Part shown: positions 1-64,000 of the stretch, one piece after another
Layout of the letters: each line of letters begins with the position of its first letter
Numbering within the stretch: position 1 is the first letter of the stretch
From: Candidatus Palauibacter sp.
Lineage (GTDB): Bacteria; Gemmatimonadota; Gemmatimonadetes; Palauibacterales; Palauibacteraceae
Direction: 5' to 3'
Length of the DNA: 64,000 nucleotides
NCBI RefSeq assembly: GCF_965216145.1
Contig: NZ_OZ244149.1
Location: 417,011-481,010 of the forward strand
Program-made: the position numbers and the translations under genes
The notes under the pieces: generated by a model
The model's input: only the letters and a program-made list of their open reading frames with translations
What the model was told of the DNA's origin: nothing
Database searches by the model: none

Positions 1-2799
1 CCGGTGGGCGTGGCGCTGCACGGCGACGTGGGCGCGTTCACGAAGGACGAACGGGAGCGTCTGCTACGCGCCTTCGGCGAACGCGCCGACGAGATCAGGG
101 TCTGGGACTGGCCCGAGGCGGCGCTCACCTCTCTGGTCGACCGGTACACCCCGGGGATCCTCGCAGCCTATCTCCGGGAAGATGACCGAAGCGAGGGAAC
201 GCAAGAGGTCGCCTATCTGCTGCTCACCGCCTTGTCACGCACTTCCGTCCCCCTGCCCCTGGATACGGGACTGGTCGCGACGGTCCGGGATGGCTCTTGG
301 CGATCTCATGTAAGGAGCATGTCCCTGCGCGCGCTCCTTCGCCGCCGAGAACACGACCCCTCATGCCTCCCAGACCTGATGAGCCTGCTTGACGATCTGC
401 GGGGCGGGCGGGTGAAGGACCGCAATCACGAACTACTGGGACTGCTGCTGTGGTATCTCTATCCAGACCAGATCGGTCCGGGGAGCGTGTGGGACTACCT
501 GCTCCCCGACGACGTGCCGCTCGGTGGCTCCTACGGCTTCTTCTGGCGGAGTCAGCTCGTCGACAAAACGGGAGATGACGCGCCCGCGCTGGTCGACGCA
601 CTCTACGAGCGGGGGACGGGATGGCTCGAGACGGGTCCCTACGACGCGATGTCCCGGGTCGTGCACAAGCTGGTTCAGCGGGCGTTGCGCGTCAGCGGGG
701 ATGTTGCCGACACCGAGCGAGTCCTCAACTGGCTGGAGTTGATCGGTTTCGAGGCGTTCGTGTCGGGACCAAGCTCCGAGGCACTCCGGGCGATTCGCGA
801 ATGGCTCACGGCTCGTCCCGACATGCAGAAGCAACTCGCGCTTAACGGTCTCGGTCGGCATGGCGGACGCGAGAACTACCGCCCTTGGGCGTGGAGCGTC
901 CGATGGGCGGAGTTCGGTGCCGCCGCACCGGGCCAAGGATCTCCGGCGCTGCGGACGGACGCGGAGCAGCTTGCGATGCCGCCGCCCGAGCCCATCGTCA
1001 CGACCGTGCGGGAGGAGGCGGCGGAATACGTAACCGCAGCGGAACGCGAGAAGGCCGACGTCGTTTCAGCGGTGCGCGACCAACGGGGACAGTTGCCAGA
1101 CGGGAAGTGCGCGCCAGCATTGCTTGACCGGCTTGCGTCGGCGTACCACGACACCTTCCACGACCAACCCGGCGCGGATCCCGAGTCCCGCCTGCTGGGG
1201 CTTCTCGATGGAGATCGGGGAATGGTTCGGGCGGCCTTTTCCGGGTTCCGTCGCGTACTCGAGCGGGACGACCTGCCGAGTCTGCGAGAGATCATCAGGC
1301 TCGACGAGGACAATCGGAGGTCGTTCTTCGCGCTTCCTTTGCTCGCGGGGCTCGACCTGCTCGGATCCACGGCGCTCCAAGGTCGGGACGCGGCAACTGT
1401 CCTCCGGGCCATCGGCATCTACTACGTCACGCCCGTCAACCCGAACCAGCTGGCGCACCCGGCGTGGTACGACGCAATCCGTCAGACACACCCGGACCTG
1501 GTCGCCGAAGTCCTGGTCAAGGTCACCCGCTCTCGGATCCGCAGGAAGGAGGACTGCCATTATCTCTGGCGTCTGGCGCGCGACCCGGCCTACCGGAAAG
1601 TGACTCGGATCGCGGCTCCTAAGCTGTGGCGCGGATTCCCCACCAAGTGTACTGAACCGCAGATTCTGGCGCTGCGAGAACTCCTGCGGGCCGGAGTTCG
1701 CTGGGAGGCGGACGGGATCGAGGAGGCCCTGCGACGCCGGATCGATACCGATCTGGACGTGGCGCAGCGCGCATTGTGGCTCTCCGCCGGACTGTTGGTA
1801 TCGCCCGTGGAGTACGCACCGCTCGTCGTCTCTTTCGTGCAGGAAGGAGAGGAAGCGCGCGGACGCCACATCGTGGACTTTCTGGCCCCTGCGGACGACG
1901 GGTATCGGCTGCCGATGCCTTCGGGCACACGCGAGCTGCGATCTCTGATCACCCTCGTCGGACGCCGGTACGAACCGTGGGTCAGCGAGGCCAAGAGATC
2001 GAGCCCCTGGACGGACGGGAGCCGAATGAAGGCGGAGCAGCTCATTCACCGCTGGACACGCAGACTCGCCGCACGCACGGACGATGCGTCCGTCGCCGCC
2101 CTCGAAGCGTTGGTGTCGGACGCCTCGCTCAAACCGTGGCAGACGATGCTACGACGGGCCGGGGACGCGCAGATCGTAGCGCGCCGCAGCGCGACATTCG
2201 CCACCCCCAACCTTGCCGCCGTCCAGAGAAACTTGTCCGGCGGACCGCCCGCGAGCGCCGCCGATCTTACTGCCTTCGTCGCAGTCGCGTTCGAGGAAAT
2301 CGGGGAGCACCTCCGGCATGGAGACACCGACAGGTGGCGGCAATTCTGGGACGAACCGATCAGTTCCGCCGACAAGCAGCCCAAGCACGAGAACTTCTGT
2401 CGAGACCGGCTTCTCGACGCGCTACGACCGAAGCTCCCGCCCGGGGTGGACGCCCGTCGCGAGGGAAACTACGCCGAGGACAGGCGGGCGGACATCCGTG
2501 TTTCGTACGGCGGTTTCGCCATCCCCGTCGAGATCAAGAAGAACCGCTATCGGAAACTCTGGAGCGCGGCGAGCGATCAACTGGTGGCGAAATACGCACG
2601 CGATCCTGAGTCGGACGGATACGGCATCTACCTCGTACTTTGGTTGGAGCGGGAACGTACGCCGGTTCCACCGTCCGGCCCGCGACCCAAGACTCCCGAC
2701 GAGCTTCGGGATCGTCTAGAGACAGGTCTCGCCGACCGTGACCGCGTCAAGGTAAGCGTGGTTGTACTGGACGTCAGCCGCCGTGAAACGGCCAAGTAA
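1..2799 (+). CDS. Large hypothetical protein, 5' partial (>930 aa), with C-terminal PD-(D/E)xK nuclease-like motif
   Basis: ORF track 4..2799; frame is open to the window edge, so the gene probably starts upstream. No P-loop in the visible part. C-terminal segment RREGNYAEDRRADIRVSYGGFAIPVEIKK has the E ... D-hydrophobic ... E-x-K spacing of a restriction-endonuclease-like fold. Confidence 0.6.
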   Translation, partial: PVGVALHGDVGAFTKDERERLLRAFGERADEIRVWDWPEAALTSLVDRYTPGILAAYLREDDRSEGTQEVAYLLLTALSRTSVPLPLDTGLVATVRDGSWRSHVRSMSLRALLRRREHDPSCLPDLMSLLDDLRGGRVKDRNHELLGLLLWYLYPDQIGPGSVWDYLLPDDVPLGGSYGFFWRSQLVDKTGDDAPALVDALYERGTGWLETGPYDAMSRVVHKLVQRALRVSGDVADTERVLNWLELIGFEAFVSGPSSEALRAIREWLTARPDMQKQLALNGLGRHGGRENYRPWAWSVRWAEFGAAAPGQGSPALRTDAEQLAMPPPEPIVTTVREEAAEYVTAAEREKADVVSAVRDQRGQLPDGKCAPALLDRLASAYHDTFHDQPGADPESRLLGLLDGDRGMVRAAFSGFRRVLERDDLPSLREIIRLDEDNRRSFFALPLLAGLDLLGSTALQGRDAATVLRAIGIYYVTPVNPNQLAHPAWYDAIRQTHPDLVAEVLVKVTRSRIRRKEDCHYLWRLARDPAYRKVTRIAAPKLWRGFPTKCTEPQILALRELLRAGVRWEADGIEEALRRRIDTDLDVAQRALWLSAGLLVSPVEYAPLVVSFVQEGEEARGRHIVDFLAPADDGYRLPMPSGTRELRSLITLVGRRYEPWVSEAKRSSPWTDGSRMKAEQLIHRWTRRLAARTDDASVAALEALVSDASLKPWQTMLRRAGDAQIVARRSATFATPNLAAVQRNLSGGPPASAADLTAFVAVAFEEIGEHLRHGDTDRWRQFWDEPISSADKQPKHENFCRDRLLDALRPKLPPGVDARREGNYAEDRRADIRVSYGGFAIPVEIKKNRYRKLWSAASDQLVAKYARDPESDGYGIYLVLWLERERTPVPPSGPRPKTPDELRDRLETGLADRDRVKVSVVVLDVSRRETAK

Positions 2800-2878
2800 G
2801 GAAGGACCGAGAGATGAGGACTCCCGGAGACGAGCGTGAACGAGGCGCGGGACGTGAAGACGAGCATGGAGTCCCGCG

Positions 2879-3889
2879 TTGAGCGGCACCGATCGCCAGT
2901 GTCCGCTGTGTCTTCGGCAATGCGGAGGCGGCGGAGGTGAGTGGGGATATTGGTTTGATTGCGAAACGTGCGGGAAGTTCAGCGTCGAGCAGTACCTCAG
3001 GGCCAGCGACGCGACCAATGGTCTGACGGTTACACAGCGGTCCTGGCTGTCGCACTTCGCGCGGACGAAGTGGGACCTCCACGAGTCGTTGCCGAAGAGG
3101 GTTCCCGGCACCACTCCGGAGCCGACCCCTGCCGTGATCGACCGCAAGCTCGTGGAACAAGCCCGAAACGGAGACTTGGCCGTAACCCGTGCGCAGCAGG
3201 CGGCGAACGCGATCAGGCACATTGGAGATCGAGTCCTCGAGGGAGGAGGCGCCATCACTCTCCGATATGGCTCACCCAAGTTCGCAGCGGTCATCGGTGC
3301 TCCGAACTCCGGTAGTGCGCGGGAACTCATGGGCGAACTCGCCGCGGCGGACAGGGTCAAATGGAATGAACCGCCATACTTCCAAGGCGGCGAGGAACCG
3401 TATGCCAGTGCGGACCTTACGCTCACAGGCTGGGAGCAGTACGAGGAGATGAAGCACGGTTCGCTCGATGGAGGGTACGGATTCTTCGCGTGGCAATTCG
3501 GCGGCACAAGAACCGAGCCCATTTTCAAGGATGTCCTCAAGCCGGTCTTCAGGAAGCGGGGCTATCCGCTACGGGATATGAAGGATCTCTCCCAGCCCGG
3601 CCTGATCGACAACATCATGCAGGACCGGATCCGGGGCGCCTCGTTCGTCATCGTCGACCTGACCGACGGCAACCGCGGGTGCTACTGGGAGGGGGGCTTT
3701 GCACAGGCTCTCGAGAAGCCGGTCGTGTACATCTGCCATCAGGAAGCGTTCCACGACCCGGCCACGAAGCCGCACTTCGACACGAACCATTACACGGTCA
3801 TCTTCTGGGGTGCCGACAAGCCGAACGAGGAATTCGTCGAGGAGCTTATCGCGACGCTGCGGCGGCACCCCGGCGGACTGGATCTTTGA
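2879..3889 (+). CDS. Zinc-ribbon protein with C-terminal nucleoside 2-deoxyribosyltransferase-like (SLOG superfamily) domain
   Basis: N-terminal four-Cys ribbon (CPLC ... CETC). C-terminal FVIVDLTDGNRGCYWEGGFAQALEKPVVYICHQ matches the D..G...E.G.A.a..KPv signature of nucleoside deoxyribosyltransferase-like domains. Alternative (TTG) start per ORF track; 80 nt downstream of the preceding gene on the same strand. Confidence 0.6.
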   Translation: MSGTDRQCPLCLRQCGGGGGEWGYWFDCETCGKFSVEQYLRASDATNGLTVTQRSWLSHFARTKWDLHESLPKRVPGTTPEPTPAVIDRKLVEQARNGDLAVTRAQQAANAIRHIGDRVLEGGGAITLRYGSPKFAAVIGAPNSGSARELMGELAAADRVKWNEPPYFQGGEEPYASADLTLTGWEQYEEMKHGSLDGGYGFFAWQFGGTRTEPIFKDVLKPVFRKRGYPLRDMKDLSQPGLIDNIMQDRIRGASFVIVDLTDGNRGCYWEGGFAQALEKPVVYICHQEAFHDPATKPHFDTNHYTVIFWGADKPNEEFVEELIATLRRHPGGLDL

Positions 3890-4194
3890 CCGGGTTCATC
3901 GCCATGGACTGGTTGAGCGTCGGTCAGCGGACGGATGTGCTCGACTGCGGCGGCAACCGGTACGCGCAATCGACCGGCCAAGTGCGGTTCAACGTGGGGG
4001 TGAAGGCGGACTCGGAAACGGTCACGCGGTAACGGTGAACGCGGCGCTGCGCCGGGAGGAGCTGCTGCGCCCGTTGAGCGCGCCGTGGCTGACGTGTTAC
4101 TCTACCGGTGTGCCGCAAGCGGAGATCGCGGAAGCAGCGGAAAGATGGGTCAATCTGCCGGGTGAACCGATGAACAGAGAAGGGAACGTCACAG

Positions 4195-4419
4195 ATGCGT
4201 AATCCACCAACATCTAGTTACGACATTGTTAGTGGTACATTCGATCTTTCTATCGACGGAAGCACCGTAACCGTAAAGGGCGATATCAGCAGTACCTACA
4301 ACACGGCCCTTATCCCCATAAATGTATCGTTCGATGTGGACAACAACCCTATGGACTATTCACTACGGGAGTTGGGCAAAATGGCCATCGTGCAGCACTT
4401 TCAAAAGAATGAGAGTTGA
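4195..4419 (+). CDS. Small hypothetical protein (74 aa) in an AT-rich patch
   Basis: ORF in a locally AT-rich segment that contrasts with the GC-rich surroundings; no recognisable motif. Could be non-coding. Confidence 0.3.
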   Translation: MRNPPTSSYDIVSGTFDLSIDGSTVTVKGDISSTYNTALIPINVSFDVDNNPMDYSLRELGKMAIVQHFQKNES

Positions 4420-4517
4420 GGTCAATTGAGGTCCAAGCTCCACTAGTTGAAGACAACCACTTACATAGGGTGTGTAAATTGGCGACCCGTCCAAAAAGCC
4501 GGGAACACCTCAGGATT

Positions 4518-5354
4518 CTATCCGAGGCTGTCGCGCAGGATTCTCTCCAATTCGTCAACTACGGCCCGCATGTGCAGCTTGTCTTCCGGGCGCTCTTCAC
4601 TATTGCGTATCGTATCGACGACATTTGACCATGTCTTATGGATTTCGGGCAATCTGAGCATCTTGGGATCCGCATTTAGTGCTACGTGTAGCAGCTCTTC
4701 CGCGCGAGTAAGGTCGAAAGCGTCATACGCATTAATTTTTTTGATACAGGCAAGATGCTCATTGGGGAAGTCCAACATCTGATAAAGATTATCAATATCT
4801 CTTGACAGATAAGCAGTATCCTGAAGAGCGCTTACAACTTGCTCTGCGATGTCCGACATGTTTGACTGGTGTCGGATCGCGATGGCCTCCTCAACGGCGT
4901 TGGCCAAATTGTCCCGAATCCACTCGTACCGTTCTTCGCTACTTCGCCCGGGAGGATCGTAACACTTCACCACACGGGAAAGATCTTCATGTGCGCCGAC
5001 AGCGATCCTGAACGGATTCGGACCCCTTGCGGCCACATGTCCATCCCGGTTTCGCAGGCCGTGGATGCGAATCCCGACGACGCCCATCCCATCCTTCCAG
5101 GACTTCTCAATCTCGTATTCGACCCATGGCCGTCCGGTGGTGTGGGTTCCCACCAAGACCACCGTGCAGGAGCGTGCTCGCATCTGGTCGACGATCCACG
5201 CCCTGATGGCCGGAGCACCCTGACGCGTCAATTCCTCCCAACTGGTATCCGTCGCCGGTCTGTTTCCCTCAACCACGCCGATGTTCCGAACCGTCGCCGC
5301 TCGCCAGCGGTCGGTTTCGTAGTTAAAGCTGTAGAACACCCTTCGCTTTAGCAT
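4518..5354 (-). CDS. TIR-like domain protein (DUF1863 / ThsB-like) with AT-rich C-terminal helical extension
   Basis: Start set at the internal ATG (MLKRRVFYSFNYETDRW...), residue 94 of ORF 4518..5633. N-terminal VFYSFNYETD ... CTVVLVGTHTTGRPWVEYEIEKSW ... GVVGIRIHGL fits the flavodoxin-like TIR/DUF1863 pattern. Confidence 0.65.
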   Translation of the reverse strand: MLKRRVFYSFNYETDRWRAATVRNIGVVEGNRPATDTSWEELTRQGAPAIRAWIVDQMRARSCTVVLVGTHTTGRPWVEYEIEKSWKDGMGVVGIRIHGLRNRDGHVAARGPNPFRIAVGAHEDLSRVVKCYDPPGRSSEERYEWIRDNLANAVEEAIAIRHQSNMSDIAEQVVSALQDTAYLSRDIDNLYQMLDFPNEHLACIKKINAYDAFDLTRAEELLHVALNADPKMLRLPEIHKTWSNVVDTIRNSEERPEDKLHMRAVVDELERILRDSLG

Positions 5355-5454
5355 GCCGTTCCTCCACGGCTCCCATCCACTATCACCGGCGACCGCGGGG
5401 GCGACATCGGTCGGAGGAGCGAGAACGAGATAAGATGCAACTCGGACGCCAGTT

Positions 5455-8190
5455 CTATCGCGCGGGCCGGACGCCTCCCTTGCGGCGCAGACCGTAGCCG
5501 ATCCGGAAGACATCCGGGACATCGACGCGGTCATCCCGGAGGCGACGGAAGATACCCAGGGACTCCAAAGCCTCGCGGAGTTCATCGTGGTCATAATCCA
5601 TATGCGGCAGCGGGAGCCGCCACCCGTCTCCACTACCCGCCTGGGCCAGCTGCTTCAAGACGCGTCGCTCACGCCACAGATGAACGACTTCCTCGAAATC
5701 ACACGGAACAACCCGTCCGGAGAGCGGTTGCATCAGCACCTGCACCCATGGATAATCCTCCTGTAGCTCCCGAACCCGCGTCGTGGACGCCTCCCGCACA
5801 CCGTGCTTGATGCTCTGGTAGTGAAGGGCGTAGCCATGATCCGGATGGCGTTCATGAGAATCTTCCGCCGCTGAGCGCAACGCCGTGAGAAACGAGCGCG
5901 GACTGACCTTGCCCCCGGCGTCGGCGAGGTGGTTTGGGATCCATGTGTACGGGTATCCGCGTCTCCGATCAGTGCCCATCCACGGGCCCGCGAATTCGTG
6001 GAACTTGTCGCGCTGGGCCCCCTCGTCGCGGTCGAGCGGATACGGCACTTCGAAGCGCGGTGCCGTATCGTCATCAGTCGTGGACCAGTGTCCGTCCTGC
6101 AAGCGCGGACGGACGAGGTCACCTCGTGGACCGTTGGCCAGGGAATGCCAAAGCAGGCCGTAGAGATCCCGGCGCGGCCAGCTGAGATCGACAGCCGACG
6201 ACAACACTTTCGAAGCGTCCGGAAAGTCCGTGATCCGCCGCTCGTCCACCTGATCAGTTCTCAGGAAGATCTTCGCGCGCAAGCGGCGATACGGACGCAT
6301 GTCGAGGGCGTGCTCCAGCAATCCTCGAATCAGCTCGGACGCAGTCTGCCAGTCGGAGGCGGCGCGATCCAGAGCGTCAAATAGCACGACGGAATACACA
6401 CCCCTTGAGTCCAGTTCGACATCGATAGTCCGCAGGAGGTCGAGGACGACACTCGGGTCATCGAGGACGTACCTCGCGCGTTCAAGCCACGTATCGAACT
6501 GTCGTATCGGATGGTCGGCACCCGCCACCGCGCACGCATGCACGGTTCGCCAGATGATCCGGGGCTCCACGTTGTTGGCGATTAGTCGACAAAGATCGTC
6601 CCTCACCGGATAATCGCCCGGCACATTGGAGACACCGAATCCCGACTCGACGACTGAATCTTCGTTCAAAGGAAAGCCCCGCACCTCTCGCCCCAGCGAG
6701 CGACGAACCTCGGGACTCTGCAGGGCGCGCCACCAGAATGTCTTGCCTGAGCCGCGCATTCCAGTGACGAGCATCGTGTCGGGGTGCATGGCCTTTCGAT
6801 GCGAAGGCGGGATGTACACGGCCGACGACGGGACGGGCTCGCCGTAGCTCGCCGGATCGGGCAGCTCGCTGAACGCGAGGCGCACGGTCTCGGCCCGGGT
6901 CGGGTCGCCGACTGGCTCGGGGCTTCGGTAGAGCAGGTCGAACCGTCGGAGGAACTCCCTGTACGCTTGGGCCACCGTCGTTCGCTCCAGCTTCCGGAGA
7001 GAAATTCCGGCCGCGAACCCTCGTGTCCAATGGATCACCAGCGGATCATGCTGCCCCTCCTCGGACGACAGGTCAGCCGACACCCCCTCATCCGTTTCCC
7101 CGAGATCCACGATCTCGTCCTGCAGGCGATCCCGAAGGAGGATTCGTGCGTTTTCCCGGAACCGTTCGACGTACCGCTCGGTATCCGTCTCGGGCGTCAA
7201 GGCGGAGACGATCGACAGGCGTTCGCGTATCCGGGATGCCATGTTTGTGCGCGCCCAATGATCGAACAGAATCCCGTAGTCCGTCCAATGGCTGTCGGAG
7301 TCGACGGCGAACAGCATCACCTCCGCGTCCAGATCCGTCACCGTTGCCGCCGCAATATCGTGGAGGCCGCTCCGGCTCTCGATGAGCACGACGGTCGGGC
7401 TGAACTCCGTTTCCAGGTTCACCACCAACCGCTTCAAGCGACTCGTCCAAGGATCGATCGCCGTATCCATGTACGTGCGCCCGAGCTTTGCGAGGTATTC
7501 CCCCGGCTTCCTGCCGTGCGCCGGCGCCACCAGCACACGTCCCGGCAAGTCATGAGCCCAAGAGGGCTTCCCCGTCATCCGGCTCACGACATGATCTCCC
7601 TGTCCGACCAATTCTTCGACGAACCAGTCCGTGACGCCGAACTCCGGCTCGGCCGGGGGTTCCAACATGGCCGACGCCAGCCCGGGCGACTCTAGGTCCA
7701 AATCGATGACAAGCACATCCTCCGCCTGCCGGGCGAGGTGCCACGCCAACACCGCCGCCGTCGTGCTGCGCCCCACCCCACCCTTCACCGAGTATAGGAC
7801 GTAGCGGGCCGGGTGGTGTTCGCTCGACGGGTCCGGGACTGTCCACCATTCTTGGCCGACGACGAGCCGGTCGGCCCAATGAACGCCGGGCCTGATCAAC
7901 TGCGCCGTGTCGCCCAGCGTCTCCAGCAACGCGGGATCTACGAAGAGCACTGTCTTCTGCGGCAGGTGTCCGTGGGCCGCGAGCGCATCCGCCAAGCGAC
8001 TCGCCAAGCGGCTCAGCACTTCGCCGAGTTCGCGATCATCCTGGGCTGCTTCCGATACCGATATGCCGACCTTGCCGAAGAGGTTGCGCACGAGGTATAG
8101 CGGCGGTGCGTCGGCTGGGATCTCCATCCCTTCCAGCACCTCCGATACGAGCCGCCGCACTTGGTCGAACGGAACGAAGGTGTCGCTCAT
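5455..8190 (-). CDS. Dual-NTPase protein: ParA/MinD-like domain with deviant Walker A (KGGVGRST) plus a second P-loop NTPase (GMRGSGKT)
   Basis: Start at internal ATG (MSDTFVPF...), which overlaps the stop of the upstream 140-aa gene (ATGA). YSVKGGVGRSTTAAV followed by DVLVIDLDLESPG is ParA/Soj-like; LVTGMRGSGKTFWWRAL with later VVLFDALD gives a second Walker A/B pair. Confidence 0.7.
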   Translation of the reverse strand: MSDTFVPFDQVRRLVSEVLEGMEIPADAPPLYLVRNLFGKVGISVSEAAQDDRELGEVLSRLASRLADALAAHGHLPQKTVLFVDPALLETLGDTAQLIRPGVHWADRLVVGQEWWTVPDPSSEHHPARYVLYSVKGGVGRSTTAAVLAWHLARQAEDVLVIDLDLESPGLASAMLEPPAEPEFGVTDWFVEELVGQGDHVVSRMTGKPSWAHDLPGRVLVAPAHGRKPGEYLAKLGRTYMDTAIDPWTSRLKRLVVNLETEFSPTVVLIESRSGLHDIAAATVTDLDAEVMLFAVDSDSHWTDYGILFDHWARTNMASRIRERLSIVSALTPETDTERYVERFRENARILLRDRLQDEIVDLGETDEGVSADLSSEEGQHDPLVIHWTRGFAAGISLRKLERTTVAQAYREFLRRFDLLYRSPEPVGDPTRAETVRLAFSELPDPASYGEPVPSSAVYIPPSHRKAMHPDTMLVTGMRGSGKTFWWRALQSPEVRRSLGREVRGFPLNEDSVVESGFGVSNVPGDYPVRDDLCRLIANNVEPRIIWRTVHACAVAGADHPIRQFDTWLERARYVLDDPSVVLDLLRTIDVELDSRGVYSVVLFDALDRAASDWQTASELIRGLLEHALDMRPYRRLRAKIFLRTDQVDERRITDFPDASKVLSSAVDLSWPRRDLYGLLWHSLANGPRGDLVRPRLQDGHWSTTDDDTAPRFEVPYPLDRDEGAQRDKFHEFAGPWMGTDRRRGYPYTWIPNHLADAGGKVSPRSFLTALRSAAEDSHERHPDHGYALHYQSIKHGVREASTTRVRELQEDYPWVQVLMQPLSGRVVPCDFEEVVHLWRERRVLKQLAQAGSGDGWRLPLPHMDYDHDELREALESLGIFRRLRDDRVDVPDVFRIGYGLRRKGGVRPAR

Positions 8191-8609
8191 GGCGTCCCTC
8201 CCTGCGCAGCCCATTGAACCATCAGCCGAACCTCTGACGCCGCCCGACGATGCGGCTCGACGTAGGCCTCATCGAAGTTCCCCCGGCTGGCGTAGCGGTT
8301 ATGGTGCGACCAATCGGAGAACGGTTCCCCGCCCGGAAGCTGCGCAAGCAGCGCGCCCGCGCCTCGCTGCGCCGCGAACTGGTCGAACACGTTCCACAGT
8401 TCCTCGATATGTACGCGATGCGCCCGCTCTTCCGGCGCGCCGTCGGGGCGAACGAGCATACCAAGATTCTGCATGAGCGACTTCAGGCCGCACTCGGCGC
8501 TGAACCCGTACAACTGATCCGCGTTGGCCCAGCGACGCGCGGCCGACAGGTACTCGGCATCTTCCCAGTGTCGCTCGTGCGCGTCCTCGAAGTCCGCCGC
8601 GTAGATCAT
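8187..8609 (-). CDS. Hypothetical protein (140 aa), translationally coupled to the dual-NTPase gene
   Basis: Clean ORF starting MIYAADFEDAHERH; stop overlaps the downstream start. N-terminus resembles the methyltransferase C-terminal tail and the 65-aa orphan ORF. Contains RAHRVH, a weak R-x4-H HEPN-like hint only. Confidence 0.55.
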   Translation of the reverse strand: MIYAADFEDAHERHWEDAEYLSAARRWANADQLYGFSAECGLKSLMQNLGMLVRPDGAPEERAHRVHIEELWNVFDQFAAQRGAGALLAQLPGGEPFSDWSHHNRYASRGNFDEAYVEPHRRAASEVRLMVQWAAQGGTP

Positions 8610-8803
8610 GCTAGCTCATGGCCCCGCGCAGCGCGCGTCGTGTTCAGATCCATCAGACGAGCGAGCACCTCATTGCGCACGTCGCCCGGCGGTCGGGTCA
8701 ATAGGGTGTAAGTGCCATGAGGCGGCGACCTTCCGTGGCGCTCATGAGCGTCCGTGAAGTCAGCCGGATGGATCACGAGTCCCCGGCAAGAATAGATCGG
8801 CAA
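8606..8803 (-). pseudogene. Orphan 65-codon ORF: probable remnant of a gene 3' end, homologous to the methyltransferase C-terminus
   Basis: Translation ...HPADFTDAHERHGRSPPHGTYTLLTRPPGDVRNEVLARLMDLN aligns with the methyltransferase C-terminus ...HETDEDERRRARAPHRYRWPNEVRDEVLARLMALN. Alternative start, no upstream context; lies in the 418-nt gap after the truncated ATPase. Confidence 0.3.
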
Positions 8804-9027
8804 TCCGCATGTTCACCCTCCATGGTCGGCTCGTCGCCGTCTGCGGTGCGGTTTCGGCGGTCATGCATGATACTGTGGCGCTCCAAGTTAGACGCCGGAG
8901 CGGTTTCTTGCTCCACCGCAGCCTCGCACGGCTACTGCGGGACATCGCAAGAGGTCGTGTCGATCGACCCTCTTCCGAGAGCTCCGCGGCGGAACTCCGT
9001 CCGGTGAGCGTCCGTTTCCTAAGGGGG

Positions 9028-9822
9028 TCACGGCTGTTCTTGAGGGGGTGTAGCGCTTTCGGCAGCACAGGCGATGGCGTCAAGCTTCTCGCTCACTTCC
9101 GGATCGACATCCGCAGGCGGCATGTGGCCGACGAGCCGGTAGAAGTTGCCCTTCGGCATGAGGTTTGGCAGGCCCAGCTTCGAGAAGTACGCGGTGAGCA
9201 GCGGCTTCAGGAACTCCGTGCTCACCTTCAGGTCGGCGCCCCACGGCGACGGCTTCCCGAGACGCCGCACGTTCACGGCGCCCTCGTCGAGCCGGGTCTC
9301 GGCCGCAGCCAGCCCCGACATCGGCGGCAGGAAGGCCATCCTCACGCTCCCCGCCTCGTCGGGGACGGGCATGCGGTCGGGAACGCGATCCTCCGTCAAC
9401 CGCAGCGGACGGCAGTACACCGACTCGTCGTTCGCGTAATCGAACTCGAGCCCGCACGTCCAGGCACGCCCGCGGGTCACCCCCTCGACGATGATGTCGA
9501 TGCGGATGTTCCTCGTTTGCTGTTTACCGCCTACGTACCGCACATCTCGCACCCGAAGATCCCGCCACGCGAGCTTAACGCTCGGAATTGGAATGGACAC
9601 GAGATCGCGACGGTTGATGGTCACGCCCGGGCGTTTCTCGGGCGTTCTCTTGCCGGCCCGCTTGGCGTTCCACTGGGTCAGCCCCGTGTGCCACAGGGCG
9701 AGCGCCTGCATGGCGGAGGTCTTGCCCGAATTGTTGGGTCCGATGAAGACGACCGGGCTCCCGAGCTCGACTTCGACGTCTTCGAAGCGCTTGAATCTTC
9801 GAATGGTCAGCTTTGTCAGCAT
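9028..9822 (-). CDS. AAA ATPase N-terminal fragment (AAA_15/AAA_21-like, as in GajA/PtuA/OLD-family ATPases), probably truncated
   Basis: Start at internal ATG (MLTKLTIRRFKRFEDVEVELGSPVVFIGPNNSGKTSAMQAL). Walker A present, but no Walker B, signature or H-loop before the stop at 264 aa. Confidence 0.5.
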   Translation of the reverse strand: MLTKLTIRRFKRFEDVEVELGSPVVFIGPNNSGKTSAMQALALWHTGLTQWNAKRAGKRTPEKRPGVTINRRDLVSIPIPSVKLAWRDLRVRDVRYVGGKQQTRNIRIDIIVEGVTRGRAWTCGLEFDYANDESVYCRPLRLTEDRVPDRMPVPDEAGSVRMAFLPPMSGLAAAETRLDEGAVNVRRLGKPSPWGADLKVSTEFLKPLLTAYFSKLGLPNLMPKGNFYRLVGHMPPADVDPEVSEKLDAIACAAESATPPQEQP

Positions 9823-9901
9823 ACGACGCCACCACTTCCCGTCCGGTCGCTTGCATGCGGCTTCAGCCAGCAGAGCAGCGGAACCGCGCATGGCGCACTG
9901 C

Positions 9902-11272
9902 TCATCTGACCCCCTGGAACTCCGCATCCACTCGTTCCAAGTCACGTCTCAGGTCATTCGCCGCTTGGCGCGCAAGGCGGAGCCGTTCCTTCTGATTCCG
10001 GCACCGTTCGCCCAGTTCCGAATAGCATATGGACAGATTGAGAAGTGACGAGAACAGGCCTTGAGCTGCCGTGTCGACCGCCTTGAGATCTTCCGGCGAA
10101 AAAGGCAGATCGCTTCCGCGCTCACCAAGTTCTTGGCCTTGCCCCGCCAGCTCGCGTAGACGCAGATCGCACTCGTTCGGCGTGCTCTTACCCGCTTCGA
10201 GATCGGAGAGGACGCGGATCACATTTTGCACGAGAGGACGGCTGGCTGAAACAAGTGTCTTGATCTCCCTTAGCATGGGCCCCTTCTTGCCCGTATGCTG
10301 TCGATGGAATTCTCTCCAGTGCCCGTACTGGTGATTCCAAAGAATCGAGACACCATCCCAAACTTCGTCACCGTCCCACGGCATCGGACGACAGGATGGA
10401 TCGAGGCCCGGATCAACCCACTGAGTTCGCGCAATCCAGTTCGCGTGACGAACGTCGTCGTGTCCGCCCGCCACATAGAGGTATACGACGTCTGCTCTAT
10501 GCCCGGACCAAAGCGCCTCAAGTTGAGGACTTCGGTGGTATTCCTCTTCGCGAATCTCCGGAAGAGCCCGACTGATCACGTCCCTAACGCCATCGCGCCC
10601 CGCGTGGCGATCAACTACCAGCACCGCTGAATAACGCTTGGCACCCGCATGACTCACGTCCTCGAGCCGCACGATCTCGTACGGCAGGTCGCCCTTCACC
10701 GGCACTTCGAGGATTGCGTCGGGCGCACGACGCTGGCCACAGGCACACGTCCCGTCGTTACGGAACAGCTTCCCGTCCCGAGGGCAGATCTTCTCGTATG
10801 CGATGAGGAGCCGGGCGCAATCAACCGTATCGACGATGAGGTGTGGGACAGTCGCGTCGCTGGCCGTCTGCGCAAAGTCGCGTCGCGCATCATCCTGAAT
10901 GTCCCCTACGGCCATCAGCACTGCCAAACCGAGGTCCGGTATCGTTCGGAGCTTAGCGAACTGATGAGAAACGATTTTGCTCGTAACCTTCGGGAAGGAA
11001 GGACCCTTCAAGACGAAGCCGGCGGTAACCGGACGACCACGTAGGACGATCCGAGTCGTAACGATGTCGGCGATCTCCGTTGGACCGTGTGGCGTTTCGT
11101 TCGGGTCGAAGAGGATCTCACGAACTGCTGATTCCAGCGCACGTTCGTTCAACCGCCGAACCTCCGCGAGCACGTCGTCAGACACGCCTGTGGCTGGAAT
11201 CCGAACCACCTTGGCGAACTGATCGATTTCACCGAGCGCCACCAAACGGGCCCGGTTCACGCCGATCCCCAT
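9902..11272 (-). CDS. Hypothetical protein (456 aa) with Cys cluster and C-terminal coiled coil; candidate partner of the methyltransferase
   Basis: Start at internal ATG (MGIGVNRARL...), 29 nt after the methyltransferase stop. Contains CPRDGKLFRNDGTCACGQ and a charged C-terminal helical region. No confident family assignment. Confidence 0.5.
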   Translation of the reverse strand: MGIGVNRARLVALGEIDQFAKVVRIPATGVSDDVLAEVRRLNERALESAVREILFDPNETPHGPTEIADIVTTRIVLRGRPVTAGFVLKGPSFPKVTSKIVSHQFAKLRTIPDLGLAVLMAVGDIQDDARRDFAQTASDATVPHLIVDTVDCARLLIAYEKICPRDGKLFRNDGTCACGQRRAPDAILEVPVKGDLPYEIVRLEDVSHAGAKRYSAVLVVDRHAGRDGVRDVISRALPEIREEEYHRSPQLEALWSGHRADVVYLYVAGGHDDVRHANWIARTQWVDPGLDPSCRPMPWDGDEVWDGVSILWNHQYGHWREFHRQHTGKKGPMLREIKTLVSASRPLVQNVIRVLSDLEAGKSTPNECDLRLRELAGQGQELGERGSDLPFSPEDLKAVDTAAQGLFSSLLNLSICYSELGERCRNQKERLRLARQAANDLRRDLERVDAEFQGVR

Positions 11273-11303
11273 CCGGTCGTGAAAGACCTGTTCTGCCTTG
11301 TTC

Positions 11304-14300
11304 TCAAGTCGTTCCTCCCGCCGACAGGTGTTGCGTACCCTGCGCACGTTCGGAATTTAGAGCCATCAGGCGGGCCAACACCTCGTCCCGCACCTCGTTG
11401 GGCCAGCGATATCGATGGGGTGCCCTTGCACGGCGACGCTCATCTTCGTCGGTCTCATGGTTGAGCAGGAACTCGCATCGGGTAGGGATGTCGGACCAGC
11501 CGTACGCATCGAGGACGACCCGATCGATGTCCGCGTGAAGCTCGCGGAGCCTCGATACCGCCGGATCCGTTTCGTTCCGGTCGTGGAACCGGTTGTACGT
11601 CTTGGTCAAGCCCTCCTGGTTGTGAAGCATGAGGTCGCCGCGAAACTCGTAGTATGCCTTGCCGACTCGCTCCCGGACGGGATCTGCATGCCAGTCTGGA
11701 GGAAACGGGAAAGTCTCAAAGCAGTCGGACGGCGTGTACCGCAGCCGTTCCTCAAGCGTCGACCCGAAAAAGCGTGCCCAAACCTCGTGAACGCGGGATT
11801 GAAGGACGCAAAACGCTGCGTAAGTGTCCATGGAAAAAATCACAAGAGTGTTGGCGAAAACCATTCGGGCTGGAAGAAACGCTAATGCCAGATGGGGCGT
11901 GGCACCGCAGTTGACGGCCAACACTCGATTCAAATCCGCGATGGTCGCGTAGAGTCCTGCAGCTTTTTCGGCGTGTTGCCACCAACGCTCTCGACGCACC
12001 TTACGGTTCTGTCGCTCACGGTCGGGCTTCACCTTTTCTTCTAGAATCTGCACTAACTCTGGCCATCGCTCGCGGCACTCGTCCTGCCGACGCTTGCCAA
12101 AGTTGATCACGTAGCGGTGATGCGCTTGCGCGAGGCTCGTGTTGACCTCCTGCCCGCCAATGTAGGGGAAGATCACTTGCGCATTGTGCGGATCCTCAGC
12201 GATAAGCCTCCGCATTTCGGCCAAGGGCGTGGCCACTCCCTTGGTGTCGGTGTCGTCGAACGTGAAGCCCATGCCGAGGACGATGCTCCCCTGAAAGCTC
12301 TGCTCCGCGTTTTCCTTGAGCCGCGGCGGGTCGTCGTTCCCACCTGCGTGGAACAGAAATGCCGTGATCCGTTCGACGGCGGCGTCATCGAGCGATTTCT
12401 GGTGCCCGAACCTCCCTTTCACGATGTGCAGGACGCTGACCACTACAGCCGCAACGCCCGGCCACTTGAAGCGGGTTTGCGCGCGGTAGATCTCTCCGCC
12501 GCGCGTGCAGATCCAGCGGAGGCCCGTGGACCGGGTGTCGCCTTGCGAAATCGTGTTCGTCGCGATGAGGCCCAGCGTGCCTTGTTTGCGCAGCAGGTTG
12601 AACGACCGCCGGAAGAAGTGGGCGACCAAATCCGCGTTGCCGTGGCTCCGCGCGTGCAGTTCCTTGAGCCACAGCGGGTAGCCGGGGACGTTCGAGGCCG
12701 CGACGGTGTTCTTGCCCGCGAACGGCGGGTTCCCGACGAAGGCGTCAAAGCCCGGGTTCCGGCGCTCGAACACCTCCGGGAACTCGATCTCCCAGTGGAA
12801 CGGGGCGAACGGCGTGGTCTCCTTCCGTTTCGCGGCGAGGCGCCCCCCGTGGGAGAGAACGGCGAGGCGTTCCGTATCGCTGTCGCCCAGAAGAGACGCG
12901 AAGTGCTGCCGCCGGCGGGCCTCCCGCTGCCTCGCTCTTGTCTCGAGGAAGAACGCCTCCAGCGCCAGATCGCCGAAGAACCGGACGTCCGTCAGCGCCG
13001 CGTTCGCGTCGTCCAGCTTGTCTCGAAGTTCCCGCTGGTCGATGTCGGGCGGCGCGTCCCTGATCTCCCCGCGTAGCGCGACCACGCGGTCCACTGCGTC
13101 CGAGACCACGGTGTTCAGCTCCAGCTGGGGCGGCAGGGATCCCCTCTTCCAGGTGAAGGCGGCGATCTGCGGCTTCGCCAGGCCGACCAGGGAGTCGCCG
13201 TCGCGGAGGGCGTGGTCCACGAAGGTGAGCGGTTCGTCCTTGGCCAGGGTGGCCAGCCACAACGACATCTTGGCGAGGTCCACCGCCATGGGGTTGCGGT
13301 CCACGCCGTAGAGGCAGCGATGCGCCACGAGACGGCGGGCGAACAGATCTTCGTCCTCCCCGGACGGGAGAGCGGGGAGCGTTCCGTGCATCCGCCATGC
13401 GGTGACGAGATGGTCGCCCAGTTGGCGGCAGGCCTCGACGAGGAAGGCGCCCGAACCCATGGCGGGATCGCAGACCTTGAGATCGAGGATCTGCTCGGCG
13501 CGGGGCGGGCCGCCGTCTCCGAGGCGTTCGAGGATCGGTTCCAGCGCTTGCCGCACGATCGGTTCGGTGAGTTCGCGCGGCGTGTAGTGCGATCCCGAGC
13601 GCCGCCGCGCCTCGCTGGGCTGGAGGATCATCGCGCCGCGCGGCACCAGATCCGGTGTGGCCGCCGCGTCGATGACGTTGTGCAGGGAGGCGTGCGCGTC
13701 GGCGAGCGTTTGCGCCGCGCGGAGGGGCTTGCTCACGGTGGGCGTCAGCTTTCGGCCCGTCCGGTCAAGAATCCATTTCGGGCGATCGACGGGCGCAACA
13801 TCCAAGAGCAGTTCCAGATCCACCGTTGTCGAGGCTCCGAGCTTCTTCTGCGCCTTGACGGCGGCGGACCGGCCCGTCGCGGTCTCCAGCCGGAACCCCA
13901 TCATCGTCTCGTACACGGAGCCGATCTGCTCCACGTCGAGCGCGCGGTACGAGATCCGTTCGCCGTCGAGGACCAGCAGCTTGTCGAGCACCCGGTAGAT
14001 CGTTCCGTCCGGCACCAACGGAACGTCGATCCCCTCGTGCACCTGCGGTGCGCCGCTCCCGCGCCATCCCTCGAGGAACGGGAACCGACTCGGGCTGAAC
14101 AGTTCTCCGCGCCGCGGCGGGAGTCTCATTCCGTCGCACTCCGCCCCGTCGTGGACCATGCGAAACAGCACGACGAGCTGTGCCCACGCCCCGTAGCGCT
14201 GGTCCATCGTGTCCGGGTTGAGCGCCGCGTCCTCCCTCAGCCTCTCGTACAGTCCGCCCAGCGAATAGGAGCCGAGGAAGGTCGCGTCGTCCGACAACAT

Positions 14301-15359
14301 CCCGCGCTCTTCGGCGTAGAGCACGAACACGAGGCGCAGTACGACGGTGAGGAGCGCGCGGTACACGTTGTCCGGATCCTCGTCCAGCGCCTCGCGCAGA
14401 AGCTTACCGTGCGACGCGTCGTGCGCCGCCTGGAAGCCACGCAACAACTCGTGCAGGGCGTGCAGCACCTGCTCGGCCAGCCGCTCGCTGACCACGTTCT
14501 GGTACTTGCGGCTGCTCTCCAGAAGGGCCGCCAGCCGTTGCTCCCGCGGCAGCGCCAGCAGCCGCTTCTCGGAGAGGAGGAGGCGTAGCGCCGCACACAG
14601 CGGGCGGCCCGCCGTGGAGAGCATGTCGCCGACCCGGAAGTCCATCCACCCGGAACTCTCGCCCCGCGGCGCGGACATGAGCCGGATCACGCGTCCGTTG
14701 AAGAGCAGCCCGGCGGGGACCCCGGTGCGGCGCAGCAGCCGTTCCATGCGCCCGTGGGGCGAGGCCTCGAGCCGGCCCGCACCCGTGGCGACGCGATCGA
14801 GGTCCTCCCCGGGGTCGAGGACGGTGACGAGCAGTTGCCACGGCACGCCTCCCTCCGCCGGATCCCGTTCGCGCACGGCGAGGCGGGGCCGCAGCACATC
14901 CCGGTATTCCTGGAGGCTGACCTCCAATTCGGGAGGAATGGGCGAATCGCCTATGCCCGCGTAGCCGCTGGGCGAGAAGCGCCAGCCCAGGACGGATCTC
15001 GCAAACGCTTCGAAGTCGGGCAGGTAGGGTTCGGGTTCTGCCGAGGTGCCGAACGCGCGTTCCCGGACGCACTCGTTCAGAAGCCGCTGTCCCCCGATGT
15101 CCCGCCGGTCAAGCACCGCGCCCGCCTGGACGAGCGCGTGTGCGGACACCACGAGCCCGGTCGGCTGGATGAACCCCAGCCACTCGAGGTGGTCCCGGAC
15201 GTAGGGCGAGGGCTTGGCCACGCGGCTCAGCCGGTCTCGGGCCAGAGATACACGAGTCCGACCGGCTCCACGCGACGCGCCCGCACCCGATAGAAGTCCT
15301 CGATCCGCGCCGGCTCGTCGCGCAGGTCGCGCTCGAACTGCTTGAGCCGGTCCCGCCAC
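11304..15359 (-). CDS. Gamma-class N6-adenine DNA methyltransferase (PglX / type IIG / Eco57I-like), ~1350 aa
   Basis: Motif order X-I-IV: SGSHYTP, then DPAMGSGAFL (SAM-binding motif I), then FVGNPPFAGKN (catalytic NPPF). Long N- and C-terminal extensions. ORF-track start is an alternative codon overlapping the helicase 3' end; the true start may be about 45 codons downstream. Confidence 0.8.
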   Translation of the reverse strand: MAGPAQAVRARPARRAGADRGLLSGAGASRGAGRTRVSLARDRLSRVAKPSPYVRDHLEWLGFIQPTGLVVSAHALVQAGAVLDRRDIGGQRLLNECVRERAFGTSAEPEPYLPDFEAFARSVLGWRFSPSGYAGIGDSPIPPELEVSLQEYRDVLRPRLAVRERDPAEGGVPWQLLVTVLDPGEDLDRVATGAGRLEASPHGRMERLLRRTGVPAGLLFNGRVIRLMSAPRGESSGWMDFRVGDMLSTAGRPLCAALRLLLSEKRLLALPREQRLAALLESSRKYQNVVSERLAEQVLHALHELLRGFQAAHDASHGKLLREALDEDPDNVYRALLTVVLRLVFVLYAEERGMLSDDATFLGSYSLGGLYERLREDAALNPDTMDQRYGAWAQLVVLFRMVHDGAECDGMRLPPRRGELFSPSRFPFLEGWRGSGAPQVHEGIDVPLVPDGTIYRVLDKLLVLDGERISYRALDVEQIGSVYETMMGFRLETATGRSAAVKAQKKLGASTTVDLELLLDVAPVDRPKWILDRTGRKLTPTVSKPLRAAQTLADAHASLHNVIDAAATPDLVPRGAMILQPSEARRRSGSHYTPRELTEPIVRQALEPILERLGDGGPPRAEQILDLKVCDPAMGSGAFLVEACRQLGDHLVTAWRMHGTLPALPSGEDEDLFARRLVAHRCLYGVDRNPMAVDLAKMSLWLATLAKDEPLTFVDHALRDGDSLVGLAKPQIAAFTWKRGSLPPQLELNTVVSDAVDRVVALRGEIRDAPPDIDQRELRDKLDDANAALTDVRFFGDLALEAFFLETRARQREARRRQHFASLLGDSDTERLAVLSHGGRLAAKRKETTPFAPFHWEIEFPEVFERRNPGFDAFVGNPPFAGKNTVAASNVPGYPLWLKELHARSHGNADLVAHFFRRSFNLLRKQGTLGLIATNTISQGDTRSTGLRWICTRGGEIYRAQTRFKWPGVAAVVVSVLHIVKGRFGHQKSLDDAAVERITAFLFHAGGNDDPPRLKENAEQSFQGSIVLGMGFTFDDTDTKGVATPLAEMRRLIAEDPHNAQVIFPYIGGQEVNTSLAQAHHRYVINFGKRRQDECRERWPELVQILEEKVKPDRERQNRKVRRERWWQHAEKAAGLYATIADLNRVLAVNCGATPHLALAFLPARMVFANTLVIFSMDTYAAFCVLQSRVHEVWARFFGSTLEERLRYTPSDCFETFPFPPDWHADPVRERVGKAYYEFRGDLMLHNQEGLTKTYNRFHDRNETDPAVSRLRELHADIDRVVLDAYGWSDIPTRCEFLLNHETDEDERRRARAPHRYRWPNEVRDEVLARLMALNSERAQGTQHLSAGGTT

Positions 15360-18300
15360 GAGCGGATGTTGGCCCGAAGCTGCTTCCGGTCCTCGTCGTC
15401 GAGGGCGAGCGTGAGCTGGGGTTCCTTCTCGTGCCGCTGCAGCTCCTTCTCGACGCGATCCCGCTGGCGAGTCAGGGTCTCGCGCAGCTCCCCCGCCTCC
15501 CGCTCACCGCGCTCGCTGAGACGCTCGGCCGCCTTCTTCGCCAACTCCTCCGCTCTGGGTTCCAACTGGGGTCTCAAGTCGCCGATGTCTGCGGGGGCCG
15601 CGGCGAGCAGCCGTTCCCGCACGGTCTCGCTCGGCTGCGACACCCGTTCCGAGTCGAGCACCCGGTCGAGCAGGGCCAGCGTCTTCCGCTCCGCGTCCGC
15701 CCGGTATCGCTCCAGCGGGCCCTGGCGGCGTTCGGGGTCCGTCCAGCGGGCCGTCACCGTAACGATCTCCTCGTGCAGGCGCTCCGCGCGTCGGCCGTAT
15801 AGCGACAGGCGCCCCAGCAGCACGACCCGGGGGATGGAGTCGGCCACCTGCGCGAGACAGGCCCGCGACAGGTCGTGGTGCACGAAGCCCTGCGCCCGGA
15901 ACCGGGCCAAGAGGCGCTGCGCGACCCGCTGTTCAAGGTGCAGGTGCACGACATCGTCCGTCAGTTCGCCCGGATCCTCGAACACGACCGGGCGGACGGG
16001 CGCCTCCCGCCGCCACTCCACGATCTTCTGATCCCGCTTCATCGGTGCGCGCAGCGTGTCGAGGGTCGACGCCCACGAGGGGTCCGCCGCCACCCGTCCG
16101 TCGAGGGCCGGGAACGACCACACCGCCCGCCCGTTCTCGTCGCGCGCCTCCCTCAGCGGCGCCGCGTTCTGAAGCCCCAGCGAGCACGACAGCGCCCTGC
16201 GGAATGCCTCAGGACCGAACCGCACCCACTCGCGCGACTTCTCGAGCAGGTTCCGGCAGCGCTCGATCTGATCCTCAAGATCGCTTTGCCGCTCGCGCGC
16301 CGACTCGAACTCGTCCGCCACGCGGCGCTTGCGGTCCGCCTCCAGATCCATCCCCGCCAGCGTCTCGGCGAGCCCCGTGGCATCACGGCGCCGAATCCCC
16401 TGCTTGAGCCGCTTCTCGATGTCCTCCTCGATCACCTTCGAGAGGCTGCCCAGCTCCCGGCGGATGGTCTCGGTCTTCCTCACCAGCACCTCGAGCACCC
16501 GGTCTTCGTGACGCTGGGGCAGGGTGAAGTAGTGGCAGCGCACTTCGTCCGCGGGCTGGAGCTTGCGGTCGATCCGCCCGTTGCGCTGCTCGATCCGGCC
16601 GGGGTTCCAGGGCAGGTCGAAGTGGAATAGGTCGGTGCAGTGCGCCTGGAAGTTCAGCCCCTCGCGCGCCGCATCCGTCGCCAGCAGGATGCGCAACGGA
16701 TCCCGCGACGGAGGCGTGTTGAAGCGGCGCTGGATTTCCTTGCGCCGCGCGCCGCTCGTGGCCCCCTCGATCACGGCAATCCGCTCCTCCGCCCTGTCCG
16801 TTCCCGCGATCGCGTGCGACAGCGCGTCCCTGAGGAACCGCTTGGTGCCCTCCACATGCTCGGTGAAGATCAGCACCCGGCGCTCGTTCCAGCGGGGCGT
16901 CCCCACTGCAGGCATTCCAAAGGGCGGAAGTTCGGGACACAGGTTCTCCCGGATCCAATCGAGGAGCGCGCGCGTCTTCGCGTCGGGGTGCGTGCGCGCA
17001 GAGTCCGCGACCTCCTGCATGCGGTCGAGCAGGCGCTGCTCCTTCCGCCACAAGTCCTCGATCCGGGCATCGCGCTTCAACGCCGACTCGGCCTCCCGGT
17101 TGGCGGCCTCGATCTGTGCTTCCTCCGCAGCTTCCTCAGCACCGTCGAGGATCTCGTCGTCCGCCCCCGGTGTCGTCAGGAAATCCTCCGCCAGCGCCCG
17201 GCGCGCCGCTCCGCCGCGAGCGTGCCGCTCGTCGCTTCCCGCGTTGCGGCCGGTCCCGGCCTCCCATTGCCTCTTCACCGTCTTCCGGTGCCGCGCGAGA
17301 CTGATGGCGAACGCCTCGATGGACGACAGCAGGCGCTGTTGAAGGCCGACGACGAGCAATCCCGCCGCCGCCCGCCCCCGGGCCGTCGCGTGGGCGAAGC
17401 GCTGGTCGCGCACGGAGCGGTATTCGTCCAGCAGCCTTGAGAGCACGAGTTCCGGCGCGTCCTCCGGCAGGTTGTCGATGACGACCGGTCTCACGTCCCG
17501 CTTGGGGAAGCCGCCCTGGATCTCGCGGATGTCTTCCTTGAGACGGCGGATCATCACGGCGTCGAGGTCCGTCTTCCCGCGCACCGTCACGCCTCGCGTG
17601 AAGCGGTGCGGGTCGAGCAGTTCCAACAGCGTGGAGAAGCTGTTCGAGTGCCCGTTGTGCGGCGTCGCCGACAGGAAGAGACGATGCTCGAAGCGGTAGC
17701 AGAGGTCGCGAATCGCGCGCGTGAACTTCGACTCGATGCCATACCGCCCGCCGTGGCTTGGGGCGGCGTGATGCGCCTCGTCCAGAATCAGCAGGCTTCC
17801 GGGCGACATCGTTCCGAGCCACTCCCGCATAGGATCCGCGTAGGCGGGATCGGCCAACAGCCGGTGCGAAACGAGGAACCGGCTGTGCGTCCGCCACGGA
17901 TTCACGCCGAAGCCGCGCTCGCGGCGCATCGTCGCCACGTAGTGCCGGTCCAGGATCTGGAACACGAGCCCGAACCGCTCCTCCATCTCCGCCTTCCACT
18001 GCTCCAGCACCGAGGGAGGCGCGGCCACAACGATGGTCTTCGCCTTTCGGCGCAGGAGAAGCTCGCGCGCGATCAGCCCGGCCTCGATCGTCTTGCCCAG
18101 ACCGGTGTCGTCCGCGATGAACAGGTTCACGCGCGGCAGGCGGAGGGCCTTCCTCAGCGGCTCCATCTGGTAGGCGTCTAGGGTGATCCCGGCCCGGAAC
18201 GGCGCCTGAAACAGCGACGGATCGGTCGCGGTCGTGCAGCTCCACCGCAACGTGTTGAGGAAGGCCGCGAAGTACTCCGGCGAGTCGAAGCCGCGCTCCG

Positions 18301-18589
18301 CCAAGTTCTCCCACGGCTCATCATCGAGGATGGCGCGGTCGAGCTCGTACTTCCAGAAGACTTCGAGTTCCTGCCCCTGCGCATCGTCATCCGCGCACGC
18401 CAGCCGGACCCGCGCGGACTCACTGGACTGTCGGCCCCCCGTCACCTCCTCCACCAGCCAGCGCCGTGTACGTACCCGCACCATCTCCCCCACCTCCGGA
18501 TCCCGGCTTGGCAAGCCACGGGAAAGCCGAGGGTCACCGTGGGCGTTAGCTGCGTCATGGGAACCGAGCGGTTCCAGGTCAGGCGTCAT
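15227..18589 (-). CDS. SF2 helicase, SNF2/DEAH-type (DISARM DrmD-like / BREX helicase-like), ~1120 aa
   Basis: Helicase motifs I LFIADDTGLGKT, II LLILDEAHH, III LFLSATPHNG, VI QRNGRIDRKLQ; long C-terminal coiled-coil region. Confidence 0.8.
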   Translation of the reverse strand: MTPDLEPLGSHDAANAHGDPRLSRGLPSRDPEVGEMVRVRTRRWLVEEVTGGRQSSESARVRLACADDDAQGQELEVFWKYELDRAILDDEPWENLAERGFDSPEYFAAFLNTLRWSCTTATDPSLFQAPFRAGITLDAYQMEPLRKALRLPRVNLFIADDTGLGKTIEAGLIARELLLRRKAKTIVVAAPPSVLEQWKAEMEERFGLVFQILDRHYVATMRRERGFGVNPWRTHSRFLVSHRLLADPAYADPMREWLGTMSPGSLLILDEAHHAAPSHGGRYGIESKFTRAIRDLCYRFEHRLFLSATPHNGHSNSFSTLLELLDPHRFTRGVTVRGKTDLDAVMIRRLKEDIREIQGGFPKRDVRPVVIDNLPEDAPELVLSRLLDEYRSVRDQRFAHATARGRAAAGLLVVGLQQRLLSSIEAFAISLARHRKTVKRQWEAGTGRNAGSDERHARGGAARRALAEDFLTTPGADDEILDGAEEAAEEAQIEAANREAESALKRDARIEDLWRKEQRLLDRMQEVADSARTHPDAKTRALLDWIRENLCPELPPFGMPAVGTPRWNERRVLIFTEHVEGTKRFLRDALSHAIAGTDRAEERIAVIEGATSGARRKEIQRRFNTPPSRDPLRILLATDAAREGLNFQAHCTDLFHFDLPWNPGRIEQRNGRIDRKLQPADEVRCHYFTLPQRHEDRVLEVLVRKTETIRRELGSLSKVIEEDIEKRLKQGIRRRDATGLAETLAGMDLEADRKRRVADEFESARERQSDLEDQIERCRNLLEKSREWVRFGPEAFRRALSCSLGLQNAAPLREARDENGRAVWSFPALDGRVAADPSWASTLDTLRAPMKRDQKIVEWRREAPVRPVVFEDPGELTDDVVHLHLEQRVAQRLLARFRAQGFVHHDLSRACLAQVADSIPRVVLLGRLSLYGRRAERLHEEIVTVTARWTDPERRQGPLERYRADAERKTLALLDRVLDSERVSQPSETVRERLLAAAPADIGDLRPQLEPRAEELAKKAAERLSERGEREAGELRETLTRQRDRVEKELQRHEKEPQLTLALDDEDRKQLRANIRSWRDRLKQFERDLRDEPARIEDFYRVRARRVEPVGLVYLWPETG

Positions 18590-18831
18590 GCGGAGCGTCC
18601 AAGGGCACGTACCGGGTCATTCCGGTTGGGCGACAGGATGACCGACACCTCAGCCCTCCGGCAAGCTCTCGCGCGTCCCTCCCGCCGTGCCCTCCCATGT
18701 TGCATACTCGCTCCTCGTAGCCAAGCACCCCGCCTCCGATGCAACCTTTCGGATGTCGCCCGGTTTTCCGCATGATCGTATCGTTCGACCGGCTCGACCT
18801 GTCACCGCGTGCGTCCGTCAAAACGCTTATC
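18590..18831. promoter_or_regulatory. Divergent intergenic region between the helicase operon (-) and the SIR2-like gene (+)
   Basis: About 240 nt non-coding spacer between divergent starts; appears to contain a short inverted repeat (GTTGCAT ... ATGCAAC). No promoter consensus confidently identified. Confidence 0.3.
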
Positions 18832-19875
18832 ATGCATATGCTCACGAAAACTGAACTTACGGGCTCTCCACAAAACGGACGCCCTCACGTTGTCCTTCTC
18901 GGCGCGGGTGCAAGTAGGGCCGCGTTTCCCGATGGGGACCGACACGGCAGATCCATACCCCTAATGTCTGACCTCGCAGACCTCCTCGGATCGCCCTGGA
19001 CCGATCTTGTCGTGCGCGCCAGTCCTCCGGTCAACGGCTTTGAGCGCCAATTCACTTGGCTAAGGGATCAGCATCGTTACACGGATTCTCTCCATGAAAT
19101 AGAGTCCTCCCTTTTTGACTATTTCGTGAACCTCGCTCTACCGGACCACGCAACGATTTATGATCATCTTGTCCTAGGACTTCGCCGGAAGGATGTAATT
19201 GCGACGTTCAACTGGGATCCGTTTCTGCTTCTTGCCCATCGACGCAACAGACTTCCTAATCTGCATCTTCCCGACATCAGGTTCCTTCACGGCTGTGTGC
19301 TGTACGCCAGTTGCATTCAGCATTCTGAAGTGCTTGGCTCACCAGGGGAGATCTGCCCTCGCTGTAACAAACCTCTAACTCGAAGCAGTTTGATCTTTCC
19401 CGTTGAAGACAAGAACTACGTCGACGACCGCTTGATCGCTGAGGATTGGAGGGCGGTGACGGATACACTCCCAAGAGCTTTTCAACTGACCATATTCGGA
19501 TACTCCGGTCCGTCGACGGACTACCAAGCCAAGACGTTGCTCCGAGACGCTTGGGGTGCTTCGGCTACTGACGATTCTTCCATGTCCCCCATACGTCAAT
19601 TCAGCCACCTCGAGATTATCGACACCGTGAAGGGCGGTGAACTGTATGAGCGCTGGAAGGATCTCATTCCTCTCGACCACCTCATGTCGACCGATACGTT
19701 CTGGGATTCCTCGATGGCCAGATGGCCCCGCAGAACCGCGGAGTCTAAGTTGCAGGCGAGCATCTTTGCGCGAATAGTTGAACCCCTCGGTCCGTGTCGC
19801 ACGACGAATCTTGGGGAGCTCCAAGAGTTCCACATGGAGCTTGCAAGAGTGGAGAGGGAGAAGGGTGTGGAGTAA
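18832..19875 (+). CDS. SIR2-like (SIR2_2 / DHS-like NAD-binding) protein, stand-alone
   Basis: Start at internal ATG (MHMLTKTEL...). VVLLGAGAS (Rossmann-like), IATFNWDPFL (TTNYD-like), FLHG (catalytic-His position), IFGYSGPSTD (GYSxxD). Locally lower G+C than the flanks. Confidence 0.6.
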   Translation: MHMLTKTELTGSPQNGRPHVVLLGAGASRAAFPDGDRHGRSIPLMSDLADLLGSPWTDLVVRASPPVNGFERQFTWLRDQHRYTDSLHEIESSLFDYFVNLALPDHATIYDHLVLGLRRKDVIATFNWDPFLLLAHRRNRLPNLHLPDIRFLHGCVLYASCIQHSEVLGSPGEICPRCNKPLTRSSLIFPVEDKNYVDDRLIAEDWRAVTDTLPRAFQLTIFGYSGPSTDYQAKTLLRDAWGASATDDSSMSPIRQFSHLEIIDTVKGGELYERWKDLIPLDHLMSTDTFWDSSMARWPRRTAESKLQASIFARIVEPLGPCRTTNLGELQEFHMELARVEREKGVE

Positions 19876-19907
19876 TATGGGATCGGGGTCGTTCAGCGGT
19901 CTGGTGC

Positions 19908-22900
19908 TCAGCGCGGGCCGACCGTCACCTCGGTGACGCCGGGGGGGACCTCGACGCGCTCGACCGCGCCACCCGGCCACCGGACTTCGACGGCCACCGG
20001 ATCGCCCGAGAGACCCATGATCTGCACCGGGTCGTCGTGCGAGCCCGTGCCGGACCCCGCCCTCACCTCCCGGGCCGGGCCCATGCCATCGGCGTACACC
20101 ACGCGCAGGACGGCCCCGATTCCGTAGCGGTTCCCTCCGGGCCCAGCGAGGCGCACCCGCAAACCCGGCGAGGTTCCGCTGCCCCTGAACAGGCGCGCCG
20201 CTCCACCGTTGATCCCCAGCACGAAATCGAGGCGGCCGTCGCCATCGATGTCCGCGGCGGCGACGCCCCGCTGGTCTCCGTAGACGGCGACCCCGGACTC
20301 CGATCCCGGCACGGGGCGGAACCCGCCGAGCCCGTCCCCCTCCAGCCACAGTCCCCGGCCCGCGTCGTAGCGTGGCGTGTCCTCGTCCGTGGCGAAGAAG
20401 TTCTGGGACAGGAACAGATCCTCGCGGCCGTCCCCGTTGGCGTCGGCCACGAGCAGCCCCATCGAAGGAGCCTGCTGCGCCTCGCGGGGCAGCGGAGCCG
20501 CCTCGAAGCGGGCGCCCCGGTTCAGGAACACCATGTGCCGCAGTTCCGTCGCCTCCAGGCGGCCCTCCGGCCAGGCGCCCAGCGCCTCACCCACGTCCGC
20601 CTCCGCGTAGTCCGCGCGCGTCGGCATGCGCTCGCCCACGGGCGGTATGTGTTCGGCGAGGCGGCCCAGCGCGGCCAGCGGCGCCACCGCGCCCAGGCGT
20701 TCGTCGTGCTGCGCCTCCACCAGGTCGAGGGTGCCGTTGAGGTCCACGTCCCCGAACAACAGTTCCAGCGGTGCCCCGGGCGTCGGCCGGTATTCCGTGT
20801 TGTCTCCCCAGGAGACGGCGACGAGATCCGAGCGGCCGTCCCCGTCGAAGTCGCCCGCGGACACGCCATTCCAGCGGCCGAAATACTCGTGGAGACCCAC
20901 CTCTTCGGTGACGTCGGAGAACCGGCCCCGGTCGTTCCGCAGCAGGCGCACCGGACCCCAGTCGACGGAGACGGCGAGGTCCGGATCCCCGTCCACGTCG
21001 TAGTCGGTGAACACGGCGCCGGTCACCATGCCCAGGCGCTCGAAGACCGCGGCATCCCGTCGGTCCTCCTCGAAGCCGCCGCCCGGACGGCCCCGGAAGA
21101 CCCTGGACGGTCCTGACACCGGGTAGCCGCCCGGCACGACCCTCGCACCGGCGAAGAGGTCCAGCCGTCCGTCGAGGTCGTAGTCGGCGACGGCCAGGAC
21201 GCCCACCGAGGCCGATGTCCCCGGCGCAACGCCGCGGTTGATCGGCGTCACGGCCACGCCCGTCATCGCGGCCCCCGGCCATTCCGCGGACACCACGGCC
21301 GGCACCTGGGTCACCTCGGCGGCCGGCGCCTCGTAGCTCGACAACCCGAGCAGCACCCGGACCGTATCCGCCACGGGCAACGGGATTACCGCGGTCTGGT
21401 CGATGGGCGCCCGCGGCCCGGCCAGCGTCACCCGGACCAGCGTCCCGCCGTCGTTCCGGAACAGCACCGGCGCCGCGTTCGCCCCCGAACCCAGGAGCAG
21501 ATCCGGGTCGCCGTCGCCGTCCAGGTCGTGCCACGCCACGCTCGGCCCCATCCGGGACAGACGCAGCGGCAGGAGCGGCTGCCGGGTCACCTCGGCGAAC
21601 GGCGGCTCGTCGTGGATCGGCCCGAAGCTCTCGTCCAGTTCGAACCACGGCGCCGCGACCGGGGTGGGCGCCGCCGTCCGGGTGCCCGCGACCGCCGCTA
21701 CCCCGGTGCCCGCGGCCGCCCCCGTCCGCGTGGCCGATTCGGGCCCCGAGGCTTCCGCCTCGAACACCTCGTACAGACGGTTGGCGCCGTCGACGCGCAC
21801 CACCGACCGGCCCCCGCCCCGCCAATCCACGCCCAGCGTGCCCTCCAAGGCCTCCCCCATCGCGAACGAGACGAGTTCCTCCGACCCGGACAGATACCCC
21901 CCGCCCGCGGCGATCTCCTTCGTCTGCCGCGGCAGCCCCGGGACCTCCAGCCACACCGTGGCTCCGATCCCGGCCGTATTCGGCGCTTCCCCCCGCAGGC
22001 GGACGGCCAGCCGGGGCGCCGCCGCGTCGTTCCTCAGCAGGAGCGCCGGCTGGTCGAGCCGGTTCACCACCGCGTCCAGATCCCCGTCCCCGTCGAAGTC
22101 CGCCAGCGCTGCCCCGTGCGACACGTCCGGCTCCGGCGCCACGCCCCACGCCCCCCCCACCTCCTCGAACCCCCGACCACCCAGATTCCGGAACGCCACG
22201 TTGAGCAGCGGAAGAGGACGGTACAGGAGCGTGGATTCGCGCTCGCCCGAGAGGCCCGCCTCCCGGATGCGGATCTGGGTGTCCGCGTCCATCAGGTCCC
22301 GGATGTGGCCGTTCGGGATCAGGAGATCCTCGAACCCATCCAGGTCCACGTCGAGGAAGAGCGCCGACCACGACCACCCGGACGCTTCCACCCCCGCCTG
22401 GCGCCCGACCTCCGCCCACGTCCCGTCCCCCCGGCTCGCCAGCAGCGTGTTGCGGTTCACCTGCTGCGCCCCGGAGGCCTCGCCCGGCGGCGTCTGCACC
22501 ACGCGCGACACCGGATCCTGCGTCTTCCTCGACCTCGAATCGCGAGCCAGCATGTCGAGCACGAACACATCCGCGTCGCCGTCCCGGTCGAAGTCCGCGA
22601 AGTCCACCGCCATGGAGGAGGCGCTCGTCGTGGGCAGGGCGTGGGGAGGCGGCAGGCGGAAGGTGCCGTCCCCCTGGTTGATCCAGAGCCGGTCGGGACT
22701 GTGCAGGTCGTTCGCCACGTAGAGGTCCGGGTCCCCGTCAGCATCCAGATCCCCGAAGCGGGCCGCCAGCCCCCATTCGGTCGGGGCGGCCTCGAGCGGC
22801 GCCCCCTCGGGGTCGAGGAAGGCCCCCGAGGAGAACGGGACGTGCCGGAAGCGGCCGCCGCCCTCGTTCACATAGAGTTCGTCGGACTCCCCCTTCTCGA

Positions 22901-23678
22901 GCCGCACCACGCCGTCCGCCCGCCACGCGAGTTCGTAGTGCTCCGCGAAACGCTCCACCACCTCGAACCCCCGCCCCGCGCGCCGCACCGTATTGGGGAA
23001 GGCGACCTCGTCCCCGGGGAAGAGGTCGAGCACGGAGCGGCTTTTGTAGCGGGTGAGGTAGAGGTCGAGATCCCCGTCGCCGTCCACATCGGCCAGCGCG
23101 CTCGACATCCCCCCGCGCGAGTCCAGCAGCCCCGCGTCGGGCGCCTCCGCGAAACGCCCCTCGCCATCGTTCAGGAACACGGATCTCGGGCCCTCGACGG
23201 AGGTGAGGATGAGATCGTGGTCGCCGTCACCGTCCACGTCGACGAACGTGGCGCCGGTCGAGAAGCGGTCCCCGGCGGCGACGCCGCTCTCGACGGCCTC
23301 CTCCCGAAACCGCCAGTCCCCGAGATTGATGTAGAGGGCGTTGGGACCTTCCAGGCGCGCGAGGTAGAAGTCCGGCCGGCCGTCCCCGTTCACGTCGCCC
23401 GCGGCCACGCCGGAGCCGTTCCCGCGCATCTGGTTCTCGATGAAGCTCGCGTCCGTGAGCGCGTTGGCGAAGTCCACCCCGGACCACGAGGGCGGAATGG
23501 AGGTGAACCCGGCGTCGCCCCCCTCGACCGCCAGAGGCCGCCAGCGGGCGCCGGACACCTCCGTCCACTCCCCCGGCTGCACGGGGGCGGAGAAATCCGC
23601 CGGACCGCAGGCGGCGATGGCGGCCAGCAGCGCGCATGAGGCGCGACGACGCGCGGCCTGGATTCGTGGGCGGTTCAT
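19908..23678 (-). CDS. FG-GAP/VCBS repeat lipoprotein with C-terminal ASPIC/UnbV domain (CRTAC1 family)
   Basis: Start at internal ATG giving a lipoprotein-type signal (MNRPRIQAARRRASCALLAAIAACG). Many DxDGDGxxD repeats (DVNGDGRPDFYLA, DVDGDGDHDLIL, DLDADGDPDLYV) and the C-terminal WPGG...VEV signature. Confidence 0.75.
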   Translation of the reverse strand: MNRPRIQAARRRASCALLAAIAACGPADFSAPVQPGEWTEVSGARWRPLAVEGGDAGFTSIPPSWSGVDFANALTDASFIENQMRGNGSGVAAGDVNGDGRPDFYLARLEGPNALYINLGDWRFREEAVESGVAAGDRFSTGATFVDVDGDGDHDLILTSVEGPRSVFLNDGEGRFAEAPDAGLLDSRGGMSSALADVDGDGDLDLYLTRYKSRSVLDLFPGDEVAFPNTVRRAGRGFEVVERFAEHYELAWRADGVVRLEKGESDELYVNEGGGRFRHVPFSSGAFLDPEGAPLEAAPTEWGLAARFGDLDADGDPDLYVANDLHSPDRLWINQGDGTFRLPPPHALPTTSASSMAVDFADFDRDGDADVFVLDMLARDSRSRKTQDPVSRVVQTPPGEASGAQQVNRNTLLASRGDGTWAEVGRQAGVEASGWSWSALFLDVDLDGFEDLLIPNGHIRDLMDADTQIRIREAGLSGERESTLLYRPLPLLNVAFRNLGGRGFEEVGGAWGVAPEPDVSHGAALADFDGDGDLDAVVNRLDQPALLLRNDAAAPRLAVRLRGEAPNTAGIGATVWLEVPGLPRQTKEIAAGGGYLSGSEELVSFAMGEALEGTLGVDWRGGGRSVVRVDGANRLYEVFEAEASGPESATRTGAAAGTGVAAVAGTRTAAPTPVAAPWFELDESFGPIHDEPPFAEVTRQPLLPLRLSRMGPSVAWHDLDGDGDPDLLLGSGANAAPVLFRNDGGTLVRVTLAGPRAPIDQTAVIPLPVADTVRVLLGLSSYEAPAAEVTQVPAVVSAEWPGAAMTGVAVTPINRGVAPGTSASVGVLAVADYDLDGRLDLFAGARVVPGGYPVSGPSRVFRGRPGGGFEEDRRDAAVFERLGMVTGAVFTDYDVDGDPDLAVSVDWGPVRLLRNDRGRFSDVTEEVGLHEYFGRWNGVSAGDFDGDGRSDLVAVSWGDNTEYRPTPGAPLELLFGDVDLNGTLDLVEAQHDERLGAVAPLAALGRLAEHIPPVGERMPTRADYAEADVGEALGAWPEGRLEATELRHMVFLNRGARFEAAPLPREAQQAPSMGLLVADANGDGREDLFLSQNFFATDEDTPRYDAGRGLWLEGDGLGGFRPVPGSESGVAVYGDQRGVAAADIDGDGRLDFVLGINGGAARLFRGSGTSPGLRVRLAGPGGNRYGIGAVLRVVYADGMGPAREVRAGSGTGSHDDPVQIMGLSGDPVAVEVRWPGGAVERVEVPPGVTEVTVGPR

Positions 23679-23694
23679 GAAGCGGGAAAGACGC

Positions 23695-24330
23695 TCAGAA
23701 TCCGGAGAGGATGGCATCCGCACGGCCGACCAGGGCCCGGTTCAGCGACAGCCACGTCTCCACCGTGGTCGGGTCCGCCCAGCCGGAGGCGGCAGCCGCC
23801 ACCAGCCCCGAGGTTTGGGGCCACGGGCGGCCCTCGGCGAACTCCCGCACGTCCTCGAAGGCGGAGAACACGGTGGGATCCACCTCGGCCCCGATCGAGG
23901 TGAGACGGTTGGACACGGCGCGCCACTCCGCGCGCGTTGCCGCGTCCACGGCGAGCTGGGGCAGGCGCACAGCGCCCGCCAGCGAACCCGTCAGCGGGCC
24001 GGCGGAGCCGTCGGCGGCCCCGGGAACGACCCAGGTCACGATCTGTCCCTCGAGCCCGAACCGCCTGAACTCCTGCAGCCGGTAGAAGAGGGCGAGCGCG
24101 AGTTCCCGCTGCAGCCGGGCCGCCTCGTCCGCCGCCTCCGTGAGCCGCCCGAGTCGCCGGCCCTGCCGCTCGGCCATGCCCGCCAGGATGTCCGCCGCCG
24201 CGTCGCCATCGCCCGCAGGCCCCCCACCGGGCCCACCCAATGCGACCCCCGCGACGCCGCCCAGGACGAGGCCCATCAGGAGACCCGCCGCCGCGGCCCG
24301 AACCGGCTTCGCCGAAACACGCCACGTCAT
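23695..24330 (-). CDS. Hypothetical membrane-anchored protein
   Basis: Start at internal ATG (MTWRVSAKPVRAAAAGLLMGLVLGGVAGVALGG), which overlaps the stop of the upstream gene (ATGA). Hydrophobic N-terminal segment then a helical region. Confidence 0.45.
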   Translation of the reverse strand: MTWRVSAKPVRAAAAGLLMGLVLGGVAGVALGGPGGGPAGDGDAAADILAGMAERQGRRLGRLTEAADEAARLQRELALALFYRLQEFRRFGLEGQIVTWVVPGAADGSAGPLTGSLAGAVRLPQLAVDAATRAEWRAVSNRLTSIGAEVDPTVFSAFEDVREFAEGRPWPQTSGLVAAAASGWADPTTVETWLSLNRALVGRADAILSGF

Positions 24331-25448
24331 CGCCGGTTGTGGTGCTCGTCGTAGTGTTTGCCGAGCCAATCCTCGCCGTAGTCGTTGCCGGGGTCGCGCA
24401 TGATGCTGTGCACATGGTTGGCGGCGCCGCCGTCCCCGACGCCGCGCTCGACGATGTACTCGATGAGGACGGAGGGTCCGTGGACACGGTAGTAGTAGCG
24501 TGCGGACACGTCATCCACGGGCCCGATCCACGCGAAATGCAGGGCATCCAGGCCGTCCGCACGGATCTTCTCGAGCTGGGTCTCCGCCGCACCGTGATCC
24601 GCGTTGGCCACATACTCCTCCACGAGCTCCCACAGAAGGGCATGCTGAGTTTCGGAGAGCGCGGACGCCGGGAGACCGGCGAACGCGTTCAGGTTCCCTT
24701 TCCGGCCGGGCCCGGTGAGCACGTCGCGGGGGATGTCTTCCCCGAGGACCGCCCGCGCGCGCTGGTCGCCATCCAGCGCCTGCAGCAGCCGCCAGCCCCG
24801 TTCGCCCTCGTTGGCGAGCACCCGCCAGCCGGCGTCGAGCCCGTGAAGAATTTCGTGCGGCTCCGCTCCCAGGAAGAGCGGCGTGAAGCTGATCCGGCCG
24901 TCCGCCACCGTGAAGTTGGCCGCCAGGTGGTGACCCGAGATCTGCCAGCCCCAGTTGGCTTCCTCGCCGGGGCGGCCGAAGAAGGAGATCCAGTAGTTGG
25001 CCGATGTCCAGCTCTCGACGAGGTCCGACGGGAGCCGTCGCTCGCCGCTCGCCACGGCCGCCGTCGCTTCTTCGTGCAGCATTTCATCCAGGCGCACGAC
25101 CCCGGCCATCTTCTGGTATCCCTGGCTGCTCGTCGACGCACGCAGGAGGTCGTGCAGCCGTCTTCGTTGGAGGTCGGTGAAGTCGCCGATCCGCGCCCCG
25201 CTCCGCGCCACGATGCTGGCCGGCAGGTTGCTCCAACTGGTGCGGGCCGTGTCGGCCTCGAAGGGGAATTGCGCGGCCGCACGCTGCGCCGGAGACAGCG
25301 AGGCGAGGAACTCCCGAGCCGCCTCGGTCATGCGCGCGGGCGACAATTCGGCTTCGATGGCCACTCCCGCCCTGGCGGGCCGCGCTTCCGCCTCTCCGCC
25401 ACAGGCGGCCAGCAGCCCGGCGACGACAACACCCTGCAACGTCGACAT
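24327..25448 (-). CDS. Secreted lipoprotein of unknown function (possibly DUF3500-like)
   Basis: Start at internal ATG (MSTLQGVVVAGLLAACGGEA, lipobox-like); the 775-codon ORF in the track is an upstream extension. Family name is from memory, not verified. Confidence 0.55.
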   Translation of the reverse strand: MSTLQGVVVAGLLAACGGEAEARPARAGVAIEAELSPARMTEAAREFLASLSPAQRAAAQFPFEADTARTSWSNLPASIVARSGARIGDFTDLQRRRLHDLLRASTSSQGYQKMAGVVRLDEMLHEEATAAVASGERRLPSDLVESWTSANYWISFFGRPGEEANWGWQISGHHLAANFTVADGRISFTPLFLGAEPHEILHGLDAGWRVLANEGERGWRLLQALDGDQRARAVLGEDIPRDVLTGPGRKGNLNAFAGLPASALSETQHALLWELVEEYVANADHGAAETQLEKIRADGLDALHFAWIGPVDDVSARYYYRVHGPSVLIEYIVERGVGDGGAANHVHSIMRDPGNDYGEDWLGKHYDEHHNRR

Positions 25449-25637
25449 GATCCGGCGGGGGCCGGCGGCGCTCCGACCGTTCACTGAATCCCTCCTCCCA
25501 AGTGTGGCTTCCGGCGAGGCCGGAGTCTCCGAATCGGGTTCCCGAACGTAACCCGCCCGGGGGCATGCGTACATCGTTGGCAGGGTCTTAGGTTGCAACC
25601 CCATCCCCGGAAGAAGGCCACCGGAAGGAGGCGCCCC

Positions 25638-27377
25638 ATGGTCTTGCACGGCACACGTCTCAACGCACTCCGATTCGTCACCGTGGTCCTCGGTGTCGGC
25701 ACCCTCTCGCTCCCGACACCGACGAGCGCCCAGGAGACCGCGCCCGCCATCGAATCGATCACGGGGGCCGACCTTCGCGCCGACCTCTTCTTCCTGGCCG
25801 GAGACGAGATGCGCGGCCGCCTCGCCGGCTCGCCCGAGGGCCGCCTCGCGAGCGCCTTCATCAAGTCGCGCTTCGAGCGGCTCGGGCTCACGCCGGCTGC
25901 CCCCGGTGGCTCCTACTACCACTCCTTCAACGTCGTCCAGGCCGAGGTCGGGGAGGACAACCGCCTGGCCGTCGAGTACGACGACGGGCGGGTGATCTCG
26001 AAGGAGCGCGGCCAGGAGTTCTACCCCCTGCGAGAGAGCGGGAGCGGCACGGCCGGCGGGCAGGTCGTGTTCGCCGGCTTCGGGATCTCCGCGCCGGAAC
26101 TGGGCCACGACGACTACGGTGCCGGCGTGGCGGGCAACGTCGTCCTCATCCTCGATCACGAACCGGAAGAGACGGACCCCGAGAGCGCCTTCGATGGCCT
26201 CGTCACTTCGGAGGCCTCCGCCGCCTACCGGAAGCTCGCCGCCGCGCAGGAGGCCGGGGCGGTCGCCGCCCTCCTGGTGACGGACGTCCACAACCACCCC
26301 GAACCCGGCAACTTCAGCGCCGAGGCCGCCGGCTACTGGCCCGAGACCGTCCGCCGCGGGGGACGCTACACACTCGAGAGCCGCCTGAACCGGATCCGCA
26401 TCCCCGCCGTCCGCATCTCGACGGCGCTGGCGGAGAGTCTCGTCGAGGGCACCGGTCGCACGCTGGCGGAGCTGGCGCGCGGCGCGGAGGCGGCGGGAGG
26501 CGCCGCACCCGTTTCCCTCCCCGGTCTCGAGGTGATGGTCTCGGCGGACGTGCGACGGGAGGTCCACACCGCACGCAACGTAGTCGGCCTCATCGAAGGC
26601 TCGGACCCGGAGCTCAGGGACGAGTGGGTCATCGTGTGCGCGCACTTCGACCACGACGGCGCCGAGGGCGCGATGATCTACAACGGCGCGGACGACGATG
26701 GCTCGGGCACCGTGGCGCTGATCGAGATCGCCGAGGCCTACGCCGAGGCCGCGCGCATGGGCGAGGGCCCCCGCCGCTCGGTCCTGCTCGCGGCGTGGGA
26801 CTTCGAGGAGAAGGGACTGCTGGGCGCGTGGGCCTACGTCGAGAACCCGCTACATCCTCTCGACAAGACGGTGGCCGTCCTCAACATGGACATGATCGGG
26901 CGCAACGAGGAGGTCGTCGTGGGAGGCGGCCGCCGCTTCCGGGGGCTCGACATCCAGTCGGCCGGATCCAACGCCAACGCGATCAACATCCTCGGGACCA
27001 CCCGGAGCGACGACCTGCTGTCCGAGGTCCAGCGAGCCAACGCCGAGACGGGCCTCGATCTGCGCTTCCGCTACGACAACCACCCGATCCAGCTCCTGCG
27101 CCGCAGCGACCACTGGCCGTTCATGCAGGTGGGCGTCCCCGCGCTCTTCTATCACACGGGGCTGCACCCGGACTACCACCGCCAGGACGATATCCCCGAG
27201 CGCATCAACTACGAGAAGCTGGAGAAGGTGGCCCGGCTCGTGTACCAGACGAGCTGGAGCCTGGCCCAGCGGCCAAGCGGACCGGCGAGGATCAGCATGT
27301 CACCTCCCGCGACCTGTCCATCACGTCGACGATGTCCGGCGCCTCGGCAAGGTACTCCTTCTTTGCCCTGGCAATGA
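25638..27377 (+). CDS. M28 family zinc aminopeptidase with PA domain
   Basis: Start at internal ATG (MVLHGTRLNALRFVTVVLG, signal-like). HFDH ... GADDDGSG ... EEKGLLGA ... NMDMIG are M28 metal-binding/catalytic motifs. Confidence 0.75.
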   Translation: MVLHGTRLNALRFVTVVLGVGTLSLPTPTSAQETAPAIESITGADLRADLFFLAGDEMRGRLAGSPEGRLASAFIKSRFERLGLTPAAPGGSYYHSFNVVQAEVGEDNRLAVEYDDGRVISKERGQEFYPLRESGSGTAGGQVVFAGFGISAPELGHDDYGAGVAGNVVLILDHEPEETDPESAFDGLVTSEASAAYRKLAAAQEAGAVAALLVTDVHNHPEPGNFSAEAAGYWPETVRRGGRYTLESRLNRIRIPAVRISTALAESLVEGTGRTLAELARGAEAAGGAAPVSLPGLEVMVSADVRREVHTARNVVGLIEGSDPELRDEWVIVCAHFDHDGAEGAMIYNGADDDGSGTVALIEIAEAYAEAARMGEGPRRSVLLAAWDFEEKGLLGAWAYVENPLHPLDKTVAVLNMDMIGRNEEVVVGGGRRFRGLDIQSAGSNANAINILGTTRSDDLLSEVQRANAETGLDLRFRYDNHPIQLLRRSDHWPFMQVGVPALFYHTGLHPDYHRQDDIPERINYEKLEKVARLVYQTSWSLAQRPSGPARISMSPPATCPSRRRCPAPRQGTPSLPWQ

Positions 27378-28077
27378 TGTAGTCCGGAACCCCGTGCATC
27401 GCCTCGGCGATCGGGCCGGCGACGGCCGCGAGGGTGTCGGAGTCGCCGCCCAGGGATATCGCGTTGCGCACCGCGTCTTCAAAGCTCTCCGCTTCCAGTG
27501 CGCAGGTAATCGCTTCCGGGACCGTCCCCTGGCACGTCACATCGAAATGATAGCCGGGCCGGATCTCGTCCACGGACCGCGAGAGGTCGTATCCGAACTC
27601 ATCCACAATCTTCGCGCGGATCTCGGCGGGACTCCTGCCCCGGAGCGCAAGCCAGATGGCGCGGGTGGTCGCCCGCGCACCCTTCAGACCCTCGGAGTGA
27701 TTGTGCGTGACCTCCGTGACCCGATCCGAGGCCGCGAGCGCGTCCTGGATCGTTCGACCGCGGTTCAGAAATGCGGCGGGCGAGACCCGCATGGCCGCCC
27801 CGTTCCCGTAGCTCCCGTAGGCTTCGGGATCCGCCTCATGGATCCAGCGACGGAAGAAGCCTCCATAGCCACGCCCGGGATGACGCCTGCACCACCGCTG
27901 CAGGGTGGAGGCGGCGGGCAGGTCGTCCAGCAGAATCTCCGCCACGGCGGCCGTGCAGACCGAATCGTCGGTATAGCGGCAGTGCGGTCCGAAGAACTCG
28001 AACGCCTTCGTCTTGATCTTCTTCCCTCGCCCCTCGTACACCGACCCCACAATGTCTCCGATGATCGCTCCCCACAC
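27292..28077 (-). CDS. ADP-ribosylglycohydrolase family protein (DraG/ARH-like)
   Basis: N-terminal GAIIGDIVGSVYE, then YGNGAAMR and C-terminal GGDSDT. 3' end overlaps the convergent M28 gene by about 86 nt. Confidence 0.7.
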   Translation of the reverse strand: MWGAIIGDIVGSVYEGRGKKIKTKAFEFFGPHCRYTDDSVCTAAVAEILLDDLPAASTLQRWCRRHPGRGYGGFFRRWIHEADPEAYGSYGNGAAMRVSPAAFLNRGRTIQDALAASDRVTEVTHNHSEGLKGARATTRAIWLALRGRSPAEIRAKIVDEFGYDLSRSVDEIRPGYHFDVTCQGTVPEAITCALEAESFEDAVRNAISLGGDSDTLAAVAGPIAEAMHGVPDYIIARAKKEYLAEAPDIVDVMDRSREVTC

Positions 28078-28084
28078 GGCGCGA

Positions 28085-30652
28085 CTACTCCCCGGCCCCG
28101 CTTCGACCGCCTTCCGTCGTCGTGTGGGCGTCGGCCTCCCCTGCCCCCTTCACGTAGCGGTCGAACCAGCCGATCCAGCGCGCCCACATGTCGAGGTTGT
28201 TCTCGATCGCGCGCGGCGTGTGCGACTCGAAGGGATACTCGAACAGGGCGGCGGTCTTCCCGAGCCCGGTAAGGGCCTGGATCATTCGCCTCGACTGTAT
28301 GGGATACGTGCCCGAGTTGTTGTCGTCCGCCCCGTGGTACATGAGGAGCGGGGTGTTGATCTGGTCCGCCTTGAAGAAGGGGGACATCTCCATGTACACG
28401 TGCGGCGCCGCCCAGATGTCGCGCGGCTCGGCCTGGAACCCCATCGGCGTGAGCGACCGGTTGTAGGCGCCGTCCCCCGCGATCCCCGCCTTGAAGAAGG
28501 GCGTGTGCGCGAGGAAGTTCGCGGTCGCGAAGGCGCCGTAGCTGTGGCCCCCGTGCCCGATCCGGTCCATGTCGACCACGTCGAGGCCGTCGACGGCGCG
28601 GATCGCGGCGTACATCCCGTCGACCATGTTCGAGATGTAGTAGTCGTTGTAGTTCTGCCCCACGATCGGGATATCCGGATAGACCAGCGCGTACCCCTGG
28701 GTGAGCCAGATGTCGGACCAGCGCAGCCACGTCAGGTTCGTGTACGCGTTGTGGTTCCGGGCGCGGATCGTCGCGTTGTCGAAGTCGTCCTCGCTCCGGT
28801 ATTCGCGCGGATAGGTCCAGAAGATGGCGGGCACCTTCGTCCCCTCGACGTAGTCCACCGGCAACGACACCCGCCCCTGGATCTCCAGGCCGTCGCGACG
28901 GGTGAACTCGAAGTCGATGCGGCGCGCGGCGGTCAACCGAGGGAACGGATCCACATTCCGCGTCAGATTCTCCATGCCGCCGTCCCGGGTCCACATGTGG
29001 CTGTCCGGGAACATGTTCTTCCCCTCCCGGCTCACGATCATGCGCTCCAAGTCGGCGTCGAGCGGCACCAACGGCTGATCGAAGCTGTCGCGCGAGCCCT
29101 CGAACAACCGCTCCGTGGCTCCATCCGCAATCGACAGGCGGTCGACGAAAGGCTGCGGCCGGAAGTCCTCCTTCAAACCGTCGCCACGCAGGTAGGCGCT
29201 CTCCCCGCCGGAGGACATCCACGCGTACTCGATCCCGTTCCCGGTCCGGGCCGTGAGGAGGTCGCCCGGCAGTTCGACCGCGTCTCCGGGGTCGTGGAAC
29301 GGGACGAGGGTGCTTCCCTCCGCGTCGCCCTCCCCCAGCGCGTAATGCACCAGCGCGGCCTCGCCGTCCCGGCGCACCGAGGCGAAGGCGTGGCCGCCGT
29401 CCGCGGAATAGGTGACGCCCGAGATCCGGTCATCGCTCGCCGCCACCTCCTCCGCGTCTCCGTCGCCGAACGGGGCGCGCAGCAGCATGATGCGGTCGGG
29501 GCGATCGTCCTCCCCCTCCTCGTCCTCCCCCTCTTCGGCTTCCGCGCGGTGCAGGTAGGAGATCCCGCTCCCGTCCGGACGCCACACCCGGTCTCGCGGT
29601 CCGTTGTCCGGGCCGCCGCCGGAGCCTTCGCGCAGTTCGCGCTCCTCGAGCGTGGCGAGCATGTCGCCGCTCTCCACCTCCAACACCTCGGTCACGCGCG
29701 GGAATCCTGTGTAGCTCGCGATGTAGGAGAAGGGGCGCGCCAGGCGCGTCGCCATCACGTGACGTCCGTCGGGGCTCATCGACAGCGATTCGTACATGCC
29801 CGGCTCGCCGATAGCCCGCGCGGGCCGGCCGGGCGCCAACTCGACGATCTGGCTCCGCGTGTAGTACTCGAACAGATCGCCGGCGTGCGCGTCCTCGAGC
29901 AGGAAGGGCATCGTGCGCGTCGGCGTGGCCGTCGCGCGCGTGTGACGGATGGTCGGGCCCGAGGGCAGCCCGGGAGGCGGAGGCGGGGGTCCGCGGTCCG
30001 CCGGCGCCGCGAGCGTGAGGATCGAGCCCGCCGGCGTCCACTGCAGCATCCTCGAAGGCGCCGATCCCTGTCCCCGTGACGAAGTCCCGATCGTCGCGAT
30101 CACCCGCGCGTCGCCGGCCGGCGTCACGCTGCCGTCGCTCGTGTCGGCGATCCAGACTTCGGTGCGTTCCTCGAGGTGCGCGAGGAAGGCGAGCCGGGAA
30201 CCGTCCGGCGACCACATGAGGTCGCTCACGAAGATGCCTTCGGGCAGTTGCACGTCGGTGAAGGCGCGCGCGCTCAGCGAGTAGAAGCGAAAGCCGTACA
30301 GGCCGTAGATGTCGAGGTGCCATGGCCGGTCGGTGCGCGCCCGGATCTCCAGCATCCCGAGGCGCAGCGTCTCCTCCCCCACCTCCGCGAGCGTCGAAAG
30401 CTCCGTCGAGAGCGGGACGACGAAGTGGTCGCCGTCCGGACTGATGTGGTCCAGCGTGGCGAAGTTCGGGTCGGTCGCGAACAGATCCTGGACGGTCTGG
30501 CCCGGGAGGATGTAGCCGGACGGGATGTCCAGTTCCGGCGCCTCTTCGGACGCGTTCTGGGCGGCGAGCGGCGACGCCGCGGACCCGTAGGACACAGCGA
30601 TCGCCAGCAACAGCGCCGGCAGCACGGAACGAAGACGGCGGAAGACCCTCAT
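28085..30652 (-). CDS. S9 family serine peptidase (prolyl oligopeptidase / DPP-like) with N-terminal beta-propeller
   Basis: Start at internal ATG (MRVFRRLRSVLPALLLAIAVSYG, signal). Catalytic GGHSYGAF (GxSxG nucleophile elbow) and C-terminal His region. Confidence 0.8.
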   Translation of the reverse strand: MRVFRRLRSVLPALLLAIAVSYGSAASPLAAQNASEEAPELDIPSGYILPGQTVQDLFATDPNFATLDHISPDGDHFVVPLSTELSTLAEVGEETLRLGMLEIRARTDRPWHLDIYGLYGFRFYSLSARAFTDVQLPEGIFVSDLMWSPDGSRLAFLAHLEERTEVWIADTSDGSVTPAGDARVIATIGTSSRGQGSAPSRMLQWTPAGSILTLAAPADRGPPPPPPGLPSGPTIRHTRATATPTRTMPFLLEDAHAGDLFEYYTRSQIVELAPGRPARAIGEPGMYESLSMSPDGRHVMATRLARPFSYIASYTGFPRVTEVLEVESGDMLATLEERELREGSGGGPDNGPRDRVWRPDGSGISYLHRAEAEEGEDEEGEDDRPDRIMLLRAPFGDGDAEEVAASDDRISGVTYSADGGHAFASVRRDGEAALVHYALGEGDAEGSTLVPFHDPGDAVELPGDLLTARTGNGIEYAWMSSGGESAYLRGDGLKEDFRPQPFVDRLSIADGATERLFEGSRDSFDQPLVPLDADLERMIVSREGKNMFPDSHMWTRDGGMENLTRNVDPFPRLTAARRIDFEFTRRDGLEIQGRVSLPVDYVEGTKVPAIFWTYPREYRSEDDFDNATIRARNHNAYTNLTWLRWSDIWLTQGYALVYPDIPIVGQNYNDYYISNMVDGMYAAIRAVDGLDVVDMDRIGHGGHSYGAFATANFLAHTPFFKAGIAGDGAYNRSLTPMGFQAEPRDIWAAPHVYMEMSPFFKADQINTPLLMYHGADDNNSGTYPIQSRRMIQALTGLGKTAALFEYPFESHTPRAIENNLDMWARWIGWFDRYVKGAGEADAHTTTEGGRSGAGE

Positions 30653-30770
30653 GGTCTGGCTCCTGGGCGAGGTGGGAGGCCTGAAGGCCCAAGCTGGACC
30701 GCGCGAACGACCCTCCGCAAGCGGCACTCCTGCGCCGAGATTCGACCGCGCTGCGGATGAGGGGCAGCGG

Positions 30771-32018
30771 TCAGTTGTTCTCTGCTTCTTGCTGGACTCT
30801 CTGAAGAATCGCCCGATCGAGTACGGAGCGAACGGTCGGGCTGACGCCTCTGAGCTGGATCGCCGCCATGAATCGGAGCGCCCCGATCCGCACGAAGAGC
30901 TTGCCCAGGAACTCGTCAGCGAAACTGCTCGAAATCACCGAAATGCCGTCAAAGTCGACGTTGATGGGGTAGCTCGGATACATCGCCAGCAGGTTCTCGA
31001 TCTTCGTCCGCGCTGACCTCCCGGAGAACCTCGATCCGACCGAGCCGACTTCCTTTGTCACAACGAAGTTGAGGACGTCGTCTGTCTCATCTTCGTAGCG
31101 AAGTTCCACGTAGTCGGCTGAATCAAACCGATCTCTATCCTCAAGGGCCTGCCACAGCGCCTCCGGCTCCGAGTAGTCGAGCCGAACGACGACGAGAGTG
31201 CCGACTACGGGGATCGTTTCGTCGCGGGAGCCGGACTCGGAACCGATGCTTGCGTAACCGGAGTGAATCGCAAAGCTGCCCGTACCCACGCGCGACGCCT
31301 GTTGAGTACCGAACAGACCGTGTCCCATCCCGGCTTCTGTGCTGGTGATTCCGCGCTCGATGGAGAGTCCGAGGGCCTCTGCGTCGGACAGTCCGGGCCT
31401 CGTCGTTCTCATGGTTTGGGGGATTCCTCTTCCTGCATCGGCGACGACGAACTCCACCTGCTGCCTTGTCGGGTATTGACTCAGTTGAACAAAGCCGCCC
31501 TGTGGAGAGTCGGCGTGCCGGAGCACGTTGTCCGCGATCTCGAACACGGCCCACTCGAACGCCGCGAGATCGCGGCGCGTCAAGCCTGCCGGAGAGGAGA
31601 GAACCGCGTCGACGATTTGGCGTACGATGTTCTCCTGTTCCTCAGGGGAGCTAAAGCGCCTTGCAGGCATGACGTCCGTCGGTTGCCACGTCGATCCTTC
31701 GAACTTCCGGGAAGTTGCAAGGTGCGCCCAGTTGGCGTTGGCAAACAGGCGTCTCAACTTCCCTTCTGTGGGGCGAATCAAGGTTAGGTCGACATCCCGT
31801 TCATCCCGCAGTCGGGCACAGATTGCGAGCAAGGCGCACATCGGAGCGGGGAATGCGCTGGTAGTGGCGGAAAAGTCCAGCGTGATGTCCGCGAACCCCT
31901 TCTCTTCCGTAGCTTGGTGTATCGCGGCGAGAAGACGCCGGAACGAACCGAGCGTGAGGTCGCCGGCGATCTTAATGAGACCGCCATCGCGATTGACTCG
32001 TAGATTGCCAGGGTTCAT
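30771..32018 (-). CDS. STAS-like / GHKL ATPase (anti-sigma regulatory-factor-like) / C-terminal STAS-like (DUF4325-type) protein
   Basis: N-terminal STAS-like LIKIAGDLTLGSFRRLLAAIH; central FEIADNVLRHADSPQGGFVQ ... VADAGRGIP is HATPase_c-like; C-terminal VDFDGISVISSSFADEFLGKLF. Somewhat lower G+C than neighbours. Confidence 0.5.
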   Translation of the reverse strand: MNPGNLRVNRDGGLIKIAGDLTLGSFRRLLAAIHQATEEKGFADITLDFSATTSAFPAPMCALLAICARLRDERDVDLTLIRPTEGKLRRLFANANWAHLATSRKFEGSTWQPTDVMPARRFSSPEEQENIVRQIVDAVLSSPAGLTRRDLAAFEWAVFEIADNVLRHADSPQGGFVQLSQYPTRQQVEFVVADAGRGIPQTMRTTRPGLSDAEALGLSIERGITSTEAGMGHGLFGTQQASRVGTGSFAIHSGYASIGSESGSRDETIPVVGTLVVVRLDYSEPEALWQALEDRDRFDSADYVELRYEDETDDVLNFVVTKEVGSVGSRFSGRSARTKIENLLAMYPSYPINVDFDGISVISSSFADEFLGKLFVRIGALRFMAAIQLRGVSPTVRSVLDRAILQRVQQEAENN

Positions 32019-32130
32019 GACACCAGTGTCGGGAAGGGTCGGGGGTCAGGGCGCCGCGCGGGCTCGACCGGCTGCAAAACTCGGGACCGCTCTCGTTTGG
32101 GTCAATCTCTTGCACGGAAGCCGTGACAGG

Positions 32131-32628
32131 ATGGACATGAAGAACTTGGGGAAGGCTGGCGCATGTCTCGCCCTCTGGGCGGGTGTTGGCTGTCAGGCGA
32201 ACGCGGCGGCGCTCTCGGAAGCCCGTGCCGCCTCGATCCGCGACAGCGTGGCGACCGCGATGGACACGTTCCGGGAGATCGGGTCGGGCCCGGACCCCTC
32301 GGCGGTCGCCGGCCTCTATTCCGAATCGCCGACCTTCCGCTTCTACGAGAACGGGGAGCTGCGCTACCGCTCGGCGGCCGACGTGCGCGCCGCACTCGAG
32401 GGTCTTCCCCCGAGCATGCGGATCTCGACCGAATACTCGGACACGGACATCGAGGCGCTGGCGCCGGGACTCGCGCTCGTCCGGTCCCTGTTCGAGAGCA
32501 CGATCGAGGGCGAGGGCGGGTTCGAGTTCGGCTACGGCGGGGCCGTGACGATGCTGTGGACCCACGAGCCCGGGGGCTGGCGCATCCTGAGCGGCCATAC
32601 TTCCGCGCCGGTCCCGCGCGGAGGGTAG
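32131..32628 (+). CDS. NTF2-like / SnoaL-like (DUF4440-type) lipoprotein
   Basis: Start at internal ATG (MDMKNLGKAGACLALWAGVGCQA). Length and hydrophobic pattern fit the NTF2 fold. Confidence 0.5.
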   Translation: MDMKNLGKAGACLALWAGVGCQANAAALSEARAASIRDSVATAMDTFREIGSGPDPSAVAGLYSESPTFRFYENGELRYRSAADVRAALEGLPPSMRISTEYSDTDIEALAPGLALVRSLFESTIEGEGGFEFGYGGAVTMLWTHEPGGWRILSGHTSAPVPRGG

Positions 32629-32648
32629 CGGCCCGTGGCGAGCCGGGA

Positions 32649-33209
32649 GTGATCGCGACGGAAGCGGGCGATGGCCCCCGGGAAGCCGTCGAGTCGCTCT
32701 TTCAGCGGGGGATGGGCGCACGGCGGGAAGGCCGCCCGGACGAGGCCATACGCCACATGAAGGCGGCGGTCGCACTGGCCCGGCGGCACGACGATCCCGT
32801 GGCGCTCGCCCGCGCCCTGCACGGTCGGGCGAACGTGGAGCGCGACCGGGGGCGGCGCGACCTCGCCCTTCGGCTCTATCGGGAAGCCATCCCGCTCTGC
32901 CGGCAGGGGGACGATCCGCTCGCCCTCGCCCACACCGTGCGCCACCTCGGCGATGTCCTCCGCGAGCTGGGCGACCTCACGGAGGCGGAGCCGTGCTACG
33001 CGGAGGCGCTGGCCCTCTACCGGGCGCACCCGTCGCCGCCCACGCTCGACCTCGCCAACGCCGTGCGGCGGATGGCCATCCTCAGGGAGGCGCTCGGCGA
33101 GAACGAGCACGCCCGGGCGCTGTGGCGGGAGGCCGGCGCGCTGTACCGCGAGGTCGGCATCGAAGCCGGCGTGTCGGAGAGTTCGGCCCACCTCGAACGG
33201 CTCGGCTGA
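32649..33209 (+). CDS. TPR-like helical repeat protein
   Basis: Repeated A/L-rich helix pairs (ALARALHGRANVERDRGRRDLALRLYREA, LALAHTVRHLGDVLRELGDLTEAEPCYAEALALY). Start uncertain: GTG at 32649 or ATG at 32712. Confidence 0.45.
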   Translation: MIATEAGDGPREAVESLFQRGMGARREGRPDEAIRHMKAAVALARRHDDPVALARALHGRANVERDRGRRDLALRLYREAIPLCRQGDDPLALAHTVRHLGDVLRELGDLTEAEPCYAEALALYRAHPSPPTLDLANAVRRMAILREALGENEHARALWREAGALYREVGIEAGVSESSAHLERLG

Positions 33210-33286
33210 CGCGCCGCCCGTCTTGCCAGATCGGCACGTTTGGACCACCGTGATTCAGAAGGGCGGTTGTCATCCGCCATCGGGAA

Positions 33287-34672
33287 ATGTCGAAGGAGGA
33301 CTCGCAAATGCTTCGGAATCACGGGCTGAACCGTCGGGCGTTTCTCAGGAGCACCGGAGCCACCGCCGTACTGGGCGCCGTCGGCGCGCGTTCGGCGCTG
33401 GCGAGCGAGGTGGCCGCGACGAAGGCGGCCGCGACCGGGTTCGGCCCCTCCCGCGCAGACTTCGACTTCGATGAGATCTACGACCGCCGCGGCAGCGACT
33501 GCGTCAAGTGGGACCGCGCGATCGAACAGTTCGGCCCGGAGATCGAGGTCGGCATGGGCATCGCCGACATGGACTTCCGCGCCGCGCCATGCATCACGCA
33601 GGCGATCGCAGAACGCTGCGGCCATGAGAACTGGGGCTACCAGCACCGCGACAGCTCGTTCACGGACGCCGTCGTGGCCTGGAACCAGCGCCGCTACGAC
33701 CTCGACATCGACCCCTCGAGCATCGTCTGGACGTCGGGCGTCCACCCCGGGATCATCGCCGGACTTCACACCTTCGCCCCTCCCGGCAGCCGGGTCCTCA
33801 TGACGACCCCCACCTACAACGGCTTCTACTCGGACCTGCGCTTCACGCGCACGATCGCCGAAGACAGCCAGATGAAGGTCGTTGACGGCCGCTACGAGAT
33901 CGACTGGGAGGACTTCGAGCGCCGGGTGCAGCGGGTGCACGCCTTCATCCTCTGCAATCCCCAGAACCCGACCGGGAACTGCTGGTCGGCGGAAGACATG
34001 ACCCGGATGGGCGAAATCTGTCTCGAGCACCGGGTCCCGGTGCTTTCCGACGAAATCCACTGTGATTTCGTGATGAAGGGACAGAAGTACACGCCGTTCG
34101 CCAGCCTCGACCGGAGGATCGCCGACAACAGCGTCACCTTCAAATCCAACAGCAAGACCTTCAGCCTCGCCGCGAACAAGGTCGCCTGGTACTTCTCGAC
34201 GAACCCCGCCTTCATGGAGCGCCTGCGCCCGTACACGCGCGCGGATCTGAGCACGATCGGCATGGTCGCCGCCCGCGCCGCCAACAACGAGGGCGAGGAA
34301 TGGCTCGACCAGCTCCTCGTCTACCTCGACGGCAACCACGACTTCACGGAGTCCTACATCGGCGAGAAGATGCCCAGCGTAGAGTACACGAAGGCGCAGG
34401 GCACCTTCCTCGCGTGGCTCGACATGAGCGGGCTGATGGACCGCATCGACGCGCAGGGGCAGGCGGACTACGAGAATCGCACGGCTGCGCAGCCGGTCGA
34501 TCCCGAGACGATCCTGCAGCGCTGGCTGGCCGAGAACGCACGCATCTATCTCAACAACGGGCCCAGCTACGGGACCGGCGGGGAGGGGCACATGCGGATG
34601 AACATCGCGACCTCGCGGCAACTCGTGCAGCGCGCCCTCGACAACCTGTCCGGCGCCATCGCGGCTCTCTAG
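33287..34672 (+). CDS. PLP-dependent aminotransferase class I/II, MalY/PatB-type C-S lyase; Tat-type signal
   Basis: N-terminal NRRAFLRSTGATAVLGAVGA (twin-arginine-like). Fold-type I pattern including FKSNSKTFSLA (PLP-lysine region) and CNPQNPTG. Confidence 0.75.
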   Translation: MSKEDSQMLRNHGLNRRAFLRSTGATAVLGAVGARSALASEVAATKAAATGFGPSRADFDFDEIYDRRGSDCVKWDRAIEQFGPEIEVGMGIADMDFRAAPCITQAIAERCGHENWGYQHRDSSFTDAVVAWNQRRYDLDIDPSSIVWTSGVHPGIIAGLHTFAPPGSRVLMTTPTYNGFYSDLRFTRTIAEDSQMKVVDGRYEIDWEDFERRVQRVHAFILCNPQNPTGNCWSAEDMTRMGEICLEHRVPVLSDEIHCDFVMKGQKYTPFASLDRRIADNSVTFKSNSKTFSLAANKVAWYFSTNPAFMERLRPYTRADLSTIGMVAARAANNEGEEWLDQLLVYLDGNHDFTESYIGEKMPSVEYTKAQGTFLAWLDMSGLMDRIDAQGQADYENRTAAQPVDPETILQRWLAENARIYLNNGPSYGTGGEGHMRMNIATSRQLVQRALDNLSGAIAAL

Positions 34673-34706
34673 AGCGCGGCACCATAGACGGATTTGGGAG
34701 CCTGAC

Positions 34707-35120
34707 ATGACGCGCGCCGTCGCCTCGTTCGACGTCAAGGGATGGGACCAGGGCGAACCCGAGTCGGAAGCCGGAGGCCCCACCCTCTCGAGTGCGGTGG
34801 TCCGCAAGCAGTTCGACGGGGACCTGGTCGCCGAGAGCGAAGCCCGGCTGATGATGTGCCAAGCCGACACGAGCGACATCTCGGCGGGCGCGGGCTACAT
34901 CGCCAGCGAGGTCGTGCGGGGGACGCTCGCGGGGAAACAGGGCACGTTCGTGATGCAGCACTGGGGCCTGAGCGCGGACGGGCGCGAGCGAACGGGCGGG
35001 CACGTCGTTCCCGGCTCCGGCACCGGGGATCTGAAGGGGCTGACGGGCTCGGTCGAGATCTCGGTCGACGGCGCCGGCACGCACACCCTCACGATCGACT
35101 ACGAACTCCCGGACGGTTGA
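34707..35120 (+). CDS. DUF3224 domain protein
   Basis: FDVKGWDQ ... GTFVMQHWG ... VVPGSGTGDLKGLTGS pattern typical of this family. Confidence 0.55.
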   Translation: MTRAVASFDVKGWDQGEPESEAGGPTLSSAVVRKQFDGDLVAESEARLMMCQADTSDISAGAGYIASEVVRGTLAGKQGTFVMQHWGLSADGRERTGGHVVPGSGTGDLKGLTGSVEISVDGAGTHTLTIDYELPDG

Positions 35121-35199
35121 CGACGGCTCCGGGTTTCGGCACCGTAACTTCCACGCCGGTCGAGGTGCGCCGGCGTTTCTTCCTGAGAGGGATAGTACG

Positions 35200-36798
35200 A
35201 TGAAAAGATGGTCCATGGTCCTGACGGCGTTCCTCCTCGTCGCGACGCTTTCGATCGTTCCCGGGAGTGTCGAAGCGCAGTTCGACGAGGTCGGGTCGAT
35301 CGACTTCCCGACCTCCGCCACCGGCGAAGCGCAGGAGCATTTCCTTCGCGGCGTCGCGATCCTGCACAGCTTCGGATGGAAGCAGGCCCGCGAGCAGTTC
35401 CACGCGGCGCAGGAACTCGATCCCGACTTCGCGATGGCCTACTGGGGCGAGTCGCTGGCGTACAATCACCCGCTCGTCTCGCAGATGGACGCGACGGATC
35501 CGCGCGAGGCGCTGCAGAGGTTGGGGGCGACCCCGGCGGAGCGTATGGTGAAGGCGCCGACGGATCGTGAGAAGGGGTTCCTGAAGGCGGTCGAAATCCT
35601 GTGGGGCGAGGCGGACCACACGGAGCGGCGCGTCGGGTACATGGAGGCGATGCGCGAGCTGTACGAGGCCTATCCCGAGGATCCCGAAATCGCCGCCTTC
35701 TACGCGCTCTCGCTGCTCGGCGCGACCGCGGCGACGCGAGATCTGAGCCAGCGCTGGAATGTCATGGCCGGCACGATCGCGCTCAAGATGTTCAACCAGA
35801 ATCCGATGCACCCGGGCGCGGCGCACTACACGATCCACTCGTTCGACAACCCGATCATGGCGCCGCTCGCGCTGGACGCGGCCTACGCCTTCGCCGACAT
35901 CGCGCCGGCCGTCTCGCACGCCCGCCACATGCCGACGCACATCTTCATCCAGCACGGGATGTGGGACCGGGTGTCCGGCAACAACCAGTCGGCCTACGGC
36001 GTCGCCCAGGAGTTGTGGCAGCCGGGCGACCCGGTGGGTGACGCCGTGCACGCGCTCGACTGGGGGCAGTACGGTGACCTGCAGCGGGGCGACTACGCCA
36101 AGGCGCAGCTCTGGATGGACCGTCTCGGCGACATGGTCGACAACGAGGGGTTCGGGACGGCGAGCGGCGCACGCGGCGCCGCCGGGATCGCGCGGGCTCA
36201 GGGCGCGGTCTCGCTGCTCAAGGCGCGCTACATCGTCGACACCGAGGAGTGGGAGGTGCAGCCGATCACCGAGGACTCGCCGGCGCACGAACTCCTCGCC
36301 ACGGGGCTCAGCGCTCACCGCACGGGCGACCAGTTGATCGTCACCGAGGCGGAAGCCGCGCTCGGGGAGCTGTCCGACGGCAGCGGCTACACGCACGTGA
36401 TGCACAAGCAGATCGGCGCGCTCCGGCACGCCGCGATGGGCCACCCGGGCGTGGCGATCGGCCTCATGGATGAAGCCGAGGCCGAGGTCATGACCATGGC
36501 GCCGCCGCGCGGTTCGGCGAGCCCGGTCAAGCCGCTGCACGAACTGTACGGCGAGGTGCTTCTGGACCTCGACATGCCGGCGGAGGCGATCGAGAAGTTC
36601 GAGACGTCGCTGCTCCGCATGCCGAACCGGCCGCGGTCCCTGCTCGGTCTGGCCCGCGCGCACGCGGCCAACGGCGATGCGGCGCTGGCCGCCGAGTTCT
36701 ATGCGAAGGTCGCCGACCTCTGGCAGGGCCATGCACACGCCGGCCTGCGTGAGGCGGAGGACTTCCTGGCGCAGTCCATGAACGAGGGGAACCGCTAG
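35200..36798 (+). CDS. Secreted hypothetical protein (helical, possibly TPR-like)
   Basis: Signal-like N-terminus MKRWSMVLTAFLLVATLSIVPGSVEA; long clean ORF; no catalytic motif recognised. Confidence 0.6.
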   Translation: MKRWSMVLTAFLLVATLSIVPGSVEAQFDEVGSIDFPTSATGEAQEHFLRGVAILHSFGWKQAREQFHAAQELDPDFAMAYWGESLAYNHPLVSQMDATDPREALQRLGATPAERMVKAPTDREKGFLKAVEILWGEADHTERRVGYMEAMRELYEAYPEDPEIAAFYALSLLGATAATRDLSQRWNVMAGTIALKMFNQNPMHPGAAHYTIHSFDNPIMAPLALDAAYAFADIAPAVSHARHMPTHIFIQHGMWDRVSGNNQSAYGVAQELWQPGDPVGDAVHALDWGQYGDLQRGDYAKAQLWMDRLGDMVDNEGFGTASGARGAAGIARAQGAVSLLKARYIVDTEEWEVQPITEDSPAHELLATGLSAHRTGDQLIVTEAEAALGELSDGSGYTHVMHKQIGALRHAAMGHPGVAIGLMDEAEAEVMTMAPPRGSASPVKPLHELYGEVLLDLDMPAEAIEKFETSLLRMPNRPRSLLGLARAHAANGDAALAAEFYAKVADLWQGHAHAGLREAEDFLAQSMNEGNR

Positions 36799-36830
36799 TC
36801 GCTCCCCGCCGTCGGCGACGGCGAAGACCA

Positions 36831-36870
36831 GGCCCCGGGGCGCGAGCGACGGCTTCGCGTCCCGGGGCCG
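36831..36870. terminator. GC-rich hairpin between convergent genes (candidate bidirectional terminator)
   Basis: Inverted repeat approximately CCGGGGCGCGA ... TCGCGTCCCGG in the 79-nt gap between convergent gene ends. No clear U-tract, so factor-dependent or weak intrinsic. Confidence 0.3.
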
Positions 36871-36877
36871 CGGTCCA

Positions 36878-37897
36878 TCAGTAGATCGCGAGCAGATCCA
36901 GCACCGGGACACCCATGAGGGCCGAACGGCCCGTCCTGACCTGTACCAGGATGTCGAGGGTCTGGAGGGGCCGGAGGTCCTCGGCCGCCGCCAGCAGTTG
37001 CGCGGGGACCGCCACGTAGACGAGACCATCCCCGGGATCGGGCGCCCTCGCGAGCAGGAACGGTTCCCCCTCGTAGAAATCGATCCGCTCGGGCTCGGCC
37101 CGCTCCAGAGACAGGAACTGGACCGCCCACCGGAGCCTCGCTCCCGCGTAGTCATCCGGGTTCGCGCGCAGGGCGGCGGCCGAGACCCCGGCCACGACCG
37201 AGTCCGGATCCGCCGTCACCAACTGCTCGGAGGGGGCCCAGCCTTCGACGCGCACCCGCGTCCAGCCGCTCCGGCGCTCGACGACCGTGACGGGAGTCCC
37301 CGTCTCCACCGTCACGATCGTCCGCCCCTCCGGCGCCGCGTACAGGACGAGCGCGGCCTCGCCCGCCGTGATTTCGCTCCCCGGGGCGACGAGCGGAGGC
37401 GGTCGGCCGACCTCGCTCTCCGGCGGAGCGAAGGATGTCGCCGGCGCCCCGAGCGCGGCGTCCCGCACCCAGCCCGTTCGACGGACGCGGCTCCACTCCT
37501 CCCGGTCTTCCACCCGGTCCACCAGGAACCCCTCGAGAAGCAGCCCGGTCACGGGCCCGGAAGGCTCGTCCCTGAGCGGTTCGCCGCCCCGCGTGGCGAT
37601 GAGCCCGTTGTGACCCTCGCGCGTGGACGCGGCGATCGCGGCGGATGGAACCCAGCCTTCGATGTCGACTTCCGCCCAGGACCCGTCGGTGCGGCGGACC
37701 ACGACCCGCGTGCCCCGATTCAGCTCGGCGAGCCGCAGGCCGTCGGCCGTCTTCCGGAACGTCTCGCTCTCGAGGACAACCTCACGCACCTGCCCGGACA
37801 TCTGAAACGGCAGGCAGAGCAGCGCCGCCGGGAGGAGGATTCCCGGCCGCAAGCGATTGCAACGAGACGTTTTTCTGGTAAGGACCCCGTCCGCCAC
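36878..37897 (-). CDS. Secreted protein with repeated SH3b-like modules
   Basis: Signal-like N-terminus; two similar segments (RTDGSWAEVDIEGWVPSAAI and RRSGWTRVRVEGWAPSEQL) typical of bacterial SH3-like domains. Confidence 0.5.
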   Translation of the reverse strand: MADGVLTRKTSRCNRLRPGILLPAALLCLPFQMSGQVREVVLESETFRKTADGLRLAELNRGTRVVVRRTDGSWAEVDIEGWVPSAAIAASTREGHNGLIATRGGEPLRDEPSGPVTGLLLEGFLVDRVEDREEWSRVRRTGWVRDAALGAPATSFAPPESEVGRPPPLVAPGSEITAGEAALVLYAAPEGRTIVTVETGTPVTVVERRSGWTRVRVEGWAPSEQLVTADPDSVVAGVSAAALRANPDDYAGARLRWAVQFLSLERAEPERIDFYEGEPFLLARAPDPGDGLVYVAVPAQLLAAAEDLRPLQTLDILVQVRTGRSALMGVPVLDLLAIY

Positions 37898-37989
37898 CTA
37901 CATTCCCCGCGCCGCGACCCCGTCGTGAGATCGAGATCTCTCTGATTCAGGAACCTGCTCGTCGAATATATGGAAGCCGCGTCAAACCA

Positions 37990-38745
37990 GTGTCAAACAG
38001 ATTGAACCTCCGCCGACGCAGCCGCCCGGTCACCGGCCTCTTCGTCATCGGGCTGGCAGCGCTCGCGTCCTACCCCGCGGCCCTCGAAGCTCAGGCCGAG
38101 CGCATCGACTCGCCATTCCGCTGGCGCGAGAAGGGCTTCCGCGTCGGCCTGTTCGGGGGATACCACGCGGCGAACCGGGGCCGGCTCGAGTTCGGCCAGG
38201 GGCCGACGAGCGTGGCCGGCGCCAAGATGCGCGTACGCGCGTCGAGCCCGCTGTCGCTCGAACTCGGCGCCACCTACGGCGCCGCGAGCCGCTGGACGCT
38301 GGACGTCACCGGGGAGGGCGGGCCCGCGATCGTGGACACGGTCGCAGCGGGGTGGCTGCGGGCCGACGCCGGGGCGCAGATCGGCCTCACCGGAGCACGG
38401 ACCTGGAACGGCATCCACCCCTACGGGATGATCGGAGGGGGGTTGGTGTTCGGCGTCAACGAGGGCGCTTCGGAGGCCCTCGCCGATCAGGCGCTCGAGC
38501 CGTTCCGTTACGACATCTCCACGGCGCCCCACATCTACGTCGGGCTCGGGTTCGAGATCTTTCCCTCGGAGAAGATCGGCATCGGGTTCGAGATCCGGGA
38601 CTACCTCGTCCGCGTCACCGCCCCGGAAGGGTATCTCTTCTCCGGGACCCTCGATCTGTTCGAGGCGTCTGGCGCCCCCGCGCCGGAGGGGACGGTGTGG
38701 GGTCACAACCCGGAGTTCGGCATCTCCATCTGGTACTACTTCTAA
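37990..38745 (+). CDS. Outer-membrane beta-barrel protein
   Basis: Signal peptide, alternating hydrophobic beta-strand pattern, aromatic C-terminus (WYYF). Confidence 0.5.
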   Translation: MSNRLNLRRRSRPVTGLFVIGLAALASYPAALEAQAERIDSPFRWREKGFRVGLFGGYHAANRGRLEFGQGPTSVAGAKMRVRASSPLSLELGATYGAASRWTLDVTGEGGPAIVDTVAAGWLRADAGAQIGLTGARTWNGIHPYGMIGGGLVFGVNEGASEALADQALEPFRYDISTAPHIYVGLGFEIFPSEKIGIGFEIRDYLVRVTAPEGYLFSGTLDLFEASGAPAPEGTVWGHNPEFGISIWYYF

Positions 38746-38815
38746 CCTTCTGGCGCCGAGGCCCGGCGGGAAGGCACCCGCCGTCGAGACGCGGCGGACC
38801 CGGGAGCGGGCGAGC

Positions 38816-40069
38816 ATGAGCGACGCGGACTGGATCTCCTTCGAAGAGGCGCGTGGTCGCGTCCTCGCGGCCGTCTCGCCTCTCGGGACCGAGCGCGTGG
38901 CGCTGCCCGATGCGTTGGGCCGCGCCCTCGGCCGTCGCGTCTCCGCCGTCGTCGCGCATCCTCCGTGGGACAACAGCGCCATGGACGGCTTCGCCGTGCG
39001 ATCGGACGACGTCCAGGGCGCGAGTCCGGAGCGGCCGGTCGTCCTCCCCATCTCCGACGATATCCCGGCCGGGGCCTTCCCTCGAGGACCGCTCGAGCCC
39101 GGCTCGGCCGCGCGCGTGATGACGGGCGCACCGGTCCCCGCGGGCGCGACGGGCGTGGTTCGTGTCGAGCACACGGATGGAGGCCCCGGACGGAGCGTGC
39201 GGATCTTCGACGACGCGGACGCTGCGCGGCACATCCGCTTGCTCGGTGAGGATGTGGAGGCGGGCGACACGCTCGTGGATCGGGGCGAAGAGGTCGGACC
39301 GGCGGCGCTCGCGCTGCTGGCCACGGCCGGCCTTCGAGAGGTTGAAGTGGGGCGCCGCCCCCGCGTCGCGGTGCTCGCCAACGGAGACGAACTGGCGGAC
39401 CTGGACGAATTCGAGGAGGTACTCGCCAGCCGCCGAATCCTGAATTCGAACAGCTACGCGCTGGCGGCCCAACTCGCAGCCTCGGGGGCCGAACCGGTAT
39501 CACTCGGCATCGCGCGCGACGATCCCGCTGACCTGCGGCGATGCCTGGAGCGGGCCGACGATTGCGACGGGATCGTCTCCGCCGCGGGAGTGAGCGTCGG
39601 CGAACACGATTACGTGAAGCAGGTGCTCGACGAACTGGGCTTCGATCGCTCGTTCTGGCGCCTCCAAATGCGGCCCGGCAGCGCGACGGTCTTCGGTACG
39701 CTGGGCGGGCGGCCCCTCTGGGGGGTCCCGGGCAACCCGGCCTCCGCGCTCGTCACCTTCGAGACGCTGGTGCGTCCGGCCGTGCGGAAGATGGCCGGCT
39801 TCGCGCGGCCCTGCCGCCGGCCGATCACGTGCATCGCGGCGCGGGATGTCCGCGGCCCGAGAGATGTGGTCTCGTTCCTGCGCGTGCTCGTCGAGGCGAC
39901 CCCGTCCGGCGAACTCGTCGCTCGCCCGAGCGGGCCGCAGGGGTCGGGCAACCTGAGCTCGATGCTGGCCGACGGACTGCTCGCGCTGCCGCTCGGCACG
40001 GACGTGGTCCGAGCGGGCGAGCGGGCGCTGGTGATTCCCCTGCGGGAGTGGGCGAGTCCGCCCGGCTGA
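38816..40069 (+). CDS. moeA: Molybdopterin molybdenumtransferase MoeA
   Basis: MoeA N-terminal pattern (SPLGTERVALPDALGR ... SAMDGFAV), MoCF-binding core (GDELADLD ... SGGVSVGEHDY) and C-terminal domain. Confidence 0.8.
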   Translation: MSDADWISFEEARGRVLAAVSPLGTERVALPDALGRALGRRVSAVVAHPPWDNSAMDGFAVRSDDVQGASPERPVVLPISDDIPAGAFPRGPLEPGSAARVMTGAPVPAGATGVVRVEHTDGGPGRSVRIFDDADAARHIRLLGEDVEAGDTLVDRGEEVGPAALALLATAGLREVEVGRRPRVAVLANGDELADLDEFEEVLASRRILNSNSYALAAQLAASGAEPVSLGIARDDPADLRRCLERADDCDGIVSAAGVSVGEHDYVKQVLDELGFDRSFWRLQMRPGSATVFGTLGGRPLWGVPGNPASALVTFETLVRPAVRKMAGFARPCRRPITCIAARDVRGPRDVVSFLRVLVEATPSGELVARPSGPQGSGNLSSMLADGLLALPLGTDVVRAGERALVIPLREWASPPG

Positions 40070-40102
40070 GGCGGTTTGTAGCGGGGCCGTCGGGGCGCCG
40101 GG

Positions 40103-41176
40103 TCAGACCCGGATGACCGCCGCCGCCATCGTGTAGCCTCCGCCGATCGACGTGAGCAGGATCGTGGCCGGATCGGGCACAGGCCCGTGCTTGCCGCGGA
40201 GGACCTCGTCGAGCGTGATGGCCACCGTCGAAGCCGACATGTTGCCGTAATCGGCGATGTTGTGGACGACCCGCCCATTCGGAAGTTCGAGCTTCTGCTC
40301 GAGCCCGCGTGTGATCCGCATGTTCGCCTGGTGCGGAATCACGAAGTCCACGGCCGACCAGTCCAGGCCCGCCCTCTCGAGCGCCTGCTCGCCGACGTCG
40401 GCCATCTTCATGATCGCGTTTCTCACGATGCGAGGACCGCCGTCCATATGAAGGATCGGGATCCGGTCATCGTCCCGCCGCCAGCCCTGTCCCGCCAGAT
40501 ACAGCGGATCGCGGGCGAACTCGCCCGATGAGGCCGGAGGCCCGAGGACGCCCCGGTCGCCTTCACAGCGCTCGAGCACGGCCGCCCCCGCCCCGTCGCC
40601 GAAGAGCACCGCGGTTCGAACGTCGGTGTAATTCACGAGCCGGGTGAGAGCGTCGCCCGAAATAACGAGAACCCGCTCCGCCATGCCGCTCACGATGGCC
40701 GACCAGCCCGCGCCGACGCCGTACACGAAGCCGGCGCAGGCGGCATTGATCGTGAACCCGCCCAACTGCGGGTTCCCCATCTTCGTCGCCACCGTGCACG
40801 CCATGTTCGGCACTTCGTCGGACGGCGACACGGTCGCGACGTACAGCAGGTCGATCTCGTCCGGTTCGCGTCCAGCCGCCTCCAGCGCGGCGAGTCCCGC
40901 GCGGGCGCACATGTCTTCGGTTGTCACGTCGCTTTCCGGCGGGATCCGCCGGCGTGACCTGATTCCGGTCACCTGGCGTGCCCACTGATCGAACACCTCG
41001 GGAGCCGAGAGCCCGTTGGCCCCTTCGATGCCTCGAAGCGCGGATCGGGCCTGCTCGACATCGAACGACGCGCACAGGGTGCCCATCTCGAAGAGCTGGA
41101 AGTTGTTCACGGCGTCGGGCGGCAGGTAACTCCCGGTCCCCGTTACCGCGGCAGTGACTCTGGCTGCCAAGGGCAC
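40103..41176 (-). CDS. 3-oxoacyl-ACP synthase III family (FabH-like KAS III)
   Basis: Catalytic triad context: INAACAGFVYG (Cys), VIPHQANMRI (His), and Asn region near the C-terminus. Confidence 0.75.
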   Translation of the reverse strand: MPLAARVTAAVTGTGSYLPPDAVNNFQLFEMGTLCASFDVEQARSALRGIEGANGLSAPEVFDQWARQVTGIRSRRRIPPESDVTTEDMCARAGLAALEAAGREPDEIDLLYVATVSPSDEVPNMACTVATKMGNPQLGGFTINAACAGFVYGVGAGWSAIVSGMAERVLVISGDALTRLVNYTDVRTAVLFGDGAGAAVLERCEGDRGVLGPPASSGEFARDPLYLAGQGWRRDDDRIPILHMDGGPRIVRNAIMKMADVGEQALERAGLDWSAVDFVIPHQANMRITRGLEQKLELPNGRVVHNIADYGNMSASTVAITLDEVLRGKHGPVPDPATILLTSIGGGYTMAAAVIRV

Positions 41177-41272
41177 ACCTTCCCCGGTGGATTGGGAGTT
41201 GGATTGGAGAGTCCGGGAGTATAGGCGGGGACGGGGAGCGTTGCCAACCCGCCCGGCTGGACCCTCGAGGGT

Positions 41273-41953
41273 CTAGGGGAGGGACCCGGCCATGAGGAAT
41301 CGTTCGGCTGCCGAGCGGGCGGCCGCGGCCAGCGCTTCCGTCGGACAGGGGCGGGCCGGCAGCGCCCGCGCGCACTCACGGACGGCCGCGCGGGACCAGC
41401 AATCCGCCGGCTGGCCGCCGCCGCACTCTCGCACGAGGAGCTTCACGCTGGCCGGAAGGCGGAGCACCGCGTCGCTGTCCAGTTCCTCGGACAGGGCGTA
41501 GCGGACCAGCTCCTCGGCGGGGCCCAGTTCGACCCCGGCGTCGAGCAGCTCCTCGAGAGAGACGACGACGATCGCGAAGTCGTCCGGGCGATCGCGCCCG
41601 AGCGTGGTCAGGAGCCCGCGCGCCACCCCGCGGCGCAGCGCATCGGCCGCCTTCTCGAGCGCGATCGGCTCGGCGCCGGGACCCACGACTGCCACCGCGG
41701 CCCGTAGTTCGTCGGCGAACGCGTTCACCGCAGCGAGGACGACCTCCGGGGCCATCCGCTTGGCGACGCCCTCCATGGCCTTGTCGATGAGGAGGCTGCG
41801 GGGGAGCCCGTCGCGCACGCCGGCCTCGATGACGGAGAGGGTACGGGCCGCGTAGACCGCGCCGAGGTGCTGGCTGAAGCGGGCTCGCGCGTCCTGCCCC
41901 GCCAGCGGGCCCGCCACCAGCAGCGCCGCGACGAGGAGCAGGGCCTTGGCCAC
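41273..41953 (-). CDS. Hypothetical secreted protein
   Basis: Signal-like MAKALLLVAALLVAGPLAGQ; helical; no family recognised. Confidence 0.45.
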   Translation of the reverse strand: MAKALLLVAALLVAGPLAGQDARARFSQHLGAVYAARTLSVIEAGVRDGLPRSLLIDKAMEGVAKRMAPEVVLAAVNAFADELRAAVAVVGPGAEPIALEKAADALRRGVARGLLTTLGRDRPDDFAIVVVSLEELLDAGVELGPAEELVRYALSEELDSDAVLRLPASVKLLVRECGGGQPADCWSRAAVRECARALPARPCPTEALAAAARSAAERFLMAGSLP

Positions 41954-41959
41954 GAGCTG

Positions 41960-42601
41960 CTAGGGAGCCAGCGAGCGGGCGCCCGCGCCGCCCGTGATGG
42001 CGATGACGGCGTTCTGGTTGCCGTATCCGTCTTCCACATAGCGTTCCGCGTGTGGATCGGTCATCCAGGTCTCGCCGTCCACGAGGAACATGTACTTGTG
42101 CACCCCCGGCGGAAGCCGGACACGGCCGGACCACAGGCCGGTCCCGTAGGGGTCGGCCAGCGCGATCTCCGGCTGCCAGTCGTTGAAATCGCCGGCCACG
42201 TAGACCGACGTCGCCCCCGGCGCCTCGAGGCGGAACTGCACGTAGTGCACCTCTTCGCTGACGAGCGTCGCGGCCGCGCCCGCGGGCTCCGAGAGCACGT
42301 TTTCGCGCGGCAGGAACAGGAAGGTGGCCAGCGCGGCGGCAGCCGCGAGCCCGAGCCACGGTCGCACCCGTACGGAACGGGGATGGACCCACCAGTCGAC
42401 GAGACCGGACCAGGGACGCCGGTCCTCGGCCCGGATCGCGTCGAGCACCCTCGACTCGAGCCCGACCGGGGCACCTTCAACTCCCGAATCTCGGACGTCC
42501 GAGAGGAAGAGGTCCCAGCGCTCGGCCTCCCGCGCAACATCGGGCGGGAGTTCCGAACGGTCCATTCCCCCGTCCAGATACAGATTCAGATCGTCTCTCA
42601 T
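41960..42601 (-). CDS. Anti-sigma factor with C-terminal glycogen-binding (AMPK-CBM/CBM48-like) domain
   Basis: Start overlaps the stop of the upstream ECF sigma gene; central transmembrane segment; C-terminal VYVAGDFNDWQP ... GVHKYMFLVDG. Confidence 0.5.
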   Translation of the reverse strand: MRDDLNLYLDGGMDRSELPPDVAREAERWDLFLSDVRDSGVEGAPVGLESRVLDAIRAEDRRPWSGLVDWWVHPRSVRVRPWLGLAAAAALATFLFLPRENVLSEPAGAAATLVSEEVHYVQFRLEAPGATSVYVAGDFNDWQPEIALADPYGTGLWSGRVRLPPGVHKYMFLVDGETWMTDPHAERYVEDGYGNQNAVIAITGGAGARSLAP

Positions 42602-43113
42602 CGGTAATCCTCTAACAGCACCTGTAACTGATCCCGCGCCCGGTGCACGCGCATCTTCAGCGCGGACACGGAGACTTCCAGTTTCTCAGCCATCTCTTCG
42701 TACGACCAGCCCTCGACGTGCTTCAGGACGAAGGCTTCGCGCTGTTCATCGCTCAGCGACTGCAACGCCCGGTAGATCTGTTCCCGGATCTCCGCCCGTT
42801 CGGCTCTCGCCTCCGGGAGACCCCGCGTCGCGGTCAGGGGACCGACCGATTCCAGGGAGACTTCCCTCTTCGCCCGACCCTTCAACTGATCCTTGCACAG
42901 GTTCACGGTGATTCGAAACAGCCAGCCTCCCACGCGCTCCGGATCACGGCACCGGTCGAGCCGACGGAAACCCCGGATGAAAGTGCGCTGCACGACATCC
43001 GCGGCGTCGTCCGCACGGCCGGTCATCCGCTCCGCGTAGCGGTACAACACATCCTTGTACCGCCGGACGAGAATCCCGTAGGCCTCGCGGTCGCCTGCCA
43101 GAACGGCCGACAC
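42598..43113 (-). CDS. RNA polymerase sigma-70 factor, ECF subfamily
   Basis: Region 2 (YKDVLYRYAERMTGRADDAADVVQRTFIRGFRRL) and region 4 (SDEQREAFVLKHVEGWSYEEMAEKLEVSVSALKMRVHRARDQL). Confidence 0.8.
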   Translation of the reverse strand: MSAVLAGDREAYGILVRRYKDVLYRYAERMTGRADDAADVVQRTFIRGFRRLDRCRDPERVGGWLFRITVNLCKDQLKGRAKREVSLESVGPLTATRGLPEARAERAEIREQIYRALQSLSDEQREAFVLKHVEGWSYEEMAEKLEVSVSALKMRVHRARDQLQVLLEDYR

Positions 43114-43313
43114 CGTTTCCGCGTCGCTCGGCTCCTCGCGGGCAATCCGACCCTCCCGCCCGACCCGAAAGATCTTCTCTTCGGGAATAAGACGACCTCT
43201 ACCGCGTTACGGTCACTCGCTTCGATCATCGGCCCCGGGGCGGCGTCCCCTCGAGACCCCGAACCTGCAGCGAGAACTTAGCGGAGGCGGGGTTCCCCAA
43301 CTACCTTGCGCGC

Positions 43314-44456
43314 GTGAACGCCGGGAACCATGCCACCCACGAGAGCCGCGATGCCGCGACGCGGGCGGCACCGGATCTGTCCGGTCTCCCCACCCCGGCG
43401 CTCCTCCTCGATCTCGATGTTCTCGAGAACAATCTCCGGGTCATGCAGGAGCGCGCGGACGCACTCGGCGTCCGGCTTCGCCCCCATGTGAAGACGCACA
43501 AGTGCGTGGAGATCGCCGAACGGCAGCGCGCCGGGGCGGCGAGGGGAATCACCGTGTCCACGCTGGCGGAGGCCCGGGTCTTCGCGGAGGCGGGGTTCGA
43601 CGACATCCTCTGGGCCTTCCCGCTCAACCTGTCCCGGGTCGGCGAGGCGGCGGAACTCTCCCGTGAGATCGAACTGGGCGTGACGGTGGACTCGCACGCG
43701 GCGGTGGCCGCGCTCGAGACGGCCGCCGCGCGCTTCTCCGTCTGGCTCGAGATCGACTGCGGCTACGGCCGTTCGGGAGTCCCCCACGACAGCGACCGAG
43801 TCGTGGAGGTGGCGGCACGGATCGCGCGCGCGGACAGGCTCACGCTGCGCGGCTGCCTGACCCACGCGGGCCACACTTACGCGGCGGACTCACCCGCCGC
43901 GATCGCGGCGGTGGCGGAAGAGGAGCGGCAAGCCATGGTCGACGCGGGGCGGGCACTCCGCGCGGCGGGGATCGAACCCGGCACGCTGTCGCTCGGATCC
44001 ACGCCCGGGATGAGCCGGGTCGAGACGCTGGCGGGGGTCGACGAGGCGCGGCCGGGCAACTACGCCCTCTACGACTATTCGCAGACGCGCCTGGGCTCGT
44101 GCTCGGTGCGGGACTGCGCGGTCACGGTACTGTCGACTGTCGTCTCCGCCGGGGGCGGATCGAGCGGATCGATCGCCGACTGCGGGGCGCTCGCGCTCTC
44201 GAAGGATCTCGGACCCGACGACCCGCCGCACTACGGGCGGCTCTTTCTCGACCTCGCGGGAGGCGAACTCGGGGACGACCGCGTGACGTCGGTGAGCCAG
44301 GAACACGGGCGCATCTCCGGCCGGTCCGCGGTGGGGGAGAAGATCCGGGTGCTGCCGAATCACGCCTGCCTGACCGTCGCGCAATTCGATCACTTCGATG
44401 TCGTGCGCGGGCGTCGGGTGGTCGACGGCTGGAAGATCAGGCGAACGCGCGACTGA
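43314..44456 (+). CDS. Alanine racemase-domain protein (D-serine deaminase-like / D-threonine aldolase family)
   Basis: RLRPHVKTHKC (PLP-lysine motif of fold-type III enzymes) and overall length. Confidence 0.6.
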   Translation: MNAGNHATHESRDAATRAAPDLSGLPTPALLLDLDVLENNLRVMQERADALGVRLRPHVKTHKCVEIAERQRAGAARGITVSTLAEARVFAEAGFDDILWAFPLNLSRVGEAAELSREIELGVTVDSHAAVAALETAAARFSVWLEIDCGYGRSGVPHDSDRVVEVAARIARADRLTLRGCLTHAGHTYAADSPAAIAAVAEEERQAMVDAGRALRAAGIEPGTLSLGSTPGMSRVETLAGVDEARPGNYALYDYSQTRLGSCSVRDCAVTVLSTVVSAGGGSSGSIADCGALALSKDLGPDDPPHYGRLFLDLAGGELGDDRVTSVSQEHGRISGRSAVGEKIRVLPNHACLTVAQFDHFDVVRGRRVVDGWKIRRTRD

Positions 44457-44495
44457 GCGAGTCGGGCCGGGATCGCGGGTGGAGGGCGGTCCGGG

Positions 44496-45536
44496 TCAGG
44501 GCGCGCGGCCGAGCGCGATGAGCTGCGCGAGGATCGAGACCGCGATCTGCTCGGGTGTGCGGGCGCCGATGTCGAGCCCCACCGGGCCATGTATGCGGTC
44601 GCACGCGGCCTCGTCCAGCCCGCGCGCGCGCAGCGCTTCCCGGCGCTTGCGCTGCGTCCGTCGTCCCCCGAGCAGACCGACGTAGCCGCAGCGCGAGGCG
44701 AGCGCGCTCTCGAGCGCGGGTTCGTCCAGCTTGGCGTCGTGCGTGAGGGTGACGACGCTCGTGCGGGGGTCGAGATCGAGCGCCTCCAGCGCCTCGTCCG
44801 GCCAGCGGGCGTCGAGCGCGGCGGCCCCGGGGAAGCGCTCCGGCCGCAGGAACGCCTCACGCGGGTCGACGACCAGGACCTCGAAGCCGGTTCGGGCGGC
44901 CATGGCGCAGAGCGCGTGAGCGATGGGCGTCGCCCCCACGATGACGAGGCGCGGCGGCGGGACGAAGGACTCGACGAAGACGGCGCTCTCCGGGTCGCCG
45001 CGCACGAGTTCGACGACCTGCGCGTCCGACCGGTCGAGCCATTCGTTGACGCGGGAGCGGGCCCGTCGGTCGAACTCCGCGGATCCCAGCGTTCCCAGCG
45101 ACCTGTCGGCCTCGAGGAGGAGGTGCCGCGAGCGCGTCGACGCCGCGGCGCCGGTGAGGAGGACGCTCGGTGCGCCGGCCTCCTGGAGCTGCCACAGCCG
45201 GTGCCAGACGGGGTCACCGGGATCGTACGGGTCGAGGAGTACGTCGATCTCCCCGCCGCAGGAGAGGCCGACGCCCGCGGCCATCTCGTCGGTGATCCCG
45301 TAGGTGACGGTGGCCGGCGCGCCGCCGCCCAGCAGCGCGGTGAGCCGTTCGTGAAGGTCGCCCTCGACACAGCCGCTGGAGATCGAGCCGGCGAGTTCCC
45401 CGGTCCCGGAGATGGCGAACCGCGCGCCCGGTGGCCGCGGGGCCGACCGGCGCACCGCGATCAGCGTCGCGATGGCGATCGGATCGCCCCGCCCGGCCCA
45501 GCGCGTGATGTCCTCGCGTACGTCCCGTAGACTCAT
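44496..45536 (-). CDS. XdhC/CoxI family accessory protein
   Basis: Start at internal ATG (MSLRDVREDITRW...). N-terminal XdhC_CoxI pattern plus Rossmann-like VIVGATPIAHALCAMAARTGFEVLVVDPRE. Confidence 0.65.
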   Translation of the reverse strand: MSLRDVREDITRWAGRGDPIAIATLIAVRRSAPRPPGARFAISGTGELAGSISSGCVEGDLHERLTALLGGGAPATVTYGITDEMAAGVGLSCGGEIDVLLDPYDPGDPVWHRLWQLQEAGAPSVLLTGAAASTRSRHLLLEADRSLGTLGSAEFDRRARSRVNEWLDRSDAQVVELVRGDPESAVFVESFVPPPRLVIVGATPIAHALCAMAARTGFEVLVVDPREAFLRPERFPGAAALDARWPDEALEALDLDPRTSVVTLTHDAKLDEPALESALASRCGYVGLLGGRRTQRKRREALRARGLDEAACDRIHGPVGLDIGARTPEQIAVSILAQLIALGRAP

Positions 45537-45555
45537 GGCGACCGAAGGCGGGTGG

Positions 45556-46539
45556 CTACCCGCCCTGACGGACCTCGCGAACCGCCTCGGTGAGTGCGGG
45601 CAGAATCTCGAACACGTCGCCCACCAATCCGTAGTCGGCCACGCCGAAGATGGGGGCGTCGGCATCGCGATTGATCGCGACGATGATCTTCGCGGTGCGC
45701 ATGCCCGCCAGATGCTGGATCGCCCCGCTGATCCCGACCGCGAAATAGAGATTGGGGGAGACGGTCTTCCCGGTCTGCCCCACCTGCTCGCCGTGCGGCC
45801 GCCACCCCGCGTCCACGACGGCCCGGCTGGCGCCGAGCGCCGCCTCGTCGCCCAGCGCGTCCACGAGTCCCTCGAGGAGCGGCCAGTTCTCGGGGCCCTG
45901 CATGCCGCGCCCGCCCGAGACGATGATCGTCGCTTCGCTCACATCGAGGCGGTCGCGATCGCCCTGCTCGGCGGCGACGGTGCGCACGCGCCCCTCGATC
46001 CCGCCGAGATCGAGCGCGGAGATCTCCCCCGCCGCGGCCTGTTCGACGGGGGCGAAGACGTTGGCCCGAATCGTCATCACGGCCGGTCCCTCGCCGAACC
46101 TGAGGGTGGCGATCGCCTTCCCTGCGTACATCGGGCGCCGGACGACGATCTCGCCGTCTTCCAGCCGGCAGTCGATGACCTCCGACGCGACCCCCCGCCC
46201 GAGGCGGGCGCCGACCCGTGGAGCGACATCCTTTCCCTGTGCGGTGGCGGCGAAGATGACCGCCCCGTAGTCCCCGGCCTCCACGAGGCGGGCCACGACC
46301 TTCGCGGCGATGTCCGGCTGGCAGAGCGCGAGATCGTCAGATTCCCCGACGAAGATGCGGTCGGCGCCCAGGCCGGCGAGCGGCGCAGCCGCCGCCTCCG
46401 TGCCCTCGGGGCCGAGCGCGACCGCGTGCGCTTCGCCGCCGAGTTCGTCGGCGAGCCTGCGCGCCAGCGCCACCGCCTCCTGCGACGGGCGTCCAGCCGA
46501 CCCTTCCCGGATCTCGGCGTAGGCGAGCACATCCGACAT
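45556..46539 (-). CDS. etfA: Electron transfer flavoprotein alpha subunit
   Basis: Start at internal ATG ([13 protein letters not shown]...), overlapping the etfB stop. FAD-binding C-terminal region (IVSGGRG ... SRAVVDAGW ... QVGQTGK ... [16 protein letters not shown]). Confidence 0.8.
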
Positions 46540-47288
46540 CAGAGCACCCCGGCTTCCTCGCGCAGCGCGCGCACGAGTTCGGGCACCGCGTCCGCCCCTT
46601 CGCCCACGATGCGGCCGGCCGCCGGGGCCGGCGGCTCCTCCAGACGCACGAAGTCGATCGTGGGCGCGCGGAGCGTGACCTCCCGCTCCTCGAGCGGCTT
46701 CCGCTTCGCCGCCATGATCCCCTTGAGGCTCGGATAGCGCGGCTCGTTCAGCCCCTTCTGCGTCGACACGACGGCGGGCAGCGTGAACTCGAGCACCTCG
46801 TGTCCGCCCTCGACCTCGCGGCGGGCCCTCGCCTCCCGTCCCTCGATCTCCAGACCGACGACGACGGTCGCGCACGGGAGTTCGAGGAATTCGGCCACCA
46901 TCTGGGGGACCTGCATGTTGTCGTCATCGATCGCCTGCTTCCCGAACAGGACCAGATCGTACTCGCGGCCGCGGATCTCGTCCGCCAGCGCGCGCGCCAC
47001 CGGCAGCGCGTCGTGCGAACCCTCGCAGCTGAGGAGCACCCCTTCATCGGCTCCCATGGCGAGCGCCTGTCGGATCGACTCGGCGCTCTGCGGCGGCCCG
47101 AGCGCAATGACGGTCACCCTGCCCTCCCCCGCCTCTTCCCTGCGGCGGATGGCATCCTCGAGCGCGAACTCGTCGTAGGGGTTCACGACGTATTTCACCC
47201 CGGCCGGGTCCAGCCCCGTCCCATCCGGGGTCACGCGCACCCGGGTCGCCGAGTCCGGGACGCGCTTCATGCAGACGATCGTGTTCAT
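46539..47288 (-). CDS. etfB: Electron transfer flavoprotein beta subunit
   Basis: MNTIVCMKRVPD ... VNPYDEFALE ... characteristic EtfB N-terminus; immediately upstream of etfA. Confidence 0.8.
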   Translation of the reverse strand: MNTIVCMKRVPDSATRVRVTPDGTGLDPAGVKYVVNPYDEFALEDAIRRREEAGEGRVTVIALGPPQSAESIRQALAMGADEGVLLSCEGSHDALPVARALADEIRGREYDLVLFGKQAIDDDNMQVPQMVAEFLELPCATVVVGLEIEGREARARREVEGGHEVLEFTLPAVVSTQKGLNEPRYPSLKGIMAAKRKPLEEREVTLRAPTIDFVRLEEPPAPAAGRIVGEGADAVPELVRALREEAGVL

Positions 47289-47308
47289 CGCGTCTTTATC
47301 GTTTCGCG

Positions 47309-47893
47309 TCAGGCGTTCTGGTAGGTCTCGATTTCTTCGTTGCGGAGGGCACAGATGCGAAACGCGATGATGTCGACGAGGGCGTCGGTGACGTCCCGCT
47401 GGCGGTGGATCGTGGCCCGTTCGTGCTCCGACCGGGGCCGCGCCTCGCGAAGCTTCACGAGCCGCGTACCCAACCAGTCGAGGAAGTCGTGCGCCACGTC
47501 GCGGCGTTCACGGTCGCGATCCGGTTCCCCGTTCGGGGCCCTCGGAAGGAAGGCGTCGATCAGTGTGAGCAGTCCGGGAAAGACCATCTCGGTGAGTTCC
47601 TCGTCTCCGACGAGTTCCTCCTCGGTGATCTCCTCCCAACTCATCTCGTTCCAGTACAGTTCGCAGGCTTCTTCGAACAGATGCCGGCGCACCTCGGGGG
47701 GCGTTCTTCGCAGGACGAGGTCGCCCGGCCCGAGCCTTCGGCCGACGACTTTGCGAATCCCGCGGATGCGTTCCCGGACGAGGGTCCGGCCGGCCAGGGC
47801 GAGGGCGTCGTCCCCTGGATCCTCGGGCGAGGTTCGGGCTTGCGTTGCGTTGTTCACGGGGCCGAAGATGCGATGGCCACGGTGAAGGAACAA
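47309..47893 (-). CDS. Hypothetical protein
   Basis: ORF of 194 codons divergent from the ECF sigma gene; no motif recognised; start uncertain. Confidence 0.4.
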   Translation of the reverse strand: MFLHRGHRIFGPVNNATQARTSPEDPGDDALALAGRTLVRERIRGIRKVVGRRLGPGDLVLRRTPPEVRRHLFEEACELYWNEMSWEEITEEELVGDEELTEMVFPGLLTLIDAFLPRAPNGEPDRDRERRDVAHDFLDWLGTRLVKLREARPRSEHERATIHRQRDVTDALVDIIAFRICALRNEEIETYQNA

Positions 47894-47958
47894 GCACCGC
47901 GCCGGACGATGCGGGGGGCGGTTGCAACGGCCGGTATCGAGGGAGTGTTACCCAAGCG

Positions 47959-48612
47959 ATGGTGACGCCTTTGGCGGAGGACACGCGAACGCATACACAT
48001 CGACCGGCCGCCGGGACCCGCTCCGGCGCCGGGCCTGATGAGCAGACGGACCCCGGGGCGGACGAGCCCGGCCTCGTGGAGGCCGTGCAGGCGGGCGATG
48101 TGGAGGCGTTCTCGCGGTTCGTGACGCGGTATGCGGATCCGGCGTACGCCGTGGCGCTTTCGATCCTGCGTCAGGAACAGGACGCGGAAGACGCGGTGCA
48201 GGCCGCGTTCATCCGCGCGCTGGAGAGAATCGGGCAGTTGCGGCCGGGGAGTCGCTTCGGCCCGTGGTTTTATCGTGTGCTGCGGAGTACGTGTCTTAAT
48301 CTCCGGCGGCGCGAGATGCTGCGGACGCACTCGGAACTCACGGACACCGCGGCGTCGCGGGACGATCCGCACCGGGAGTTCGAACGAAGTCACGCCCGGG
48401 GCCGAGTGCTCGAGGCGCTGGAACGGCTTCCGGAGCGGCAGCGGACGGCGGTCATGATGTACGACCTGGAGGGATACGATCACGCCGAAATCGCCGGGAT
48501 CCTCGGGATCGCGGTGGGCACGTCGAGGGCGAACCTTCATCACGGGAGGCACGCGCTGCGCCGAGTTCTGGGCGAGAGTGCGTCTCCTACCGAAGGAGCA
48601 GAAGATGAGTAG
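47959..48612 (+). CDS. RNA polymerase sigma-70 factor, ECF subfamily
   Basis: Start at internal ATG (MVTPLAEDT...). Region 2 (VTRYADPAYAVALSILRQEQDAEDAVQAAFIRA) and region 4 (RQRTAVMMYDLEGYDHAEIAGILGIAVGTSRANLHHGRHALR). Confidence 0.75.
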   Translation: MVTPLAEDTRTHTHRPAAGTRSGAGPDEQTDPGADEPGLVEAVQAGDVEAFSRFVTRYADPAYAVALSILRQEQDAEDAVQAAFIRALERIGQLRPGSRFGPWFYRVLRSTCLNLRRREMLRTHSELTDTAASRDDPHREFERSHARGRVLEALERLPERQRTAVMMYDLEGYDHAEIAGILGIAVGTSRANLHHGRHALRRVLGESASPTEGAEDE

Positions 48613-49009
48613 CACGAATCACGGGCGATCCGGCGGGCGGCGACCCGCCTGGCCCGCATACCTCGAGCCGCTGCGGCCGGACCAACTCACGCGGCGCCGG
48701 CTGCGCCGGAACGTGATGGCCGCGGCGGGGGCGCTGCTGGAGCGACGGCCGCTCTCGTGGATCGACATCACCGCCAGTTGGTCGGCGGCTCTGACACCGA
48801 TCGCGGCGGGCCTGCTGGTCGCCGCCGGGGTGCTGGCCTATCGCGCCTCGGGACCGGCCGCACCGGCGGTCGTCGCAGAAGCGGAGGCGGAGTCGGTCGG
48901 GCTGGTGCGCTCGCTGGCGCCGGACGCAGAGGCGCCGCCCGCGTTGCTGATCGACCTCGTAGAGCCGAGCCGGGACGCGGTGCTCACGGCCGCGCTCATC
49001 AACCCCTAG
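48605..49009 (+). CDS. Putative membrane anti-sigma factor
   Basis: Start overlaps the sigma gene stop; one hydrophobic helix (LTPIAAGLLVAAGVLAY); position conserved for anti-sigma partners. Confidence 0.45.
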   Translation: MSSTNHGRSGGRRPAWPAYLEPLRPDQLTRRRLRRNVMAAAGALLERRPLSWIDITASWSAALTPIAAGLLVAAGVLAYRASGPAAPAVVAEAEAESVGLVRSLAPDAEAPPALLIDLVEPSRDAVLTAALINP

Positions 49010-49040
49010 CACGCTGAAACGCGATTACGGCCGGGTGCGT

Positions 49041-49502
49041 ATGGACACTTCAAGATTCCGGGCGATGCTGCTGCTGGGCGTCATCTTCGCGGCGGGCGCC
49101 GTGGTCGGCGTCGCGGTCGACCGGCTCGATCTCTTCACTGGCGGAGCCGCGGCCGATGAGCCGGCGGACACCGCCACTTCCGAGTCGGAGGAAAGTGACG
49201 GAGAGCGGCGCGGACGGCAGACGACGATCGAGGCCTTCGCGGACGAACTCGGCCTCACGGCCGATCAGCGGACGCAGATCGAGGCTTACCTGGACCATTT
49301 CCGGGGGGGTGCGAGGATGCTGCAGCAGGAGGTCCGCCCGCGGTACCGCGCACTCATGGATTCGGTCCGGACGGAGATCGAATCGGTGCTCACCGACGAG
49401 CAGGTCGAGGGGTACCGGGAACTGCTGAGGCAGCGCTACAGCGGTGGACGGGAGCGAGAGCCCGGTCGGTCGGGCAACGAGAACCCGGAGTCGGACAGCT
49501 GA
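49041..49502 (+). CDS. Periplasmic LTXXQ-motif protein (Spy/CpxP-like)
   Basis: Signal-like N-terminus plus two LTXXQ-type motifs (LTADQRTQIEAY, LTDEQVEGYREL). Confidence 0.5.
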   Translation: MDTSRFRAMLLLGVIFAAGAVVGVAVDRLDLFTGGAAADEPADTATSESEESDGERRGRQTTIEAFADELGLTADQRTQIEAYLDHFRGGARMLQQEVRPRYRALMDSVRTEIESVLTDEQVEGYRELLRQRYSGGREREPGRSGNENPESDS

Positions 49503-49551
49503 GAGACGGCTGACACTGCGAAAAACCAGCCCCTCCGGGGGCGAGGAAACG

Positions 49552-50910
49552 ATGATCACTCTACATAGATCGGGACCCGAAGGCCGGCGCTGCGCCGGTC
49601 TTCGTCGATGGGGGTTCGCCCTGCTGCCGGGGATTCTGTTCGCCTCGGCCATGCCAACCGGGACGGCCGTCGCGCAGGTACAGGCGACCGACGACGTCCG
49701 CGCGATCACGGTCGACGAGGCCGTGGAGATCGCACTCCGCCGCAACCCCACGCTGCTTCAGGCCTACTCGTCGATCGAGATGGCGGAGCACAACCGGCTG
49801 AGCGCCTTTGGTTCGTTGCTGCCGTCGCTCAACATGAGCTTCGGCTATCAGAATTCGTCCACGGGCCGCCTCGATCCGCTCGGCGAGGGGATCGTGGCGA
49901 CGAGCTACTCCACGCGGCTCAACGCCTCCTACAACCTGTTCAACGGCTGGAGCCGCTTCACGGACCTCAAGGGCGCGCGGCTCGGCGTCGTCGAGCAGAA
50001 CGCCCGCTACCGCGAGGTCGAGTTTCAGGTCATCCAGCAGGTGAAGCAGGAGTACGCGGCGACCGTGGCCGCGCGTGAACTCGTCGCGGTCGAGGAACGC
50101 CGCGTCCAGCGGGCGGCCGACCAGCTCGAATTCGTGCGGCAGCAGCTGGAACTGGGGCGGGCGACGCGCTCGGACTCCCTTCGCTCTCAGGTTGATCTCA
50201 ACAACGCGCGACTCGCGCTCCTCAACGCGGAGAACGACGTGCGCACGACGATCTTCCGGCTCGCGGCAGTCGTGGGGTCGGAGACGCTGATCGGACCGAC
50301 CGCCGAGGCGGAACTCGCCGGGACGCCGATCCCCTACACCCGCGACGAGCTGTTCGCGATGGCGGATGTGACGGCGCCCGCCCTGCAGGCCGCCTCCGCG
50401 GCCGTCGAGGCCGCCGAGGCGTCGGTATCAAGCGCGCGCTCCAGCTACCTGCCCTCGATCAACGTCGGCGGCGGCTGGGGCTGGTCGAACCAGGAGTTCC
50501 CCCCGAGCAATCGCTCGTGGCAGTTCTCGTTGAGCGGCTCCTACCCGCTCTTCAACGGCTTCCAGCGCGAGACCCAGGTGTTCCGGGCCCGGTCGCAGGC
50601 GGACCAGGCCCAACAGTCGGAGCGGGCGGCCCGGCTCAACCTGAGTTCGCAACTCGACGCGGCGTACGCGACATCCCAGTCCGCCCTCGCGGGCGTGGAC
50701 CTCGCGGCACAGAACGTCGAACTCAGCGAGGAGAGCCTGCGGGTGGTCCAGGAACGGTACCGGCTCGGTCTCGCCACCATCCTCGAACTGCAGGACGCGC
50801 AGATCACGCTCACGCAGGCGGAGGTCGACCTCGTCACGCGGCGCTTCGAGTATGAGGTCGCGGTCTCGGCGATCGAAGCCCTTCTCGGCCGGAGACTCGA
50901 CCAGCCGTAA
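49552..50910 (+). CDS. TolC-family outer-membrane efflux protein
   Basis: Start at internal ATG (MITLHRSGPEGRR...). Signal peptide and two repeated helical/beta halves with typical TolC patterns (SYLPSINVGGGWGW ... LFNGFQRE). Confidence 0.7.
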   Translation: MITLHRSGPEGRRCAGLRRWGFALLPGILFASAMPTGTAVAQVQATDDVRAITVDEAVEIALRRNPTLLQAYSSIEMAEHNRLSAFGSLLPSLNMSFGYQNSSTGRLDPLGEGIVATSYSTRLNASYNLFNGWSRFTDLKGARLGVVEQNARYREVEFQVIQQVKQEYAATVAARELVAVEERRVQRAADQLEFVRQQLELGRATRSDSLRSQVDLNNARLALLNAENDVRTTIFRLAAVVGSETLIGPTAEAELAGTPIPYTRDELFAMADVTAPALQAASAAVEAAEASVSSARSSYLPSINVGGGWGWSNQEFPPSNRSWQFSLSGSYPLFNGFQRETQVFRARSQADQAQQSERAARLNLSSQLDAAYATSQSALAGVDLAAQNVELSEESLRVVQERYRLGLATILELQDAQITLTQAEVDLVTRRFEYEVAVSAIEALLGRRLDQP

Positions 50911-51050
50911 CGAGCGGTCCGGCCGAACGGACCGCGGACGGCCGAACTGTTCAACGTCCCGCTGGCTCCGGGTGTCGTGTCAAGCGTGTTCGTCGGCACC
51001 CGCAGCCGCCGGATTGTCTTGAAGTTTACCTGACACGAGACGAGATCCCG

Positions 51051-52523
51051 ATGTCCATGACGCAACGCTGCTCCCGGCGCTCCGCGCCCCTTGCCGCGGT
51101 CTTCGGCGCCCTGGCCGTCGTGGCCTCGGGTTGCGCGATCGGCGAGGCCAACGAGCCTGAGCAGACCCTCCAGGCGCTGAGCGCGTCCCGCCAGACGATC
51201 ATCTCGAGCGTCGAGGCGACGGGCACGATCGAGCCGATCCGCGTGATCGAGGTCAAGTCGCAGGCGGGTGGCGAGGTGCTCGAACTTCCCGTCGAACTTG
51301 GTGACAACGTCGAGCAGGGAACGCTCCTCGTGCGGATCGATCCACGCGACGTGAACAACGCGTTCGCCCAGGCGGAAGCGGACCTCGACGTGGCTCTGGC
51401 GCAGAACGAGGTCGCGCAGCTGCAGCTGGAACGCATCACCACGCTGCACGATTCGGACATCGTCACGGCGGAGGAACTCGAGAACGCGACGCTCTCGGCG
51501 GCCACCGCGAGAGCCTCGCTCGTGCGCGCCCGGACGAACCTCGAGCTCGCGGAGGACAAGCTCGACGACGTCACGCTGCGGGCACCGATCACCGGGACGA
51601 TCGTGGAACGGACGCTCGAAGAGGGTCAGGTCGTCACGGGGACGCGTGATCTGACGGGTGGCACGGTGCTCATGCGCATGGCCGACCTCAACGAGGTGCA
51701 GGTGCGCACGCTCGTGGATGAGACGGACATCGGGCGCCTCGAGCGGGGGCTCCCGGCCAACATCACGGTCGAAGCCTACCCCAACCGGACGTTCCGGGGA
51801 TCGGTCCTAAAGATCGAACCGCAAGCCGTCGTCGAGCAGAACGTGACCATGTTCGCGGTGTTGACGCGGATCTCGAACGATGAGGATCTGCTGCGGCCGG
51901 GGATGAACGCGGATGTCGAGGTCGTGATCGGGCGCCAGGAAGGCGTGCTGGCCGTCGCGAACAGCGGGATCAAGTCCCAGCAGGAGGCCGCCCAGATTGT
52001 CCGCGCCCTCGAGATCGACGCCGATGTGAACGCCCTCATCACCGATCTCCGCGAGCAGAATCGGCCGCCGGAGCCCCTGGAGACGGCGGACGGAACGACG
52101 GCCGAGGCGGACGGCGAGGCCGAGGAGGAACCCGAGATCGGCGGCGTGCCGATGTCCGAGTTCCAGTCGATGTCGCAGCAGGAGCGGATGCGGGTGATCC
52201 AGAACCTGTCCGCGGAAGACCGCGGCCGCCTGATGCAGCAGTTCCGCGGCGGCGGGCCCGGTGGGGCCGGCGGCGGGGCCGGCGACCCCCGGCGACGGCC
52301 GGATGAGCCGCGGCCCGCGTTCGTGTTCAAGTACGACGAGATGGGCGCCCTCACCGTCAAGGCCGTCATGATCGGGCTCAGCGACTTCGACCACACACAG
52401 ATCGTGCAGGGACTCGAGGAGGGCGAGGAGATCGTGGCGGTTCCCCTCTCCCTCATCCAGCAGCAGGAGTTCCTGAATCGGATCCGCAGCAGGTCGGCGC
52501 TGCCGGGCGTCGGCGGAAGGTGA
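51051..52523 (+). CDS. Efflux transporter periplasmic adaptor subunit (HlyD/MFP family)
   Basis: Lipoprotein-like N-terminus, ATGTIEPIRVIEVKSQAGGEV (barrel-sandwich hybrid), coiled-coil hairpin, RAPITGTIVER. Confidence 0.75.
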   Translation: MSMTQRCSRRSAPLAAVFGALAVVASGCAIGEANEPEQTLQALSASRQTIISSVEATGTIEPIRVIEVKSQAGGEVLELPVELGDNVEQGTLLVRIDPRDVNNAFAQAEADLDVALAQNEVAQLQLERITTLHDSDIVTAEELENATLSAATARASLVRARTNLELAEDKLDDVTLRAPITGTIVERTLEEGQVVTGTRDLTGGTVLMRMADLNEVQVRTLVDETDIGRLERGLPANITVEAYPNRTFRGSVLKIEPQAVVEQNVTMFAVLTRISNDEDLLRPGMNADVEVVIGRQEGVLAVANSGIKSQQEAAQIVRALEIDADVNALITDLREQNRPPEPLETADGTTAEADGEAEEEPEIGGVPMSEFQSMSQQERMRVIQNLSAEDRGRLMQQFRGGGPGGAGGGAGDPRRRPDEPRPAFVFKYDEMGALTVKAVMIGLSDFDHTQIVQGLEEGEEIVAVPLSLIQQQEFLNRIRSRSALPGVGGR

Positions 52524-52533
52524 CGAGGACCGC

Positions 52534-53745
52534 ATGATCTTCTTCGAGGTGCTTCGCGTGGCCATGGACGCGATCCGGGCCAACAAGCTGCGCTCGTTCC
52601 TGACGATGCTCGGGATCGTCATCGGCGTGGGGGCCGTCATCACGATGGTGGCGCTCGGCGAGGGCGCACAGCGTCAGGTCGAGCAGCAGATCGCCTCCCT
52701 GGGGACGAACGTGCTCACGGTTCGCGCCGGACAGGGGATGTTCCGCGGCGTACGGGGCGGCTCGAGTTCGCGCCTCACGGCCGACGACGTGGAAGCGGTG
52801 CGAAACGGGGCCCCCGCGCTGGTCCAGATCGCGCCCGAGATGCAGGGGCAGTTGCAGGTTCAGTACGGACGCAACAACGCGAACGTCCGCATCCTCGGCA
52901 CGACGCCGAACTATGCCGAAGTCGGCAACTATACGGTCGCCCTGGGCAGGTTCTTCGACGAATCGGAGAACCAGGGACGGCGGAGGGTCGCGGTGCTCGG
53001 GGGGGCGGTTCCGACAGTCCTGGGCACGGACCCGGCCGAACTCGTCGGCCGCTCGATCTCGATCCGGAACATCAGGTTCGAGGTCGTGGGCGTTCTGGAG
53101 GAGAAGGGCGGGCAGAGCTGGTTCAACGAAGACGAGCAGATCTTCGTCCCGCTCCAGACGGCGCAGTTCCGGCTCCTCGGGACGGACCGGGTGAACCAGT
53201 TCAAGGTCGTCGTCGAGAGCGAGGCCGCGATTCCCATCGCGATGGTGCAGATCGAGGACGTGCTCCGGCGAGAGCACCGTCTGCCCCTCGGGCGGGCGAA
53301 CGATTTCTTCATCTCCGACAGCGCGCAGTTTCTCCAGGCGGCGGAGGAAACGACCCAGACCTTCACCATGCTGCTGGCGGGCATCGCCGCCGTCAGTCTT
53401 CTCGTCGGCGGGATCGGCATCATGAACATCATGCTGGTGTCGGTCACCGAGCGGACGAAGGAGATCGGCGTCCGCAAGGCGCTCGGCGCCACGCGGAGCG
53501 CGGTCATGCTCCAGTTCCTGTTCGAAGCCACCACGCTCTGCGTGACGGGCGGGATCCTGGGCGTCGGCTTCGCGTACGGCGCGGCGGAGATCCTCTCGCG
53601 CTCGGCCGGCTGGACGATGGCGATCGCTCCGGAGGCGATCGGGCTTGCGGTGGTGTTCGCGGCCGTGGTCGGCGTGTTCTTCGGCATCTGGCCGGCTCGC
53701 CGCGCCGCGCGGCTCGATCCGATCGTGGCGCTGCGGTACGAATAG
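52534..53745 (+). CDS. ABC transporter permease (MacB-like periplasmic domain + FtsX)
   Basis: N-terminal transmembrane helix, periplasmic core, C-terminal FtsX four-helix region (GIGIMNIMLVSVTERTKEIGVRKALGA). No ATPase gene adjacent. Confidence 0.8.
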   Translation: MIFFEVLRVAMDAIRANKLRSFLTMLGIVIGVGAVITMVALGEGAQRQVEQQIASLGTNVLTVRAGQGMFRGVRGGSSSRLTADDVEAVRNGAPALVQIAPEMQGQLQVQYGRNNANVRILGTTPNYAEVGNYTVALGRFFDESENQGRRRVAVLGGAVPTVLGTDPAELVGRSISIRNIRFEVVGVLEEKGGQSWFNEDEQIFVPLQTAQFRLLGTDRVNQFKVVVESEAAIPIAMVQIEDVLRREHRLPLGRANDFFISDSAQFLQAAEETTQTFTMLLAGIAAVSLLVGGIGIMNIMLVSVTERTKEIGVRKALGATRSAVMLQFLFEATTLCVTGGILGVGFAYGAAEILSRSAGWTMAIAPEAIGLAVVFAAVVGVFFGIWPARRAARLDPIVALRYE

Positions 53746-53896
53746 CCCGCTTCCCGCGCCGCTTCTTCCGGCCACCTCTCCCCGCGGCGGGATTGGCGGT
53801 ACGTCGCGGGCGGACGTATGGTCCCGGCGTGAGCCCTGACACCCGCGCGGGCCTTGCCCCGGGGTGTTTATTCAACCCGGTCCCGGACGCAATCGA

Positions 53897-54406
53897 ATGA
53901 GCGTTCCGCTGAGAGAACTGCCCGACACCGCCCGTCTCTGGATCTACGGGACGGACCGTCCGCTGTCGGACGGGGAGCGCGAGGCGCTCGTGGGCGACCT
54001 GCGCGCGTTCGTCGACGTGTGGACGGCCCACGGGGCGGCGCTCCGCGCCGGCGTGGAGTGGGTCGAGGGGCGCTTCGCGGTCATCGCCGTGGACGAGGCT
54101 TCGGCGCCGGCCTCGGGGTGCTCGATCGATGCCATGGTGCGGCGGCTCGCCGCGCTCGAGGCGCGGCTCGCCTGCTCGCTGCTCGACGGCACGCGCGTGT
54201 TTTATCGCGGCGAGTCCGGCGAGATCGTGGGGTGCGCCCGGGCCGCGTTCCGGGCCCGGGCGGCGGCCGGCCAGGTCGACGATTCGACCGCGGTCTTCGA
54301 TCCCACCATCGAGACGCTCGCGGAACTGCGTGCGGGCGACCTGGAGCGGCCGGCCTCCCGCTCCTGGCATCGACGGCTCGTGGACCGGCCGGACGGACGG
54401 TCCTGA
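53897..54406 (+). CDS. Hypothetical protein
   Basis: Start at internal ATG (MSVPLRELPD...); clean ORF directly upstream of the patatin-like gene; no family recognised. Confidence 0.45.
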   Translation: MSVPLRELPDTARLWIYGTDRPLSDGEREALVGDLRAFVDVWTAHGAALRAGVEWVEGRFAVIAVDEASAPASGCSIDAMVRRLAALEARLACSLLDGTRVFYRGESGEIVGCARAAFRARAAAGQVDDSTAVFDPTIETLAELRAGDLERPASRSWHRRLVDRPDGRS

Positions 54407-54419
54407 TCCGGGGACCGGT

Positions 54420-55580
54420 GTGACGGGAGGTCCGGGGGGGAGCGCACCGGGCTCGGCGGAGGGGAAGCTGGCCTTCGCCCTCTCCGGGGGAGGTGCCCGG
54501 GCCGCCTACCAGACCGGAGTCCTGTGCCACATCGGCGAGCGGCTGCCCAGGCTGCAGATCCCCCTTCTCACCGGCGTCTCGGCGGGCGCGATCAACGTCG
54601 GGTTCCTCGCCTCCTATCGTGGCGACTTCCGGCAGGCGACGCGGGCCTTGAAGCGGCGCTGGCTGTCGCTGACGACCGAGGAAGTGCTGCGGACGAACCC
54701 GACTTCGCTCCTGAAGGTGGGGATCCGGCTCGGCGGTTCGCTTCTCGGGGGCGGGATCGGACTGAGTCCGCAGTTTCGGAGCCTCGTGGACACCGCGCCG
54801 CTGCGTGAGTTCATCGAGCGCAACCTCGTCGTCGGGGCCATCGGGGAGCGGATAGCGGCGGGCTACGTCGAGGCGATCGGTCTCACGGCGATGTCCTACC
54901 AGACGGGGCGTACCGTGCTCTTCCTCCAGGGGGAATCGAGCGCGCGGCCGTGGCCCGCCACCGCGCGCAACCGGCTCGTGCGGACCGACATCTCGGTCGA
55001 CCACATCCTCGCCTCCGCGTCGATCCCGCTCGTGTTCCCAGCCGTCAAACTGGGGCAGCAGTACTACGGGGACGGCAGCTTTCGCACCGCGGCGCCGCTG
55101 GCGCCCGCCATCCACATGGGCGCGGATCGCATCTTCACGATTTCGGCGCGTTATCGGCGCTCGGAACTGGAGACGAGGCGACCGGACATGGCCGGCTACC
55201 CGCCCCCGGCGCGCGTGCTCGGCCTGCTTCTCAACTCGGTCTTTCTCGACACACTCGACTGGGACGCGGCGGCGTTACGCAGAATCAATCATCTCATCGA
55301 CAGCCTTCCGCCCGAAGTGGCGGAGGAGCAGGGTCTGCGCCACGTCGACCTGCTCATCCTCAGACCCTCCCGCGACATCGGGAGACTCGCACGCCAGTTC
55401 GAGATCGAACTGCCCCCGGCGCTGAGGTTCCTGGTGCGCGGCCTCGGAACGCCACGGGCGAAGAACGCGGATTTCCTCAGCTATCTCCTGTTCGAGAGCG
55501 AATACGTCCGAGCGCTCGTCGAACTCGGGGAAGCCGACGCGGAATCGAACTGGGACCGCATCGAGTCGTTCCTCACCTGA
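54420..55580 (+). CDS. Patatin-like phospholipase
   Basis: LSGGGARAAYQTG (oxyanion Gly-rich), GVSAGA (GxSxG serine), YYGDGS (catalytic Asp of the DG dyad). Start is a GTG by residue arithmetic, 14 nt after the upstream stop. Confidence 0.7.
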   Translation: MTGGPGGSAPGSAEGKLAFALSGGGARAAYQTGVLCHIGERLPRLQIPLLTGVSAGAINVGFLASYRGDFRQATRALKRRWLSLTTEEVLRTNPTSLLKVGIRLGGSLLGGGIGLSPQFRSLVDTAPLREFIERNLVVGAIGERIAAGYVEAIGLTAMSYQTGRTVLFLQGESSARPWPATARNRLVRTDISVDHILASASIPLVFPAVKLGQQYYGDGSFRTAAPLAPAIHMGADRIFTISARYRRSELETRRPDMAGYPPPARVLGLLLNSVFLDTLDWDAAALRRINHLIDSLPPEVAEEQGLRHVDLLILRPSRDIGRLARQFEIELPPALRFLVRGLGTPRAKNADFLSYLLFESEYVRALVELGEADAESNWDRIESFLT

Positions 55581-55588
55581 CCGTGCAC

Positions 55589-56698
55589 GTGAAGATCGTC
55601 CATTTCGCCGACCTTCACCTTGACTCTCCCTTCGCCTGGTGCGAGGCGAGCGGGGACGTGGCCCGTCGGCGGCGCGAGGCGCTGCGCGAGACGCTCCTCG
55701 CGATCACGGCTCTTGCGAGGGATACAGATGCCGACGCGCTCCTCTGCGGCGGCGATCTGTACGAACACGACCGCGTGACGCTGGACACGGAGAAGTTCCT
55801 CCGGCAGACGTTCGCCGGTCTCGACCCGATGCCCGTCTACATCGCTCCGGGCAATCACGACTGGTACGGGCCGACGAGCCTCTATGCGACGGAGGAGTGG
55901 AGCAGCAACGTCCACATCTTTCGCGAAGCGGTTCTGCGCCCCGTCCCGGTCGCACCCGGGATCACGCTCTGGGGCGGCGCGCACTGCGCCCCCGCGAATA
56001 CGGACAACTTTCTCGGCGGCGGCTTCCGGGTGGAGGGGCCGGGCGTCCATCTCGCGCTCTTCCACGGCGCGGAACAGTCGTGGCTCGCCGCGCAGGGAGA
56101 GGGGAAGGTGCCGCACGCCCCCTTCGACACGGCGGACATCCGGACGGCGGGCCTCGACCACGCGTTCCTCGGCCACTATCACCGGCCCGCGGACGGCGCA
56201 CACCACACCTATCCGGGCAATCCCGATCCCCTGCAGTTCGGAGAGGACGGGGAGCGCGGGGCCGTCGTGGCGACGTTCACGGCGGAGGGCGCGGTGGAGT
56301 GCGAACGTCGTGTCGTCGCGATGACGCACGTCCACGACCTCGCACTCGACGTCACGGAGTTCACGAGCCGACAGCAGATTCGAGACACCCTGCGCGAGGT
56401 CGCCGCGGGCCGGGGCGGTCTCGCGCGCCTTACGGTGACCGGGGACCTCGAACCCTCGCTCGATCTTCAGGAGGAAACGATCCGGGAACAGTTGCTCGAG
56501 ACCTTCGAGGCCGTCCAGATCCGAAAATCGGGTCTGCACCTGGCGTACGACCTGGATCAGATCCGCGAGGAACCCACCGTGCGGGGCCAGTTCGTGAGAG
56601 ATGTGATCGGGGCGGATCTGCCGGAGGACGAACGACGCCGCGTGTTGAGGATGGGACTCCGAGCCCTCGACGGGCGGGACGATCTGGAGGTGCTCTGA
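55589..56698 (+). CDS. Metallophosphoesterase, SbcD/Mre11-like nuclease subunit
   Basis: KIVHFADLHLD, GGDLYEH, IAPGNHD, FHGA, GHYHR are calcineurin-like phosphoesterase motifs. GTG start just after the patatin stop. Confidence 0.7.
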   Translation: MKIVHFADLHLDSPFAWCEASGDVARRRREALRETLLAITALARDTDADALLCGGDLYEHDRVTLDTEKFLRQTFAGLDPMPVYIAPGNHDWYGPTSLYATEEWSSNVHIFREAVLRPVPVAPGITLWGGAHCAPANTDNFLGGGFRVEGPGVHLALFHGAEQSWLAAQGEGKVPHAPFDTADIRTAGLDHAFLGHYHRPADGAHHTYPGNPDPLQFGEDGERGAVVATFTAEGAVECERRVVAMTHVHDLALDVTEFTSRQQIRDTLREVAAGRGGLARLTVTGDLEPSLDLQEETIREQLLETFEAVQIRKSGLHLAYDLDQIREEPTVRGQFVRDVIGADLPEDERRRVLRMGLRALDGRDDLEVL

Positions 56699-56701
56699 GC
56701 C

Positions 56702-59587
56702 GTGCGTTTCGAGTCTGTCGTAGCGTACGCCTTCGGCCCCCTGCGGGACGAGAGCCTCGAGTTCGCGCCGGGCATGAACGTCGTCTACGGTCCCAACGAG
56801 GCGGGGAAATCCTCCTGGCACGCCGCGGTCTACGCCGGCCTGTGCGGGATGCGGAGGCGGCGGGGAATGCCGCGCAGGGACGAGAAGGTCTTCGCGGAAC
56901 GGCACAGGCCCTGGGGGGGCGACGGATGGGAGGTGGGGGCCGTCATCGCGCTGGAGGACGGACGGCGCGTCGAGTTGCGGCATGATCTCGCGGGCAGGGT
57001 CGACAGCAGCGCGCGGGATGCGAGCGTCGCGGGCCGCGACTACTCGAGCGAGATCATCCACGAGGGCGCGCCCGATGGCTCGCGCTGGCTGGGACTCAAC
57101 CGCCGCTCGTTCCTTCACACGGCCTGTGTACGGCAGGCGGACATCCTCAGGGTGCGGGACGACCCCCTGTCCCTTCAGGAGGACATGCAGCGCGCCGCTG
57201 CCACGGCCGGGGCGGATGCGACGGCCGCCGCGGCGCTTCAGCGGCTCGATGACTACCTGAGGGACCGGGTCGGCTCGACACGGGCGCCGACGAAGCCGCT
57301 GGTGAGGACCGAACGGGAAACCGACGACGCGCGCGCGGCGCTCGAGACCGCGCAGGAGGCCCATCGCGACTACCTGCGGCGGCGTGTGCAGGTGGAGGAT
57401 CAGGAGCAAGCGGCCAGGGAGGCGGAACTGCGGGTCGAGGCCATGCACGCCGCGCTCGCCGATGCTGAAGCGAACGCGCTCGCCGAACGGCTGGGAGACG
57501 CGCGAGCGCTCGATGAACAGTTTCCGGAGGGCGTGCCTCACCCGCTGCCCGATGGCGGCGTACTGCACAGGAGAGTCATCGAAACGCTGACGACGTGGAG
57601 TAACCGGCCGGTATTGCAGGAGCTGGCGGGGCCCTCGGCGCAGGAACTGGCGGAGAGGATCAACCGGGCCCACCGCGGGCTCCTCGCGGCACGCGCCGCG
57701 GTGGCGGAAGCCGGGGCGCTCGACATCGAGCGCCGCGTCGCGCGGGCACATGAGCTGGGGGCTCTCTTCCCGGCGGGCGCTCCGCGCACCTCCGCCGCCG
57801 AGGAAGCGCACGCGAGCCTGGTTCGGGACGCGCTCAACGCCTGGGAGTCGCTACCATCCCTCCGGGAGCCGGACGGGCCGGACGTCGAGCAACTCGAATT
57901 CAGCCTGGCTGATTTCGACAAGAAGCGTCGGGGGGGCGGCGGCGCATCGGGGGCGCGACGATCCGGATCACATCTCCTCGCCTGCGGTGTCGCTGCAGTG
58001 GTGGGGATCGTCGCGGCCCTGCTGCTGCCCGATTTGCGGGTCGTGGGTCTGACCCTGGCCGCCACCGGGGCCGCGGCGTTCCTCTGGCTCCGGTTCGTGG
58101 ACTCGCGGCCCGGCGGGGCGGACATCGCTCTCGTGCTCGAGACGCAACGCGACGCCATGGCGCGCAGTCTCGCGGTGCGCCGCACCGAACAGGCTGGCTA
58201 CGAAGCCGCACTCGAGCGCAGAGCCGCGCTGATCGAGCAACTGGTCGACAACGGCGCGCTCGACAACGGCGCGGGATCGGAGCCGGAGACGGTCGTCCGA
58301 AGGCTGCGCGAGTGGGAGGCGTCGTGGCGCGATGAGAAGCTGGCGCGTGCCCAGTTGGGCCTCGAGTGGGACGAGCTTCAGGGACTGCTGGGCGGGTCGT
58401 CGCTGGAGGAACTCGTCGCGGAGGCCGGTCGACTCCGGGAAGAAGCCGATGGCCTCAGCGCATCCGCGGACGAATCCCGGCTGGACGAACCGCGGGCACG
58501 AAGCGTATCCGCGCGTGAACTCGCCGAGATGGAGCAGCACGTCGACGACGAACTCCGCGGGTGGCAGGAAGAACGAGCCGAACGCCTCGCGGCGGAAGCC
58601 CGGCACCGCCTGGACACCGAGCGGGTCGCCGCCGCCACGGAGACGCTGCGAGCGACCGCCGCGCGGATCGGCGTGACGGGCGACGACCCGGAAGAGCTGG
58701 CCGACGCGCTCGAGGTGTGGCGGGCAGGCCGGGAACGAGCCCTGGGGGAAGCCGGACGGCGCAGTGAATCGTGGGACCGGCTACAGCAGCTGCTCGGCGA
58801 CCGAACGCTGGATGAGTTCGCCGCGGAGGCGGAGCGGCTCCGCGCCCGCGCGGACCGGCTGGCGCACGAGGTGGGGCCGCGCGCGCTTGCCATGGCCCGC
58901 GAAAGCGGGCCCACGGCCGAGAGACTGGAAGCTCTTCGTTCGACAGCGGAGGCCGCGCGCTCGGAGGTGGACAGAGCGCACGGCCAGCTCACGGAACGCG
59001 AGCAGAACCTCCCCCGCGTGGCGGACGCCGAAGACGCTCTGGCTGCGGTCGAGCGCGAACAGGCCCGCGTTGGGCGACTCAAGCGCACACTGGACAGCAC
59101 GATCGCCTTCCTGCGGGAGGCGGAGGAACGCGTCCTCCGTGACATCGCGCCGATCCTCACGAGCACGATCCTCGAATGGCTTCCCGGGGTGACGGAAGGA
59201 CGCTATACGGGCTGTCGCATCGACCCCGAGTCCCTGCTCGTGGAGGTCCGCACGAACCGGGGACGCTGGCGTGCCGCCGAGCTGCTGTCGCACGGGACGG
59301 CCGAGCAGATCTATCTGCTCCTCAGGTTCGCACTCTCCCGCCATCTCACCGGGACGGGCGAGACCTGTCCTCTGATCCTCGACGATGTCGTGGGCGCGTC
59401 GGACGCGGAACGCAAGGAGGCGATGCTCCGGACGCTGCGCGCGGTCGGGGAATCGACCCAGGTCATCCTCTTCACCCATGAGGACGATGTCCGGGACTGG
59501 GCCAGGCGGAACCTCCACGCCCCGCGCAACCGTCTAATCGAACTCGCGGGACCCCGGCCGCACGCCGAGGAGCGGCCGGCTACCTGA
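56702..59587 (+). CDS. SbcC/Rad50-like (YhaN-like) AAA ATPase with long coiled coil
   Basis: N-terminal Walker A (VVYGPNEAGKSS), C-terminal AEQIYLLLRFAL (signature-like), LILDDV (Walker B), FTHE (H-loop). Central hydrophobic hairpin is unusual for SbcC. Confidence 0.7.
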   Translation: MRFESVVAYAFGPLRDESLEFAPGMNVVYGPNEAGKSSWHAAVYAGLCGMRRRRGMPRRDEKVFAERHRPWGGDGWEVGAVIALEDGRRVELRHDLAGRVDSSARDASVAGRDYSSEIIHEGAPDGSRWLGLNRRSFLHTACVRQADILRVRDDPLSLQEDMQRAAATAGADATAAAALQRLDDYLRDRVGSTRAPTKPLVRTERETDDARAALETAQEAHRDYLRRRVQVEDQEQAAREAELRVEAMHAALADAEANALAERLGDARALDEQFPEGVPHPLPDGGVLHRRVIETLTTWSNRPVLQELAGPSAQELAERINRAHRGLLAARAAVAEAGALDIERRVARAHELGALFPAGAPRTSAAEEAHASLVRDALNAWESLPSLREPDGPDVEQLEFSLADFDKKRRGGGGASGARRSGSHLLACGVAAVVGIVAALLLPDLRVVGLTLAATGAAAFLWLRFVDSRPGGADIALVLETQRDAMARSLAVRRTEQAGYEAALERRAALIEQLVDNGALDNGAGSEPETVVRRLREWEASWRDEKLARAQLGLEWDELQGLLGGSSLEELVAEAGRLREEADGLSASADESRLDEPRARSVSARELAEMEQHVDDELRGWQEERAERLAAEARHRLDTERVAAATETLRATAARIGVTGDDPEELADALEVWRAGRERALGEAGRRSESWDRLQQLLGDRTLDEFAAEAERLRARADRLAHEVGPRALAMARESGPTAERLEALRSTAEAARSEVDRAHGQLTEREQNLPRVADAEDALAAVEREQARVGRLKRTLDSTIAFLREAEERVLRDIAPILTSTILEWLPGVTEGRYTGCRIDPESLLVEVRTNRGRWRAAELLSHGTAEQIYLLLRFALSRHLTGTGETCPLILDDVVGASDAERKEAMLRTLRAVGESTQVILFTHEDDVRDWARRNLHAPRNRLIELAGPRPHAEERPAT

Positions 59588-60581
59588 ACGCCTTCGAGCT
59601 CGTGGAGTGGCCCGGGTCCACCTTCGCACTCGGGTCCATGTAGTGCACCGCGTTGTTGACGGCGATGGCGGCCTCGCCGAAGCCGGTGGAGATGAGTTCC
59701 AGCTTGCCCTCGTAGGTGGCGATGTCTCCCGCCGCGTACACCCCCGGGATGTTCGTCCGCATGCGCGAGTCGACCAGGATCGCATTCTTTTGGAGTTCGA
59801 GTCCCCATTCGGCGATCGGACCGATGTTGGGGACGAACCCGATGAGGGCGATGATCTCGTCCACTTCGAGCCGGACCGTTTCCTTCGTCTTCGTGTGCTG
59901 GAGCGTCGCGGCCTCGACCCGGTCGCTCCCGTGGATCTCCGTCACGGTGTGGAAGGTCCGGAGCTCCAACTCGCCCCTCTCGTGCGCCCCCTCGACCTGC
60001 GCCACCGTACGCTCGTGCGCGCGATACCGGTCCGAGCGGTGAATGTGGGTCAGCTCGCCGGCGATCTCGCGCAGCGCCCAACTCCAGTCGAAGGCGGAAT
60101 CGCCCCCACCCACGAGGAGGACCCTCTTCCCGCGGCATGATTCGGGGTCCTTCACATGGGCGGTCAGCCCCCGCTTCCAGAACTCGTCCCAGCCCGGCAC
60201 GGCCAGGGTCCGGCTCCTGAAGGCGCCCTTCCCCCCGGCGATGACGACGGTCCGCGTTGGACGCGGTCCTTCATCCGTGCGAAGGTCGAACGATTCGTTT
60301 CCGGGATTCAGGGCGAGCACGCGTTCTTCGAGGCAGACTTCCGCGTTGAACTGCATCGCCTGCGTCACGAGATCCCGCGCCAGATCCTTGGCCAGGATCC
60401 GTGGGAACCCGGCCACGTCAAAGACGTTCTTCTCGGGATAGAGAGCGGTCAACTGACCGCCGAGTTCGGGCAGAACGTCGATGATACGGGCCGACACACC
60501 CCGCATTCCGGCGTAGAACAACCCGTAGAGACCGGTCGGGCCCCCTCCGATGATTGTGATATCGACCGTTTCGTTGCGCAC
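59580..60581 (-). CDS. FAD-dependent ferredoxin-NADP+ reductase type 2 / thioredoxin-reductase-like oxidoreductase
   Basis: ITIIGGGPTGLY (FAD), VLLVGGGDSAFDW (NAD(P)H), GVYAAGDIAT. Confidence 0.75.
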   Translation of the reverse strand: MRNETVDITIIGGGPTGLYGLFYAGMRGVSARIIDVLPELGGQLTALYPEKNVFDVAGFPRILAKDLARDLVTQAMQFNAEVCLEERVLALNPGNESFDLRTDEGPRPTRTVVIAGGKGAFRSRTLAVPGWDEFWKRGLTAHVKDPESCRGKRVLLVGGGDSAFDWSWALREIAGELTHIHRSDRYRAHERTVAQVEGAHERGELELRTFHTVTEIHGSDRVEAATLQHTKTKETVRLEVDEIIALIGFVPNIGPIAEWGLELQKNAILVDSRMRTNIPGVYAAGDIATYEGKLELISTGFGEAAIAVNNAVHYMDPSAKVDPGHSTSSKAFR

Positions 60582-60611
60582 GCCGTCGTTGTCCCCGCCA
60601 TCCGGAACCGG

Positions 60612-61244
60612 TCACGCCACGCTATTCCATTTGCGGCGCAGACAGTGCGTCCCGTAATCGATGATCGCCCACACGGAGGTGACCCCGACGAGGAGCACGA
60701 GTGCCGGAACATATCGGGGGTCGAAGATCAGAGCGAGAAGCGTAAGGAACTGCAGTCCCGTGGCGATCTTGCCCGGCCAGCGTGGTCTGAAGGGGATGAT
60801 GAGAGACACCAGGCGAGCGAGAAAGTATGACCCGGCAGTGTACAGGTCCCTCAGGATCAGGATGAGGAATGACGCCCCGTCGAGTCCGCCCGAGGCGAGG
60901 AAACCCGCAAGCGCGAGGAGGACGAACAGCTTGTCGCAGAGCGGATCGAGCAGGAGTCCGATCTGCGAGCGGGTCCCGCTGACGCGGGCGATGAACCCAT
61001 CCAGGACATCGGTCGCGCCGGCCGTGCCCACGAGCACGGCCATGAGCCCGGGGTCCGTCACCACGGTGAACGCGAGTCCGAGCGGAATGCGACTCAGCGA
61101 CATGAGATTGGAGAGGGTCAGGAACCCCGGGTCGTGCGTCTGTATCGGAATCCTCCGCTTCCTGGTCTCCAAGCCTTCCGGGTCACCGGGAAGATGCACG
61201 TTGCGGGGGCGCGTCTCCAGTGCTCGCGCAACTCTACCCACCAC
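60612..61244 (-). CDS. CDP-alcohol phosphatidyltransferase family protein (PgsA-like)
   Basis: DVLDGFIARVSGTRSQIGLLLDPLCDK matches the D-G-x2-A-R-x8-G-x3-D-x3-D motif; multiple transmembrane helices. N-terminus probably shorter than the ORF. Confidence 0.7.
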   Translation of the reverse strand: MVGRVARALETRPRNVHLPGDPEGLETRKRRIPIQTHDPGFLTLSNLMSLSRIPLGLAFTVVTDPGLMAVLVGTAGATDVLDGFIARVSGTRSQIGLLLDPLCDKLFVLLALAGFLASGGLDGASFLILILRDLYTAGSYFLARLVSLIIPFRPRWPGKIATGLQFLTLLALIFDPRYVPALVLLVGVTSVWAIIDYGTHCLRRKWNSVA

Positions 61245-61271
61245 CCCCCGGGCACCCGGCGGCGAATCCGA

Positions 61272-61646
61272 TTACGCCGGGAGTTCCGCGTTCTCGGCCT
61301 CGATTTCCGACCCGCCCGGTCGCGGGTCGAGCATGACGAGATCCTCGACGACGACGTCCACGGTCGGAATCGCGATCCCGTCCCGTTCGAAGGATCCGTA
61401 TTCGAGGTGGCCTTCAACGTACAGCCGCGATCCCTTGCGAACGTATTCCCCGACCGTCTCCGCCTGCTTCCGCCAGAAGGTGAGACGGTGCCAGTCGGTG
61501 CGACGCCGGGTCTCCCCGTTCGCTCGAAAGATACGGTTCGTCGCGAGTGAGAGGTGTGCGACCGGGGTGCCGGAGGTCGTCTCGCGGACATCGGGGTCGC
61601 TCCCGGCGTTACCTACCAGGATGACCCGGTTCACGGTTCTCGACAT
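61272..61646 (-). CDS. ssb: Single-stranded DNA-binding protein
   Basis: MSRTVNRVILVGNAGSDPDVRETTSGTPVAHLSLATNR ... DWHRLTFW ... YVRKGSRLYVEGHLEY: OB-fold SSB pattern. Confidence 0.75.
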   Translation of the reverse strand: MSRTVNRVILVGNAGSDPDVRETTSGTPVAHLSLATNRIFRANGETRRRTDWHRLTFWRKQAETVGEYVRKGSRLYVEGHLEYGSFERDGIAIPTVDVVVEDLVMLDPRPGGSEIEAENAELPA

Positions 61647-61795
61647 GCCTGCCTTCTCCCTTCGTGTTCATGGACGGGTGTTGGGGGACGTGCCAGTATC
61701 CGGTCTGGACGACGGGCTCCCAAGGCCGACACCTCCACCGGACGAGGTGGTGGATCGGATCTTGACGTCATCGTCGCAAGTGGATCTGCTCAGGG

Positions 61796-62776
61796 ATGGT
61801 CGACATCGATTCTCGTTCCAGATTGGCGCGGGGCCGGGCCCGGACGGGCTTCCTCCTGATCGGCGGCGGCGCGCTGCTGGCGGGAGCCGTCTTCTCCAGC
61901 GACCTCATCGTTCGCTGGAGTCTCGAAGGGTCGCGCATCACCGTGCTGGCGCACTCGGCGGCGGGACTCTCGCCAGGTTCGACCGTCTGGGTGGCGGGGC
62001 GACCGGTGGGGCGCGTCTCATCCATCTCCTTCCGCCCGCTCGACGCGAGCCCCCATGAGCCGACGCAGGCGCATGTCGTGGTCGAGGCCGTGATCGAACG
62101 GGTGGCCGTGCCGATCCTTCGAGAGGACGCCACGGCCGAGGTGCGGGCGTCCGACCCTCTCGCGTCGGCGATCGTGACCATCGATCCGGGGAGCGGATCC
62201 GCGCCGCCCTGGAACTTCTCCGATACGCTCCGCGCGGCGGGGCCGCCGCTCGACACCGAAGCCGTCCTCGCACGCGCGGACACGCTGGCGATGGCGGTGC
62301 GATCGCTCGAGGCTCTCGCGGCGGAGGCCGGGAAAGCGATCACGTCGGGTCGCGGCTCACTTGCGCGCCTGCGCGAGGAGCCCGAGACGCTGGAGGGGCT
62401 GAGGCGCGAGTTCGGAACGCTGCGAGAACTTCTCGAAGGCGACCTCTCACGGTCTTCGCTGGCTCGGCTCGTGACGGACACGCTCGTGGGGGCGGCCACC
62501 GACCGGGTCGGCGAACGGCTCGCGGCGTGGGACGCGTCCCCGGAGCGTTGGGCTTCGCGCCGCAGCATCGAGACGGCCGCGGCGGCCGTCGAGGCGATGG
62601 GAACCCGTCTTGCGTCGCTCGCGCAGCGGATCGAGCGGGGGGAAGGCACGGTGGGGCGCGCGCTGATGGACGGCGAAATCCGCCGGCAGGTCGACGCCCT
62701 GCGCGCCACGGTCGCCGCCCTCGCCGAGGAGTTGAAGTACAGCCCGTCGCGGTGGCTGCGCGTCCGGGTCTTCTAG
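61796..62776 (+). CDS. MlaD/MCE-family protein
   Basis: N-terminal membrane anchor (FLLIGGGALLAGAVF), MCE-like beta region (VWVAGRPVGRVSSISF), long helical C-terminus. Confidence 0.55.
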   Translation: MVDIDSRSRLARGRARTGFLLIGGGALLAGAVFSSDLIVRWSLEGSRITVLAHSAAGLSPGSTVWVAGRPVGRVSSISFRPLDASPHEPTQAHVVVEAVIERVAVPILREDATAEVRASDPLASAIVTIDPGSGSAPPWNFSDTLRAAGPPLDTEAVLARADTLAMAVRSLEALAAEAGKAITSGRGSLARLREEPETLEGLRREFGTLRELLEGDLSRSSLARLVTDTLVGAATDRVGERLAAWDASPERWASRRSIETAAAAVEAMGTRLASLAQRIERGEGTVGRALMDGEIRRQVDALRATVAALAEELKYSPSRWLRVRVF

Positions 62777-63305
62777 CGGCCCGTCAGCTTCTCCGGCTCG
62801 GCAGCGCGCCATGCACGGCGAACTTCAGGAGTTCGGTCGTACGGCCACGCCTTCGCCGGACGGCGATGACGATGTGATCGACGACCTGGTCGCGGTCCTC
62901 GAGCGACACGGCGACATCGACGGATCCATCCGCCGCCGTGATCCGCGTACGGATGGCGCGACCCGGCTCGGCGTCCGCCGCGCGGGCCGGGTTCCGGCAC
63001 AGCGTGCGGGAGGAGCGGCGTCCCCCCGGTACCGGGCACGACAACTTCAACAGCCGGAACCAGTCCGGCTGATAGCTTATACGCCACAGATTGCCGAGCT
63101 GGTCGAGTCCTCTTCCCTCGCGATTGTGTCTGGCCATCGGGCGCTCGACGGTGAGAGTTGACTTGCGGGCGGTCGCTTGACCCTGTCAGGCGGCCCCATT
63201 ATGGTCGTCAGGTCCGCCCCGGACCACATCCCCTGGCTGTAGCTGCCGGCAGTACCTCACGACCGCAATCCGGCTCACTCACGCTCCCACTCTCTCTTCC
63301 GGAGG
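62777..63305 (+). promoter_or_regulatory. Probable long 5' leader/regulatory region of rho
   Basis: About 530 nt without a convincing protein-coding ORF directly upstream of rho; rho genes commonly carry long autoregulatory leaders. Confidence 0.3.
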
Positions 63306-64000
63306 ATGGCGTTGGATATCGCCGAACTCAAATCGAAGTCGATCGGCGAGCTTCATGACCTGGCCGAAGAACTCGACCTTCTCAACTTCTCGGGTCTTCG
63401 CAAGCAGGACCTGATCTTCCGAATCGAGCAGAACCTGCTCGATTCGGATGTCGTCCTCCGCGGCGAGGGCGTACTCGAGATCCTGCCGGAAGGCTACGGA
63501 TTCCTCCGGAGCCAGGACTGGAACTATCTGTACGGGCCGGATGACATCTACGTCTCCCCCTCGCAGATCAAACGTTTCGACATGCGGACGGGAGACACGA
63601 TCCAGGGCCGGGTCCGGCCGCCGAAGGAAGGAGAGAGGTATCTCGCCCTCCTCAAGGTGGAGACGCTCAACGGCGTGGATCCGGACAAGGCGAAACACCG
63701 CATCGCATTCGACAACCTGCGGCCCCGCTACCCCGAGGAGAGGCTCGTTCTCGAGAGCGAGGACGGCGATGTGTCGATGCGGATTCTCGATCTCATCGCG
63801 CCCATCGGGAGGGGGCAGCGGAGCCTGATCGTGTCTCCGCCGAAGGCCGGGAAGACGATCCTCCTCCAGAAGATCGCGAACGCCATCGTCGCGAACCAGC
63901 CGGACGCGAAGGTGATCGTGCTTCTCATCGACGAGAGGCCCGAAGAGGTCACGGACATGGAGGAGAACGTCCCGGCCGAGATCATCTCCTCGACCTTCGA
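63306..64000 (+). CDS. rho: Transcription termination factor Rho (3' partial)
   Basis: Translated directly from the sequence (not in the ORF track because it runs off the window end): MALDIAELKSKSIGELHDLAEEL ... GVLEILPEGYGFLRS ... GPDDIYVSPSQIKRFDMRTGDTIQGRVRPPKEGERYLALLKV ... PIGRGQRSLIVSPPKAGKT ... LLIDERPEEV; near-collinear with E. coli Rho N-terminal, CSD and P-loop. Confidence 0.85.
   Translation, partial: MALDIAELKSKSIGELHDLAEELDLLNFSGLRKQDLIFRIEQNLLDSDVVLRGEGVLEILPEGYGFLRSQDWNYLYGPDDIYVSPSQIKRFDMRTGDTIQGRVRPPKEGERYLALLKVETLNGVDPDKAKHRIAFDNLRPRYPEERLVLESEDGDVSMRILDLIAPIGRGQRSLIVSPPKAGKTILLQKIANAIVANQPDAKVIVLLIDERPEEVTDMEENVPAEIISSTF

Follow-up and report, generated by a model that had tools for sequence, protein, structure and literature searches.

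The window analysed here is a 64,000-nucleotide stretch of the chromosome of Candidatus Palauibacter sp., of the Gemmatimonadota (NZ_OZ244149.1:417011-481010). It contains a run of seven open reading frames, all on the minus strand, which extends from about 18.5 kb down to 4.5 kb, as an initial annotation of the region had described. Gene starts were refined from NCBI protein lengths and the gene calls of close relatives. With these starts the successive genes are separated by 5 nt, 43 nt, 79 nt, 418 nt, an ATGA overlap and 100 nt. The last four junctions agree with the initial annotation. The helicase/methyltransferase overlap and the 29-nt gap that it gave for the first two are matters of start-codon choice: the overlap, of 133 nt, exists only with the longest ORF, and 29 nt is obtained if the ATG at 11272 is used. 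Seven co-directional genes have a coin-flip chance of about 1.6%. More telling against a chance arrangement is that two relatives, L089 and L092, repeat its order at 68–89% DNA identity.

The first gene, drmD (15227..18484, minus strand; 1085 aa, the longest ORF reaching 18589), is identified by its matches as the SNF2-like helicase of class 1 DISARM. It scores 1037 bits against the NCBIfam DISARM_DrmD equivalog (cutoff 610) and 1022 bits against the PADLOC DrmD model, has the Pfam domains SNF2-rel_dom and Helicase_C, and also matches the PADLOC HmaA models with 201 bits. Its start was placed by reference to L089 and L092, where genes of 1085 aa are called, and to the onset of DNA homology at 18505. 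The second gene, drmMI (11304..15221, minus strand; 1305 aa, the longest ORF reaching 15359), begins with a GTG at 15221, 5 nt past the drmD stop, the spacing called in L089 and L092. A PADLOC DrmMI score of 1266 bits and the Pfam domains Eco57I, MmeI_Mtase, MmeI_TRD and N6_Mtase identify its product as an N6-adenine DNA methyltransferase of MmeI/Eco57I-like architecture.

The DISARM core triplet consists of drmA (helicase, PF00271), drmB (DUF1998, PF09369) and drmC (PLD, PF13091), to which the SNF2-like drmD (PF00176) is added. Class 1 DISARM comprises drmD, drmMI, drmA, drmB and drmC (Ofir et al. 2018; Serratia system, 10.1101/2021.12.28.474362). No drmA, drmB or drmC was detected by Pfam or PADLOC among the genes called between 1 and ~34.7 kb, and tblastn with the DrmA and DrmB proteins of L003 as the two queries gave no hit or relic in the whole 64-kb window. 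The array ends in non-coding DNA of lower G+C content (3890..4517, 55%), and this is the site of drmA-drmB-drmC in relatives; all three are present in L092. The triplet could lie elsewhere on the 4.3-Mb contig, beyond the window.

The third gene (9902..11260, minus strand) encodes an uncharacterised protein of 452 aa, which has no sequence match in Pfam, PADLOC, NCBIfam, PHROG or PDB. At least 270 homologues of a uniform length of ~451 aa occur in bacteria and archaea, and the family forms 399 clusters at 50% identity. The AlphaFold model (pLDDT 89.5) suggests a nuclease-like head with a Cys/His cluster at aa ~1-180, followed at aa ~190-450 by a conserved module of an alpha/beta part and a four-helix bundle. 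Fold matches are weak (Foldseek E >= 0.02) and include the Avs4 nuclease head, MspJI, EcoT38I, AF1548 and LlaBIII. E66, D69 and K89 do not vary and are placed on predicted strands; conservation does not extend to the canonical acidic residue two positions ahead of K89. Paralogues have Mrr_cat or DUF4365 in the position of the head, and heads of this type are also carried by TPR giants and an SF2 helicase. The head is predicted to be a PD-(D/E)xK-type nuclease. In other lineages the gene is usually solitary, beside transposases or recombinases, with no helicase or methylase nearby, and it is absent from the DISARM loci of other phyla examined. In four closely similar loci (77–79% aa identity), those of the window, L081, L089 and L092, it lies 43–58 nt behind drmMI.

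The fourth gene (9028..9822, minus strand; 264 aa) is, as judged by alignment, a dead remnant of a 580-aa gene for an ABC-type ATPase with a TOPRIM/DUF4435-like tail. Compared with the intact L089 gene, it keeps aa 1-186 at 92% identity and, without a change of frame, aa ~487-574; positions 11997-12945 of L089 have no counterpart. Relative to L089, the window copy therefore has an in-frame internal deletion of ~316 codons at ~9264. Only the Walker A end still matches Pfam (AAA_15/AAA_23); Walker B, the signature, the H-loop and 'YLEGSTD' are gone, and no TOPRIM acidic motif is found. The intact L089 protein gives weak AriA, AriAB and HEC-01A matches. The helicase, methyltransferase, ATPases and TIR protein of the initial annotation were all recovered by Pfam, PADLOC and NCBIfam, with the correction that one of the ATPases is this deletion remnant.

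The 418-nt gap between the remnant and the next gene is not empty. Its first 251 nt (8777..9027, minus strand), upstream of the original PDC-M28A start, are 84% conserved with L089, L091 and L092 by blastn, which makes them a candidate internal promoter region. Next to them is a relic ORF of 56 codons (171 nt; 8776..8606, minus strand), in which the first 14 codons of a former M28A (MIHPADFTDAHERH) are fused to 42 codons of a drmMI C-terminus (..VRNEVLARLMDLN..). Its TGA overlaps the ATG of the present M28A (ATGA). The N-terminal part matches M28A homologues, and the C-terminal peptide matches drmMI 3' ends or remnants in 15 other loci as well as the window's own drmMI. About 150 nt here (8734..8587) have no counterpart in L089, L091 or L092 by blastn. 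The joining of an old M28A start to a drmMI 3' end marks a cassette swap, of which this relic is the recombination scar. The array is also mosaic in its composition. DNA identity to L089 falls by block from 89% (drmD to the 5' part of the ATPase gene) through 84% to 81% (M28 to TIR), and that to L092 from 86% through 84% to 68%; G+C content ranges by block from 55% to 69%.

The fifth and sixth genes form a PDC-M28 cassette. M28A (8187..8609, minus strand; 161 bits in PADLOC) is a 140-aa protein with the four-helix HEPN fold. H14, D17, E39, K43, H67 and R105-Y106 are invariant and H120-R121 nearly so, and no clear canonical Rx4-6H motif is seen in the alignment. The 911-aa fusion M28BC (5455..8190, minus strand) matches M28B with 397 bits (aa 14-428), M28C with 537 bits (aa 442-918) and NCBIfam AAA_KGGVGR with 159 bits. 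Both of its P-loops are invariant in the family alignment, and these features identify it as a KGGVGR-type ParA/MinD-like ATPase followed by a Sll1717-like P-loop NTPase. M28A accompanies M28B/C in 71 of 80 loci. A DISARM gene lies within 10 kb of M28 in only 14 of the 80, and 66 have none. B and C are fused in 12 of ~80 loci and are separate genes in most others. A TIR gene directly follows M28BC in 8/12 fused loci versus 0/66 split loci (Fisher p = 2e-8), so that M28 and M50 may be more than neighbours; among 65 other same-strand neighbours no PADLOC family was common to more than three. In the literature searched, no main text names PDC-M28, and a supplementary file lists it among candidate cassettes.

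The last gene (4518..5354, minus strand) encodes a 278-aa TIR protein. It matches Pfam ThsB_TIR (PF08937; E 1.5e-23) and, in PADLOC, ThsB with 195 bits and PDC-M50B with 183 bits. In the PDB it matches 8wcf (E 7.5e-35) and the ThsB entries 6lhy and 9b7d (E 1e-16), with the Glu of 'YEI' kept and a helical C-terminal extension of ~110 aa. On these matches the protein is ThsB-like and the B half of the two-gene candidate PDC-M50. The usual partner of this TIR protein, a small membrane protein named M50A, is encoded upstream of the TIR gene in L003, L008, L012, L015, L036 and L068. No M50A ORF or relic is present in the 100-nt gap or elsewhere in the window, and no ThsA match was found among the 17 proteins called between 1 and ~34.7 kb.

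Defence-like genes in other orientations are present in both flanks, namely one for an EruA-like NACHT protein and a divergent 378-aa ORF (18739..19875, plus strand; G+C 55%). The latter occupies a variable slot between drmD and a core FG-GAP gene, ~13 kb from the TIR gene, and in L089 the slot is held by PDC-M07A+B. It has no match in any library; SIR2-like motifs are seen by eye only, without HMM support.

How did these genes come to lie together? L089 shares the gene order of the window, and its 580-aa ATPase gene is intact. L092 reads drmD, drmMI, a 455-aa gene, M28A, M28BC, TIR, drmA, drmB (DUF1998) and drmC (PLD), and its drmA start directly abuts the TIR stop codon. In other phyla (L003, L036, L057, L068, L071, L076) the interval from drmMI to drmA/B holds M28, M50A+B, IetAS and HEC-01, and their order differs from locus to locus. 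Guests strictly bracketed by host genes on the same strand are seen in L092, L003, L057, L068, L036 and L076; the window retains host genes on the upstream side only, drmD and drmMI. We read the 14-kb run as the front half of an operon for DISARM anti-phage defence in which several separately mobile defence cassettes are nested, two of them now damaged. We put the probability at roughly 80% that the Candidatus Palauibacter chromosome has here a class 1 DISARM locus in decay, in which self-contained defence cassettes have landed, and been exchanged, at the drmMI-drmA junction.

Four guests lie behind drmMI in host orientation: the 452-aa cassette, the now dead ATPase/TOPRIM gene, PDC-M28 and the TIR half of PDC-M50. 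These cassettes differ in distribution and have been exchanged by recombination, one breakpoint being kept as the scar at 8776..8606. The co-directionality and tight spacing result from the nesting of the cassettes in a host operon. Read-through transcription from a promoter ahead of drmD is probable, and the conserved 251 nt before M28A may contribute to it. No σ70-like or terminator-like site was found in any intergenic gap, that stretch and the 418-nt and 100-nt gaps proposed for promoter prediction included, in a scan that is uninformative for Gemmatimonadota; with no such sites in the gaps, read-through is plausible, and so is co-transcription of the array. DrmMI may still methylate host adenines, and with DrmABC missing, DISARM interference would be slight or nil. 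For the 452-aa protein, sensing or regulation may fall to the C-terminal module and the cutting of nucleic acid to the head. The two P-loop NTPases of M28 could control the HEPN subunit, as its sensor or switch, leading to a response of the abortive-infection type. The orphan TIR protein, with its catalytic Glu, might consume NAD+ or might itself be decaying.

Is the array instead a single integrated system? The initial annotation proposed a composite super-operon. In such a system DrmD and DrmMI would mark self from non-self and track along DNA, and the nuclease, HEPN/NTPase and TIR effectors would depend on them and replace DrmABC. The common strand, the tight spacing, the lack of terminator-like sites between the genes, the order conserved in L089 and L092 and the loss of drmABC while the guests were kept can all be read in this way, and the scar indicates that M28A was once ATGA-coupled translationally to a drmMI gene. 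The description of the array as co-directional, tightly spaced, recurrent and, in L092, nested in one host operon does stand. The step to one composite system is not supported, for the blocks differ in distribution: M28 is near DISARM in only 14/80 loci, the 452-aa gene and its modules are found alone or in unrelated fusions, and the TIR protein belongs to PDC-M50 and has its own partner family, M50A. This is the independent distribution that the proposal itself had named as evidence against it. Cassette order and content differ between DISARM loci, L092 keeps drmABC beside the same guests, and here drmABC is missing and one of the ATPases is a deletion remnant. The evidence does not support a functional integration of the blocks, and we regard the integrated super-operon as unlikely.

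We give equally little weight to a narrower proposal, in which drmD, drmMI and the 452-aa gene are a three-gene helicase-methylase-nuclease restriction system, like a split type ISP or Hma-like system, with the remaining genes as unrelated island neighbours. The position of the 452-aa gene right after drmMI in four loci, the resemblance of its head to restriction-type nucleases, including that of the type ISP enzyme LlaBIII, and the HmaA score of drmD are in its favour. However, those loci are so similar that the four co-occurrences amount to about one event, DISARM loci of other phyla lack the gene, and in other lineages neither a helicase nor a methylase gene is found near it. In addition, L092 has a complete DISARM and thus needs no replacement nuclease. 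An ordinary defence island, with unrelated systems piled up side by side and no nesting, would account for the differently oriented flank genes and the heterogeneous G+C content, but is very improbable given the six loci in which cassettes are bracketed on one strand by drmMI upstream and drmA/drmB downstream, and given the drmMI 3' end in the scar.

A less conventional possibility, to which we likewise assign a low probability, is that drmD-drmMI is a reusable front end (methylation mark and DNA translocase) with an interchangeable back end, and that the window holds a working DISARM variant and not a decayed one. If so, classic DISARM would use DrmABC at that end, and the alternatives would be nuclease, HEPN-NTPase or TIR cassettes brought in by recombination through the conserved drmMI 3' end. 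More modestly, the 452-aa family, with its 399 clusters, could be a new family of stand-alone antiviral nucleases.

Taken as a decayed DISARM locus, the array can be compared with several known systems. Like class 1 DISARM it has full-length, adjacent drmD and drmMI in canonical order with equivalog-level scores, and relatives with 86% DNA identity in these genes have drmA, drmB and drmC downstream; unlike it, the window has four foreign cassettes after drmMI in place of the core triplet. Among the guests, the 452-aa protein has a predicted nuclease-like head at its N-terminus that recalls Mrr-type type IV restriction enzymes and Avs4, and its paralogues place Mrr_cat or DUF4365 at that position. 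Unlike the named PD-(D/E)xK families it has no sequence-level membership, its C-terminal module is uncharacterised and its catalysis is only predicted. The 580-aa relative of the remnant combines an ABC ATPase head with a TOPRIM/DUF4435-like 'EGxxD' tail, as do OLD, PARIS AriA/B and HEC-01/04, whereas the window copy retains no catalytic motif but Walker A. All three PDC-M28 families are present in order with strong scores, A and BC being coupled by the ATGA overlap, although the 911-aa fusion of B and C is a minority form. The TIR protein resembles Thoeris ThsB in its PF08937 domain and conserved Glu and is closest to PDC-M50B and PDB 8wcf; it differs from PDC-M50 and Thoeris in having neither the M50A membrane partner nor ThsA, and in its C-terminal extension.

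PDC-M28 and PDC-M50 were defined as candidate cassettes of three and two families, respectively (Payne et al., bioRxiv 2024, 10.1101/2024.01.29.577857), and both are guests here. The array matches the documented pattern of embedded defence systems, and not one purpose-built super-operon: its same-strand guests lie behind the upstream host genes, and in relatives such as L092 between host genes, like the guests embedded in BREX, DISARM, type I RM and Hma ('guilt-by-embedding', 10.1101/2024.01.29.577857). It differs from those embedded systems in that the downstream half of its host has been lost and two of its guests are damaged, and its 452-aa family and 580-aa ATPase type are not in PADLOC v2. 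A further difference is that in the window a recombination scar documents the cassette swap.

In the window, the seven-gene minus-strand array appears to be the surviving 5' half of a class 1 DISARM operon in which other defence cassettes are nested, the 3' half having been lost. This reading is drawn from three closely related loci reached through single proteins (L089, L091 and L092) and from more distant ones in which such cassettes are bracketed by drmMI and drmA. The first gene, drmD (18484..15227), scores above the NCBIfam DISARM_DrmD equivalog cutoff (1037 bits vs 610) and also matches the PADLOC DrmD model. The second, drmMI (15221..11304), matches PADLOC DrmMI at 1266 bits and encodes a protein with Eco57I/MmeI-type methylase and TRD domains. 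They are followed by a gene for a 452-aa protein (11260..9902), an AAA-like ORF (9822..9028), M28A (8609..8187), M28BC (8190..5455) and a TIR gene (5354..4518). These refined starts were set by NCBI protein lengths, family consensus N-termini and the gene calls of close relatives. The spacings from drmD to TIR are 5, 43, 79 and 418 nt, a 4-nt ATGA overlap and 100 nt. The initial annotation had placed all seven ORFs on the minus strand, which the ORF calls bear out, and its spacings agree with ours apart from the refined starts; the helicase/methyltransferase overlap it described is seen only when the longest ORF is taken as the methylase.

A class 1 DISARM locus has, by definition, the core triplet drmA/drmB/drmC with drmD and drmMI before it (10.1101/2021.12.28.474362). 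None of the triplet is among the called genes from 1 to ~34.7 kb of the window, and tblastn over the whole 64 kb, including downstream of TIR, found no DrmA or DrmB relics. The locus therefore counts as a remnant of DISARM rather than as a DISARM system. In Serratia, removal of drmABC took away most of the protection against phage Nami, and residual protection against T1 and M13 needed a second methylase, DrmMII (10.1101/2021.12.28.474362). The Serratia system has DrmMII, whereas the array lacks it. By analogy, little DISARM-type interference would be expected from the window locus, since Serratia without drmABC is mostly unprotected against Nami and DrmMII is missing here. A HATPase_c plus STAS/DUF4325 protein encoded at 30771-32045 (minus strand) hits the N-terminal part of a long DrmA model (PADLOC PDLC02567, 105 bits). 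With housekeeping-like neighbours and 12 kb between it and the array, this gene is probably unrelated to the array.

In L092 the order is drmD-drmMI-455aa-M28A-M28BC-TIR-drmA-drmB(DUF1998)-drmC(PLD), and the TIR stop abuts the drmA ATG. The gene order of L089 is collinear with that of the window over the whole stretch from the FG-GAP gene to TIR, and its 580-aa ATPase is intact. L091, like the window, is without drmABC and has a convergent EruA-like NACHT gene instead. More widely, 80 genome loci from many phyla, all MAGs, were anchored on M28BC relatives (L001-L080) and compared by tblastn and ORF clustering. A DISARM gene is present within 10 kb of M28 in 14 of the 80. Downstream drmA/drmB on the same strand (PADLOC 904 and 260 bits) occur in ten, six of which (L003, L036, L057, L068, L071 and L076) also have drmMI or drmD upstream. 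The drmMI-drmA interval in these loci contains M28, PDC-M50 (A+B), IetAS and HEC-01 (A+B) in variable order. Nearly all of these M28BC relatives are from MAGs whose lineages are marine or sponge-associated (among them Vicinamibacterales, Latescibacterota, Binatia, Entotheonella, Longimicrobiales and Rhodothermales), and identities of 50–62% between phyla suggest broad horizontal spread inside one habitat.

The ATGA-coupled pair is the PADLOC candidate PDC-M28, with subunit A scoring 161 bits. PDC-M28 is a three-family cassette and PDC-M50 a two-family cassette (supplement of 10.1101/2024.01.29.577857). The second protein, of 911 aa, spans M28B (aa 14-428) and then M28C (aa 442-918) in full and so is a B-C fusion, comprised of a KGGVGR-type ParA-like ATPase and a Sll1717-like P-loop NTPase. 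M28B and M28C are separate genes in most of the 80 loci and fused in about 12; M28A accompanies them in 71. By structure-based annotation M28A has a predicted HEPN fold; its automatic annotation carries a methyltransferase name. Within the literature searched, PDC-M28 is named in no paper's text, and searches under KGGVGR and 8WCF returned no paper.

The TIR protein belongs to the ThsB family (PF08937), and the PDC-M50B model scores equally well. Among solved structures it comes closest to 8wcf and ThsB (6lhy/9b7d), and it retains the conserved Glu. A Thoeris system was ruled out, as no ThsA was found among the 17 called proteins scanned from 1 to ~34.7 kb. Assignment of TIR to PDC-M28 itself was dropped in favour of PDC-M50B once the M50A gene had been recognised in other loci. 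This usual partner, a membrane protein of 133–146 aa (137–142 bits to PDC-M50A), is immediately upstream of TIR in L003, L008, L012, L015, L036 and L068 and is degenerate in L002 and L004. It is absent from the window, with no relic in the 100-nt M28BC-TIR gap. In L092 (12517-12942), the 217-nt M28BC-TIR spacer encodes 'KLAHVEFIHATVD', which by eye resembles the M50A N-terminus (KLKHLEFIQ...). This may be an M50A relic, and M50A may have been lost stepwise in the lineage. TIR directly follows M28BC in 8 of 12 fused loci, from three phyla, but in none of 66 split loci (p = 2e-8). A functional link between M28 and M50 is therefore possible; shared descent of a composite cassette fits the pattern equally well.

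The AAA-like ORF is a remnant. ABC-type ATPase models match only its first ~45 residues, and alignment with the intact L089 protein runs through residues 1-186 at 92% identity and then resumes, in the same frame, at residues ~487-574. The ~316 missing codons hold the signature motif, Walker B, the H-loop and the TOPRIM/DUF4435-like "YLEGSTD". Comparison with the intact L089 gene speaks against a short functional ATPase; the NCBI name for the 264-aa product is "AAA family ATPase". A 287-aa protein encoded on another ENA contig falls into one cluster with the 264-aa product at ≥90% identity, which makes an assembly artefact somewhat less likely.

The 452-aa protein has no match in Pfam, PADLOC, NCBIfam, PHROGs or PDB sequences, and PDB sequence searches with it, with M28A and with the 378-aa ORF upstream of drmD gave nothing useful. 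Its family is large: grouped at 90% identity it numbers at least 270 clusters, and at 50% identity 399. The predicted model (pLDDT 89.5) has an N-terminal alpha/beta domain, in which E66, D69 and K89 are invariant and a Cys/His cluster is present; a middle alpha/beta domain comes next, and the C-terminus is a four-helix bundle. An exhaustive search shows that the head (aa ~4-180) and the remainder (aa ~190-450) also occur apart: the head turns up in fusions with TPR giants, with an SF2 helicase and with a Mu-transposase-like protein, and the C-terminal module is headed in paralogues by Mrr_cat or DUF4365. This shuffling, as expected of a swappable nuclease effector on a conserved sensor/regulatory module, supports the head as a candidate nuclease.

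The 418-nt gap before M28A preserves a recombination scar. Its first 251 nt (9027..8777) are the counterpart of the region before M28A in L089, L091 and L092. The former M28A start is kept at 8776 (GTG ATC CAT..., translated MIHPADFTDAHERH) and opens a relic ORF of 14 M28A codons and then 42 codons (..PPGDVRNEVLARLMDLNTTRAA..) whose peptide matches drmMI C-terminal ends or remnants in 15 other loci and the window's own drmMI. The relic's TGA overlaps the present M28A ATG (8609), and ~150 nt (8734..8587) have no counterpart in the three relatives. At the DNA level the window is 89.4% identical to L089 between drmD and the 5' part of the ATPase gene, 84% over the next 530 nt and 81% from M28 to TIR; for L092 these values are 86%, 84% and 68%, so that the fall across the scar is from 84% to 81% or 68%. 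Most simply read, the M28-TIR segment was swapped in by recombination from a donor with M28A right after drmMI, as in L003. The breakpoint kept here points to the conserved 3' end of drmMI as an anchor for recombination.

Do the blocks travel together, as the proposal of one co-regulated super-operon would have it? Comparison speaks against this: 66 of the 80 loci have no DISARM gene within 10 kb of M28; outside Palauibacter-like loci the 452-aa gene is solitary, adjoining transposases, recombinases, AbiEi or HEPN genes; and the usual TIR partner is M50A. No alternative host for M28 emerged, no PADLOC family recurring in more than three of 65 same-strand neighbours at non-DISARM loci. Base composition also varies by block: G+C is 55% in TIR, 60% in the 452-aa gene, 64–66% in M28 and drmMI, 69% in drmD and 73% in the next minus-strand gene upstream, a high-G+C FG-GAP/ASPIC core gene. 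The super-operon reading is thus right on architecture, since guests were inserted co-directionally in one host operon, but wrong on unity, since the blocks are independently distributed and two are broken. Transcriptional read-through along the array is plausible. A promoter and terminator scan (3800-20000) gave one promoter-like and four terminator-like sites, all intragenic and fewer than in shuffles, and is uninformative on internal signals. MFE folding of each array gap gave no convincing terminator, Rfam (3500-20000) and tRNA scans no match, and a repeat search (1-24000) no direct or inverted repeats flanking the cassettes, the repeat families found sitting in the FG-GAP gene. Separately, L023 (9448-9501) has a drmMI C-terminal relic just before M28A, and L030 and L053/L079 have short drmD-like fragments just upstream of it, all without intact drmMI. 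These fragments suggest that non-embedded M28 copies can derive from DISARM-embedded ones.

The island extends beyond the array. Positions 1-2799 (plus strand) encode the last ~930 aa, the C-terminal part, of an EruA-like NACHT antiphage protein (NCBIfam NF058535, 417 bits, below the 1000-bit cutoff), 52–59% identical to a 1346-aa DUF8371 protein in the same position in L091. A 336-aa ORF at 2879-3889 (plus strand) has a Cys-rich N-terminus and a weakly nucleoside-2-deoxyribosyltransferase-like C-terminus (Pfam E 0.004; phrog_3634). Both genes are convergent with TIR, and the defence island thus reaches past the window start. Between drmD and the core FG-GAP gene, the 378-aa ORF (18739-19875, plus strand; G+C 55%) has no match in any library; by eye it has putative SIR2-like motifs (LLGAGAS, FNWDPF, FLHG and CxxC), and the NCBI annotation covers only a 161-aa piece. 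L089 has PDC-M07A+B in its place, which makes this a second variable slot of the island.

Automatic calls would mislead here: they point to a DISARM that is incomplete, an 'AAA ATPase' that is only a remnant, a 'ThsB' without its partner and, for M28A, a methyltransferase. The locus is a clean sequence-level case of cassette nesting and swapping inside a DISARM operon. The PDC-M28 candidate gains a structure-based annotation, with a predicted HEPN-fold A subunit and a B-C fusion that is a minority form linked to PDC-M50, and the widespread, unannotated 452-aa family becomes a new nuclease-like 'guilt-by-embedding' candidate. Defence cassettes embedded in a host operon are a documented phenomenon, of which the array is a fresh instance; what it adds is a recombination scar, the assignment of M28A to the HEPN fold and a new candidate nuclease family.

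Follow-up and report, generated by a model that had tools for sequence, protein, structure and literature searches.

A 65-codon reading frame in a DISARM-associated defence island of Candidatus Palauibacter (Gemmatimonadota) is very probably a non-genic chimeric recombination scar

Orphaned 3' gene fragments have been described in Rhs, CDI and T6SS effector-immunity loci, for which homology-facilitated illegitimate recombination was proposed (PMC5361080; PMC3240628). The locus analysed here has several features in common with these orphans: the short 3' end of a large modular gene lies beside a formerly coupled downstream gene, one end of the recombination would fall into conserved sequence while the other would be illegitimate, and the whole belongs to a conflict or defence locus with horizontal exchange of cassettes. 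However, the fragment stems from a DNA methyltransferase instead of a toxin, measures no more than ~28 codons, continues in frame from the 5' end of a duplicate of the downstream gene, and represents a single event without an array. We consider it highly probable that the 65-codon open reading frame (ORF) which carries this fragment is a non-genic chimeric recombination scar in the DISARM-associated defence island of Candidatus Palauibacter, a member of the Gemmatimonadota. As an orphaned gene-end scar in a defence island, it is a fresh example of a known phenomenon.

The class 1 DISARM system consists of drmD, drmMI, drmA, drmB and drmC (10.1101/2021.12.28.474362; PMC9142583). The window, by which we mean the whole stretch of 64,000 nucleotides analysed, belongs to a genome of 68% GC with Arg-, Ala- and Glu-rich proteins and carries on its minus strand, in this order, drmD, drmMI, a 481-aa gene, a 305-aa AAA_15 ATPase gene, the 65-codon ORF, PDC-M28A, a fused PDC-M28B and C gene and a TIR gene (Table 1). 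As in DISARM class 1, drmD and drmMI are adjacent and intact. The drmMI gene is one ORF in which TRF found no simple-sequence repeat, and judged by its family matches the product is a DISARM class 1 MmeI-type N6-adenine methyltransferase. Unlike in DISARM class 1, a PDC-M28 and ThsB-TIR cassette as well as the pair of 481-aa gene and ATPase are embedded after drmMI. The full class 1 set of drmD, drmMI, drmA, drmB and drmC is not present in the window, where tblastn searches with the DrmA and DrmB of a related locus (L001) found nothing over the 64 kb. In L001 itself, the drmD/drmMI block is followed by genes for a helicase (Helicase_C) and for a DUF1998/MZB protein.

Table 1. Coordinates of the features discussed, in the numbering of the window.
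Feature	Position	Strand	Evidence and remarks
drmD	15227-18589	-	PADLOC DrmD, 1022 bits
drmMI	11304-15359	-	PADLOC DrmMI, 1266 bits; Pfam Eco57I, MmeI_Mtase, MmeI_TRD; 1351 aa
A, genuine C-terminal motif of the resident DrmMI	11343-11408	-	RWPNEVRDEVLARLMALNSERA; tail profile
481-aa gene	9902-11347	-	No family match
305-aa AAA_15 ATPase remnant	9028-9945	-	First ~45 profile positions alone match
Leader of PDC-M28A, from ATPase stop to GTG	8777-9027	-	SD-like GGGGA at 8784-8780
65-codon ORF	8606-8803	-	Chimera: part of leader, B', junction and A'
B', first 14 codons of resident PDC-M28A	8735-8776	-	GTG ATC CAT ... CGC CAC = VIHPADFTDAHERH; severed from the gene's remainder
Junction segment	8694-8734	-	Contains CCGCCTCATGGCACT at 8725-8711; origin uncertain
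A', relic of a DrmMI/MmeI-type methyltransferase (or its terminal module), final ~28 codons	8606-8695	-	
B, first 14 codons of intact PDC-M28A	8568-8609	-	MIYAADFEDAHERH; diverged copy
PDC-M28A, 140 aa, intact	8187-8609	-	PADLOC PDC-M28A, E 5e-48; HEPN-fold
PDC-M28B and C fusion, 919 aa	5455-8214	-	PADLOC M28C, E 9.8e-162, and M28B, E 3e-119; NCBIfam NF047398, NF047389
ThsB-like TIR protein	4518-5633	-	

Along their whole length, the 140-aa protein and the 919-aa fusion fit the models A, B and C of the PADLOC candidate system PDC-M28. Membership of the 140-aa gene in PDC-M28A follows from the profile match, the HEPN-like helical fold and the M28B/M28C ATPase downstream, and the 919-aa protein combines a KGGVGR-type ParA-like ATPase (M28B) with a Sll1717-type P-loop ATPase (M28C). 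The PDC-M28 triad is conserved in ~100 loci from many phyla, and we found no mention of it in the literature searched. Most copies stand alone, whereas that of the window is embedded in a DISARM locus and has B and C fused. The 140-aa protein carries the NCBI name "SAM-dependent methyltransferase"; fusions of a methyltransferase with HEPN that could explain this name were absent among the best 150 representatives, and at the P0049 locus a methyltransferase was not found nearby. The ATPase gene upstream of the 65-codon ORF has undergone an internal deletion of ~950 nt at ~9264 as compared with the related locus L003, since window 15909-9265 corresponds to L003 1-6651 and window 9263-8735 to L003 7601-8129, with a microhomology of 3 nt at the junction.

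A preliminary description of this DNA had reported the 65-codon ORF together with two similarities, one to the last ~45 residues of the methyltransferase and one of its first part to the start of the 140-aa protein. The ORF was confirmed at 8606-8803 (-), and both similarities were borne out by profile searches. A tail profile built from nine DrmMI C-termini of other loci was run with all filters off against the six-frame stop-to-stop fragments of the window, where it found the true methyltransferase tail with an E value of 1.4e-30 and the 65-codon ORF with 6.2e-9 (31.9 bits, bias 0.0), the next-best match having an E value of 0.035. The stretch of the ORF aligned to profile positions 33-58 is RPPGDVRNEVLARLMDLNTTRAARGH (window 8695-8618). 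An N-terminus profile of 22 positions, derived from 119 PDC-M28A homologues and searched against the same six-frame translation, matched the 140-aa protein (E 1.2e-12) and the 65-codon ORF (E 2.7e-8), followed by the next-best match at E 0.24. When the whole methyltransferase was compared with 8560-9100 by tblastn, its last ~25 residues alone matched, and tblastn of the ORF tail against the first 84 related loci returned the C-terminal motif of 8 of 8 DrmMI genes and no other match.

However, these matches do not form the triplicated ~40-aa segment initially proposed, but two unrelated segments which each occur twice, namely 14 HEPN codons and ~26-28 methyltransferase-tail codons. Of the ~45-residue alignment with the methyltransferase only the right part holds, while the resemblance in the left third (HETDEDERRRARAPHRY vs HPADFTDAHERH...) is coincidental, this part of the ORF being the 5' end of the HEPN gene. 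The gene calls P0047 (MCGLPIYFCRGLVIHPADFTDAHERHWEDAECLF...) and P0004 are extended upstream and read through "CGLPIYSCRGLV" into a full PDC-M28A, with the sequence CGLPIY.CR.LVIHPADF.DA.ERHW... continuing into the complete protein; because of this read-through, the first 25 residues of the ORF can be assigned to the leader, read as protein, and to codons 1-14 of an M28A gene whose true start is GTG 8776. The ORF is not a member of PDC-M28A, as positions 1-14 of the ~138-position family profile alone match, nor does it contain the DrmMI/MmeI catalytic domain and TRD (no Pfam or PADLOC match). At the end of its frame lies the C-terminal motif RYRWPxxVRDEVLARLxxLNxxRA, in which the relic A' has lost the YRY and the W of the conserved YRYRWP. 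As also stated in the preliminary description, the ORF and the 140-aa gene overlap with their stop and start codons, the TGA and the ATG sharing GCATGATC at 8606-8609.

The segments of the ORF differ in their affinities. The ~250-nt leader is 84-89% identical to that of the type-1 loci L003, L088, L087, L004 and L001 (gene orders are described below), and B' is identical to the L001 orthologue in 42 of 42 nt and to L088 and L089 in 40 of 42. B and B' are direct repeats with 32/42 identical nt (76%), and an in-register comparison of B with L001 and L086-L089 gave 9-11 differences in 42 nt for each of them, with ATG for GTG, TAC GCG for CAT CCG, GAG for ACG and synonymous changes besides; the alignment with L003 and L004 gives the same window-private changes in B. 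Over the M28A gene, the window-private substitutions number 6 in nt 1-42 vs 9 in nt 43-423 (Fisher p 0.0017), and from nt 43 on the gene is ~90% identical to its relatives. As the changes in B are synonymous or fall at positions that vary within the family, they point to a long-functional foreign allele and not to decay. The relic A' has 74-83% nucleotide identity to various methyltransferase tails and 76% (32/42) to the resident tail A over 42 nt. We infer that B is a diverged M28A start that arrived together with A', so that the extra material would be a ~168-nt patch of ~126 nt ending in the methyltransferase tail and 42 nt of diverged M28A start. The foreign origin of this patch is suggested by the divergence patterns, the sampled tails being no more than 74-83% identical.

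On the right, the patch is bounded at a 25-nt run, CACTGGGAAGATGCCGAGTACCTGT, which is almost invariant in the closest relatives compared. The left boundary is abrupt: by blastn the window is collinear with type-1 L003 down to 8735, and in the alignment it departs from all type-1 sequences right after ...GAGCGCCAC, i.e., codon 14. For the junction segment that follows (41-44 nt, 8734-8694), collinear alignments with M28A and with methyltransferase tails did not reach significance (p 0.2-0.8 vs tails), and neither did gapped alignments extending B' or A' over the 44-nt junction. Within it, CCGCCTCATGGCACT nearly repeats, out of frame, the motif that encodes ARLMAL in the methyltransferase tail, with one mismatch to the L001 tail; this 15-mer occurs at no more than one mismatch at two sites in the 64-kb window, the second being the real tail at 11359-11373. 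The first nucleotides of the junction, GGAAG, recur in the resident gene (CAC TGG GAA G) and in the Arg-Lys codons of tails like that of L089 (AGG AAG). A GGAAG microhomology at the left junction is thus possible, as far as typical tails (AGGAAG in L089), not the true donor, can stand for the incoming sequence.

Both gene orders that meet in the window occur among its relatives. In type 1 (L003, L088), a gene of ~455 aa and then an AAA_15 ATPase gene of ~580 aa stand between drmMI and the leader with M28A; L001 and L002 have this order without the ATPase, and in L087 the ATPase end, leader and M28A are seen. In type 2, M28A directly adjoins the final drmMI module and shares 4 nt with it, GTGA in L089 and ATGA in L115. 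The suggestion that a second methyltransferase or a longer ATPase might occupy this position in related genomes therefore proved right on both counts, with a 580-aa ATPase upstream in L003, L088 and L112 and a methyltransferase module directly upstream of M28A in L089 and L115. According to blastn, window 8690-4519 is collinear with L089 8095-12275 at 81.9% identity, from the methyltransferase tail through M28A to the TIR gene, and the last methyltransferase ORF of L089 ends in ...RYRWPNAVRDEVLARLMELNAKRAVRDRRLS and a stop codon that overlaps the GTG of M28A by 4 nt. L115 is a much more distant locus on a 5.2-Mb contig with 49x coverage. Because the same adjacency is found in L089 and in the distant L115, the joint of methyltransferase tail and M28A kept in the window is, from this comparison of gene orders, an established gene junction. 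A scan of genome contigs with M28A gave 80 loci, none of which has a methyltransferase tail directly upstream of M28A, and a scan of JGI metagenome contigs with M28A gave relatives at no more than 58% identity alone and no new close locus. L115 was rejected as donor of the patch, its M28A starting with MTLQVDFATAHRRH. The idea that L089 carries a scar of its own, in the form of a duplicated methyltransferase 3' end, was likewise discarded, the arrangement of core, module 1 and module 2 being recurrent and tightly packed in L112-L117. The 168 nt of the window are present base for base in L085, a separate 35-kb metagenome contig that is 99.8% identical to window 18514-4504 (14 kb) and carries an extra IS block of ~2.9 kb beyond the TIR gene, on its downstream side.

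That the similarities arose by chance or composition, or that the insertion is an assembly artefact, might be considered in view of the 68% GC, the Arg/Ala/Glu-rich proteins and the fact that MAG and metagenome assemblies can be chimeric. We regard this as extremely improbable: profile E values of 1e-8 to 1e-9 were obtained with zero bias, both profiles are significant with a clear gap to the next match, so that a composition-biased similarity, raised as an objection from the outset, can be rejected, and the identical 168 nt lie in the independent contig L085. A more serious rival is a local tandem duplication from the drmMI tail to codon 14 of M28A, followed by deletion of the middle of the second copy and divergence in place, which requires no foreign donor. 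Such a duplication would yield the exact B'/A' joint, and both sources are 2.6 kb apart on the same strand. However, A and A' as well as B and B' are each only 76% identical (32/42 nt), and L003, L088 and L001, 84-88% identical in the flanks, do not have the insertion. As these loci lack it, the duplication must postdate the split from them, and yet its copies are more diverged (76%) than the orthologous loci (84-88%), which makes a duplication in place unlikely. In addition, the changes in B respect the family constraints as expected for a long-functional foreign allele, and a precise second deletion would be needed to remake an ATGA joint that already exists in L089 and L115. On balance, we give the duplication only a slim chance.

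Whether the ORF has been retained for a function is a separate matter. One could imagine a functional leader ORF, with the in-frame fusion selected and the ATGA overlap loading ribosomes on M28A. GTG 8776 has kept the conserved SD-like GGGGA (8784-8780) and the leader, B' and A' share one reading frame down to the ATGA, and the SD before ATG 8609 is weak (GGGG at -16, GAG at -8), while L089 has GGAGG. Against this, a joint is in frame by chance in one of three cases, a stop-free run of 42 codons is common at 68% GC, the open 56-codon frame is no sign of selection, and the ORF is confined to a single lineage (the window and L085, 99.8% identical). A retained leader ORF therefore seems rather unlikely to us. 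The shared peptides were also suspected to be an interaction or docking motif used in common by methyltransferase, 65-codon ORF and 140-aa protein, and RYRWPxxVRDEVLARLxxLN is indeed strongly conserved in methyltransferases, as is ADFxDAHxRHW in M28A. However, the two motifs are mutually unrelated and each is found at its usual position in the protein concerned, the M28A piece spans a loop and one half of helix 1 in the HEPN bundle, the relic is without the invariant YRYRWP, and a like ORF occurs in none of ~117 other loci, with no homologue to its tail half in the protein database; a shared interaction peptide is thus hardly credible.

The non-genic nature of the ORF fits its lack of relatives. 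It has no Pfam, NCBIfam or PADLOC match, a search of the 42-aa tail half against 5.8 billion proteins gave neither a candidate homologue nor a donor methyltransferase, and an ORF of like make-up is absent from the ~117 related loci examined. The gene caller left the interval uncalled in L085, and without conservation and without a gene call the ORF is not a bona fide small gene. Neither a sigma-70-like promoter nor a terminator was found in 8400-9400, and Rfam gave no match in 8400-9200 at E <= 1. As a protein, the chimera is probably without function: its 14 HEPN residues cover a loop and one half of helix 1, and A' is devoid of YRYRWP. Translation, if any, likely begins at GTG 8776 and comprises 56 codons. 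This frame may be translated off the native M28A ribosome-binding site, and the ATGA end may hand ribosomes to the intact M28A gene with its weak SD. As in coupled ATGA or GTGA gene pairs, the relic keeps the ancestral overlap of methyltransferase stop and M28A start, which is intact in L089 (GTGA) and L115 (ATGA). However, the upstream partner in the window is the 56-codon chimera and not a methyltransferase ORF, and we give the putative coupling a low probability.

Returning to the recombination scar as the preferred explanation, the resident locus would have had the type-1 order of drmD, drmMI, 481-aa gene, AAA_15 ATPase, ~250-nt leader, PDC-M28A, M28BC and ThsB-like TIR. A ~168-nt patch from a more diverged type-2 locus would have been inserted right after codon 14 of the resident M28A. 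The order now seen in the window is leader, B' with the resident codons 1-14, junction, A', B with what on this view are the donor codons 1-14, and the canonical rest of M28A. The right end would have been resolved by homology in CACTGGGAAGATGCCGAGTACCTGT and the left end joined illegitimately, perhaps guided by the GGAAG microhomology and with a short extra templated fragment. Such a product may stem from homology-facilitated illegitimate recombination; a polymerase switching its template to a type-2 copy and returning would yield it as well. A single short-patch event is the simplest history, but a two-step alternative, in which a type-1 left part entered an old type-2 locus and the M28A body was converted thereafter, would give the same structure. 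The earlier view of a recombination or deletion between paralogous defence genes can thus be maintained as regards the recombination footprint, but not as regards paralogy, the joined genes being mutually unrelated.

The 3' end of drmMI deserves attention beyond the scar. The terminal methyltransferase ORF of L089, used as query, gave at least 120 matches; among the 120 matches listed, 57 have a length of 195-225 aa, and many come from megabase contigs. The recurrent layout in the relatives is a ~1130-aa core, a module 1 of ~200-215 aa and a separate module-2 ORF of ~213-217 aa, where module 1 consists of half of the TRD and the tail, and the module-2 ORF overlaps the module-1 stop codon and is the one that adjoins M28A in L089 and L115; in L113, a core of ~1010 aa is followed by IS110. 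Comparison with these modules identifies the drmMI of the window as a core fused to a module-2-type C-terminus. At the joint of core and module 1 stands a simple-sequence repeat (SSR). It is (GGCCCCC)n in L089, with 14.3 copies, and in L116 and L117, and a poly-C tract of 13 or 14 C in L115 and L114. One and the same locus is represented by L116 and L117, which stem from two samples and are identical over 230 nt except for one heptamer, and drmMI is one ORF of 1346 aa in L117 vs two ORFs (1144 + 199 aa) in L116. This ON/OFF difference of one heptamer appears as a signature of phase variation.

SSR phase variation is known from the poly-G tract in Streptomyces pglX. For restriction-modification systems, specificity modules and phase variation have been described in Type I hsdS (10.1101/2020.06.18.137471) and in the phasevarions of Type III mod (PMC10123105). 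The relatives of drmMI resemble these phase-variable systems in having an SSR at the joint of core and C-terminal module as well as a second tandem module ORF. In contrast, the drmMI of the window is without an SSR and without a second module; the 28-codon relic alone is found. Judged from these layouts, the 3' end of drmMI is a habitual rearrangement site in this family. It is conceivable, though we consider it a speculative and not very likely extension, that the scar is the product of a recurrent, semi-programmed diversification of the drmMI 3' end, by which specificity modules and accessory effectors are shuffled among DISARM loci. The RVLA... module starts, the EVLARL tail and the ADFxDAHxRHW start would then serve as the shuffling joints. 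If this were true, DISARM in uncultivated Gemmatimonadota and Acidobacteriota would be phase- and specificity-variable, with the state of the methyltransferase wired to a HEPN/ATPase/TIR module.

For the annotation of the locus, the 65-codon ORF should be recorded as a pseudogene fragment or scar instead of a hypothetical protein, and the adjoining 305-aa ATPase as a deletion remnant. The repeat switch and the second C-terminal module in the relatives would be of more interest to specialists in defence systems than the scar. The type-2 layout it preserves would couple the HEPN gene translationally to the last methyltransferase ORF, and the scar itself would be a dated and base-resolved record of a PDC-M28/ThsB cassette moving between DISARM loci.

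In relatives of drmMI, the gene of the DISARM class 1 MmeI-type methyltransferase, a simple-sequence repeat sits exactly at the joint between the core and the C-terminal TRD module, and is either (GGCCCCC)n or a poly-C tract of 13 or 14 C. L116 and L117, which represent one locus in two samples, differ in this repeat by one heptamer, with the result that drmMI reads through as a single ORF of 1346 aa in L117 but is split into ORFs of 1144 and 199 aa in L116. Judged from the sequences, this looks like phase variation of a DISARM methyltransferase; a literature search found no paper describing it. Downstream of drmMI, the relatives also encode separately a second C-terminal module of about 213-217 aa, which comprises half of the TRD and the tail and whose start overlaps the preceding stop codon or lies no more than 10 nt from it. 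In the related locus L089, modules 1 and 2 share 78% identity across 494 nt, and the length of the second module was found in 57 of the 120 best database matches. The second module may serve either as a spare specificity cassette or as a subunit in its own right. The positions of these and the other features are compiled in the table.

Features around drmMI in the window and in related loci
Feature	Locus	Position	Strand	Remark
drmMI joint repeat	L116 vs L117	5300-5440 vs 5293-5440
drmMI joint repeat	L089	6766-6865
drmMI joint repeat	L114	8330-8350
drmMI joint repeat	L115	5335-5350
Second C-terminal module region	L089	6882-8179
Second C-terminal module region	L112	28-1313
Second C-terminal module region	L113	8372-9651
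Second C-terminal module region	L114	8371-9651
Second C-terminal module region	L115	5371-6648
Second C-terminal module region	L116 and L117	6001-6645
AAA_15 ATPase remnant	window	9028-9945	-	deletion junction ~9264
Conserved ~450-480-aa protein gene	window	9902-11347	-	also L001, L003, L112
drmMI	L011	4845-6243		residues 47-466 only, ~750 nt upstream of M28A
drmMI	L049	2-1357		tail region with internal gap
DDE transposase	window	18739-19875	+	just beyond drmD
IS gene block, ~2.9 kb	L085	14106-16975		vs window ~4505; IS110 transposase, rve, HTH_Tnp_1

In type-1 loci, drmMI is always followed by the conserved protein, which has no match in Pfam, NCBIfam or PADLOC and is usually accompanied by an AAA_15 ATPase; the two may form an unrecognised two-gene accessory defence module. 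The ATPase of the window lacks about 950 nt (L003 6652-7600), a deletion with GTC microhomology at its joint that fuses the N-terminal ~186 residues with the last ~90 in a single frame, so that the Walker A region is retained and the core is mostly gone. Damaged drmMI genes also occur in two other DISARM-linked PDC-M28 loci (L011 and L049), further signs of frequent rearrangement around drmMI.

The only DISARM genes found in positions 1-24000 of the window are drmD and drmMI, and no drmA or drmB homologues were found within its 64 kb, whereas the related locus L001 carries both after the equivalent block. The DISARM system of the window may be incomplete, or its parts dispersed. In L085, a 99.8% identical contig from a second assembly, an IS block directly follows the ThsB-TIR gene; the window lacks it, which is a population-level insertion polymorphism.

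The 140-aa HEPN-fold protein PDC-M28A (window 8187-8609, minus strand) and the protein P0049 are labelled 'SAM-dependent methyltransferase' by NCBI and UniRef. The 140-aa protein contains no methyltransferase domain, and a search for a methyltransferase fusion that would account for the label found none among the 150 best representatives; the label is probably a propagated misannotation. In one representative, P0202 (425 aa), a Fic domain (HPFRDGNGRTAR) is joined to a C-terminal PDC-M28A-like HEPN domain, which hints that the HEPN module can pair with other effectors.

What the first reader, a model, noticed from the sequence alone, without database searches (positions are those of the whole stretch)
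8610..9822. Truncated AAA ATPase with a ~420-nt decayed spacer: remnant of an additional defence gene
The ATPase opens with a canonical AAA_15/21-type N-terminus and Walker A (as in GajA/PtuA/OLD-family ATPases) but stops after ~264 aa without Walker B, signature or H-loop. It is followed by 418 nt lacking a convincing ORF in the same frame. This suggests a disrupted Gabija/Septu-like or other ATPase-led system, or a deliberately shortened regulatory ATPase.
Basis: partly seen in the sequence, partly recalled or inferred. Interest (0 to 1): 0.5.

Follow-up and report, generated by a model that had tools for sequence, protein, structure and literature searches.

The report
Defence ATPase gene gutted by deletion
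The short ATPase is a roughly 580-residue ATPase-nuclease defence-type gene that lost its middle 316 codons in one clean in-frame deletion, and the 418 bases after it are normal intergenic DNA plus a small recombination scar, so this is ordinary gene decay in a defence island.

Summary
ORF 9028-9822 (minus strand, 264 aa) has an AAA_15 N-terminus and Walker A (9718-9741) but no signature, Walker B or H-loop. It is followed by 418 nt without a credible gene.

The gene is not cut off at its 3' end. It is an internal in-frame deletion allele of an unnamed ~580-aa ABC-ATPase + Toprim-like family, closest to OLD and PARIS.

A syntenic metagenomic contig, L090, is 73-95% identical in 500-nt windows. 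It has the same gene order: DrmD-like, DrmMI-like, orf452, ATPase, PDC-M28A, M28BC, TIR. Its ATPase is intact at 580 aa. Against L090 the window lacks exactly 948 nt (316 codons). The first 186 codons are fused to the native last 78 codons and stop.

No piece of the missing region lies in the spacer or elsewhere in the window. The spacer has two parts:
- 251 nt of conserved ATPase-M28A intergenic DNA (84% identical to L090).
- A 56-codon chimeric relic: the orthologous M28A start fused to the 3' end of a DrmMI-type gene.

The retained codons show no decay (window-specific changes 4 nonsynonymous, 21 synonymous). So the deletion is either very recent or the stump is still used. I favour a recent null allele. 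Interest is low.

The parts
9028..9822 (-). Delta-ATPase ORF, 264 codons plus stop. It is an internal-deletion allele of a ~580-aa ABC-ATPase + Toprim-like gene.
   Evidence: (P0001, 100% identical, 264 aa).
9265..9822 (-). Retained N-terminal 186 codons, the Walker A lobe of the ABC head. Walker A GPNNSGKT lies at 9718-9741.
   Evidence: tblastn places P0134 residues 1-186 at 9822-9265 with 79% identity. It is 92% aa identical to the L090 orthologue, dN/dS 0.108. Walker A translation.
9262..9267 (-). Deletion junction, codons CGG|CGT (R186|R187). L090 9997-10945 (codons V187-E502, net 948 nt) is missing here. No repeat or meaningful microhomology is visible at the junction.
9028..9264 (-). 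Retained native C-terminal 78 codons (helical tail domain) plus the native stop codon.
   Evidence: P0134 residues 487-579 map to 9312-9034 in the same frame. Alignments. The region matches L090 10946-11181 at 84%.
8777..9027 (-). Conserved ATPase-to-M28A intergenic region, not ATPase debris.
   Evidence: It is collinear with L090 11182-11432 at ~84% identity, with an indel that breaks any common reading frame. No Rfam hit. RNA fold z-score -1.5.
8606..8776 (-). 56-codon chimeric relic ORF (VIHPADFTDAHERH...DVRNEVLARLMDLNTTRAA...). Its TGA overlaps the ATG of PDC-M28A.
   Evidence: Translation. Both component similarities exceed all 1000 dinucleotide shuffles.
8735..8776 (-). Relic of the orthologous PDC-M28A start: GTG plus 13 codons.
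   Evidence: It aligns base for base with the M28A start of L090 (11433-11474). It matches the conserved M28A N-terminal motif PADFxDAHxRHW seen in 6 other loci.
8627..8690 (-). Relic of the 3' end of a DrmMI-type type IIG methyltransferase gene (motif RWPDDVRxEVLARLLELNxERA).
   Evidence: blastn matches the extreme 3' ends of DrmMI homologues in more than 20 independent loci, for example L023 at 78% over 64 nt, E=7e-8. Protein motif comparison. It is 69% identical to the window's own DrmMI 3' end.
8187..8609 (-). Intact PDC-M28A gene, the downstream neighbour.
   Evidence: PADLOC PDC-M28A, E=5e-48. 80% aa identical to L090.
9902..11260 (-). orf452, the upstream neighbour. It is an intact member of a 450-452-aa family of unknown function and lies next to the ATPase only in this lineage.
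   Evidence: There is an 80-nt gap to the ATPase start here, and 79 nt in L089 and L090.

Best explanation
**What the ORF is.** ORF 9028-9822 (minus strand) is a null allele of a single-gene ABC-ATPase + Toprim-like protein of about 580 aa. The parent family is unnamed and very widespread, and is closest to OLD nucleases and to PARIS AriA/AriB.

**What happened to it.** One illegitimate deletion removed exactly 948 nt (316 codons; V187-E502 of the intact orthologue) and kept the reading frame. The Walker A lobe (186 codons) now runs straight into the native last 78 codons and the native stop.

**What was lost.** The ABC signature, Walker B, D-loop and H-loop, and the whole Toprim-like nuclease domain are gone. 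By inference from ABC-ATPase and Toprim mechanism, the product cannot dimerise on ATP, hydrolyse ATP or cut nucleic acid. It should therefore have lost the parent's presumed abortive-infection or nuclease role.

**The 418 nt downstream.** This DNA is unrelated to the ATPase.
- 251 nt are the normal intergenic region upstream of the PDC-M28 operon.
- The rest is a recombination scar: the first 14 codons of the orthologous M28A gene are joined, through ~17 unassignable codons, to the last ~25 codons of a DrmMI-type methyltransferase gene.
- That relic sits immediately in front of an intact M28A gene.

**Shown versus inferred.** Shown: the deletion and its exact extent, the absence of the missing part elsewhere in the window, the synteny, and the identity of the scar components. 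Inferred: the loss of function, the defence role of the intact parent, and the order of recombination events.
For: **The parent family.** Its members are 576-585 aa, and at least 7,999 proteins match at E<=1e-10. P0001 aligns to residues 1-189 and 507-580 of full-length members, with nothing in between.

**No missing piece elsewhere.** tblastn of four family members (three full-length) against all 64 kb gives only two HSPs, both in one frame: residues 1-186 at 9822-9265 and residues 487-579 at 9312-9034. The next best hits have E>0.2.

**Synteny with L090.** L090 has the same gene order and an intact 580-aa ATPase.
- Window 18505-9265 matches L090 750-9996 at 89.4%.
- Window 9263-8735 matches L090 10946-11474 at 84%.
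- Window 8586-4855 matches L090 11456-15205 at 81%.
- The junction sequences show a codon-exact loss of 316 codons.

**Nature of the parent.**
- Pfam finds AAA_15 and AAA_21.
- The PADLOC AriA models score E~1e-21 to 1e-22, and the merged AriAB model scores E=2.7e-14 over residues 271-455.
- The best PDB sequence relative is Ts OLD 6p74, E=1.8e-9.
- Three of the five distinct genomic contexts examined put it at the end of type I R-M islands.

**The spacer.**

**Other deletion alleles.** In-frame variants in the family have different, scattered junctions and remove different domains (P0002-4, P0005-9, P0030, P0095). That pattern is expected of random decay, not of a designed short isoform.
Against: **No sequence decay in what remains.**
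- Window-versus-L090 dN/dS for the N-terminal part is 0.108, as low as for DrmD (0.099).
- With L089 as third taxon, window-specific changes in the N-terminal part are 4 nonsynonymous to 21 synonymous. The intact genes show 6:19 and 1:18.
- The 264 codons contain no frameshift or stop.

This fits a very recent deletion. My estimate is the last ~10-15% or less of the window-specific branch, assuming a baseline omega of about 0.05. It fits continued selection on the stump equally well.

**A withdrawn argument.** seemed to show an excess of substitutions at family-invariant positions. These residues are shared with the intact L090 and L089 proteins, so they are lineage-specific and not evidence of decay.

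**Limits of the evidence.**
- The structural models of the parent family are of low confidence (mean pLDDT 57 and 63). Only the C-terminal half is well modelled.
- The Pfam DUF4435 and Toprim_OLD models do not match.
- No reads were available to confirm the deletion in the source assembly.
Confidence: 0.8

Rival explanations
1. The 264-aa N+C fusion is kept because it does something. It could be a non-catalytic modulator, a decoy or a dominant-negative partner for a full-length paralogue or for the neighbouring DrmD/DrmMI or PDC-M28 modules.
For: - The ORF is intact and in frame.
- Window-specific substitutions are 4 nonsynonymous to 21 synonymous in the N-terminal part, and dN/dS against L090 is 0.108.
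- At least 8 independent in-frame N+C deletion variants of the family exist. One of them (291 aa) occurs as three slightly diverged sequences.
Against: - No other protein shares this junction, and P0001 is a singleton cluster.
- The other variants have scattered junctions and remove different domains: Toprim only in P0005, Walker B only in P0009. There is no common short architecture.
- The search that found them was biased towards short proteins carrying both ends.
- No full-length paralogue lies in the 64-kb window.
- Half an ABC head without signature or Walker B has no known autonomous activity (established ABC/SMC/Rad50 mechanism).
Confidence: 0.12
2. The deletion is not in the organism. 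It would be an assembly collapse, or a minority structural variant chosen by the assembler, and the real genome carries the full 580-aa gene.
For: The window comes from a metagenome-assembled 4.3-Mb contig. No reads could be inspected. Related contigs in this collection come from complex metagenomes.
Against: - No repeat or meaningful microhomology is visible at the junction that could cause a collapse.
- The loss is exactly 316 codons.
- Comparable in-frame deletions occur in unrelated samples.
- The flanks are collinear with L090 on both sides.
Confidence: 0.05
3. One reading: a Gabija- or Septu-type, ATPase-led multi-gene system whose ATPase was truncated at its 3' end, with the frameshifted C-terminal remains decaying in the 418-nt spacer.
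For: PADLOC GajA and PtuA models hit the first ~45 residues. Foldseek's top hit for the first parent model is GajA 8sm3_A, E=2e-4.
Against: - There is no similarity to residues 190-486 in any frame of the spacer or the window.
- The native C-terminus and stop are retained.
- The spacer is homologous to the intergenic DNA of L090 and to M28A and DrmMI fragments.
- No GajB/UvrD or PtuB/HNH gene lies next to it.
- Full-length relatives are solo genes with varying neighbours.
Confidence: 0.02

Closest known systems
PARIS (AriA ABC ATPase + AriB DUF4435/Toprim nuclease, including merged AriAB forms; PMC11464382)
   Same: - The parent family has an AAA_15/AAA_21 head.
- The PADLOC AriA models and the merged AriAB model both hit.
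- Like PARIS, it tends to sit beside restriction-type systems.
   Different: - The Pfam DUF4435 model does not match.
- The AriAB model covers only residues 271-455.
- There is an extra ~100-aa C-terminal helical domain.
- No trigger (Ocr-like) or tRNA target has been tested.
- The window copy lacks the C-lobe of the ATPase and the whole Toprim-like part.
OLD-family nucleases (P2 Old, class 2 OLD from Thermus scotoductus 6p74 and Burkholderia 6nk8, Gabija GajA)
   Same: - ATPase and Toprim lie in a single polypeptide.
- The best PDB relative by sequence profile is 6p74, E=1.8e-9.
- GajA is the top Foldseek hit.
   Different: - Sequence similarity is confined to the first ~45 residues and the Walker B region.
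- The Toprim_OLD Pfam model is not detected.
- There is no GajB-like helicase partner.
- The family is far more conserved (58-91% identity to the search query; mean ~77% between members over the retained columns) across several phyla than typical OLD or Gabija genes.
Septu / retron-associated PtuA
   Same: It has the same AAA_15-type N-terminus. PtuA structures appear among the fold hits.
   Different: There is no PtuB HNH partner. The parent carries its own Toprim-like domain.
Intact orthologue in contig L090 (ENA ERZ25067264 ctg749237_6x_l) and in L089
   Same: L090 has the same gene order and L089 has the same orf452-ATPase pair. The retained N-terminal part is 92% aa identical to L090 and the C-terminal part 73%. 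The orf452-to-ATPase gap is 79-80 nt in all three loci.
   Different: The orthologues are 580-581 aa with all motifs. L090 lacks the M28A/DrmMI relic in front of M28A.

Membership tests
ABC-type AAA_15/AAA_21 ATPases (Pfam PF13175/PF13304) | N-terminal strand plus Walker A P-loop | tested here: met
   AAA_15 scores E=4.8e-9, above its cutoff, over residues 42-84 of the 305-aa form. GPNNSGKT lies at 9718-9741.
ABC-type AAA_15/AAA_21 ATPases (Pfam PF13175/PF13304) | ABC signature, Walker B, D-loop and H-loop in the C-terminal lobe | tested here: not met
   These are absent from the ORF and from every frame of the window. They are present in the orthologue L090 as LSSSGRGLQQ, LLLDEPDAHLE and ASHSE.
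Unnamed ~580-aa ATPase + Toprim-like family (P0134, L090 orthologue) | Full-length collinear similarity and ~580-aa length | tested here: not met
   Only residues 1-186 and 503-580 are present, and 316 codons are missing. The ORF is a deletion derivative by descent, shown by synteny and 92%/73% identity, not an intact member.
Gabija (GajA + GajB) | GajA ATPase with a C-terminal Toprim nuclease domain | tested here: not met
   The GajA models match only the first ~45 residues. There is no Toprim segment in the window copy.
Gabija (GajA + GajB) | Adjacent GajB UvrD-like helicase | tested here: not met
   The neighbours are orf452, with no Pfam, PADLOC or NCBIfam hit, and PDC-M28A.
Septu (PtuA + PtuB) | Adjacent PtuB HNH nuclease | tested here: not met
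   No HNH or PtuB hit was found in either neighbour.
PARIS (AriA + AriB or merged AriAB) | AriA-type ABC ATPase | tested here: inconclusive
PARIS (AriA + AriB or merged AriAB) | DUF4435/Toprim nuclease effector | tested here: inconclusive
PARIS (AriA + AriB or merged AriAB) | Activation by an anti-restriction protein (Ocr) and tRNA cleavage | not testable with these tools
   This needs experiments. The mechanism is as described in PMC11464382.

The most novel reading that the evidence does not exclude
The stump is not junk. A Walker-A lobe fused to the C-terminal helical domain would be kept under purifying selection as a non-catalytic modulator or decoy, for example one that titrates a phage trigger or tempers a toxic full-length ATPase-nuclease. 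Recurrent in-frame N+C deletion alleles of this very widespread, unnamed OLD/PARIS-like family would then be a route by which defence islands make such regulators.
Probability: 0.1. Interest if true: 0.5.

Novelty: new member of a known kind. Interest (0 to 1): 0.25.

Why it matters
On its own this is a clear example of defence-island turnover. A single-gene ATPase-nuclease was knocked out by one clean deletion, next to a small scar left by recombination among DrmMI-type and PDC-M28 modules. It is useful for annotation. The deposited record calls the product simply 'AAA family ATPase', which hides that it lacks every catalytic motif except Walker A.

The more interesting by-product is the parent family.
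- It is ~580 aa, and several thousand proteins in the searched database match it.
- Members are 58-91% identical to the search query across several phyla.
- No whole-protein model for it was found in the copies of Pfam, NCBIfam or PADLOC searched here.
- It has an OLD/PARIS-like architecture and is often placed at the edge of restriction-type islands.

If it is a PARIS-like guard of restriction systems, it would be a common and untested one.

Tried and rejected
**Relaxed-selection test by deviations at family-invariant columns.** P0001 looked like an outlier against 117 full-length members: 10 of 135 columns against a mean of 0.9. Against a reference set chosen for similarity to itself it was only in the top ~10%. 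The deviant residues turned out to be shared with the intact L090 and L089 orthologues. I rejected this as evidence of decay.

**Searches of the spacer.**
- PADLOC on seven inter-stop reading-frame pieces of the minus strand gave nothing.
- Rfam on 8300-10100 gave nothing.
- The promoter and terminator scan gave nothing.
- The RNA fold of 8777-9027 was not unusual, z -1.5.

**Searches for related loci.**
- The first genome-contig scan, with M28BC as query, found no relatives.
- The scan with DrmMI gave 80 loci, none with the ATPase family or orf452 within 10 kb. None had M28A directly abutting DrmMI on the same strand. The donor arrangement implied by the scar was therefore not found.

**Other tests that led nowhere.**
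- I looked for an identity step across the scar to date the recombination. Identity to L090 is mosaic (73-95% in 500-nt windows) with no clean step there.
- Conserved DNA between family loci starts at the start codon and ends near the stop. There is no sign that the ATPase rides on a larger mobile unit.
- The family has no match in the plasmid or phage collections.
- Truncated family members end at many different points between residues 165 and 449, with no sign of a shared breakpoint. Many may be contig ends or frameshift errors, so I drew no conclusion about how common decay is.
- Structure prediction of the parent gave low overall confidence twice. Only domain-level fold matches were used.

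Full report
**Setting.** All relevant genes lie on the minus strand. In 5' to 3' order they are:
- a DrmD-like SNF2 helicase (15227-18589; PADLOC DrmD E=0);
- a DrmMI-like type IIG methyltransferase (11304-15359; PADLOC DrmMI E=0);
- orf452 (9902-11260);
- the short ATPase (9028-9822);
- the 418-nt gap (8610-9027);
- PDC-M28A (8187-8609; E=5e-48);
- a fused PDC-M28B+C protein (5455-8214);
- a ThsB-like TIR protein (4518-5633).

The exact 264-aa protein is deposited as 'AAA family ATPase [Candidatus Palauibacter sp.]' on a 4.3-Mb contig. The larger ORFs tested upstream of DrmD look like housekeeping genes or gave no match, and no DrmA, DrmB or DrmC was found there.

**The observation.** It is correct as written. 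The ORF starts MLTKLTIRRFKRF, has Walker A GPNNSGKT at 9718-9741 and matches only the first ~45 profile positions of AAA_15, AAA_23 and AAA_21. It stops after 264 codons with no signature, Walker B or H-loop. The following 418 nt have no ORF with any family match, no Rfam match and no promoter- or terminator-like site.

**What the ORF is.** A search of 5.8 billion protein clusters showed two things:
- The first ~185 residues are 60-80% identical to many proteins from several phyla.
- The last ~75 residues match only a few of them.

Alignment explained this. The C-terminal 75 residues correspond to the extreme C-terminus of the same family. A profile search then showed the normal length is 576-585 aa, with at least 7,999 proteins at E<=1e-10. 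P0001 aligns to residues 1-189 and 507-580 of full-length members. The intervening ~317 residues are absent. They carry LSSSGRGLQQ, LLLDEPDAHLE, ASHSE and a conserved LYLEGSTDL segment.

tblastn of four family members (three full-length) against the whole window gives only two HSPs, both in the same frame: residues 1-186 at 9822-9265 and residues 487-579 at 9312-9034. Every other hit has E>0.2. The missing part is therefore neither frameshifted into the spacer nor moved elsewhere in the window.

**The syntenic control.** Homologues of the upstream gene orf452 led to two contigs, L089 and L090, where orf452 is followed after 79 nt by an intact 580-581-aa ATPase. L090 has the whole gene order of the window: SNF2 helicase, type IIG methyltransferase, orf452, ATPase (580 aa), M28A, fused M28BC, TIR. 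blastn gives three collinear blocks:

| Window | L090 | Identity |
|---|---|---|
| 18505-9265 | 750-9996 | 89.4% |
| 9263-8735 | 10946-11474 | 84% |
| 8586-4855 | 11456-15205 | 81% |

L090 9997-10945 has no counterpart in the window. The net loss is 948 nt, or 316 codons (V187 to E502). At the junction the window reads ...AAC GTG CGG | CGT CTC GGG AAG.... L090 reads ...AAC GTG CGG GTC GGA... on the left and ...GAG AGT CTC GAG AAG... on the right. The break is codon-exact, with no repeat and at most 1-2 nt of microhomology, which points to illegitimate recombination or slippage. An indel sequencing error cannot explain it.

**What the parent protein is.**
- Pfam sees only AAA_15, AAA_21 and SMC_N. 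NCBIfam has no whole-protein model.
- PADLOC gives partial hits to NsnB, AriA, mad3 and the merged AriAB model (E=2.7e-14, residues 271-455).
- By sequence profile the nearest solved structure is the Thermus OLD nuclease 6p74 (E=1.8e-9), followed by Rad50, SMC, GajA and PtuA heads.
- Two AlphaFold models were of low overall confidence (mean pLDDT 57 and 63). In both, the C-terminal half is mostly well modelled (blocks mostly 70-93).
- The nearly invariant E369, the invariant G370, T372, E450 and E452, and the nearly invariant D373 and D429 fit a Toprim-type acidic site. That reading is inference.

So the parent is a single-polypeptide ABC ATPase + Toprim-like protein of the OLD/PARIS kind. The PARIS literature notes that AriA and AriB are occasionally merged (PMC11464382). 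Membership of PARIS proper is not established, because the DUF4435 HMM does not match.

The gene is a solo module. Conserved DNA between loci begins at the start codon and ends near the stop, and the neighbours differ between loci. In three of the five distinct contexts it sits at the far end of type I R-M islands. orf452 accompanies it only in the window, L089 and L090.

**Consequence for the window copy.** By established ABC/SMC/Rad50 mechanism, ATP-driven dimerisation and hydrolysis need the signature, Walker B, D-loop and H-loop of the C-terminal lobe. All are deleted, together with the presumed nuclease domain. The 264-aa product should therefore be inert as an ATPase-nuclease. This is inferred, not shown.

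**Is the stump decaying?** My first test suggested so, but it was misleading. The 'deviant' residues are shared with the intact L090 and L089 proteins.

Direct tests show no decay.

| Gene (window vs L090) | dN/dS |
|---|---|
| ATPase, N-terminal 186 codons (dS 0.41) | 0.108 |
| DrmD | 0.099 |
| DrmMI | 0.170 |
| orf452 | 0.297 |
| M28A | 0.283 |
| M28BC | 0.217 |
| ATPase, C-terminal 78 codons | 0.42 |

With L089 as third taxon, lineage-specific changes (nonsynonymous: synonymous) are as follows.

| Part | Window | L090 (intact) | L089 (intact) |
|---|---|---|---|
| N-terminal 186 codons | 4:21 | 6:19 | 1:18 |
| C-terminal 78 codons | 6:1 | 3:2 | 10:4 |

The C-terminal part looks loosely constrained in the intact genes as well, although the counts are small. 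Either the deletion is very recent or the stump remains under selection.

I favour recency for three reasons.
- P0001 is a singleton.
- No other protein shares its junction.
- The other in-frame deletion variants (P0002-4, P0005-9, P0030, P0095) have scattered junctions and remove different domains.

That search was biased towards short proteins, so I draw no conclusion about how common decay is.

**The 418-nt spacer.** It has three parts.
1. 9027-8777 is collinear with the ATPase-M28A intergenic region of L090 at ~84% identity. A 1-nt indel breaks any shared frame.
2. 8776-8735 (GTG ATC CAT CCG GCT GAC TTC ACG GAC GCT CAT GAG CGC CAC; VIHPADFTDAHERH) aligns base for base with the true start of M28A in L090. 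It matches the conserved M28A N-terminal motif in six other loci. After codon 14 the similarity ends.
3. 8690-8627 encodes DVRNEVLARLMDLNTTRAA, the conserved extreme C-terminal motif of DrmMI-type enzymes (RWPDDVRxEVLARLLELNxERA). It gives blastn hits to the very 3' ends of DrmMI homologues in more than 20 independent loci (for example L023, 78% over 64 nt, E=7e-8).

Both similarities in parts 2 and 3 exceed all 1000 dinucleotide shuffles.

Parts 2 and 3 form one 56-codon ORF (8606-8776), whose TGA overlaps the ATG of the intact M28A gene. L090 has a single M28A start and no DrmMI relic.

The simplest reading is a recombination scar. An L090-like segment, ending inside the M28A 5' end, was joined illegitimately to a segment in which a DrmMI-type gene directly preceded M28A. 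PDC-M28-like genes do lie within 10 kb of DrmMI in 7 of 80 DrmMI loci. However, I found no extant locus with the exact donor arrangement, and identity to L090 is mosaic without a clean step at the scar. The order of events is unresolved.

**Verdict.** This is the remnant of an additional defence-type gene. It is an internally deleted, single-gene OLD/PARIS-like ATPase-Toprim, not a 3'-truncated Gabija or Septu ATPase, and the spacer is not its debris. This is ordinary decay and turnover in a defence island, documented to the base. Interest is low (0.25). The unnamed parent family is the more promising lead.

Noticed in passing
L001 8001-9743, L002 8001-9743, L090 9439-11181 (parent family of window 9028-9822): This is an unnamed ~580-aa ABC-ATPase + Toprim-like family. 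At least 7,999 proteins match at E<=1e-10, and members are 58-91% identical to the search query across several phyla. No whole-protein model for it was found in Pfam, NCBIfam or PADLOC. It has no match in the plasmid or phage collections. It is often the last gene of type I R-M islands, and in two of those contexts it lies next to SbcCD.
   Followed up: partly
L004 6241-6681 and L005 6268-6708: A 146-aa N-terminal fragment copy of the same ATPase lies about 1.3 kb upstream of an intact copy. Its first ~240 nt are 81-94% identical to family genes in other loci. It is a second kind of relic of this family.
   Followed up: no
window 5455-8214 (-); L090 11855-14596; L007 and L008: PDC-M28B (KGGVGR-type ParA-like ATPase) and PDC-M28C (Sll1717-family P-loop protein) are fused into one 913-919-aa protein in the window and in L090. 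They are separate genes on the Tistrella and Burkholderia plasmids.
   Followed up: no
L029, L037, L046, L047, L049, L084, L086: PDC-M28-like genes lie within 10 kb of a DrmMI-type gene in 7 of 80 DrmMI loci, several of them with a ThsB-like TIR gene nearby. This suggests a recurrent association of these modules.
   Followed up: partly
window 9902-11260 (-): orf452 belongs to a tightly length-conserved family (mostly 450-452 aa) of hypothetical proteins with no Pfam domain. Members occur in bacteria and in archaeal MAGs. The N-terminal third shows an E-x-x-D ... V-L-K-G pattern reminiscent of PD-(D/E)xK nucleases. That reading is from the sequence only and was not tested.
   Followed up: partly
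window 11012-12505 (-), 3' third of DrmMI and start of orf452: Identity to L090 drops from 92-95% to 73-81% here. In DrmMI this covers the target-recognition-domain region, as expected if the specificity domain has been exchanged by recombination.
   Followed up: no
window 15227-18589 and 18590-32018: Only the DrmD-like and DrmMI-like genes of DISARM were found. The next large ORFs are FG-GAP/ASPIC, DUF3500 and peptidase S9 proteins. A 415-aa HATPase_c/STAS-like protein gives only a partial DrmA-model hit. The 'DISARM' here appears incomplete, or is a two-gene helicase-methyltransferase module.
   Followed up: partly
window 4200-4900: G+C drops to 43-47%, against 60-70% around it, at and beyond the 3' end of the TIR gene. 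This may be the edge of the island.
   Followed up: no
window 8777-9027: The non-coding ATPase-M28A intergenic region is as conserved against L090 (84%) as the flanking coding DNA. It has no Rfam hit and no unusual predicted fold. It may hold control elements of the M28 operon.
   Followed up: partly
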